32,000 nucleotides of DNA from Breznakia sp. PF5-3 (lineage in GTDB: Bacteria; Bacillota_I; Bacilli_A; Erysipelotrichales; Erysipelotrichaceae): assembly GCF_029504745.1 (NCBI RefSeq), contig NZ_JAQFIQ010000025.1:1-32000 (forward strand). Direction: 5' to 3'. The translations under genes were made by a program, and so were the position numbers. Position 1 is the first letter of the stretch. Each line of letters opens with the position of its first letter. Below are positions 1 through 32,000 of this stretch, one piece after another. Under the pieces are notes generated by a model that did not search any database, was not told where the DNA came from, and saw nothing but the letters and a program-made list of their open reading frames with translations.

Positions 1-104
1 TTCCTCAACTTATGGTATATCACCATTCTTCTATACTTTGGTATGATAATGATATGATACTTACATCGATATGATGTATGTGATAAACTAGTATTATCTT
101 TCAT
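1..104 (-). CDS. tnpA: IS200/IS605-family Y1 (HUH) transposase TnpA, N-terminal fragment that continues past the window start
   Basis: Own translation of the minus strand from ATG 104..102 gives MKDNTSLSHTSYRCKYHIIIIPKYRRMVIYHKLR. This matches the conserved N-terminal SLxHTxxxCKYHIVFxPKYRR signature of IS200 TnpA. A GGAGG SD lies 5 nt upstream (114..110). The ORF track omits it because the window edge cuts it. Confidence 0.7.
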   Translation of the reverse strand, partial: MKDNTSLSHTSYRCKYHIIIIPKYRRMVIYHKLR

Positions 105-215
105 TAGACCCTCCTTGTTATTGTTGTAGCTGCCAGGCTACTTTCTACTATAACACGGAGGTTTCTTTAAGTTCTTTTACCACCCGCATAGCAGGTGGTA
201 TTTTTTTGCGATAAT
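1..215 (-). mobile_element. IS200/IS605-family element, tnpA-proximal end (partial; outer boundary not determinable, roughly 200-225)
   Basis: The tnpA 5' end is followed by a structured 5' UTR. CCCTCC (109..114) is complementary to GGAGG (157..161), so the SD can be sequestered, with an internal GTAGC/GCTAC stem. A subterminal hairpin ACCACC-N9-GGTGGT lies at 179..199 and is followed by a T-run on the + strand. Confidence 0.5.
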
Positions 216-225
216 AAAAAGAAAT

Positions 226-250
226 AGCAATCAAATGATTGCTATTTTTT
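226..250. terminator. Bidirectional intrinsic terminator downstream of the DUF1846 gene
   Basis: Hairpin AGCAATCA-AA-TGATTGCT (226..243) has T-runs on both strands (ATTTTTT on +, ATTTCTTTTT on -). It overlaps the stop codon at 242..244. Confidence 0.6.
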
Positions 251-1729
251 ATGATATAGTTTTTTAGTTCTAAACTTTGGACTACATGTTAAATTCATCT
301 GTAATTTTCCAAATATATTTTCATCTTCACGACGTAGAATGATTGTTGAATGAACTTCACAACCTTTTAGCTTTGGCAACTGACTCAATGCTAATTCTGC
401 AACTGGATTTGTCGTTGCTGATACCGATAGCATTACTAACATCTCATCTGCATGTATTCTTGGATTATTGTTTCCAAGCATCTCTACTTTTAATTTTTGC
501 ACTGGTTCAATAACACTTCGAGAAATTAGTGGGAGATCTTCATCAATATTTCCAAGTGCTTTAATAGCATTCAACAAAGCAGCTGCTGATGCTCCAAATA
601 AAGTTGAAGTTTTCCCTGTAACAACTCGTCCATCATCTAGTTCGATTGCAATCGCTGGTTCATTTGTAGCGGTTGCTTTTTTCTCTGCAATATCTACAAT
701 CTTTCGATCATCTGCAGTAATGTTAGCTTGATTCATTACCATCTCAATCTTTTGTACTGGTGAATCATCGTAATTGCCCAAACGCTGTTGTACAAGGGCA
801 TGGAAATAACGCCGAATAATTTCTTCATTGGATGCCTCAATAGCAGCCTCGTTATCCACAATACAATATCCAGCCATATTTACACCCATATCTGTAGGTG
901 ATTGATATGGTGATTCTTGTTGGATTTTCTCAAAAATATTTTTTAACACAGGAAATACATCTGCATCTCGATTATATGATACTACTGCCTCTCCATATGC
1001 TTCTAAATGGAATGGATCAATGATATTCACGTCATCAAGTTCTGCTGTTGCAGCTTCATATGCAAGATTTACAGGATGTTTTAATGGAATATTCCAAATA
1101 GGAAAGGTTTCATATTTAGCGTATCCTGATTTAATCCCATGCTTATGATCATGATACATCTGTGAAAGACAAGTCGCCATCTTTCCACTACCTGGTCCAG
1201 GTGCAGTCACTACAATCAATGGTTTTTGTGTTTCAATATACTCATTTTTTCCAAACCCTTCTTCACTAATAATATGAGGTACATTAGCTGGGTATCCTTC
1301 AATTGGATAATGACGATACACTTTTAATCCTAATTTTTCCAAACGTTTTTTAAATGCATTGGTTGCAGCTTGTTGATTATAGTGTGTAACAACCACACTT
1401 CCTACAAATAGATCAATACTTCGAAAAGCATCAATTAAACGCAATACTTCTTGATCATATGTAATTCCCAAATCACCACGAACTTTATTTGCTTCAATAT
1501 CATTTGCGTTGATCACAATTACAATCTCAACCTTTTCCTTCAACTTTGCTAACATCTGTACTTTAATATCAGGTAAAAAGCCTGGTAAAACTCTTGATGC
1601 GTGATTATCATCAAATAATTTTCCACCAAACTCCAAATATAAACGATTATCAAATAAATTGATTCTTTCTAATATTTTTTCACTTTGTAAACTCAAATAT
1701 TTATCATTATCAAAAGCTTTTCTATTCAT
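242..1729 (-). CDS. DUF1846 / UPF0371-family protein (conserved Firmicutes protein of unknown function)
   Basis: 495-aa ORF. The N-terminal FDNDKYLSLQSEKILERI...LYLEFGGKLFDDNHASRVLPGF and the overall length match my recollection of the UPF0371 family. A P-loop-like TAPGPGSGK motif is present. Confidence 0.7.
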   Translation of the reverse strand: MNRKAFDNDKYLSLQSEKILERINLFDNRLYLEFGGKLFDDNHASRVLPGFLPDIKVQMLAKLKEKVEIVIVINANDIEANKVRGDLGITYDQEVLRLIDAFRSIDLFVGSVVVTHYNQQAATNAFKKRLEKLGLKVYRHYPIEGYPANVPHIISEEGFGKNEYIETQKPLIVVTAPGPGSGKMATCLSQMYHDHKHGIKSGYAKYETFPIWNIPLKHPVNLAYEAATAELDDVNIIDPFHLEAYGEAVVSYNRDADVFPVLKNIFEKIQQESPYQSPTDMGVNMAGYCIVDNEAAIEASNEEIIRRYFHALVQQRLGNYDDSPVQKIEMVMNQANITADDRKIVDIAEKKATATNEPAIAIELDDGRVVTGKTSTLFGASAAALLNAIKALGNIDEDLPLISRSVIEPVQKLKVEMLGNNNPRIHADEMLVMLSVSATTNPVAELALSQLPKLKGCEVHSTIILRREDENIFGKLQMNLTCSPKFRTKKLYHKK

Positions 1730-1792
1730 TATTGCTTCCTTTCATAAAAACACTAAATATATTATATCAAATTTCTATCCGTTATCCTATGC

Positions 1793-1832
1793 GAAAAAAA
1801 GAAAAGATAGCAAGATTTTTTCTTGCTATCTT
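1793..1832 (-). terminator. Intrinsic terminator of the surface-protein gene
   Basis: Perfect 12-bp stem AAGATAGCAAGA (1804..1815) / TCTTGCTATCTT (1821..1832). On the minus strand it is followed by TTTCTTTTTTT (1803..1793). Confidence 0.75.
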
Positions 1833-1837
1833 ATTTG

Positions 1838-4597
1838 TTATTTATTAAACTTATATTTCTTTGCCAAACCAGCCAAAATTGCTATTCCTGATAAACCAAT
1901 CAATGCTAATAATGCATTTGTATTTGTTGTATCTCCAGTTGCTGGATCTGTGCTTGGTTTAACTATATCTTTTGGTTTCTCTGATGGTTTTGGACTAGGT
2001 TTTACAGGATCAGCATTCTTTTCCCACTTTGCATAAAGTGTTTTGTGTCCATTAATCGTATGCGTATCAAACTCCCATACCGTTGTACATCCAGATTCAT
2101 GATGCCATCCTTTGAATGTGTATCCTGCTCTTGTAGGTGCTGAAGGCTCTGATACAAAGTCCCCTACTCTTAATCCTGTTTGTGAACTAACAGAACTTCC
2201 TCCTTGAGAATCAAATGTAACTGTATATAATTCAGACCATTGTGCATATAATATTGTATCTTTTGTTATATTGAATGTACCATTTTCAGTATATGAAACT
2301 CCTGATCCATTTGCTTCCGTGTTCCATCCAACAAACTCATATCCTTCTTTACTAATACTACCAGGTCCTTTTACCACAACTTGTCCACCTGAAACATAGT
2401 CAATATTATCTACTGGTGCAGTTCCTGTTCCAGTATTTACATCATATGTTACATTGTATGTTGTTGCTAAACCCCATACTGCATATAAAGTAAGATTTTC
2501 TTTTGCATGCGTAACTGCTGTTCCTGGATCATATGTTGTGTCTGCTGCTGTTGCAGAAGGGTCTGTTGACCATCCAAGGAATACACGAGTTGGGTGAGCA
2601 GCAGATAACGCTGTTCCACTCTTAATTGTTCCATCTAATCCAATATATCCAACATCGTAGTAAGTCGTTGTCTTATTACTAGCATCTACCTCATAATATT
2701 TAGTACCATCGTAAGCTGTTAATGGACTTAATGTGAAATCTCCACCATTTGCATCATATTTCACAAAAGTACTCTCTACAGCTCCAATATCTTTAAATCT
2801 ATTAAATGTACGTTGATCTCCTCCACTAAGCTCACTAGAAGTTTTATTTTCTGCTAAACCTTCTGGCTTAATTGGAATTGTTGGAACCACCATAGCTTCC
2901 ACACCTGCTTTTATAGAAGAATAATTTGCTGTCAACATAACATTGTTTTTACCCAATACATCTTCTATTGTATTCGCTGGTGTAGCTCCTTTATCTACAT
3001 TAACTAAGTTGTTATTCGTTTGTACAGTTGAATAATTAGAAATATCTTTATATGTACTAGCAGTATTTATCACACCTGTAGAACCATATACTTGATTTCC
3101 AATAAACAGCGAATCATTTCTTGTTGCTGAAGCACCTACAGAAGATCCACTCATTCCTAATGCTCCACCTTTTTGATCAATCGTAGAGTTTTCATTACCT
3201 GATACATTCCCTACAAATGTACATCCTGTGATTGTATTAGTAAATGTTGTTCCAGTGAATCCATTTCTATAATATTGAATAGCTCCACCACTTACATCTC
3301 CACCATCAAGACCATAAGCATGATTGTTATAGAATGTACTATTGGTAATTGTTGTAGCAAACCCTGGTTTTCCTGTTCCTTGGAACATGATAGCTCCACC
3401 ATCATCTGTTGCAATATTACTATCAAATGTTGTTTTATCAATTGTGAATGTTGCTCCATCTTTTCCATCAATTACATAAATAGCTCCACCATCATATGTA
3501 TTCTCAGTAGATGATGCTGTACCACTTGTCTTATTCCCATAGAAGTAAGATTCATTAATTGTCACTTGTCCTTGTAGATAATGGAATGACATTGCACCTC
3601 CACCTCCACCAAAAGGTCCACTCTTTACACAGTTATTTACATTGTTTCTAAATACCGTGTTATTGACATCTAATGTTCCTGAGTGTTGTTTTGATGCAAT
3701 CGCTCCACATTCATAACCAGCTCCTGTTGCTGAATTATTCTCAATAGTTGAGTAATTTATAGTAACCTTAGCTTCTTTAGCAAGCAACACTGCCGATGCT
3801 GAATTAACTGATGTATTGTTTTTAATTGATGTTTTATTAATAACTGTAGTTGCCGGTGCAAAGGTTGTTACATCAATAGCACCTGCTGTTGCATTTTGAA
3901 ATGTCATTTCCTCAAGCGTTAGTGTTCCTGCAGTATGTGTTGTACTAAGCAACCTTGAAGAAATACTTGTTCCATCAACTGTTAAATTCTTAATTGTTAA
4001 TGAACCTGTTCCTGCACCATTAACATTTATTGATCCTGCGTTCCATACACAACCATTTCCATCGATTGTAACATTTACATTTGGCATTGTGATTGTAATA
4101 GGACCTGATACAAATCCAGAAGCCAATGTATATACATCACCTTCTGCAGCAGTACTTAATGCGCTTTGCAATTCGCTAACATTACTTACTGTTTGAGAAA
4201 TTCTTGGTGCTTTTGCTAAAGATTTTGCAGCACCTACACTTGGTTCACCTTGTGCGCCCTTTGTCTCTTCTTTTACTGTAACGACTCTTTCTTTTGTTAC
4301 AACATCACCATCCACAGGATGGATTGCTTCATACGTGATTGTATACGTATTTTCTACTGAGACATCAAATCCTCCATCGTCCTTAATAGACACGTCCACA
4401 GCTTCTCCATTTTCGTCCACCGCGCTAACACCATCTAGCAAGTTAAATGTCTCATCAAATTGATTAACGCTCACATCTTCAGCTATAATACTTAATTTTT
4501 CCTCTAGTACCTCTGCATTCACTATCATTTTTTGGATTGGTATCAATCCCACAAATAGCACTAGCAAAGCAATAAAAGCTTTAATTGATTTTTTCAT
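1838..4597 (-). CDS. Cell-surface protein: signal peptide, Ig-like domain, right-handed parallel beta-helix (Pmp-like GGAI repeats), 3 Listeria-Bacteroides (Flg_new) repeats, Pro/Lys-rich stalk, LPXTG-like anchor
   Basis: 919-aa ORF. The N-terminal MKKSIKAFIALLVLFVGLIPI is a signal peptide. Repeated GGAI/GGAL...N motifs occur (GGAIYVIDG, GGAIMFQG, GGAIQYYRN, GGALGMSG). Three repeats are of the YxVxFDxxGG...GYxFxGW...LYAxW type. The C-terminus reads PVKPSPKPSEKPKDIVKPSTDPATGD, then a hydrophobic helix, then KKYKFNK. Confidence 0.85.
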   Translation of the reverse strand: MKKSIKAFIALLVLFVGLIPIQKMIVNAEVLEEKLSIIAEDVSVNQFDETFNLLDGVSAVDENGEAVDVSIKDDGGFDVSVENTYTITYEAIHPVDGDVVTKERVVTVKEETKGAQGEPSVGAAKSLAKAPRISQTVSNVSELQSALSTAAEGDVYTLASGFVSGPITITMPNVNVTIDGNGCVWNAGSINVNGAGTGSLTIKNLTVDGTSISSRLLSTTHTAGTLTLEEMTFQNATAGAIDVTTFAPATTVINKTSIKNNTSVNSASAVLLAKEAKVTINYSTIENNSATGAGYECGAIASKQHSGTLDVNNTVFRNNVNNCVKSGPFGGGGGAMSFHYLQGQVTINESYFYGNKTSGTASSTENTYDGGAIYVIDGKDGATFTIDKTTFDSNIATDDGGAIMFQGTGKPGFATTITNSTFYNNHAYGLDGGDVSGGAIQYYRNGFTGTTFTNTITGCTFVGNVSGNENSTIDQKGGALGMSGSSVGASATRNDSLFIGNQVYGSTGVINTASTYKDISNYSTVQTNNNLVNVDKGATPANTIEDVLGKNNVMLTANYSSIKAGVEAMVVPTIPIKPEGLAENKTSSELSGGDQRTFNRFKDIGAVESTFVKYDANGGDFTLSPLTAYDGTKYYEVDASNKTTTYYDVGYIGLDGTIKSGTALSAAHPTRVFLGWSTDPSATAADTTYDPGTAVTHAKENLTLYAVWGLATTYNVTYDVNTGTGTAPVDNIDYVSGGQVVVKGPGSISKEGYEFVGWNTEANGSGVSYTENGTFNITKDTILYAQWSELYTVTFDSQGGSSVSSQTGLRVGDFVSEPSAPTRAGYTFKGWHHESGCTTVWEFDTHTINGHKTLYAKWEKNADPVKPSPKPSEKPKDIVKPSTDPATGDTTNTNALLALIGLSGIAILAGLAKKYKFNK

Positions 4598-4883
4598 TTT
4601 GGTCGCCCCCCATCATATCAATTTAAATCTTGTTTCATTGTTTATATAATATATGCTTTTACTTACTATTACTATATCACCTTATTTCCTTCCTAATATA
4701 TCTTGTTATCAACAGATAGAAAAATGTTACCAATCAAGGTTAAAATTATTCCCTCTATAGTATAGACTTTTTAGGAATTAAATTCGTTCATGAAAATTTC
4801 ATTTTTTTCATATAAATTATTTATATTGTTTAACATTCCTTAATTTCACTCGTAAAAATCCGTAGATATAGCTCGTTTTTCAG

Positions 4884-4932
4884 ACAAAAATAAGTGAGAA
4901 ATAGCATCTTTTTAAAATACTACTTCTCACTT
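4884..4932 (-). terminator. Putative terminator of the GRE operon
   Basis: AAGTGAGAA (4892..4900) pairs with TTCTCACTT (4924..4932), and extra AT-rich pairing is possible in the 23-nt loop. On the minus strand ATTTTTG follows. It lies directly after the activase stop (4937). Confidence 0.5.
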
Positions 4933-4936
4933 TACA

Positions 4937-5824
4937 TCATCCACCTACTTTTAATTCGATGTCATATGCTTTTGCAATATCAATGTATGGAAATAAGTCC
5001 TCTTTGTTTAATGTGTTTTCATTCCAAGGATATGGTTTTATCATTCTTTCATACTTACTTTTCCCCAACAAATGATATGGGAGAAAATTAACTTTTTTAA
5101 TTCCTATCGTTTGCGCATACTTCAATATCGCTTCCAATGTTTTAGGATCATAGTTAAATTCTGTAATCACTGGAACTCGCAATATAACTTTACGAGGATC
5201 AATAGTTTCTAAGTTTTTAAATACAATAGATAAATCTCCTCCGCATATTTCACGATACATATTTTTATCAATATGTTTTAAATCAAATAAGTATAAATCA
5301 ATATAAGGATCAATTTCTTCAATATAAGAATTTGAGAAATTCCCACAAGTTTCAATTGCCACGTGAAGATTCTTGTGTTTAAACTCTTTCACTAAAGCCA
5401 ATAAACTTTTAAATTGAGTAAATGGTTCTCCACCAGATATCGTTACTCCTCCATCGCTAGCTTCATAATAGTCAATATCTTTCATAACTTCTTCTACTAC
5501 ATCCGCATAAGACATTGCTTTTCCTGATATCTCCAAAGCCCCAGTTGGACAATTATCTACGCAAACCTGAAGATTCTTACATTTGCTATCATCATAGTGG
5601 AATTCATCATCTACAAAAGTAATTGCTTTGCTTGGACAACTGTATTCGCAAGTACGACATTTGATACATTTTTTCTTATCATACAATAAAATTGGATTAG
5701 GATCTTGTGATTCAGGATTTGCACACCATGGACAATGCAATGGACATCCTTTTAAAAATACTACCGTTCTTATTCCAGGTCCATCATGCGTCGCAAACCT
5801 TTCAATATTAAATACATTAATCAT
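4937..5824 (-). CDS. Glycyl-radical enzyme activating enzyme (radical SAM, PflA family, with ferredoxin-like Cys-rich insert)
   Basis: 295 aa. The radical-SAM motif is CPLHCPWCANP (CxxxCxxC, residues 27-34). Extra clusters are CIKCRTCEYSCP and CKNLQVCVDNCP. The start overlaps the GRE stop by 8 nt (5817..5824). Confidence 0.85.
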   Translation of the reverse strand: MINVFNIERFATHDGPGIRTVVFLKGCPLHCPWCANPESQDPNPILLYDKKKCIKCRTCEYSCPSKAITFVDDEFHYDDSKCKNLQVCVDNCPTGALEISGKAMSYADVVEEVMKDIDYYEASDGGVTISGGEPFTQFKSLLALVKEFKHKNLHVAIETCGNFSNSYIEEIDPYIDLYLFDLKHIDKNMYREICGGDLSIVFKNLETIDPRKVILRVPVITEFNYDPKTLEAILKYAQTIGIKKVNFLPYHLLGKSKYERMIKPYPWNENTLNKEDLFPYIDIAKAYDIELKVGG

Positions 5825-8108
5825 ACAATTCTCGACTTAATAATTCTTCTTGAATATCTTTGGTAAGATTCACAAAGACCGCACTATATCCTGCTACTCG
5901 GACAATTAAATCCGGATAATTATCTGGATGCTTTTGTGCATCCTCTAAAATGCCATGATCCACAACTGTAACCATCAATTGACAACCACCCTTTTTAAAA
6001 TATGTATCAAATAAAATCTTAATCTTTTCTCGATCTTCATTAAACATTCGTGGTGTGAATTTAATATTTTGTACACTTCCACCATGATATTTTGCCTTAA
6101 ATGTTGCCAAAGAATTTAGTGTTGCAGTAGGTCCACTTTTAGCTGCACCACCTTGTGGATTATTCGCAGGATTCATAAATACTCCTCGTAAGCGCCCATC
6201 TAAAGATGCATCTGTTTTATGACCCCAATCAGTATTCGTTTGGTTATTACTAATTACAATTAAATAATATCCCATGCCTTTATCAATCCCTCTTTGACGA
6301 ATACCATTCGCAACATACTCAAAAAGATCATTCGCTAAAGCATCACAAGCTTTATGATCATTTCCATATTTTGGTGCATTCAATAAATCTTTCCTTAGTT
6401 TTGCATGACCTTCAAAATTAACCAAGGCAGCATCATGCAATTCTTTCAGTGTGTATTTTTCCTGTTCAAATACCAATGTTTTAATTGCATAAAGAGCATC
6501 GCTTGTATTGATGTTGCCATACGTTTCATTGGTTCCCCCAAGAATCAAAACACCACCATCCAAAAGCGCTTTTCCTCGTTCTATACAATCATCCATCAAA
6601 ATACTTGTAAATAAGAAAGATACTTCTTTGTTCATTACATCATACGAATGATATTGAGCTTCGATACTTAAATCAAAGTAATAATCTAATACTTTCTTAT
6701 ATTCACTATATAAATCATCAAAGCGTACATAGGATTCTAATGGTTTCACTGCAAAAGGAACTTTCCGCTTTCCATCCATGGAATCAATTCCATCATTTAA
6801 TGTAATATTAAAAATTTTCAATAAATTCAATAACGTATTTGGTGTTCCTACACTTTTTGCTGTAATTACAAATTCACCACAGCCAAATGGAACATATTGT
6901 TCTGCTGTTTTACGATCTACGCGCATTGCATATTCTACGGCAGGAACATTTACTTCATCATTATATAAGGTAGGATATGTAGCTCCACTACCAATACAAT
7001 CATATGCCATATCTAAAATATCTTGTGGTGTTTCTTCATAAATACGAAGTGTAAACTGAGGTTCAACATAACGTGTATCTTTACATACTCGTAAGCATAA
7101 ACGAGTAAACATATCTGCTGCTTCAACATGTTCTCTTCCTCGTCCACCAACAATGATTCTACCATTTACGGTTGTTCTTCGATTTTCAATCATTTTCCAT
7201 AAAGAACGTACATACCGATAAGCATCTTCTTCACTAAGGCGTCCTTCATCCAAGTCACGTTTTAAATATGGACCTAATACATCGTCCATACGTCCATAAT
7301 TTATGACTCCTGCAACCATTGCATAAATCCAAAACAACTGCAATGCTTGATGGAATGTTTTAGGTGTATGATCACGAATATAAAGTAAATCATTTTCCAT
7401 TAGTTTTAAATCTGCTAGACGTGCAGCATCAACATCTTGTTTTGCTTCATGAACAAGTTCAACTTGTTTATCGATTACAACTTTTAAAAGCTTTAAACTT
7501 TCTATTGAACTTTGCATAAATGCATTTTGTGGTTTTGAAGAAATTAAATCAATTAATCCTGGGATTCCATACTTCATAAGTTTTTTATAATCTAACATCA
7601 TTCCACTTAATCTTGCGGTTGCCATAAAAGGATAATCACAATCAATAAACCTACCCGTTGTTGTATCATTTAACACGTCTCGGCAATAGATTGCTTTCAC
7701 ATCATGGTCTTGCCAATATTCATACAACGCATCAACACGTTGTCTTTCTTCTTCACTTGTTAATTCATCTTTAAATTTTCTTAATTTATGAAACACACAA
7801 TAATGACCAACACCACCAATACTTGTAACACTACCAAATCCTATTGGTAAAAAATCAAGTCTTCCTGCAAGCAAATCATCTTCTTCAATAGATCTAAACA
7901 ACACAGGAAAAATTGTTTTTAAACAGTTTATCTCTCGCTCTGCTTTATCTAAACCAGCGCTATCTTGATGTGCTTTTGTGTATGCTTCCATAATGGCTAA
8001 TTGTTCACTTGGTGTTTTTTCACTAGGAATTTGAACACTCACCTCAACATTTTGTTCGCCATCAATATTAATTTTTGCCATCTTAATGCTTTGCTTTCTC
8101 TGCCTCAC
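5817..8108 (-). CDS. Glycyl radical enzyme, PFL-like 1,2-eliminase class, substrate unknown
   Basis: 763 aa from GTG 8108, or 754 aa from ATG 8081, which lies 1 nt after the upstream stop. The C-terminal glycyl-radical motif is IVRVAGYSAVF (Gly740, nt 5889..5891). The Cys loop is PFGCGEF (Cys410 at 6879..6881, Glu412), the Cys-x-Glu pattern of dehydratase/lyase GREs rather than the Cys-Cys of PFL. Confidence 0.85.
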   Translation of the reverse strand: MRQRKQSIKMAKINIDGEQNVEVSVQIPSEKTPSEQLAIMEAYTKAHQDSAGLDKAEREINCLKTIFPVLFRSIEEDDLLAGRLDFLPIGFGSVTSIGGVGHYCVFHKLRKFKDELTSEEERQRVDALYEYWQDHDVKAIYCRDVLNDTTTGRFIDCDYPFMATARLSGMMLDYKKLMKYGIPGLIDLISSKPQNAFMQSSIESLKLLKVVIDKQVELVHEAKQDVDAARLADLKLMENDLLYIRDHTPKTFHQALQLFWIYAMVAGVINYGRMDDVLGPYLKRDLDEGRLSEEDAYRYVRSLWKMIENRRTTVNGRIIVGGRGREHVEAADMFTRLCLRVCKDTRYVEPQFTLRIYEETPQDILDMAYDCIGSGATYPTLYNDEVNVPAVEYAMRVDRKTAEQYVPFGCGEFVITAKSVGTPNTLLNLLKIFNITLNDGIDSMDGKRKVPFAVKPLESYVRFDDLYSEYKKVLDYYFDLSIEAQYHSYDVMNKEVSFLFTSILMDDCIERGKALLDGGVLILGGTNETYGNINTSDALYAIKTLVFEQEKYTLKELHDAALVNFEGHAKLRKDLLNAPKYGNDHKACDALANDLFEYVANGIRQRGIDKGMGYYLIVISNNQTNTDWGHKTDASLDGRLRGVFMNPANNPQGGAAKSGPTATLNSLATFKAKYHGGSVQNIKFTPRMFNEDREKIKILFDTYFKKGGCQLMVTVVDHGILEDAQKHPDNYPDLIVRVAGYSAVFVNLTKDIQEELLSRELYD

Positions 8109-8832
8109 GCCAATTGTCTTGATAACCTCCTAGCAAGTCTACAAAACGTTTCGCTGTTAAATGAGGCCTTGTGATAGCACTACCAACAACCACACTATGT
8201 GCTCCTAAGAAAATACACTTCATTGCATCCTCTGGAGTATAGATATGTCCTTCCATCATCACATATGCATCATCTTTAAAATCACGGCACATCTTAGCAA
8301 ATTCCCGCATATCTGGTTCTTCAATGTGTTGTGTTTCTGGAGTATATCCATATAATGTAGGAGCAATGATATCCGCTCCATTTTCAATTGCTCTTAATGC
8401 TTCTTCATAATTGGATACATCCGCAAAAATAATAGCTTCTGGAATTTCTTTTTTTACTTCTTTAATCAAATCCCAAGCTTGAGTTCCTTCATGTGTCTTT
8501 TGATTTGTACAATCCAAAGCAATGATTTCAGCTCCTGCTTCCCAAACCTGTTTTGCTGATTGTAAAGTTGGCGTAATAAACACTTCTGTATCATCATGCC
8601 ATATTTTATATAAACCAATTAAAGGTAAATCTACCTTTTCTTTGATTGCTTTTATCTGTTCTGGAGAATTTGCGCGAATCCCAACAGCTCCTGCCCATTT
8701 TGCAGCTTCTGCCATCTTTACCACAATATCATCCGTATAGATTGGATCATCATGTTGAACCTGACATGATACGATTAAACCACCTTTAAAACTTTCTAAA
8801 ATTGCTTTTTTTCTTGCATCTGTTGTTTTCAT
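8083..8832 (-). CDS. NanE-like protein (N-acetylmannosamine-6-phosphate 2-epimerase family TIM barrel)
   Basis: 249 aa. The N-terminal FKGGLIVSCQV...GAVGIRAN...DLPLIGL pattern is typical of NanE. Its start overlaps the DeoR stop in ATGA (8829..8832). Confidence 0.7.
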   Translation of the reverse strand: MKTTDARKKAILESFKGGLIVSCQVQHDDPIYTDDIVVKMAEAAKWAGAVGIRANSPEQIKAIKEKVDLPLIGLYKIWHDDTEVFITPTLQSAKQVWEAGAEIIALDCTNQKTHEGTQAWDLIKEVKKEIPEAIIFADVSNYEEALRAIENGADIIAPTLYGYTPETQHIEEPDMREFAKMCRDFKDDAYVMMEGHIYTPEDAMKCIFLGAHSVVVGSAITRPHLTAKRFVDLLGGYQDNWREAEKAKH

Positions 8833-9605
8833 TTCTTTTCCTCCTTACAGATTTTTACTTTTTTATTCTTTTTTATATGTTTTGGATATTCATCAACATA
8901 TACTTCATCAAAATCTTCAAGATACGCAAAGGTATACATTGCTTTCATCTCAAACTTTGTATGATCTACCATTGCATATTTTCGTTTACTACGTTCCATA
9001 ACATTTTTCTTAACCAATCCATTATCAATTTCAACATTATAAAATTCACCTGTATCCAAATCAAATCCATTGGCACTTATAAAACATCGATCAAAGTGAA
9101 GCTTTTTGATTTCTTCAATCGTAATGCTTCCCCAATTCATATCGTATTTTTCATTGTACTCACCACCCAAGACTAAAATCTTGGCAATTGCTCCACGAAG
9201 GTGACGAACAACATAATGAGAATTGGTAACAATTGTAATCTTACGATTCATCAAATATGGGGCTAAATAAGCAGTCGTCGTCCCTGAATCAACAAATATA
9301 CATTCATTCTCTTCAACGACTTGACTAGCACATCGTGCAATGCAATCCTTCTCTTTTTGATTAAGTTTTTCCTTTTCATCTACGGTAACTTCACTAAAGG
9401 ATGTAATTGTTTCACTGAAGTTATGGGGTAATGCCCCACCACGTTCACGTTCAATCTTTCCATCTTTTTCAAGCTTTCGTAAATCTCTTTGAACTGTCGA
9501 TAAAGAAACATTTAACTCTTTCGACAGCGTACTTACACTAATCGATTGATTACTTCCCAATCGTTTAATGATATAGGCTAATCGTTCTTTGGCTAACATA
9601 AACAT
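8829..9605 (-). CDS. DeoR-family transcriptional regulator (N-terminal HTH plus DeoR-C sugar-phosphate-binding domain)
   Basis: 258 aa. The HTH region is VSTLSKELNVSLSTVQRDLRKLEKDGKIERERGGA. The DeoR-C region is IFVDSGTTTAYLAPYL...ITIVTNS. The likely true start is the third codon (ATG 9599), 6 nt after GAGGAG. Confidence 0.85.
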   Translation of the reverse strand: MFMLAKERLAYIIKRLGSNQSISVSTLSKELNVSLSTVQRDLRKLEKDGKIERERGGALPHNFSETITSFSEVTVDEKEKLNQKEKDCIARCASQVVEENECIFVDSGTTTAYLAPYLMNRKITIVTNSHYVVRHLRGAIAKILVLGGEYNEKYDMNWGSITIEEIKKLHFDRCFISANGFDLDTGEFYNVEIDNGLVKKNVMERSKRKYAMVDHTKFEMKAMYTFAYLEDFDEVYVDEYPKHIKKNKKVKICKEEKK

Positions 9606-9612
9606 CTCCTCA

Positions 9613-9640
9613 TATATACTATACCTTTATAGGATGTCAA
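9613..9640 (-). promoter_or_regulatory. Putative sigma-A promoter of the deoR-nanE-like-GRE-activase operon
   Basis: The minus strand reads TTGACA (9640..9635), a 16-nt spacer, then TATATA (9618..9613). This would give a very short leader ending at the SD. Confidence 0.45.
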
Positions 9641-9645
9641 ATGCA

Positions 9646-9681
9646 AGTCATTATTAGTCATATTGAGTCATATTAAGTCAT
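9646..9681. repeat. Four direct AGTCAT hexamers with exact 10-bp phasing (candidate DeoR-type operator)
   Basis: AGTCATTATT AGTCATATTG AGTCATATTA AGTCAT, with copies starting at 9646, 9656, 9666 and 9676. They lie just upstream of the minus-strand -35 and 37 bp upstream of the plus-strand T-box promoter. Confidence 0.6.
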
Positions 9682-9717
9682 GTTTTGATTTTGATTTATA
9701 AATTCCTTCAAAATACA

Positions 9718-9746
9718 TTGACACCTAGCCCTCTCTATGATAAATT
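9718..9746 (+). promoter_or_regulatory. Sigma-A promoter of the T-box-controlled ABC transporter operon
   Basis: TTGACA (9718..9723), a 17-nt spacer, then an extended -10 TGaTAAATT (9738..9746). Confidence 0.65.
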
Positions 9747-9754
9747 TTAATAAA

Positions 9755-10023
9755 CCATTGATTGGGAGATAAAACAAAAATAAGTGCTTATAGAGAGTTG
9801 GCCATAGGTGGAAGGCTAATAGAGATGCTGTTTTGTAAATGGACCCATGAGGGCTAGATGAAAGCTGTAATAGTTAGTATTCAAGACGTTCACCTACGTT
9901 ACAGGGTTAAGAATGTGATAGCATTTGAAAGTTGGACTTTTTAGTCAAACAAGGTGGCACCGCATGTGTTTATATACACTTGTCCTTGATGTCTTTTATA
10001 GACGAGGACAAGTGTTTTTTATT
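9755..10023 (+). promoter_or_regulatory. T-box riboswitch leader, specifier UGG (Trp)
   Basis: Stem I has GA (K-turn) motifs TGA 9759..9761 and TGA 9848..9850, and a closing helix TGGG 9763..9766 / CCCA 9844..9847. It has an AGAGAG bulge and a distal loop AGGTGGAA. The specifier loop ends in AAA-TGG-A (TGG 9840..9842). The T-box sequence is AACAAGGTGGCACCGC (about 9948..9963). The terminator is ACACTTGTCCT (9976..9986) / AGGACAAGTGT (10005..10015) followed by T8. Confidence 0.85.
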
Positions 10024-10071
10024 TCACTTCACCAAAATGCATCATCAAACATATATAAGGAGGAAAAGAAA

Positions 10072-11046
10072 ATGAAAAAATTATTATGTTTGGGTTTAAG
10101 CATGTTATTTGTTTTTAGTTTAGTTGGTTGTGGTAATGATGACAGTGGCGATGATAAAGCGTTTAAGGTTGGTATCGTACAAATTGTTGAGCATCCTTCA
10201 TTGGACACGATTCGTGAAGCAACAGAAAAACAATTAAAAACATATGATGGAAAAATCGAAGTATTATACGAAAATGCTGGTGGAGATCAAAGTATGTTAA
10301 ATACCATCTGCCAACAATTTAAAGAGCAAGACGTAGATGTGATTATTGCAATTGCTACACCAAGTGCTCAAGCTGCAGCAAACTTCTCAGATGAAATTCC
10401 AGTGGTTTTCTCAGCAGTAAGTGATCCAGTTGGTGCTGGTTTAGTTAAAGATTTAGAAAAACTAGATGGAAACATCACTGGAACAAGTGATGAAATCCAA
10501 GTTGACTTAATTATGGACTTAGCAATCGAAATGTACCCAGAAACTAAATCCGTAGGGTTCTTATATAACTCTGGAGAAGCAAATTCAGCTTCTAACCTTG
10601 ATAAATTGAAAGCATATGCAAAAGATAATAATCTTAGTGTTGTTGAAGGCCCTTTTACAAACACGAGTGAAATTCAAGCATCAACACAATCACTCATTGA
10701 TAAAGCAGATATTATTTTTGCACCAAATGATAATAGCGTAGCAAGTGCAATGGATGTCGTATCAAGTCTTACAAAAGATTCAAAAACACCATTGTTTGTA
10801 GGAGCTGATTCAATGGTTGGAGACGGTGGTTTAGCAACCGTAGGTATCAACTATGAAGAACTTGGGAAAGAAACAGGAAACATGGTTATACAAATTTTGG
10901 ATGGAACTTCACCAAGTGATATTCCAGTAAAAGTTTTTAAAGAAGACTTAAATGTTTATATTAATACTAGTGTTGCTGAAGCAATTGGCTTTGGTTCAAT
11001 CGATACACTAAAAGAAAATCACAAGGATGTTGTTGAAATAAAATAG
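10072..11046 (+). CDS. ABC transporter substrate-binding lipoprotein (ABC_sub_bind / COG2984 family; TrpX-like)
   Basis: The true start is ATG 10072 (AAGGAGG 8 nt upstream). The track ORF from 9925 runs through the T-box terminator. The signal peptide has a lipobox (MKKLLCLGLSMLFVFSLVGC). KVGIVQIVEHPSLD is typical of COG2984 binding proteins. Confidence 0.8.
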   Translation: MKKLLCLGLSMLFVFSLVGCGNDDSGDDKAFKVGIVQIVEHPSLDTIREATEKQLKTYDGKIEVLYENAGGDQSMLNTICQQFKEQDVDVIIAIATPSAQAAANFSDEIPVVFSAVSDPVGAGLVKDLEKLDGNITGTSDEIQVDLIMDLAIEMYPETKSVGFLYNSGEANSASNLDKLKAYAKDNNLSVVEGPFTNTSEIQASTQSLIDKADIIFAPNDNSVASAMDVVSSLTKDSKTPLFVGADSMVGDGGLATVGINYEELGKETGNMVIQILDGTSPSDIPVKVFKEDLNVYINTSVAEAIGFGSIDTLKENHKDVVEIK

Positions 11047-11058
11047 AAAGAGGTTTAT

Positions 11059-11997
11059 ATGAGTCTTAATACAATATTGGGAGCAACGGAACTAGGTTTG
11101 ATCTTTGCGATCATGTCCCTAGGAATTTACATTACTTTTAAAATCTTAAACTTTCCTGACTTAACGGTTGACGGAAGCTTTACTTTGGGCTGTGTGGTGA
11201 GTGGCATCTTTGCCATTAACCACCACCCCTTTCTAGGAATCCTTTTTGCAACGCTTGCAGGTTGTTTTGCAGGAATGATGACAGGCTTTCTTCACACCAA
11301 AATGAAAGTTCAATACATCTTAGCTGGAATCATCACAATGACAGGACTATATTCCATAAACTTGAAAATTGGAGGTTCTAAACCTAATTTCTCATTATAT
11401 GGATTTGAGACTATTTTTTCTCACTTTAGAAATTTTTTATCATCTACATTACATATTTCTAATGAAGTCATTTTAAAAAATCATAAACTTATTCTATTAT
11501 TATTAATTTTAATCATCGTTACCACGTTACTTTATTTGTTCTTTAAGACTCAAAGTGGACTTGCTATTCGTGCCACAGGAAATAACGAAGAAATGGTTCG
11601 TGCTTCTTCTATCAATACCGATGCAATGAAGATTGCTGGATTAGCGTTGGCAAATGCATTTGTAGGATTATGCGCCTCTATTTATACCCAACACCAAATG
11701 TTTTATGATATATCGCAAGGGATTGGGATGATGGTAGTCGGTTTAACAAGCATTATTGTTGGCGAGAGTATCTTTGGGAAACGTACGCTTTTAAATAGTT
11801 TTATTTCGTTATCACTAGGAGCTATTTTATATCGTTTACTCCTATCTTATGCTTTATCTTTGGGAATGGATCCAAACGATTGGAAATTGCTTTGTGCTTC
11901 TTTAGTAGCAATCGTGATTTCTTTTCCAACCGTTAAAACCTATATTCAAAAACGCCAAAAGCGAGCAAAAGCAAAAGGAGGTTCTAAATCATGTTAG
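11059..11997 (+). CDS. ABC transporter permease (COG4120 family; TrpY-like)
   Basis: 312-aa polytopic membrane protein. Its start is 12 nt after the SBP stop, and it overlaps the ATPase gene by 7 nt. Confidence 0.8.
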   Translation: MSLNTILGATELGLIFAIMSLGIYITFKILNFPDLTVDGSFTLGCVVSGIFAINHHPFLGILFATLAGCFAGMMTGFLHTKMKVQYILAGIITMTGLYSINLKIGGSKPNFSLYGFETIFSHFRNFLSSTLHISNEVILKNHKLILLLLILIIVTTLLYLFFKTQSGLAIRATGNNEEMVRASSINTDAMKIAGLALANAFVGLCASIYTQHQMFYDISQGIGMMVVGLTSIIVGESIFGKRTLLNSFISLSLGAILYRLLLSYALSLGMDPNDWKLLCASLVAIVISFPTVKTYIQKRQKRAKAKGGSKSC

Positions 11998-12800
11998 ATG
12001 TAGAAAACCTAAGTATTACATTTCATGCTGGAACAGTAAATGAGAAAAAAGCATTAGATAATGTTTCACTACATTTAGATGATGGTGATTTTATAACTAT
12101 CATTGGTAGTAATGGTGCTGGTAAAAGCACATTACTAAACTGCATTAGTGGAACTTATGAGAATGATGAAGGCTATATTGTTTTAGATGGTAAAGAAATC
12201 CAGTTTATGAAAGAACACAAACGCGCCAAGATGATTGGACGATTATTTCAAGACCCATTAAAAGGAAGCGCCCCCGATATGACAATTGAAGAAAATCTTG
12301 GGCTCGCTTATCGACGTGGAAACAGTAAGAATAATCTCTATGAACGTTTCTTAAAAATTGGCTTAACAAAAGATGAAAAAGAATTTATGAAAGAGAAGAT
12401 TAGTCAACTAGACCTTGGTTTAGAAGAACGTTTATCAACAAAGGTTGGATTGTTATCAGGTGGACAGCGTCAAGCATTAACCTTGATGATGTCAACAATC
12501 AATACACCTACCTTATTATTGCTTGATGAACATACAGCTGCACTAGATCCTAAAACAGCAAAAAAAGTAATGGAAATAACAGACCATATTGTACAAGATA
12601 ATAAAATTACTACCATCATGATTACGCATAATATCCAACAAGCTCTAGCATATGGAAACCGAATGGTGGTTATGAGTGAAGGTAAGATTTTGATGGAGTT
12701 CAATAAAGAAGAAAAAGAAAAATTAAGTGTTGAAGAAGTGATGAAAATATATCACAACAAAAGTACACAAGATCTTTCTGATAAAATGATTTTAGATTAA
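11991..12800 (+). CDS. ABC transporter ATP-binding protein (COG1101 family; TrpZ-like)
   Basis: Walker A GSNGAGKST, signature LSGGQRQ, Walker B LLLLDEHTAALD. Confidence 0.85.
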   Translation: MLDVENLSITFHAGTVNEKKALDNVSLHLDDGDFITIIGSNGAGKSTLLNCISGTYENDEGYIVLDGKEIQFMKEHKRAKMIGRLFQDPLKGSAPDMTIEENLGLAYRRGNSKNNLYERFLKIGLTKDEKEFMKEKISQLDLGLEERLSTKVGLLSGGQRQALTLMMSTINTPTLLLLDEHTAALDPKTAKKVMEITDHIVQDNKITTIMITHNIQQALAYGNRMVVMSEGKILMEFNKEEKEKLSVEEVMKIYHNKSTQDLSDKMILD

Positions 12801-12813
12801 TTTTTAACCATAT

Positions 12814-12850
12814 AACGTAAATGAAAATTCATTTACGTTTTTATTTTTCT
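12814..12850 (+). terminator. Intrinsic terminator of the T-box ABC operon
   Basis: AACGTAAATGA (12814..12824) / TCATTTACGTT (12829..12839), followed by TTTTATTTTT. Confidence 0.8.
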
Positions 12851-12902
12851 TCATTTATTGTTCACATAATCCCAGTACTTTTTAAGTAATGGAGGAAATT
12901 AC

Positions 12903-14402
12903 ATGTATATAATAAAAAATGCGATTCGCAATATCTGGCGAACGAAAGGAAAAAACATATTGATTGTAATCATTGTTTTTATCATTGGACTATCATGTTG
13001 TATTGCTTTATCAATCAAACAAGCAGCTCAAAACGCACGCGATACTGGGTTAGATAAGTTAAACATTACAGCAACTATCCAATTCGATCGACAACAAATG
13101 ATGCAAGAGATGCAACCACCTGAAGAAAGTGATGATAGCAGTGCAGAAGACATGCGCGAAAAAATGCGCGATGCAATGGCAAATCAAAACTTAAGTTTAA
13201 AAGAATTACAAACCTATGCTAAAGCAGACAGTGTAAAAGACTTTTATTACACTTCAACAATTTCAATGAACGGAAATGATAATCTTCAAGCGATTAATTC
13301 CAACAATTCTATAGTTACCGAGAGTGGTCCTAGTGGTGAGAGAGAAAGTATTTTCTCCAATAGCGATTTTATGTTAATCGGATATTCTTCTTATGATGCA
13401 ATGAGTGATTTTAATGATGAAACAAAAACTATCAAAGAAGGTGCTTTATTTTCAATGAACAATAAGAATGAAGCTATCATATCTGAAGATTTAGCTACTT
13501 ATAATTCAATAAAATTAAACGATACCATCACTTTGGTAAACCCAAACAATACGAAAGATACACATACTTTAAAAGTTGTTGGTATCTATACAAGTACATC
13601 AGAAAATGGACCAATGATGAGTGATCCAGCAAATCAGATTTATACAAACATAGAAACTACAAATACGATTATTAATGCATCAAGTTTGCTACAAGCAAAC
13701 ATTGATGATGCTACTGAATTAAACGAACAGATTAGTGGAACTTATGTATTCAAGGATATAAAAGCTTATGAAGCATTTGAAAAAGAAGCAAAAGCTTTAG
13801 GTTTGAGTGATGAATATACCATCGAAAGTAATGATGTTGCTCTATATGAACAATCCCTTCAACCCTTAGAAAACCTTGCAAATTATGCAAATACATTCTT
13901 ATATATTATTTTAGTAGTTGGTGGAATCATCCTAATTGTTTTCAATTTACTTCGCATCAAAGAACGTAAATATGAAATTGGAGTATTGAGTGCAATTGGT
14001 ATGAATCGTAAAAAAGTATCTTTTCAATTCATCACTGAATTATTTATCATTACAATGTTCTCAATGCTTTTAGCGATTGGTATAGGAAGTGTTACAAGTG
14101 TTCCTATCACCAACTCTTTATTAGCAAACGAAATAACCAATGACACAATGGAAGCACAGATGCCAGAAGACATGCAAGGTGGTGGAAGAAGTATGCCACA
14201 ACAAAGTGAAACGCTAAGACAAGGTGGACCACAAATGGAAAACAATACAAATTATATTCAAGAAGTATCTAGTGCCACTGACTTTTCAGTTATTATAAAA
14301 CTCTTTGCATTAACAATCATATTAACAATCTTATCTAGTGGGATTGCAACCCTTACCATTCTACGCTATGACCCACTTAAGATTTTATCAAATAGAGAAT
14401 AG
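12903..14402 (+). CDS. ABC transporter permease, FtsX/MacB-type (N-terminal TM, large extracytoplasmic domain, 3 C-terminal TMs)
   Basis: 499 aa. It opens with IKNAIRNIWRTKGKNILIVI, a typical FtsX-family N-terminus, and has the FtsX-domain helices at residues about 332-350, 378-400 and 463-485. Confidence 0.75.
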   Translation: MYIIKNAIRNIWRTKGKNILIVIIVFIIGLSCCIALSIKQAAQNARDTGLDKLNITATIQFDRQQMMQEMQPPEESDDSSAEDMREKMRDAMANQNLSLKELQTYAKADSVKDFYYTSTISMNGNDNLQAINSNNSIVTESGPSGERESIFSNSDFMLIGYSSYDAMSDFNDETKTIKEGALFSMNNKNEAIISEDLATYNSIKLNDTITLVNPNNTKDTHTLKVVGIYTSTSENGPMMSDPANQIYTNIETTNTIINASSLLQANIDDATELNEQISGTYVFKDIKAYEAFEKEAKALGLSDEYTIESNDVALYEQSLQPLENLANYANTFLYIILVVGGIILIVFNLLRIKERKYEIGVLSAIGMNRKKVSFQFITELFIITMFSMLLAIGIGSVTSVPITNSLLANEITNDTMEAQMPEDMQGGGRSMPQQSETLRQGGPQMENNTNYIQEVSSATDFSVIIKLFALTIILTILSSGIATLTILRYDPLKILSNRE

Positions 14403-14411
14403 GAGATCCTT

Positions 14412-15047
14412 ATGAATCAATTAGAACTTAAAAATGTTTGTTTTTCTTATACAGAAGGAAAACCGGTCTTACAGAATATCAACTTAAACTTTCAAAATGG
14501 TAAACTATATGCAATAACTGGTAAATCAGGTGCAGGGAAAACAACCTTACTTTCCATTCTTTCACTCCTTACCAAACCTAGTAGTGGTGAAATATTGTTC
14601 AATGAACAAAACATTAAAGATATGGATCCATATGAATATCGCAGTAAACAAATTGGGGTTATTTTTCAAGCATACAACTTATTACCACAATTAACAGCGA
14701 TCGAAAATGTAGAGTTATCAATGGATATTGCGAATATGAAGAACATTGATAAAGCAAGTCATGCCCAAGCATTACTTGAAAAAGTTGGTCTTAGCGAGGA
14801 TGAAATTCACCGTCCCATATTAAAATTATCAGGGGGACAACAGCAAAGAGTAGCTATTGCAAGAGCCCTCTCTTATGATCCTACTGTAATCCTTGCAGAT
14901 GAACCCACTGGGAACCTTGATAATGATACTGAAAATGATATTCTTAGTATCTTTAAGCAACTAGCCTATGAAGAAAATAAATGTATCATCATTGTTACAC
15001 ATTCAAATAAAGTAGCCAATGTTGCTGATTATTTGTATCGTTTATAG
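14412..15047 (+). CDS. ABC transporter ATP-binding protein (MacB/LolD-like)
   Basis: Walker A GKSGAGKTT, signature LSGGQQQRVAIARAL, Walker B ILADEPTGNLD. It starts 9 nt downstream of the permease. Confidence 0.85.
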   Translation: MNQLELKNVCFSYTEGKPVLQNINLNFQNGKLYAITGKSGAGKTTLLSILSLLTKPSSGEILFNEQNIKDMDPYEYRSKQIGVIFQAYNLLPQLTAIENVELSMDIANMKNIDKASHAQALLEKVGLSEDEIHRPILKLSGGQQQRVAIARALSYDPTVILADEPTGNLDNDTENDILSIFKQLAYEENKCIIIVTHSNKVANVADYLYRL

Positions 15048-15052
15048 TATGA

Positions 15053-15090
15053 AAAAGTAGCTATTATAATTATAATAGCTACTTTTTGTT
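15053..15090. terminator. Bidirectional intrinsic terminator between convergent genes
   Basis: Perfect 16-bp palindrome AAAAGTAGCTATTATA (15053..15068) / TATAATAGCTACTTTT (15071..15086), with T-runs on both strands. Confidence 0.75.
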
Positions 15091-15149
15091 ACCTAGCTTT
15101 TTACTTTTTCGAAGTTTTCATTTTATTCGACCCACATACAGGTAAGTAA

Positions 15150-15689
15150 TTACTCATTAACTTCCATCAAATTATGATTTAAATCCTTAATTTTCTTTTT
15201 TACCCCCCAAAAGCAAGGTGTACTAAGCTTAATTGACCTCCCATCTTGGAATTGAAGAATTGACACATGATAAGAGTTCATTCTTGAAAACAATCCATTA
15301 CCACTATACCTAATATGATTTTTCGCATTTAAGTTAGAACGTTTTTCATCAATATGAGCTAGTTTATTATACGAATATCTCTTTTTTATCAATAATCGTT
15401 TATATACCAGTCCTCTTTCATACAACTCAAGTCTTGTCATTGCTTTATTGATTAACCATAATCCTGTTACTCCAAAAATCACAAGCGGTACATATCTTCC
15501 TATTTCATAAAAATCTGAACCTTCATCAACAAAGTTTATGTTCATTACTACAAACACACCTAGTGCTATAAATCCTACTGCCAACAATAATAATAAAATT
15601 CTACGTGACTTTACTTGATCAATTAAATATCCATATTCATTGTCTTGTACCTTCTTATCGTAGTCTCTTAATGGTGAATATACTTTCAT
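15150..15689 (-). CDS. Hypothetical membrane protein: two-TM hairpin plus basic C-terminal domain (possibly bacterial PH / YdbS-like)
   Basis: 179 aa. The TM helices are ILLLLLAVGFIALGVFVVM and YVPLVIFGVTGLWLINKAM. The following TRLELYERGLVYKRLLIKKRYSYNKLAHID resembles the bPH_2 pattern; this is inference only. A GAGGTG SD lies inside the end of the upstream gene. Confidence 0.6.
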   Translation of the reverse strand: MKVYSPLRDYDKKVQDNEYGYLIDQVKSRRILLLLLAVGFIALGVFVVMNINFVDEGSDFYEIGRYVPLVIFGVTGLWLINKAMTRLELYERGLVYKRLLIKKRYSYNKLAHIDEKRSNLNAKNHIRYSGNGLFSRMNSYHVSILQFQDGRSIKLSTPCFWGVKKKIKDLNHNLMEVNE

Positions 15690-15691
15690 AT

Positions 15692-16393
15692 TTACACCTC
15701 ATAAAATCTTGGTGGAATTACACTAAGATTTGGCATTCTATTTTCTTTTAAATCCTCTGTAAGTAAGCAAGGGATTATTCGTTGTTTAGGAATAAATGTT
15801 TTTGGTAACATTTTCTGACTAACTGTATTTACAGTTACCCACATATCTATACCTTCATTTATTGATTCTGGTAATTTATATGTAAAATATCCTTTTTGAC
15901 TACGAATTCCTTCAGCAATCTTCCTCATATCTCTTGGCACATTTGTTCCATATACAACTTCATGTATTTCTCTTGCTTTTTGATCTATCCATTCAATGTC
16001 ATAACCACGTGTTCTATCCAGCACTACTAATGCCACATATCCTGTAGTTGCATCTCCTGGCGCAAACAATGCGTTAGATGCTTGAACAATCCCTGTATAC
16101 ACGATTGGCGCATTTTCATAAGTATTTCTCCATTTATCTTTTCCAAGCCTTGGCGCTTTCCCTGCAACTTCCATAAAGAACTCACTGTCACTATCTCTAG
16201 GTACACTTCGATATCTATCTAGTTTAGATACATCAATTTGATTTGCTTCATCAAACGAATCCTTTTTTTCTTGTTTTTTATATATAGCCTGTAAATATTC
16301 TTCAACATCATATCCCTGATCTCTCATTTCTTCTAACTGCTCAACACTTAAACTTTCCATATTCTTTTTCATTTGTTTATCAAATAATCCCAT
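15692..16393 (-). CDS. Hypothetical soluble protein (233 aa) with no recognisable motif
   Basis: The track ORF extends to 16453, but the ATG at 16393 is preceded by GAAGGAGG. The product begins MGLFDKQMKK. It has a charged N-terminal ~60 aa followed by a ~170-aa globular region. The stop lies 2 nt before the next gene's start. Confidence 0.65.
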   Translation of the reverse strand: MGLFDKQMKKNMESLSVEQLEEMRDQGYDVEEYLQAIYKKQEKKDSFDEANQIDVSKLDRYRSVPRDSDSEFFMEVAGKAPRLGKDKWRNTYENAPIVYTGIVQASNALFAPGDATTGYVALVVLDRTRGYDIEWIDQKAREIHEVVYGTNVPRDMRKIAEGIRSQKGYFTYKLPESINEGIDMWVTVNTVSQKMLPKTFIPKQRIIPCLLTEDLKENRMPNLSVIPPRFYEV

Positions 16394-16454
16394 TTTATTC
16401 CTCCTTCTATTTAACTTAAATAATCTTTTTTTGCTATTACTAGAGTTAGACAAT

Positions 16455-16464
16455 ATTTATATCA
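16455..16464 (-). promoter_or_regulatory. Putative extended -10 promoter of the orphan two-gene cassette
   Basis: The minus strand reads TGATATAAAT (16464..16455), about 60 nt upstream of ATG 16393. There is no good -35 at 17 nt. Confidence 0.35.
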
Positions 16465-16623
16465 AAAATCTAGCTTTTTCATTTGTAATAGTACACATCG
16501 CTAATATTTTATTGTTATTAAGGATATTTAGAAATTTAAGAAGTATCTAAACTCTTTTCAGCAACCCTTTCTTTTTCTCCAATAAAAGAAAGGATGGAAT
16601 GGCAACACTTTTGTAGACAAATT

Positions 16624-17415
16624 TTATAAGGTCATGTTTTGTCTATATTCCACAGGACTTTGATAACCTAAAGTTGAATGCACTCGCTTATTGTTGAACC
16701 AATATACGTATGCGGATAATTCTTGTTCCAAATTCAGCAATGATGCAAACGTTCTTTCGCGGACGAATTCAGTTTTGATTATTTTGAAATGTGCTTCTGC
16801 AACTGCATTGTCGTATGGATTTCCTTTCCTACTTAAGGATCTGTCAATTCCAAATGTTTCTAATACATTATCGATTAAATAATTATCAAATTCATTACCT
16901 CTATCCGTGTGGAAAATATTGTATTCAAATAGATTTCCTTTGATGCTTAAAAATGCTTGTTTCACAAGTTTTGCATCTTTATATTTCCCACAACTATAAC
17001 CAACAATCTCCCGGTTATACAAATCGATAACTACACAAATGTAATTCCATTGGTTATTCACCCTAACGTACGTTAAATCACTTACTATGACTTCTTTTGG
17101 GTTTCTGTTATCAAATTCTCGATTTACTTTATTTTCTATTTTTGCTTCATTAACAGTTGTCTTATGTACTTTATATTTCTTCACTGTATATACCGATACA
17201 AGTCCATTTTGACGCATAATCCGTGCAATTCTCCTTCTCGAGATACAAATACCTTGTTTCGCTAATGAATGCTTGATTTTCCGTGTTCCATAGACTTTCT
17301 GATTATCATTAAATATTCTAACTACAATATCATTGTAATTATCAACCTTTGCAACCTTATCTTGGTATTTATAATATCCAGATCTCGAAATATTTAATGC
17401 CTTACACATTTTCAC
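16624..17415 (-). CDS. IS3-family transposase OrfB (rve / DDE integrase core)
   Basis: DDE candidates lie in VSDLTYV, HTDRGNEF and DNAVAEA. The C-terminal HSTLGYQSPVEY is typical of IS3. OrfB-like sequence (IKVIRANAHKYSV) continues upstream of the annotated start, back to a TAA at 17455..17457. Confidence 0.8.
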   Translation of the reverse strand: MKMCKALNISRSGYYKYQDKVAKVDNYNDIVVRIFNDNQKVYGTRKIKHSLAKQGICISRRRIARIMRQNGLVSVYTVKKYKVHKTTVNEAKIENKVNREFDNRNPKEVIVSDLTYVRVNNQWNYICVVIDLYNREIVGYSCGKYKDAKLVKQAFLSIKGNLFEYNIFHTDRGNEFDNYLIDNVLETFGIDRSLSRKGNPYDNAVAEAHFKIIKTEFVRERTFASLLNLEQELSAYVYWFNNKRVHSTLGYQSPVEYRQNMTL

Positions 17416-17481
17416 AACTGAATACTTGTGTGCATTTGCTCTGATTACTTTTATTTAGGACGTAATCAGAGCCGCTTGCTT

Positions 17482-17754
17482 CTAGGTGCCCTTGGGGTAT
17501 AAAATGTCGTTCTCCATTTCAAGCTGTTTATTTCTTTTTCTTAAAGCAATCAATTCTTTTTCTTCTGGAGTAAGGTTATCTTTTGCTTTGAATGATCCTG
17601 CTGTATCTGCCTGTTTAATCCATTTCGTTAATGCTGAAGGGGTTAAATCATATTCTCTAATAATTTCGGACTTGGGTTTTCCACTTTGGTATAAATTTAC
17701 CATTTGCTGTTTAAATTCACTTGTAAATACTCTACGTTCTCTTCTTGTTGTCAT
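17482..17754 (-). CDS. IS3-family transposase OrfA (HTH_Tnp_1)
   Basis: 90 aa: RRVFTSEFKQQMVNLYQSGKPKSEIIREYDLTPSALTKWIKQ followed by the leucine-zipper-like LIALRKRNKQLEMENDIL. It ends at TAG 17482..17484. Confidence 0.8.
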   Translation of the reverse strand: MTTRRERRVFTSEFKQQMVNLYQSGKPKSEIIREYDLTPSALTKWIKQADTAGSFKAKDNLTPEEKELIALRKRNKQLEMENDILYPKGT

Positions 17755-18285
17755 TTTCTTTTCCTCGCTCTTCTATTTTACCATGACAACCTTATCTTTT
17801 CTGTCTACTTTATTGTAGCCTATCCAGGATTTGATGCACTAACTTTGTTGCTTTTTGATTCATCCTTTACCTCCGCGCTTAATAGCCACATATTATTTTT
17901 ATGACATATCGCACATACTATAATAGTTGTTTTAATCGTCAATAAGGTTTCATAAAAGTGAATGGATCAACAAGAAAATTAATCAACTATATTTCTATAT
18001 TGGCGAATATAAGATATGGTTTAGATACAAAACATAGCAAATTAACCACGACAAAAAGAAACACTGGAGTTAGATATAAGCTAAATGCAACAACCTATTG
18101 TTTTTAGTTTAATAATCAAGAATTCTTATTTATTATATTATTTATGTTTTATTTTTGTCTTGATTTCAGTATAATAATACTATAGTTTTAGGTATGGAAG
18201 AGATCCTTTGGACTTTTACTTTACAAAAAACGAAACTTGAATAACTAAGACGTTGCATTCTTAACGAAGTGACAGTGGAGGTACT

Positions 18286-18903
18286 ATGAAAAAAACTAAT
18301 ATGAAACGTTTTACGCTTTTAGCACTTTTCATCGCAATTGAAATTGCTGTAAGTGTCATCCCCTTTTTGGGATTTATCCCTTTGGGATTTATCAATGCTA
18401 CAACATTGCATATTCCAGTAATTGTAGCTGCGATTCTTTTAGGAAAAAAAGAAGGAGCAATTGTAGGATTCGTCTTTGGACTAATTTCGCTTATTAAGCA
18501 TACATTAGAACCTAGTGTATCCAGCTTTATCTTTTCTCCTTTTATTACGATTGGTGGAACAAGTGGAAACTTTGCCAGCTTATTGATTGCCATTGTACCA
18601 CGTACATTGATTGGTTTCCTATCTGGATTTCTATATGAAATATTATCAAAAAGAAAGATAAATGATGTAATATCTATTAGCATTAGTGCGGTTGTTGGTT
18701 CTCTTACCAACACTATTTTAGTACTTGGAGGTATCGTTGTTTTCTTTGGTAGAGCATATGCTGATGCCATAGCGATTCCATATAATACCCTTTTAACCTT
18801 TATCATGGGGATTGTAACTTCCAGTGGTATTATAGAAGCAATTGTAGCTGCTATAATTGCGGTAGCAATATGTAAAGCGGGGAAAAGAGTTCTTTCTTTA
18901 TAA
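18286..18903 (+). CDS. panT: ECF transporter S-component, probable pantothenate-specific (PanT-like)
   Basis: 205-aa protein with about six TM helices of the small ECF S-component type. GGAGG lies 5 nt upstream of the ATG. Pantothenate specificity is inferred only from its position directly upstream of coaBC-coaX. Confidence 0.6.
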   Translation: MKKTNMKRFTLLALFIAIEIAVSVIPFLGFIPLGFINATTLHIPVIVAAILLGKKEGAIVGFVFGLISLIKHTLEPSVSSFIFSPFITIGGTSGNFASLLIAIVPRTLIGFLSGFLYEILSKRKINDVISISISAVVGSLTNTILVLGGIVVFFGRAYADAIAIPYNTLLTFIMGIVTSSGIIEAIVAAIIAVAICKAGKRVLSL

Positions 18904-18912
18904 GGAGTTTAT

Positions 18913-20085
18913 ATGAAAAAAACAATCGTTATCGGTGTTACAAGCAGTATCGCTACATATAAAGCGGTACAACTTGTTAGTGACCTGTTGAAATTAGATT
19001 ATGATGTAGAAGTTATCATGAGTAAAAATGCATGCGAATTTATTCAACCATTAACTTTTTCATCACTTACCAAACATAAGACATATGTAGATACTTTTGA
19101 TCGTGAAGTTGATTATCAAGTAGAACACATTTCATTAGCAAAAAAAGCAGATGTATTTATGATTGTTCCTGCTACTGCCAATGTGATTGCCAAAGTTGCT
19201 CATGGGATATGTGATGATATGCTAACAACCACTTTCTTGGCTGCTGAATGTCCTAAAATCATTGCACCTGCAATGAATACAAGAATGCTTAGCAATCCAA
19301 TTACACAAGACAATCTAAAACGTTGTAAGGATTATGGAATGCAAATCGTAGAACCCGAGAATGGGCTCTTGGCTTGTGGTGATCAAGGAGCAGGAAAATT
19401 AGCTAAGATTGATGATTTAATTGAGTATATTGATATGGCAGCCTATAGTGAAAAACCACTGATAGGAAAAAAGGTATTAATAAGTGCTGGTCCAACCGTT
19501 GAAAAAATCGATCCTGTTCGTTATATCTCTAATCACTCAAGTGGTAAAATGGGATATGCACTAGCTAGAGCAGCAAGAAACATGGGAGCAAATGTAACCC
19601 TTGTTAGTGGACCTGTAAATATAAAAAAGCCAAACGCCATAAACGTCATTGATATTAGCAGTGCCGAAGAAATGGCACAAACAATAAAAGCAAATTATGA
19701 TGATAGTGATTATGTAATTATGGCAGCAGCTGTTGCCGACTTCACACCCACACATATGGAAAGTGAAAAAATCAAAAAGAAAGATGCTGTGAATTCATTA
19801 GAATTGAAAGCTAGTGAAGACATTCTAAAGTATCTTGGAAAGCATAAAAAACATCAGAAACTTTGTGGTTTTGCCATGGAGACAACAAATGTTCTTAAAC
19901 ATGCAAAAGATAAGTTTAAGCAAAAAAATTGTGATTTGCTCGTTGTAAATGATTTAAACGAACATGGAGCAGGATTTAAAGTTGACACAAATAGAGTCAC
20001 GCTAATTGATAAACATGATGTTCAAGAATTAACACTGATGAGTAAAGAACAATTAGCGTATACTATTTTGAATAAATTAATATGA
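18913..20085 (+). CDS. coaBC: Bifunctional phosphopantothenoylcysteine decarboxylase / phosphopantothenate-cysteine ligase
   Basis: 390 aa. The N-terminal flavoprotein domain is IVIGVTSSIATYKA...PATANVIAK. The CoaB domain contains ISNHSSGKMGYALA. Confidence 0.9.
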   Translation: MKKTIVIGVTSSIATYKAVQLVSDLLKLDYDVEVIMSKNACEFIQPLTFSSLTKHKTYVDTFDREVDYQVEHISLAKKADVFMIVPATANVIAKVAHGICDDMLTTTFLAAECPKIIAPAMNTRMLSNPITQDNLKRCKDYGMQIVEPENGLLACGDQGAGKLAKIDDLIEYIDMAAYSEKPLIGKKVLISAGPTVEKIDPVRYISNHSSGKMGYALARAARNMGANVTLVSGPVNIKKPNAINVIDISSAEEMAQTIKANYDDSDYVIMAAAVADFTPTHMESEKIKKKDAVNSLELKASEDILKYLGKHKKHQKLCGFAMETTNVLKHAKDKFKQKNCDLLVVNDLNEHGAGFKVDTNRVTLIDKHDVQELTLMSKEQLAYTILNKLI

Positions 20086-20102
20086 TATTGAGGTGAAAGT
20101 GA

Positions 20103-20873
20103 ATGTTAGTAGTTGTAGATATAGGGAATACAAATATTACGATTGGATTGTTCAGGGGCGATGATCTCATCGCAAACTATCGTTTGACCACACTTGCTAA
20201 GCGTACAAGCGACGAGTATGGATTTTTGATTACCAGCTTTTTAAATAATGAGCACATTAAACCAAGTGATGTTCAGGATGTAATCATTGCAAGTGTCGTT
20301 CCAAAAATTATGTACTCTTTTAATAATTCAATTCGAAAGTATTTTAAAAAAGAACCAATCATTGTTGGTCCAGGAATTAAGACTGGTATTTCAATTAGGA
20401 TTGATAATCCACGTGATTTAGGTGCTGATCGTTTAGTTGATGCAGTGGCCGCTTACTATATCCACAAGGGGAATGTCCTAGTTATTGATTTTGGTACAGC
20501 TACAACATTTGATTATATCAATGAAAAAGGAGAGTTTGTTGGTGGAGTAACAAGTCCTGGAATTGAAATTGGAGCACAAGCAATGGCTGCAAAAGCAGCG
20601 AAGCTTCCAGAGATTGAAATCAAGGCAAGTCCAGGAGTGCTAGCTACCAATACAATCGATAGTATGCAAGCTGGTGTATATTTTGGTTACATTGGCCATA
20701 CGGAATATATTATAAAAAAATTTAAAGAAACAGTTTCTAGTGATTTAAAAGTTGTTGCTACCGGTGGGCTAGGTAGAATTATTGCAGAAAATACAGAGAT
20801 GATTGACGTGTATGATCAGGATCTGACATTTAAAGGATTAAAGATGATTTATGATCGAACAAAAAAAGGTTAA
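20103..20873 (+). CDS. coaX: Type III pantothenate kinase
   Basis: 256 aa with the VVDIGNTN, LGADRL and DFGTATT motifs of the CoaX / ASKHA fold. Confidence 0.9.
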   Translation: MLVVVDIGNTNITIGLFRGDDLIANYRLTTLAKRTSDEYGFLITSFLNNEHIKPSDVQDVIIASVVPKIMYSFNNSIRKYFKKEPIIVGPGIKTGISIRIDNPRDLGADRLVDAVAAYYIHKGNVLVIDFGTATTFDYINEKGEFVGGVTSPGIEIGAQAMAAKAAKLPEIEIKASPGVLATNTIDSMQAGVYFGYIGHTEYIIKKFKETVSSDLKVVATGGLGRIIAENTEMIDVYDQDLTFKGLKMIYDRTKKG

Positions 20874-21567
20874 TCATTTACATAGTTCCCGTACCGATTT
20901 AGAAAAACGGGGATATATTGAACATTACGACACTAGTGGTACTTCAAAAGCTTTAAAACCAAATTTAGAATTATTACACGACAAAACTGCAGTAAACCGC
21001 TCACTTGGCGCAAAAATGCTCGTGTATCGTTTATACAAACACGAAGTTATTGAAGCTTTACTTTTACAACTAGACCGTGAAAAAGCACTCTATACGCGCT
21101 TAGAAATTTGCAATACACTATCTCATGGAGATGCAAATTGTGCAAAATTAATGATTAAATATCTAGGGAAAATAGGAAAAAACCAATATCATTGTCTACC
21201 AAAGAAGATATCAAAGAAAAAAAGTTTTCCTTTACCTCGTGATATTATAGCCCGTACACTAGGCAGGATGGATAAGACAACAACGCGAATACTGTTGAAT
21301 GCACTCCCTACCTGCTCTATCACACAAGCACGCGAGTTAATCGATGCTATCGGGTACCAATATTTCCACCAAAAAACAAATAAACGACAAATTTTTAATA
21401 AATTATATTCATATTACCAAGATTGTGATGATGACATCATTCGTTGGAAAATCATCTGTGTCTTTGGTTGGCTAAAACCTTACAGTACAGATATTTTACA
21501 ATCTATTCCAGATACTGAAGGTATCTTATATGAAGAAGCACAAAAAGGCTTACAAAGTAAAAACTAG
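20851..21567 (+). CDS. Hypothetical protein, HEAT/armadillo-like helical repeats
   Basis: 238-aa ORF overlapping the coaX end by 23 nt. Its helical-repeat character (LLLQLDREKALYTRLEICNTL, ARTLGRM, ELIDAIG) is a weak inference. Confidence 0.5.
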   Translation: MIEQKKVNHLHSSRTDLEKRGYIEHYDTSGTSKALKPNLELLHDKTAVNRSLGAKMLVYRLYKHEVIEALLLQLDREKALYTRLEICNTLSHGDANCAKLMIKYLGKIGKNQYHCLPKKISKKKSFPLPRDIIARTLGRMDKTTTRILLNALPTCSITQARELIDAIGYQYFHQKTNKRQIFNKLYSYYQDCDDDIIRWKIICVFGWLKPYSTDILQSIPDTEGILYEEAQKGLQSKN

Positions 21568-21575
21568 GTTAATTA

Positions 21576-22196
21576 TGAAGTGCACCCCGTTATTTGGACA
21601 ACCAAGTAATGGAGGTGCATTTTATTATGGTAAAGTTAACAAGGGATCAAAAAACAAGCATTTATGAAGAACGAAAAAATGGAGCACAGATGTTTCAGAA
21701 TTTCATATCGCAGCAGGAAAACTTTATTTATCCCCCATTTTAGATATGCATAATCGAGAGATTGTATCCTATAACATATCTAATAGTCCAAATTTTAAAC
21801 AAACGCAAGAAATGCTTGATAAGGCCTTTTCTAAGTATGAAAAGCTTGATGGTTTATTATTTCAATCGGATCAAGGTTGGCAATATCAAATGTATCAGTA
21901 TCATAAAGCATTGGCAGATAGAGAAATCATTCAATCAATGTCGCGTAAAGGGAATTGTCTGGATAATTCACCAATGGAAAATTTCTTTGGAGTAATGAAA
22001 AGAGAAATGTTTCATGGACATGAGTTTGAGTTTAATACATTAGAAGAATTAGAAGTCGCAATGGAAGAGTATATTGATTATTATAATAATCAAAGAATAA
22101 TAACAAAATTAAAAGGATTAACTCCTGTGCAACACAGAAATCAATCCTTAATGATTTAATCGTTAATACAGTGTCCAACTAATTGGGTTCACTTCA
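21576..22196 (+). mobile_element. Internally deleted IS3-family element (621 bp) with intact terminal inverted repeats
   Basis: The left IR is TGAAGTGCACCCCGTTATTTGGACA (21576..). The reverse complement of the right end (..22196) is TGAAGTGAACCCAATTAGTTGGACA. A 3-bp TTA flanks both ends (21573..21575 and 22197..22199). Confidence 0.75.
21686..22159 (+). pseudogene. Truncated IS3-family OrfB (C-terminal ~157 aa) joined out of frame to the first ~20 codons of orfA
   Basis: The orfA start is ATG 21627, giving MVKLTRDQKTSIYEERKNGAQ. From 21686 another frame reads TDVSEFHIAAGKLYLSPILDMHNREIVSYN...SDQGWQY...RKGNCLDNSPMENFF...LTPVQHRN, which is an rve core. The track ORF 21746..22159 is only its ATG-initiated part. 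Confidence 0.75.
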
Positions 22197-22222
22197 TTAT
22201 ATAATTATATATTACCTAGTTT

Positions 22223-23074
22223 TTATTTTACAAATTCCTTTATCGTATCTAAGCGATCCATTGTATCTTTATATCCTAATTCGAACCATCCCTTTAATTT
22301 TTCTTGATCTTGCGTATAACGAGTAATTCCATGATCTTCACTAGGACGTAACACCAATGCTTTACCCTCTTTTTCTAATTCAAGTACCTTATTCCATTGT
22401 TTTTCATAATTTAGATGACGTTTTTTTAAACCTTCTGCAACATATGGAAATTTACGATACTTCCATTTTGCCAATAAAATCTGCCATCCTGGCGCAGGTT
22501 TGCGAACATACCCTTCTTCTTTAGTAGAAATGAAAATATGTTTTTCATTTCCAGCACGAATGCTTTGCTCAATTGAAATCATATCAATTAACCCCGCATC
22601 CATGTACAATCCATTATTATATTTATAAGGTTTCGTTAATAACAACAAAGCACAACTTGCTTTTACAAGGGTTTGATTATGGTCAAGGTGTGTTTTATCA
22701 TAATACTCTACTTTTCCAGTTGCGAAATTATATACACCAATGTCTAGCTTTGTACTACTTTTATAAAACGTATCAAAATCAAGTGGTGCACGTGATTCTA
22801 AAAAACGAAAAGTAGCTTCAATTCCAAAAAGTCCCCCTTCTTTAAAGAGTGGTCTCCATCCCACGGCATCCTTTTGGGCACCAGCTTCAATTCCTGTAAC
22901 TGCTAAACGCTCTGGTTGACGAGAAACATAGGGAAGTAAATTTTCAGCACCAGCACTAATTCCTACACTATAAGGTAAATATATTTCTTGATCAAGAAAT
23001 GCTTTTAATACACCACTTGTATATGCTGCCTTTGTTCCCCCACCTTCACATATCAATCCTACTTTTTGATTCAT
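22223..23074 (-). CDS. Patatin-like phospholipase
   Basis: The oxyanion motif is CEGGGTKAAYTSG, the nucleophile elbow is GISAGA (GxSxG), and the Asp motif is MDAGLID. The likely start is ATG 23074 (MNQKVGL), preceded by AGGAGG. The track start 23107 would overlap cls. Confidence 0.8.
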   Translation of the reverse strand: MNQKVGLICEGGGTKAAYTSGVLKAFLDQEIYLPYSVGISAGAENLLPYVSRQPERLAVTGIEAGAQKDAVGWRPLFKEGGLFGIEATFRFLESRAPLDFDTFYKSSTKLDIGVYNFATGKVEYYDKTHLDHNQTLVKASCALLLLTKPYKYNNGLYMDAGLIDMISIEQSIRAGNEKHIFISTKEEGYVRKPAPGWQILLAKWKYRKFPYVAEGLKKRHLNYEKQWNKVLELEKEGKALVLRPSEDHGITRYTQDQEKLKGWFELGYKDTMDRLDTIKEFVK

Positions 23075-23090
23075 TCTATAAGCCTCCTGT

Positions 23091-24626
23091 TTACATAAGT
23101 GGTGCAAGAATATTTAACAATGCCCTTACAATACGAATTGGTAATCGCACTTTCTTGCACATTTCATACGTTATTTCTTTACTAACCTTTAAAGTTTGTA
23201 AATAATCTTCTTTAATATCTTTGATTGCTTTACTTCGATACATCCAAACACCACATTCATAATGTAAATAGTAAGAGCGGAAATCCATGTTTGTTGTTCC
23301 TACAATCGCATATTTATCATCTGCTACAAAGTTCTTTGCATGAATAAAACCTGGAGTATATTCATATATCTTAACCCCATTCTTGGTTAAATCTTCATAG
23401 TTATACCTTGTCAATTGAAAGACATACCATTTATCTGGAATATGTGGTACTAAAATTCGCACATCAACACCATTCTTTGCTGCAAGGATTAAACTTGTTT
23501 TCATCTCTTCATCAATAACTAGATAAGGCGTTGTAATATACACATAATCATCCGCATTGTTAATCATGTTGATGTGTGTATATTCTCCTACTTTTTGATC
23601 ATCTGTTGGTGTATCAGAAAAGGGTTGCACTAAACCATCATCAGGATAATCTTTGAAGTAATCAGGATCTACTCGATAGTTTGCATATACATCTTTATCT
23701 TCTTCATCAAAATTCCAAAACTGAAGAAACATCAGTGTAAAACTCCAAACTGCCTCTCCTTCTAGCATGATTCCCCCATCTTTCCAATGACCAAAACGTT
23801 CAATTCGATTGATGTATTCATCTGCTAAGTTTACTCCTCCAGACATTCCTACTTTACCATCTACAATAAAGATTTTACGATGATCACGATTGTTCATCTG
23901 TACTGCTAATCTCGCATGAATTGGATTAAATACTTTAGTCTTGATTCCTTTGGCATTTAATAAGCGATCATAATAATTGGGAAGCTTAGATGCACAACCA
24001 AAATCATCATACATAAGGCGTACATCAACACCTTCTTTTACTTTTCGCTCTAAAATTTCTAAAATCGTGTTCCACATGTATCCTTCATCAATGATAAAAT
24101 ACTCTAAGAAAATAAAATCTTTTGCTTCATTGAGCTTATCAATCATAGCTGCAAAATTATCTTCCCCAGTTGCAAAGAAAGTCGTTTTGGTTTTCCCATA
24201 AGGAGGAAAAGCACTTGCATTCCAAATATAATTAATTTGCTTATAAGCACCAGAATCATTGCTTGCTAAATCAGCATAATAATTTTGATTCACTTCAATA
24301 TATTGAAGCATTTCTTCATGTAAATCATGATCACGAACTCTGAGTGCTTTGGGAACTTGTTTCGCTCCAAAGATAAGATATAATAACCAACCAAAAATTG
24401 GTACCCCAATAATTACAACTGCCCATGACAATTTATAAGAAGGGTTATCACTACGATTTATAACATAAATACCAACAATTAAAGAAAGGATATTAAAAAA
24501 CATATATGCATTGATTGAAAACATACTTAAAACATAAACTCCTAATAGCATGATTGCCAATTGCGCCATAATTAAGAAGCCTACAATAACTAATTTATTT
24601 GTTAAAAGTCGTAGCAATCGCTTCAT
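23091..24626 (-). CDS. cls: Cardiolipin synthase (PLD superfamily, two HKD motifs)
   Basis: 511 aa with two N-terminal TM helices. The HKD motifs are HRKIFIVDGKVGMSGGVNLADEY and HAKNFVADDKYAIVGTTNMDFRS. Confidence 0.9.
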   Translation of the reverse strand: MKRLLRLLTNKLVIVGFLIMAQLAIMLLGVYVLSMFSINAYMFFNILSLIVGIYVINRSDNPSYKLSWAVVIIGVPIFGWLLYLIFGAKQVPKALRVRDHDLHEEMLQYIEVNQNYYADLASNDSGAYKQINYIWNASAFPPYGKTKTTFFATGEDNFAAMIDKLNEAKDFIFLEYFIIDEGYMWNTILEILERKVKEGVDVRLMYDDFGCASKLPNYYDRLLNAKGIKTKVFNPIHARLAVQMNNRDHRKIFIVDGKVGMSGGVNLADEYINRIERFGHWKDGGIMLEGEAVWSFTLMFLQFWNFDEEDKDVYANYRVDPDYFKDYPDDGLVQPFSDTPTDDQKVGEYTHINMINNADDYVYITTPYLVIDEEMKTSLILAAKNGVDVRILVPHIPDKWYVFQLTRYNYEDLTKNGVKIYEYTPGFIHAKNFVADDKYAIVGTTNMDFRSYYLHYECGVWMYRSKAIKDIKEDYLQTLKVSKEITYEMCKKVRLPIRIVRALLNILAPLM

Positions 24627-24643
24627 ATATCCTCCCTAATGTT

Positions 24644-25597
24644 TTATTTCTTTTTCTTCATATAATCAATTAGTATATCATATATAGTATCAATTACAAA
24701 CTCCTCTATATGTTCATCTTTTGGTGTTCCCACATCACTTACCATAAAATAATCCTTTTCATAAGTACCACTACTAATCATCATCGCCCGTGGAAAGCCT
24801 TCAATAACTGTATTGTTTTTATCATTATCATTTATATGACGTGTTTTTAAACTTGTTTCACCTTTATAAGTCTTTGTAAGTTCTTTTCCAATTGATTTTG
24901 TATTACGATCACAAAATAACTCAATTGTATTTCCAGAACCTATACAATATAAAGAAATTAAACTTAAATTCAATTTATTATGCTCTTGAAGATATTTTGT
25001 TATTTGGGGATTCCCTAATGCAGTTGATGGTTTGTTACCATCACTAAAAATAAACATAACTTCTTTTCTACGGTTTTCTGGAAGGTTTTCAGCCAACTGT
25101 ACAGCAAGTGCAATGGCACTACTATTATTAACATAATTATGCTTATTTCCAAACCCATGCAAAATAAACCAAATCAATACTCCCAAATACAAAAAACAAA
25201 GGGGATAAAAAATATTTAATACATCTTTGCTTATAAAAGATGGAAAAAGATATACAAATGCTAATAAAAAACCATATCCTATAAACATTGGTAAATATGT
25301 AGGTAAAAATAATTTACGCATATTAAAATATCCATCATGTGGATATATTTTATTTTTAAACCAAAGTACCCTTGCAGGTGTATTATAAGGAATCACATAA
25401 GCATACTTTGCCTGCTTTGGTTGTCCAATGTAAATATTCTCTAATTTAGAAAACTTTGAGCGTTCTGAAGTTATCTCACTCTTATATCCTAAGGCATGAA
25501 ATTCATCTGTAATTGCTGTTTGAAATTGTTGTTTTTCTTTTTTTGAAAATCGTTTTCCAAATGTATTCAAATACTTCTCTTTAAGTTTGTTGTCCAT
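24644..25597 (-). CDS. Hypothetical membrane protein (first gene of the cls-patatin operon)
   Basis: 317-aa ORF. A cytoplasmic N-terminal ~95 aa is followed by 2-3 TM helices (LPMFIGYGFLLAFVYLF, FYPLCFLYLGVLIWFILHGF) and a ~170-aa C-terminal domain. No motif recognised. Confidence 0.6.
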   Translation of the reverse strand: MDNKLKEKYLNTFGKRFSKKEKQQFQTAITDEFHALGYKSEITSERSKFSKLENIYIGQPKQAKYAYVIPYNTPARVLWFKNKIYPHDGYFNMRKLFLPTYLPMFIGYGFLLAFVYLFPSFISKDVLNIFYPLCFLYLGVLIWFILHGFGNKHNYVNNSSAIALAVQLAENLPENRRKEVMFIFSDGNKPSTALGNPQITKYLQEHNKLNLSLISLYCIGSGNTIELFCDRNTKSIGKELTKTYKGETSLKTRHINDNDKNNTVIEGFPRAMMISSGTYEKDYFMVSDVGTPKDEHIEEFVIDTIYDILIDYMKKKK

Positions 25598-25713
25598 AAA
25601 AATACCTCAATGTAACTATTATACAATAAATAACTAAAATTAAAAATATTCACCACTGTTATGAAATAAATGTTGCACTAATTTTCATTAAATGTAATTT
25701 TTTACATTTTTTG

Positions 25714-25742
25714 TTGACATGTTGTTTCATTAGTCGTATTAT
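25714..25742 (+). promoter_or_regulatory. Sigma-A promoter of the arg operon leader
   Basis: TTGACA (25714..25719), a 17-nt spacer, then TATTAT (25737..25742). Confidence 0.7.
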
Positions 25743-25754
25743 ATAACCAATACA

Positions 25755-25985
25755 AAAAACGTTGACTAGGAGAGTATACTTATTATTTGTATCCAGCGAG
25801 ATGTTACAGAGTGGAAGTACATCATATAAATATAAGTAGAAACGCACCTACGAGTTCTTGTGGGAATTTAGTATCACAAGACGCATCATCTGCGTTACAG
25901 ATAGAGTGGCTATTTTTAGCAACTAGAGTGGTACCACGTGTGGATAACAAGCGTCTCTGGATATTTCCAGATGACGCTTTTTTAT
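25755..25985 (+). promoter_or_regulatory. T-box riboswitch leader, specifier CGC (Arg)
   Basis: GA motifs are TTGA 25762..25765 and CGAG 25851..25854. The closing helix is TAGG 25767..25770 / CCTA 25847..25850. A long stem pairs ACTTATTATTT with AAATATAAGT. It has an AGCGAGA bulge and a distal loop AGAGTGGAA. The specifier loop reads AGTAGAAA-CGC-A (CGC 25843..25845). The T-box sequence is AACTAGAGTGGTACCACGTG (25921..25940). The terminator is AAGCGTCTCTGGA / TCCAGATGACGCTT (25949..25979) followed by T5. Confidence 0.85.
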
Positions 25986-26022
25986 ATCTTGTCAACCAAA
26001 AGGTAAAAAAGGAGAACTACTT

Positions 26023-27240
26023 ATGAAAAAAGAAATAAAAAAGATTGTACTAGCTTATTCTGGTGGATTGGATACATCAGTGATGATCCAATGGTTAAAA
26101 GAAAATTATGATAATCCTGAAATCATTGCTGTTTCTGGCGATGTTGGGCAAGCGGATGAATTGGAAGGATTAGAAGAAAAAGCACTAAAGACAGGTGCTA
26201 GCAAATTCTATGCTTTGGATTTAAAAGATGAATTTGTGGAAGACTTTATCTTCCCTTGTTTAAAAGCAAATGCTGTATACGAAAACGTATATTTATTAGG
26301 AACTGCTTTTGCTCGTCCACTTATTGGAAAAGGATTGGTTGATGTTGCACTTAAAGAAGGTGCCGATGCAATCTGTCATGGATGTACAGGAAAAGGAAAT
26401 GATCAAGTACGTTTCGAATTAGCAATCAAAGCCTTTGCTCCTGAAATGGAAATCATTGCCCCTTGGAGAACTTGGGAATTAAAATCAAGAGAAGATGAAA
26501 TTGCATATGCTGAGAAACACAATATTCCATTAAAAATAAACAGAGAAACAAACTATTCTAAAGATAAAAATATTTGGCATTTATCGCATGAAGGGTTGGA
26601 TTTGGAAGACCCAATGAACGAACCGAAATATGATCAAATCTTAGAAATGGGAGTTACTCCAGAAAAAGCACCTGATGTTCCTACGTATATTACGATAGAG
26701 TTTGAAAAAGGAATCCCTGTTGCTTTAGATGGAAAAAAGATGAAAGCACAAGAATTGTTACTTGCTTTAAATAAAGTTGGTGGTGAAAACGGTGTTGGTA
26801 TCATCGATATGGTAGAAAATCGGTTAGTTGGTATGAAATCAAGAGGGGTTTATGAAACACCTGGAGGAACGATTCTTTATAAAGCACACGAACTATTAGA
26901 AAGCATTACACTTGATAAAGAAACACAGCACTACAAGCAACAAATAGCAATCAAGTTTGGTGAAATCTTATACAATGGATTGTGGTTTACACCATTAAGA
27001 GAAGCATTGAGTGCTTTTGTAGATAAAACTAGCGAAACGGTAAATGGAAGTGTCAAACTAAAGTTATATAAAGGAAATATCACAAGTGCAGGAATCTCTA
27101 GTCCTGATACCTTGTATTCAGAACAAATTGCATCTTTTGGTGAAGATGATTCCTACGATCAAAATGATTCAGCAGGATTTATTAATTTATTTGGTTTACC
27201 AATCAAGGTAAAAGCCATGATGGACGCAAAAAAGAAATAA
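26023..27240 (+). CDS. argG: Argininosuccinate synthase
   Basis: 405 aa with the [12 protein letters not shown]-pyrophosphatase motif and [13 protein letters not shown]. Confidence 0.95.
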
Positions 27241-27241
27241 C

Positions 27242-27670
27242 ATGATTCGTTTAGCAACAATTGAAGATTATTCACAAATGTTTGCATTATGGAAAAATAC
27301 CATCGGTATGGGAATACGTTCACTTGATGATTCTAAAGCAGGAATCCAAAAGTTCATGAAACGCAATCCAAAGACAAACTTTGTGGCTGTAGAAGATGGA
27401 ACTATCATTGGTACTATCTTATGTGGACACGATGGACGACGTGCTTATATCTACCACATGGTAATAAAAGAAGCATATCGTCAACAAGGAATTGCTAAAC
27501 AATTGGTCGATCAAGTAATTGATGCATTACAAAAAGAAGATATCTACAAAGTAGCTTTAGTCACATATAAAACAAACAAACTTGGAAATGCCTTTTGGGA
27601 AACCATCGGCTTTCAAAAAAGAGAAGACTTAAATTATCGAAACTTATCACTAAATATAGAAAATGTATAA
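27242..27670 (+). CDS. GNAT-family N-acetyltransferase embedded in the arg operon
   Basis: 142 aa. The acetyl-CoA-binding motif is RQQGIAKQLV (Q/RxxGxG/A). Its ATG lies 1 nt after the argG stop. Confidence 0.8.
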   Translation: MIRLATIEDYSQMFALWKNTIGMGIRSLDDSKAGIQKFMKRNPKTNFVAVEDGTIIGTILCGHDGRRAYIYHMVIKEAYRQQGIAKQLVDQVIDALQKEDIYKVALVTYKTNKLGNAFWETIGFQKREDLNYRNLSLNIENV

Positions 27671-27683
27671 AAAGGAGAAGCTT

Positions 27684-29060
27684 ATGAAATTATGGGGTGC
27701 AAGATTTACAAAAGAAAGCAATCAAAAATTAAATGACTTTAATTCCTCTATTGGAATTGATTCTTTGATGTATAAACAAGATATCAAAGGTAGTATTGCA
27801 CATGTTACGATGCTGAAAAAACAATCGATTATCCCTGCTGTGGATGCAGATTTAATTGTTAAAACATTAAAGCAAATCGAAGAGGATATCGATAATCATA
27901 CTTTAGACATTGATATGGAAGCTGAAGATATCCATATGTTTATCGAACAAGAATTAACAAATCGCATTGGTGATGCTGGCAAAAAACTTCATACTGCACG
28001 TAGTCGTAATGATCAAGTAGCCTTGGATTTCAGAATGTACAGCATTGATAAAAGCCAAGAAATCATATCTTTATTGAATCAATTGATTGAGACCCTATGT
28101 CATAAAGCAGAACTTAATTTAGATGCAATTATGCCTGGATACACGCACTTACAAAGAGCACAGCCAATTACTTTTGCTCATCATCTAATGGCATATGTTG
28201 AAATGTTCAAACGGGATAGTGAAAGAATTAAGCAATCTGTGGAAAGAACAAAAGTATCTCCACTTGGTTGTGGAGCCCTTGCTACCACAACATATCCAAT
28301 CGATCGTGAACTAACAAAAGAATTGCTTGGTTTCAACGAAGTCGCTTTAAACAGTTTGGATGGTGTAAGTGATCGTGATTTCGCCATTGAATTAGCAAGC
28401 AATATTTCAATTGCTATGATGCATCTTTCTAGATTTAGTGAAGAAATTGTCTTATGGAGTTCATGGGAGTTTAAATTCATTGAACTTGATGATGCATTCG
28501 CTACAGGTTCAAGCATCATGCCTCAGAAAAAAAATCCCGATATCTGTGAATTGATAAGAGGAAAAACAGGCAGAACATATGGTAATTTAAATAATTTACT
28601 TACGATGATGAAAGGACTATCCCTTGCATATAATAAAGATATGCAAGAGGATAAAGAAGCCCTTTTTGATAGCATTGAAACAATCATCGTATGTTTAGAA
28701 ACGATTATCCCTATGATTGATACATGTAATGTCTTAAAGGATAATATGCGCTCTGCTGCTGCTAAAGGATTTATTAATGCAACTGATTGTGCAGATTACC
28801 TTACCAAAAAAGGAATGCCATTTAGAGATGCATATGGAGTAATTGGAAAACTTGTAAACTATGCAATTACCAACGATAAAGTATTAGAGTCTTTAACTTT
28901 AGAAGAATATCAAGAAGCAAGTAATTTATTTGAAGAAGATATTTATAAAGCAATTGCTTTAGATACTTGTGTAAATAATAGAAGTGTTGTTGGAGGTCCA
29001 GCCCCACAAACAGTAAAACAACATATTGATTTTGTATTACAAAAACTTAAGGAGGAGTAA
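27684..29060 (+). CDS. argH: Argininosuccinate lyase
   Basis: The likely start is ATG 27684 (MKLWGARF), with AAGGAG 7 nt upstream; the track start is 27663. The fumarate-lyase signature is GSSIMPQKKNPD. Confidence 0.95.
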   Translation: MKLWGARFTKESNQKLNDFNSSIGIDSLMYKQDIKGSIAHVTMLKKQSIIPAVDADLIVKTLKQIEEDIDNHTLDIDMEAEDIHMFIEQELTNRIGDAGKKLHTARSRNDQVALDFRMYSIDKSQEIISLLNQLIETLCHKAELNLDAIMPGYTHLQRAQPITFAHHLMAYVEMFKRDSERIKQSVERTKVSPLGCGALATTTYPIDRELTKELLGFNEVALNSLDGVSDRDFAIELASNISIAMMHLSRFSEEIVLWSSWEFKFIELDDAFATGSSIMPQKKNPDICELIRGKTGRTYGNLNNLLTMMKGLSLAYNKDMQEDKEALFDSIETIIVCLETIIPMIDTCNVLKDNMRSAAAKGFINATDCADYLTKKGMPFRDAYGVIGKLVNYAITNDKVLESLTLEEYQEASNLFEEDIYKAIALDTCVNNRSVVGGPAPQTVKQHIDFVLQKLKEE

Positions 29061-29061
29061 G

Positions 29062-30102
29062 ATGAAAAAACTTAAAGTTGGAATCATTGGTGCCAGTGGT
29101 TATGCAGGAGCAGAATTACTACGCTTGTTACTTACTCATCCAATGGTAGAAATCAGTGGTATTTATTCTCGTAGCTATCAAGGAAAACAAATAAGCGATT
29201 TGTACCCTGGATTTCAAAATATCACAAACTTAGTATTCAGCGATGAAGATTTACTTATTCAAAATAGTGATATTGTATTTGCATCATTACCTCATGGTAT
29301 CAGTGAACAATATGCAAAGAAATGTCATGAACAACATAAAAAATTTATTGACTTAGGTGCTGATTTCCGGCTTTATGATGAAGCTGATTACAAAACATGG
29401 TATAAGCTTTCTTATCATCAACCAGAATTGCATAAAGAAAGCGTCTATGGATTATCAGAAATATATAAAGATGCAATCAAGAATGCTTCTATTATTGGAA
29501 ATCCTGGATGTTATCCTACATCTATAGCCTTTGCATTATATCCTATTTTAAAACATGGTATTCAACAAGATAATCATTTTATCATTGATGCAAAATCAGG
29601 AGTTACAGGTGCAGGTAAAGAACCCTCTGAAACAACTCATTTCGCTAATGTGAATGAAGGGTTTCACCCTTATAAAGTTGCTGAGCATCGGCATACTCCA
29701 GAAATTGAACAAACCTTAAGTGCAATGGCAAACACAAATATTTCAGTAACTTTTGTACCTCATTTGTTACCAATTGATAGAGGAATTATATCAACTGTAT
29801 ATATAAGGATAGGAAAAGAACAAACATTAGAACAATTGCATACTCTTTATTCCAATGTATATCAAGCACACAAATTCATTCGTGTATTACCTTTGAATAA
29901 AACAACAAATTTAAAATATGTACAATATAGCAATTACTGTGATTTAAGTCTTCATCTTGATACACGTAGCAATACACTAATCGTTGTGGCTGCAATTGAT
30001 AATATGGTAAAAGGTGCAGCAGGACAAGCAATCCAAAATATGAATATAATGTATGATTTAGAAGAAGATATGGGGCTTACATTCATTCCCCCATCTTTCT
30101 AG
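29062..30102 (+). CDS. argC: N-acetyl-gamma-glutamyl-phosphate reductase
   Basis: The likely start is ATG 29062 (MKKLKVGIIGASGYAG), after AAGGAGG; the track start is 29026. The catalytic Cys motif is GNPGCYPT. Confidence 0.95.
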   Translation: MKKLKVGIIGASGYAGAELLRLLLTHPMVEISGIYSRSYQGKQISDLYPGFQNITNLVFSDEDLLIQNSDIVFASLPHGISEQYAKKCHEQHKKFIDLGADFRLYDEADYKTWYKLSYHQPELHKESVYGLSEIYKDAIKNASIIGNPGCYPTSIAFALYPILKHGIQQDNHFIIDAKSGVTGAGKEPSETTHFANVNEGFHPYKVAEHRHTPEIEQTLSAMANTNISVTFVPHLLPIDRGIISTVYIRIGKEQTLEQLHTLYSNVYQAHKFIRVLPLNKTTNLKYVQYSNYCDLSLHLDTRSNTLIVVAAIDNMVKGAAGQAIQNMNIMYDLEEDMGLTFIPPSF

Positions 30103-30113
30103 AAAGGAACATC

Positions 30114-31331
30114 ATGGAAATACAAAACAACCAAGGTATCTGTACACCAAAAGGATTTTATGCAAATGGAATTCATTGTGGGATACGCAAAAATAAAACT
30201 AAAAAAGATCTTTCATTGGTTTACAGTGATACGATGTGTATAGCAGCTAGTTGTTATACATTAAATAAAGTTCAAGGTGCTCCAATCAAAGTCACAAAAG
30301 AACATCTAAAAGATCATCAAGCACAAGCAATTATCATCAACAGTGGAAATGCAAATACATGTAATAGCAATGGTTTGGAAATTGCGAATCAAATGTGTGA
30401 GCTTACCGCAAATGCTTTACAGATTAAAAAAGAAGATATTATTGTCGCTAGTACTGGAGTGATTGGTGAGAAACTATCTATTAATCCCATTAAAAATCAT
30501 ATCGTTGAACTAGCAGAAGGTTTATCTAAAGATAAAGCACTTGCTGCCTGTGAAGGAATCATGACAACCGATACATATCCTAAGCAGTTTAATACAAGTT
30601 TTGAAATTGATGGGCATACATGTCACATTGGTGCGATGGCTAAGGGAAGTGGAATGATTCACCCGAATATGGCTACCCTTTTGTCCTTCATTACAAGTGA
30701 TGTTGATATCACTGCAGATATGCTCGATGAACTTATTCATGAAGTATGTAATGATACCTTAAATATGATTAGTATCGATGGTGATACTTCTACAAACGAT
30801 ATGTTGAGTATTTTATGTAATGGAAAAGCATTGAATCCACAAATTCGCGAAAAGAATGAAAACTATGCTATTTTTAAAAATGCGCTTTTAAAAATCTGCG
30901 AACAAATCTCAAGAACTATTGCCAAAGATGGTGAAGGTGCTACCAAACTATTAATATGTAATGTTACTCACGCTAAGGATACACCATCTGCAAAAGCAAT
31001 TGCTAAAAGTGTTATTCATAGTTCATTAGTAAAAAGTGCCATGTTTGGTTGTGATGCAAACTGGGGTAGAGTCTTATGTGCCATTGGATATAGTGATGCA
31101 ACTTATAATGCAGAAGTAATTGATGTTGCTTTTGAAAGTGCAAAAGGATGGATTGATGTTTGCAAACAATCACAAGGACTTTTGGTGGATGAAGATAAAG
31201 CATTAGAAATATTAAAAGAAGATGAGATTACAATCCATGTGAACATGCACGATGGTGATAAACAAGCTACCAGTTGGGGATGTGATCTAACATATGAGTA
31301 TGTGAAAATTAACGGCGAATACCGTACATAA
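30114..31331 (+). CDS. argJ: Ornithine acetyltransferase (ArgJ; mono- versus bifunctional not determinable)
   Basis: 405 aa. The autoprocessing site is PNMATLLSF (cleavage before the Thr in ATLL). The C-terminal YVKINGEYRT is typical of the family. Confidence 0.9.
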   Translation: MEIQNNQGICTPKGFYANGIHCGIRKNKTKKDLSLVYSDTMCIAASCYTLNKVQGAPIKVTKEHLKDHQAQAIIINSGNANTCNSNGLEIANQMCELTANALQIKKEDIIVASTGVIGEKLSINPIKNHIVELAEGLSKDKALAACEGIMTTDTYPKQFNTSFEIDGHTCHIGAMAKGSGMIHPNMATLLSFITSDVDITADMLDELIHEVCNDTLNMISIDGDTSTNDMLSILCNGKALNPQIREKNENYAIFKNALLKICEQISRTIAKDGEGATKLLICNVTHAKDTPSAKAIAKSVIHSSLVKSAMFGCDANWGRVLCAIGYSDATYNAEVIDVAFESAKGWIDVCKQSQGLLVDEDKALEILKEDEITIHVNMHDGDKQATSWGCDLTYEYVKINGEYRT

Positions 31332-31343
31332 GAGGTGATAGAA

Positions 31344-32000
31344 ATGATGAAAGATGCAATTAAAGAAGCTGAGATATTATCTCAAGCACTCCCATATATT
31401 CAAAAATACAGTAATAAGATTATTGTCGTAAAATATGGTGGTAACGCCATGAAAAACGAAGAGTTAAAACAGAATGTTATGACCGATATCGTATTATTAT
31501 CTGAAATAGGAATTCGTGTCGTTTTAGTTCATGGTGGTGGACCTGCTATCAATATCATGTTGGATAAAGTTGGGATAGAGCCAAAATTCATTGATGGGTT
31601 ACGCTATACAGGAAAAGAAACAATGGATGTTGTACAAATGGTATTAACTGGTCAAGTAAATAAGGAATTGGTTTCCATATTAAATGGAAAAGGTGCCAAA
31701 GCTGTTGGGGTAAGTGGAACAGATGCAAATTTAATTTTAGCGAAAAAACACCACACTCCACAAGATTTAGGTTTTGTAGGTGAAGTTGAATCTATTCAAA
31801 GCGATCTTATTTATGACCTCTTAGATCAAGGCTATATTCCTGTTATTGCATCCGTAGGATGTGATTCAGAAGGACAAGCTTACAATATCAACGCTGATAT
31901 TGCAGCATCGAGTATTGCACAAAAATTAGAAGCTGAAAATATGGTATTAGTCAGTGATGTTCCGGGAATCTTGAAAGATCCTAAAGATGAAACTAGTTTA
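31344..32000 (+). CDS. argB: Acetylglutamate kinase, N-terminal 219 codons (runs off the window end)
   Basis: Own translation from ATG 31344 (GAGGTG upstream) gives MMKDAIKEAEILSQALPYIQKYSNKIIVVKYGGNAM...VLVHGGGP...NINADIAA. The ORF track omits it because no stop lies in the window. Confidence 0.9.
   Translation, partial: MMKDAIKEAEILSQALPYIQKYSNKIIVVKYGGNAMKNEELKQNVMTDIVLLSEIGIRVVLVHGGGPAINIMLDKVGIEPKFIDGLRYTGKETMDVVQMVLTGQVNKELVSILNGKGAKAVGVSGTDANLILAKKHHTPQDLGFVGEVESIQSDLIYDLLDQGYIPVIASVGCDSEGQAYNINADIAASSIAQKLEAENMVLVSDVPGILKDPKDETSL

Follow-up and report, generated by a model that had tools for sequence, protein, structure and literature searches.

Among glycyl radical enzymes (GREs) carrying a Cys-x-Glu (CXE) loop, those characterised to date are all eliminases or isomerases (PMC13450708). 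The only known GREs acting on sugar phosphates are YbiW and PflD of E. coli. As relayed by PMC13450708 and PMC12441222, Ma et al. (JACS 2024) describe them as C-O lyases of 1,5-anhydroglucitol-6-phosphate and 1,5-anhydromannitol-6-phosphate; referred to as dehydratases in the original prediction for the locus studied here, they are now classed as GRE isomerases yielding 1-deoxyfructose-6-phosphate. Their clusters hold a Fru-type PTS, a HAD phosphatase (ybiV), FSA and a propanediol dehydrogenase. Other points of comparison are the 1,2-eliminases (glycerol dehydratase, propanediol dehydratase, CutC and HypD) and, as a mechanistic analogy only, class III (anaerobic) ribonucleotide reductase (RNR). 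A June 2026 review that covers every characterised GRE (PMC13450708) links none of them with NanE, and we found no GRE-NanE link in the literature searched, which agrees with the initial view that a GRE pathway with a NanE-type enzyme is undescribed.

Here we describe an operon that probably encodes an undescribed radical route for phosphorylated-sugar breakdown. Our best reading, as a whole of moderate confidence, is that its oxygen-sensitive GRE represents a new functional family acting on a PTS-derived hexose-6-phosphate-type substrate, and that the operon serves Breznakia sp. PF5-3 as a self-contained catabolic unit under DeoR control.

Layout of the gene block and its flanks

Four translationally coupled genes, deoR, nanE-like, GRE and activase, occupy positions 4937-9605 on the minus strand of the 32,000-nucleotide stretch of Breznakia sp. 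PF5-3 DNA that was analysed (hereafter the window), with an operator-like promoter region at 9612-9681 on one side and a terminator at 4892-4932 on the other. The tight coupling originally predicted was seen at every junction: deoR and nanE-like share 4 nt (8829-8832), a single nucleotide separates the nanE-like stop from the GRE ATG at 8081 (cattaagATG), and GRE and activase overlap by 8 nt (5817-5824). The operon had been drawn as 4937-9681; the genes stand as given, whereas 9606-9681 is non-coding and contains a TTGACA box and ATGACT repeats.

The first gene (8829-9605, minus strand) encodes a DeoR-family transcriptional regulator with HTH_DeoR (1.9e-11) and DeoRC sensor (6.8e-42) domains by Pfam. 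All NCBIfam equivalog cut-offs were missed, the best match being GlpR_Halo (143 bits vs 300). Translation more likely starts at ATG 9599 than at ATG 9605, because a GGAG (9609-9606) is located 6 nt upstream of the former yet abuts the latter. Upstream of the gene are four direct ATGACT repeats with 10-bp spacing (9681-9676, 9671-9666, 9661-9656 and 9651-9646). The pattern ATGACTN4ATGACT is found 3 times at this site, where chance would give 0.32 over the entire window, and no shuffle out of 100 had as many as 4 matches. The same motif is found upstream of nanE-like in two related loci (L001 and L006), and 3-4 phased TGAAY/TGACT/TGATT repeats precede the first core gene in about 13-15 others. 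The four repeats (9646-9681, minus strand) are thus read as a candidate operator for the DeoR-family regulator. A promoter is tentatively placed at 9612-9640 (minus strand), where TTGACA (9640-9635) is followed 16-18 nt downstream by an AT-rich TATATA element; a consensus scan did not flag this region.

At the other end of the block, the last gene (4937-5824, minus strand) encodes a 295-aa radical-SAM GRE-activating enzyme (TIGR02494, 318 bits, cut-off 174) with Radical_SAM, Fer4_12 and Fer4 domains. Its translation contains CX3CX2C at Cys27/31/34 and a ferredoxin-like Cys-rich insert. An intrinsic-terminator-like stem-loop and T-run (4882-4932, minus strand) begins 5 nt past the activase stop, with a 19-pair stem (4932-4892) followed by ATTTTTGTCT.

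Placement of the glycyl radical enzyme

The GRE gene spans 5817-8081 (minus strand) from ATG 8081, with GTG 8108 as an alternative start. ATG 8081 is almost certainly correct, because the NCBI protein matching the GRE at 100% identity (P0001) has 754 aa, homologues have 754-756 aa, and G8/Q10/N11/E13/V14/S15 near the N terminus do not vary. The catalytic residues, first numbered Cys410, Glu412 and Gly740 from the GTG, become Cys401, Glu403 and Gly731. Both anticipated motifs, FGCGEF (the Cys401-Gly-Glu403 loop) and RVAGYSA (radical Gly731), are present in the translation, and none of the three residues is lost on alignment, all being invariant in the 25 family members compared.

Public annotation names the protein "pyruvate formate lyase family protein" and Pfam assigns PFL-like (2.9e-118) and Gly_radical (9.7e-26) domains, as would suit a paralogue of pyruvate formate-lyase (formate C-acetyltransferase). 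This identity is extremely improbable and effectively refuted: the loop reads G-C-G-E without the Cys-Cys pair, TIGR01255 reaches 90.7 bits where its cut-off is 994, and matches to PFL structures reach no more than about 69 bits, over the C-terminal third alone. Sequence and alignments instead place the loop with the eliminase and isomerase classes, the former as first proposed.

The GRE also falls outside the characterised families. Every NCBIfam equivalog cut-off was missed, as was the TIGR01774 subfamily cut-off (297 bits vs 678), the best scores against PDB structures were about 200-218 bits, and no highly identical characterised enzyme with a NanE-like gene in its cluster was found. Its sequence puts it in a large, unstudied clade whose members are GREs of ~750 aa. 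Of 70 clade representatives, 67-69 carry arginines R157, R308 and R316, and 62-69 carry D323, E519 and N612; in the alignment each of the six is absent from YbiW, PflD, GDH and HypD. The six map at or beside GDH active-site positions (Y339 to N306, N341 to R308, Y640 to S611), the three arginines being predicted to line the active site, and they argue for an anionic, polar substrate.

Glycerol dehydratase, propanediol dehydratase, CutC and HypD are the best sequence matches (208-218 bits, fold TM 0.75-0.80) and have the CXE motif and Gly loop in common with the GRE. The two dehydratases, being among its best sequence and fold matches, would fit a GRE acting on an unrelated small molecule (diol, amino alcohol or sulfonate) and sharing an operon by coincidence with an ordinary ManNAc-6-P 2-epimerase. 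However, the scores fall short of every equivalog cut-off by a factor of at least 4, the GDH His164 loop is deleted, substrate-contact residues are replaced (Tyr339 to Asn, Tyr640 to Ser) and three arginines are added. The context is one of sugar-phosphate genes, and the neighbourhoods examined lack genes for microcompartments, aldehyde dehydrogenase and sulfite reductase.

YbiW and PflD resemble the GRE in being PFL-like, with a Cys-x-Glu loop, a dedicated activase and, as noted initially for PflD, a similarly short chain (765 aa vs 754 aa). Their substrate is a sugar phosphate delivered by a PTS, and HAD phosphatase, aldolase and alcohol dehydrogenase genes lie near the GRE in some genomes. 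The highest query-normalised TM-score of the structure model was to YbiW (0.81), from a model of mediocre quality (pLDDT 70.5, Gly domain <50). These likenesses, including neighbours that match the E. coli clusters (PTS-Fru, HAD, FucO and, in L021 and L071, FSA), make a third "anhydroglycolysis"-type GRE isomerase a plausible minority reading. It would act on a carbonyl-less sugar-analogue phosphate (an anhydro-hexitol, a hexitol phosphate or 2,5-anhydromannitol-6-P) and yield a 1-deoxy-ketose-6-P or 2-deoxy-aldose-6-P, which the NanE-like protein would epimerise, isomerise or even cleave by retro-aldol reaction, followed by an FSA- or DeoC-type aldolase. Yet identity to YbiW and PflD is only 26-27%, which makes them no nearer relatives than GDH, CutC or HypD, NF007437 scores 209 against a cut-off of 1109, the six clade-specific residues are missing from both, and the partners here are a NanE-like epimerase and a DeoR regulator rather than FSA, which is seldom adjacent. 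True PflD orthologues with FSA adjoin the cluster in L001 and L025; this proximity favours the isomerase reading, although it also means that PflD and the GRE are not functionally redundant.

The NanE-like partner and the conserved neighbourhood

The second gene (8083-8832, minus strand) encodes a 249-aa NanE-like phosphosugar epimerase (Pfam NanE, 6.8e-51; NCBIfam NF002231, 251 bits vs cut-off 189) of the same fold and family as the NanE structures from S. aureus, C. perfringens and S. pyogenes (PMC8482478; E 3e-48 to 1YXY). It keeps all six catalytic residues (Gln24, Arg53, Lys76, Asp138, Glu194 and Arg222), the acetamide-contacting Tyr, the phosphate-loop glycines and the second signature motif VG[SG]AxTR. 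In contrast, identity to canonical NanE is only ~40%, and the first signature motif, K-K/R-x-Y in NanE, reads K-[I/V]-W-H, so that the catalytic Lys is not followed by a basic residue. Some 35 positions set the subfamily apart, with Q26, W46, H196, Y198, S218 and H224 in the signature, there is a conserved C-terminal extension, and nanA/nanK/nagA/nagB are not adjacent in the loci examined. The NanE-like gene coexists with canonical NanE in five loci (L025, L038, L045, L069 and L090), and its subfamily also accompanies a GRE relative at 53% identity. A dedicated GRE partner is favoured because the subfamily retains the catalytic hexad, stands apart from canonical NanE and occurs alongside it. 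The Trp and His beside the catalytic Lys could occupy an acetamide pocket that the substrate leaves empty, as the anhydroglycolysis-type isomerase would predict, but conservation of the acetamide contacts Tyr163 and Phe85 speaks against it.

Many gut anaerobes have kept the four-gene operon. Linked GRE, activase, DeoR and NanE-like genes recur in Erysipelotrichales, Lachnospiraceae, Clostridium, Listeria, Lacticaseibacillus and Coriobacteriia, with at least five core gene orders spread over two phyla, so that the neighbourhood is indeed conserved in related genomes. Among 56 loci with full flanks, the activase adjoins the GRE in 49, a DeoR gene lies within 6 kb of it in 42, NanE-like is present in 40 and all four genes in 30. 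Eight Lachnospiraceae loci combine a Fru-type PTS, DeoR, GRE and activase without NanE-like, and their GRE is 83-90% identical to the NanE-linked GRE of L003 and L012, also Lachnospiraceae; NanE-like is therefore not universally adjacent to the GRE. A coincidental co-operon, for which the NanE cut-off passed and the intact catalytic residues may be cited, is nonetheless very unlikely given a linkage that survives many rearrangements in two phyla and a subfamily distinct from the canonical NanE of the same genomes.

The wider neighbourhoods are heterogeneous apart from a few recurrent genes, such as alcohol dehydrogenases or SDRs (FucO, Zn-ADH, adh_short) and HAD phosphatases. PTS genes (Man-type PTS IIA-D or Fru-type EIIABC) adjoin the core in at least 14 loci, and also the core of L083, the GRE relative at 53% identity. 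The window itself encodes no transporter, kinase or aldolase, so the absence of a transporter initially described holds for the window but not for these relatives, whose PTS genes support the predicted phosphosugar substrate. We know of no Man-type PTS that carries polyols, which weighs against a polyol-derived substrate for the isomerase. An unlikely alternative is a detoxification or metabolite-repair module: promiscuous uptake by a PTS would produce a toxic sugar-phosphate analogue with no metabolic outlet, and GRE and NanE-like would make it dephosphorylatable or cleavable without supporting growth. 1,5-AG6P is a known toxic analogue (PMC12441222), HAD-type sugar phosphatases are encoded within the operon or next to it in several genomes (Cof-type in L018, L030 and L042; HAD_2 in L002), and most genomes, including the window, lack a dedicated transporter or downstream enzyme. 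However, the dedicated PTS operons adjoining in 14 loci and the sugar-phosphate-type repressor resemble an inducible catabolic system, and sequence conservation of 70-80% throughout the family, across orders, implies strong selection.

A candidate route for a hexose-6-phosphate

Returning to the new GRE family, we infer substrate, regiochemistry, step order and downstream steps as follows. The sugar, hypothetically an amino sugar, would be taken up and phosphorylated by a PTS encoded elsewhere in the Breznakia genome and adjacent in others, and the sugar phosphate would probably free the DeoR-family regulator from the phased promoter repeats. The activase would place the radical on Gly731, Cys401 would take H from a carbinol carbon of the hexose-6-phosphate-type substrate, and Glu403 would deprotonate the hydroxyl of that carbon. 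Departure of a substituent on the neighbouring carbon, by 1,2-elimination or ring-opening isomerisation, would give a deoxy-carbonyl sugar phosphate. The NanE-like protein would catalyse proton transfer beside the C1 carbonyl, most simply C2 epimerisation, and may either supply the correct epimer to the GRE or work on its product. Radical chemistry is normally needed where a substrate has no carbonyl, which favours the anhydroglycolysis-type isomerase and argues for NanE-like acting after the GRE. Against this order, 1,2-elimination to a C1 aldehyde would destroy the C2 stereocentre, and neither a 2-deoxy nor a 1-deoxy product has such a centre in the NanE register.

The route that we prefer, fairly unlikely to be right as drawn, would begin with a 2-substituted hexose-6-P, which NanE-like would convert to its manno (axial C2) epimer. 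The GRE would then strip the C2 substituent to leave a 2-deoxy-3-keto sugar phosphate, in ribonucleotide-reductase-like chemistry without a reductant. In RNR, abstraction of H at the C3 carbinol by a thiyl radical is followed by loss of the C2 substituent, giving a 3-keto-2-deoxy intermediate. The PFL-like GRE is a non-homologue of RNR at the family level, and its keto product would be released for reduction by a separate SDR. An RmlD-like reductase and a DeoC aldolase could finish the route, giving acetaldehyde and erythrose-4-P. The link to these enzymes comes from four related Erysipelotrichaceae genomes, and they could form an independent neighbouring sugar module. In B. pachnodae, DeoC and an RmlD-like SDR share one operon with NanE-like, and both flank the core in L001, L024 and L025; DeoC passes its equivalog cut-off (207 vs 117).

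Operon architecture and its candidate operator

The four minus-strand genes encoding the activase (4937-5824), the glycyl radical enzyme (GRE, 5817-8081), the NanE-like protein (8083-8832) and the DeoR regulator (8829-9605) were called as open reading frames where the original prediction had placed them. The tight coupling it described was also evident from the coordinates: deoR and the nanE-like gene overlap by 4 nt, the nanE-like stop lies 1 nt ahead of the GRE ATG at 8081, and the GRE and activase genes overlap by 8 nt. The alternative GTG start at 8108 (open reading frame 5817-8108) was dropped, since the window GRE matches, at 100% identity, a Breznakia sp. PF5-3 protein of 754 aa, and its homologues are 754-756 aa long with an invariant N-terminus. 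The residue numbers initially assigned to the enzyme (410, 412 and 740) had been counted from this GTG and are corrected here to Cys401, Glu403 and Gly731. Downstream of the operon, the sequence scan revealed a terminator-like hairpin followed by a T-run (4932-4892). No RNA elements were found within the operon by an Rfam search. Overall, the operon is real, conserved and uncharacterised, and the interpretation first put forward is supported as far as sequence reaches.

The non-coding stretch upstream of deoR contains four ATGACT repeats with exact 10-bp spacing (9681-9646) and a TTGACA box (9640-9635). Chance occurrence of the phased repeats is unlikely (0.32 matches expected in the window). 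The exact ATGACT motif is found again upstream of nanE-like in two related loci (L001 and L006), and 3-4 TGAAY/TGACT/TGATT repeats in 10-bp phase precede the first core gene in approximately 13-15 further loci. The regulator itself combines an N-terminal HTH_DeoR domain (PF08220, 1.9e-11) with a C-terminal DeoRC sensor domain (PF00455, 6.8e-42), and no NCBIfam equivalog could be assigned to it. Binding to phased direct repeats is a known mode of DeoR-family repressors. We infer that the repeats are a candidate DeoR operator, with a sugar phosphate as the inducer.

A glycyl radical enzyme apart from the characterised families

The GRE carries the PFL-like (PF02901, 2.9e-118) and Gly_radical (PF01228, 9.7e-26) domains, and its radical motif RVAGYSA, with Gly731, is invariant across the family of close homologues. 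Cys401 aligns with Cys433 of glycerol dehydratase (GDH), Cys441 of YbiW and Cys454 of HypD, and is invariant in 70/70 members of the wider clade of ~750-aa GREs. The activase reaches 318 bits in TIGR02494 (cut-off 174) and has the radical-SAM CX3CX2C motif at Cys27/31/34. Judged by domains, catalytic cysteine and activase, the enzyme would belong to the PFL-like branch of the glycyl radical superfamily. The claim that its loop is of the Cys-x-Glu (CXE) and not the Cys-Cys type was borne out: the loop reads GCGE (C401-G-E403), with the Glu present in 69/70 clade members. This motif defines the GRE 1,2-eliminase/isomerase classes (PMC13450708), to which the GRE can be provisionally assigned. That it is a true pyruvate formate-lyase (PFL, formate C-acetyltransferase) has a negligible probability, given the lack of a Cys-Cys pair and a TIGR01255 score of 90.7 against 994; the public annotation, 'pyruvate formate lyase family protein', names the wrong kind of enzyme.

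The GRE is a member of no CHARACTERISED family. As had been suggested, we compared it with HMMs of characterised GREs and none matched. All NCBIfam equivalog cut-offs were missed (for example HypD 263/1100, HpfG 250/1000 and CutC 238/1050), with scores of 199-263 bits against cut-offs of 1000-1150 across CutC, HypD, HpfG, HpsG and the indoleacetate and HPA decarboxylases. Neither the PflD-type equivalog NF007437 (209 bits vs 1109) nor the broad TIGR01774 subfamily cut-off (297/678) was reached. When searched against all PDB sequences, the best scores were 200-218 bits and spread evenly across propanediol dehydratase (9RCO), CutC, GDH, HypD and YbiW. E. coli YbiW and PflD, as encoded in the K-12 genome, share 26.9% and 25.9% identity with the window GRE, respectively. 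An exhaustive HMMER search of 1.84 billion representatives placed the enzyme in a large clade of GREs that are ~730-790 aa long and share 33-53% identity with it (350-870 bits). These are far nearer to the window GRE than is any characterised enzyme, and representatives of the clade likewise fall under all NCBIfam cut-offs. The novelty is functional and lies inside the GRE superfamily; the kind of system is not itself new. According to a 2026 review, whole GRE clades are still without function (PMC13450708), and the window GRE family is one such clade.

We then compared active-site residues with YbiW, PflD and HypD, as originally proposed, and with GDH. Cys401, Glu403 and the Gly loop are retained in register. 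A set of residues invariant in the clade (R157, R308, R316, D323, E519 and N612) is missing from YbiW, PflD, GDH and HypD, and falls in the alignment at or beside GDH substrate-contact positions. Among the GDH contacts, Tyr339 is replaced by Asn306, Asn341 by Arg308 and Tyr640 by Ser611, and the His164 loop is deleted. The three invariant arginines and smaller polar residues point to a larger, anionic and hydroxyl-rich substrate. An AlphaFold2 model built from a 25-sequence family alignment reached a pLDDT of only 70.5 and fell below 50 in the glycyl domain and in several loops of the active site, and Foldseek matched it to all PDB eliminases and isomerases at TM 0.75-0.81 with no discrimination among them.

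Genomic linkage, the NanE-like partner and a possible pathway

To place the operon in its wider context, we retrieved 80 loci from species-representative genomes and clustered their open reading frames; several are metagenome-assembled genomes (MAGs) and some taxonomic labels are doubtful (L015, labelled Segatella, and L027, Bacteroidaceae). Linkage was counted in the 56 loci that extend 3 kb or more to either side. The activase was present in 49, DeoR in 42 and NanE-like in 40, and all four core genes were found together in 30; the neighbourhood is conserved. Gene orders were diverse (DeoR-NanE-GRE-ACT, GRE-ACT-DeoR-NanE, NanE-GRE-ACT(-DeoR), GRE-ACT-NanE, GRE-ACT-DeoR-HAD-NanE and divergent-activase arrangements, where ACT is the activase), and hosts included Erysipelotrichales, Lachnospiraceae, Clostridium vincentii, Peptacetobacter, Listeria immobilis, Lacticaseibacillus and Coriobacteriia. 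The permuted orders and the span of hosts indicate selection for linkage rather than inherited synteny, and a coincidental linkage of GRE and NanE-like is very improbable.

The NanE-like protein scores 251 bits in NF002231 (vs 189) and 6.8e-51 in PF04131, and matches NanE structures at E-values of 1e-43 to 1e-48. Residue roles are established in the S. aureus and C. perfringens enzymes for Gln11, Arg40, Lys63, Asp124, Glu180 and Arg208 (S. aureus numbering; PMC8482478). The equivalents (Gln24, Arg53, Lys76, Asp138, Glu194 and Arg222) are kept in every complete subfamily sequence, as are the acetamide-contact residues Tyr163 and Phe/Tyr (Phe85), and the second NanE signature motif is retained. 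The first signature motif, x-P-x-I-G-I-x-K-[basic] (PMC8482478), is broken and reads L-P-L-I-G-L-Y-K-I in the window protein. The residue after the catalytic Lys is I/V in 52/52 GRE-linked proteins, followed by Trp-His, and K/R in PDB NanEs and 4 canonical paralogues. About 35 further positions are specific to the subfamily (for example Q26, W46, P57, Q59, H196, Y198, S218 and H224), which also shares a conserved C-terminal extension. Identity is at least 66% inside the subfamily and ~40% to canonical NanE, the latter figure covering canonical paralogues encoded in the same loci (L025, L038, L045 and L069) as well as the one that directly follows the NanE-like gene in the Breznakia pachnodae locus (L090). 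By these features the NanE-like protein is a distinct subfamily of the NanE family, and the presence of both NanE types in the same genome argues for different substrates. The public name, 'N-acetylmannosamine-6-phosphate 2-epimerase', probably gives the wrong substrate. Since the subfamily also accompanies P0121, a 53%-identical GRE relative, the NanE-like protein and the GRE have co-diversified. None of nanA, nanK, nagA or nagB was among the recurrent neighbours of the related loci.

When 115 operon neighbours were tallied by Pfam domain, PTS components and HAD phosphatases were the only recurrent ones with a plausible pathway role; MATE, ABC and Pribosyltran neighbours were also recurrent, yet look like bystanders. 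That the genes instead form a detoxification module is improbable. Man-family IIA-D operons accompany NanE-containing clusters in six loci (L003, L012, L053, L055, L069 and L083). Fru-family EIIABC genes precede DeoR-GRE-ACT in Hungatella and Lacrimispora loci without NanE-like, and Lacrimispora sp. HJ-01 (NZ_CP173277) is an example of this Fru-PTS type; a Fru-type PTS adjoins the core in 8-9 Lachnospiraceae loci. The GREs of the two Lachnospiraceae cluster types are 83-90% identical and no alignment column was found to separate them, which suggests that they share the same substrate.

Other neighbours were sporadic and included PMI-like cupins, HPS/PHI, fructose-6-phosphate aldolase (FSA), FucO, Zn-ADH, a classical SDR and a divergent GH94-like protein. 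The latter is a 929-aa protein with a GH94 Pfam match only, encoded by the last gene of the operon GRE-ACT-DeoR-AraC-NanE-like in Faecalibacillus, a very prevalent human gut genus (L087, 9786-12575); it matched nothing in NCBIfam, nor in the PDB at E<=1e-10. L001, L024 and L025 each have a DeoC and RmlD-like pair flanking the core. In B. pachnodae, the NanE-like gene is apart from the GRE, in a separate operon (L090, 4215-10433) encoding a cupin GPI-like protein, a 580-aa protein that matched no family, GntR, DeoC, an RmlD-like SDR, NanE-like and canonical NanE (9771-10433). This DeoC scores 207 against an equivalog cut-off of 117. Immediately upstream of the operon are PHI, RPE and a transaldolase-like gene.

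The context of distant clade members is mixed: P0122 is found with corrinoid methyltransferase genes, P0127 is uninformative and P0125 is found with mannoside and sugar-phosphate genes. The last (40% identical; L085, 1-10202) neighbours a GH38 alpha-mannosidase, RpiB, a lyxose/mannose isomerase, an RPE-like epimerase and a ROK kinase, which hints that the wider clade deals with manno-configured sugar phosphates. A Hungatella MAG (L016, 111-2393) encodes a second GRE of a paralogous subfamily, 50% identical to the window enzyme and with its own activase, 5 kb upstream of a family member.

Among known systems, YbiW and PflD come closest; they produce 1-deoxyfructose-6-P from AG6P and AM6P, and FSA then cleaves it (PMC13450708, PMC12441222). 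They share with the window operon a logic of PTS, then GRE, then aldolase, but differ in sequence family, active-site residues, partner enzyme and regulator. L021 and L071 are the only loci with FSA within 8 kb of the core, whereas the FSA of L001 and L025 stands beside a PflD orthologue. These orthologues (L001 13366-17167 and L025 11543-15343, both Erysipelotrichaceae) are true ones, sharing 54-57% identity with the E. coli protein. They have their own activase and FSA and lie less than 3 kb from the NanE-linked GRE cluster, so that two sugar-phosphate GRE systems neighbour each other. An unlikely but serious possibility for the window operon is that the GRE is an isomerase or dehydratase of the YbiW/PflD kind whose substrate is an anhydro- or polyol-type phosphate, and that the NanE-like protein acts on the product.

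In general terms, the substrate would be a PTS-generated hexose-6-phosphate-type molecule. The Cys401 thiyl radical would take a hydrogen from a carbinol carbon and Glu403 would deprotonate the hydroxyl, upon which the substituent on the neighbouring carbon would leave, the mechanism of every characterised CXE GRE (PMC13450708). The NanE-like protein may epimerise, or otherwise handle the proton beside the C1 carbonyl. Action of NanE-like first is favoured because it is found in Man-PTS clusters but missing from Fru-PTS clusters, with a nearly identical GRE, and because the axial position of the C2 leaving group in a manno epimer suits radical beta-elimination; action of the GRE first is favoured because radical chemistry is usually reserved for carbonyl-free substrates. 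In our preferred route, quite unlikely to hold in this exact form, NanE-like would turn a 2-substituted (amino, acetamido or hydroxy) gluco-hexose-6-P into its manno epimer with an axial C2 substituent. The GRE would eliminate this substituent in a ribonucleotide-reductase-like manner to give 2-deoxy-3-keto-hexose-6-P, which the RmlD-like SDR would reduce to 2-deoxyhexose-6-P for cleavage by DeoC to acetaldehyde and erythrose-4-P. This route accounts for the DeoC, SDR, ADH and HAD neighbours. If true, this would be the first GRE with a reducing sugar phosphate as its substrate, and no earlier pathway would combine a GRE with an enzyme of the NanE type.

GREs give strict anaerobes access to chemistry beyond that of polar enzymes, and CutC, HypD and IslA are among those shaping host-relevant gut metabolites. 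The window GRE family is 70-80% conserved across Erysipelotrichaceae, Lachnospiraceae, Clostridium, Listeria, Lacticaseibacillus and Coriobacteriia and is common in human gut metagenomes, with the Faecalibacillus NanE-like partner alone present in 1718 indexed collection blocks. Hosts that can be cultured include Thomasclavelia ramosa, Lacrimispora indolis, Holdemanella biformis, Faecalibacillus and Listeria immobilis. The statement that no characterised GRE pathway uses a NanE-type enzyme agrees with the recent review (PMC13450708), and our literature search found no paper linking a GRE to NanE, to DeoR plus PTS or to this GRE family. The gene set is compact, interpretable and testable, comprising a PTS, a regulator with a candidate operator, an epimerase, a GRE and its activase. 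Working out what it does would place a second kind of radical sugar-phosphate pathway beside 'anhydroglycolysis', define the function of the large ~750-aa GRE clade and mend thousands of 'pyruvate formate-lyase' and 'ManNAc-6-P epimerase' annotations.

Other features of the window

Immediately downstream of the GRE operon lies a gene for a 919-aa secreted surface protein (1838-4597, minus strand) with a pectate-lyase-like beta-helix, a pair of Listeria-Bacteroides repeats and a membrane anchor at the C-terminus; the gene is absent from the other GRE loci and has no relation to the cluster. A DUF1846 protein (PRK13663, 818 bits) is encoded at the window edge (242-1729, minus strand). Divergent from deoR is a gene for a TrpX-like ABC substrate-binding lipoprotein (start region 9700-10075, plus strand). 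Its TTG start at 9925 looks spurious, as the signal peptide MKKLLCLGL begins near 10073, and a promoter-like site at 9718-9746 would give it a ~320-nt leader, for which there was no Rfam match. Two IS3-type transposase/integrase fragments with rve domains (16624-17415, minus strand, and 21746-22159, plus strand) bracket a CoA-biosynthesis block consisting of an ECF S-component (18286-18903), coaBC (18913-20085) and type III pantothenate kinase (20103-20873). Finally, a T-box leader (25753-25961, plus strand; RF00230, 109.5 bits vs 93) is found directly upstream of an arginine-biosynthesis operon (26023-32000, plus strand) comprising argG, a GNAT acetyltransferase gene, argH, argC, argJ and argB, the last cut by the window end. 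A 79-aa open reading frame overlapping this leader (25787-26026) is probably spurious.
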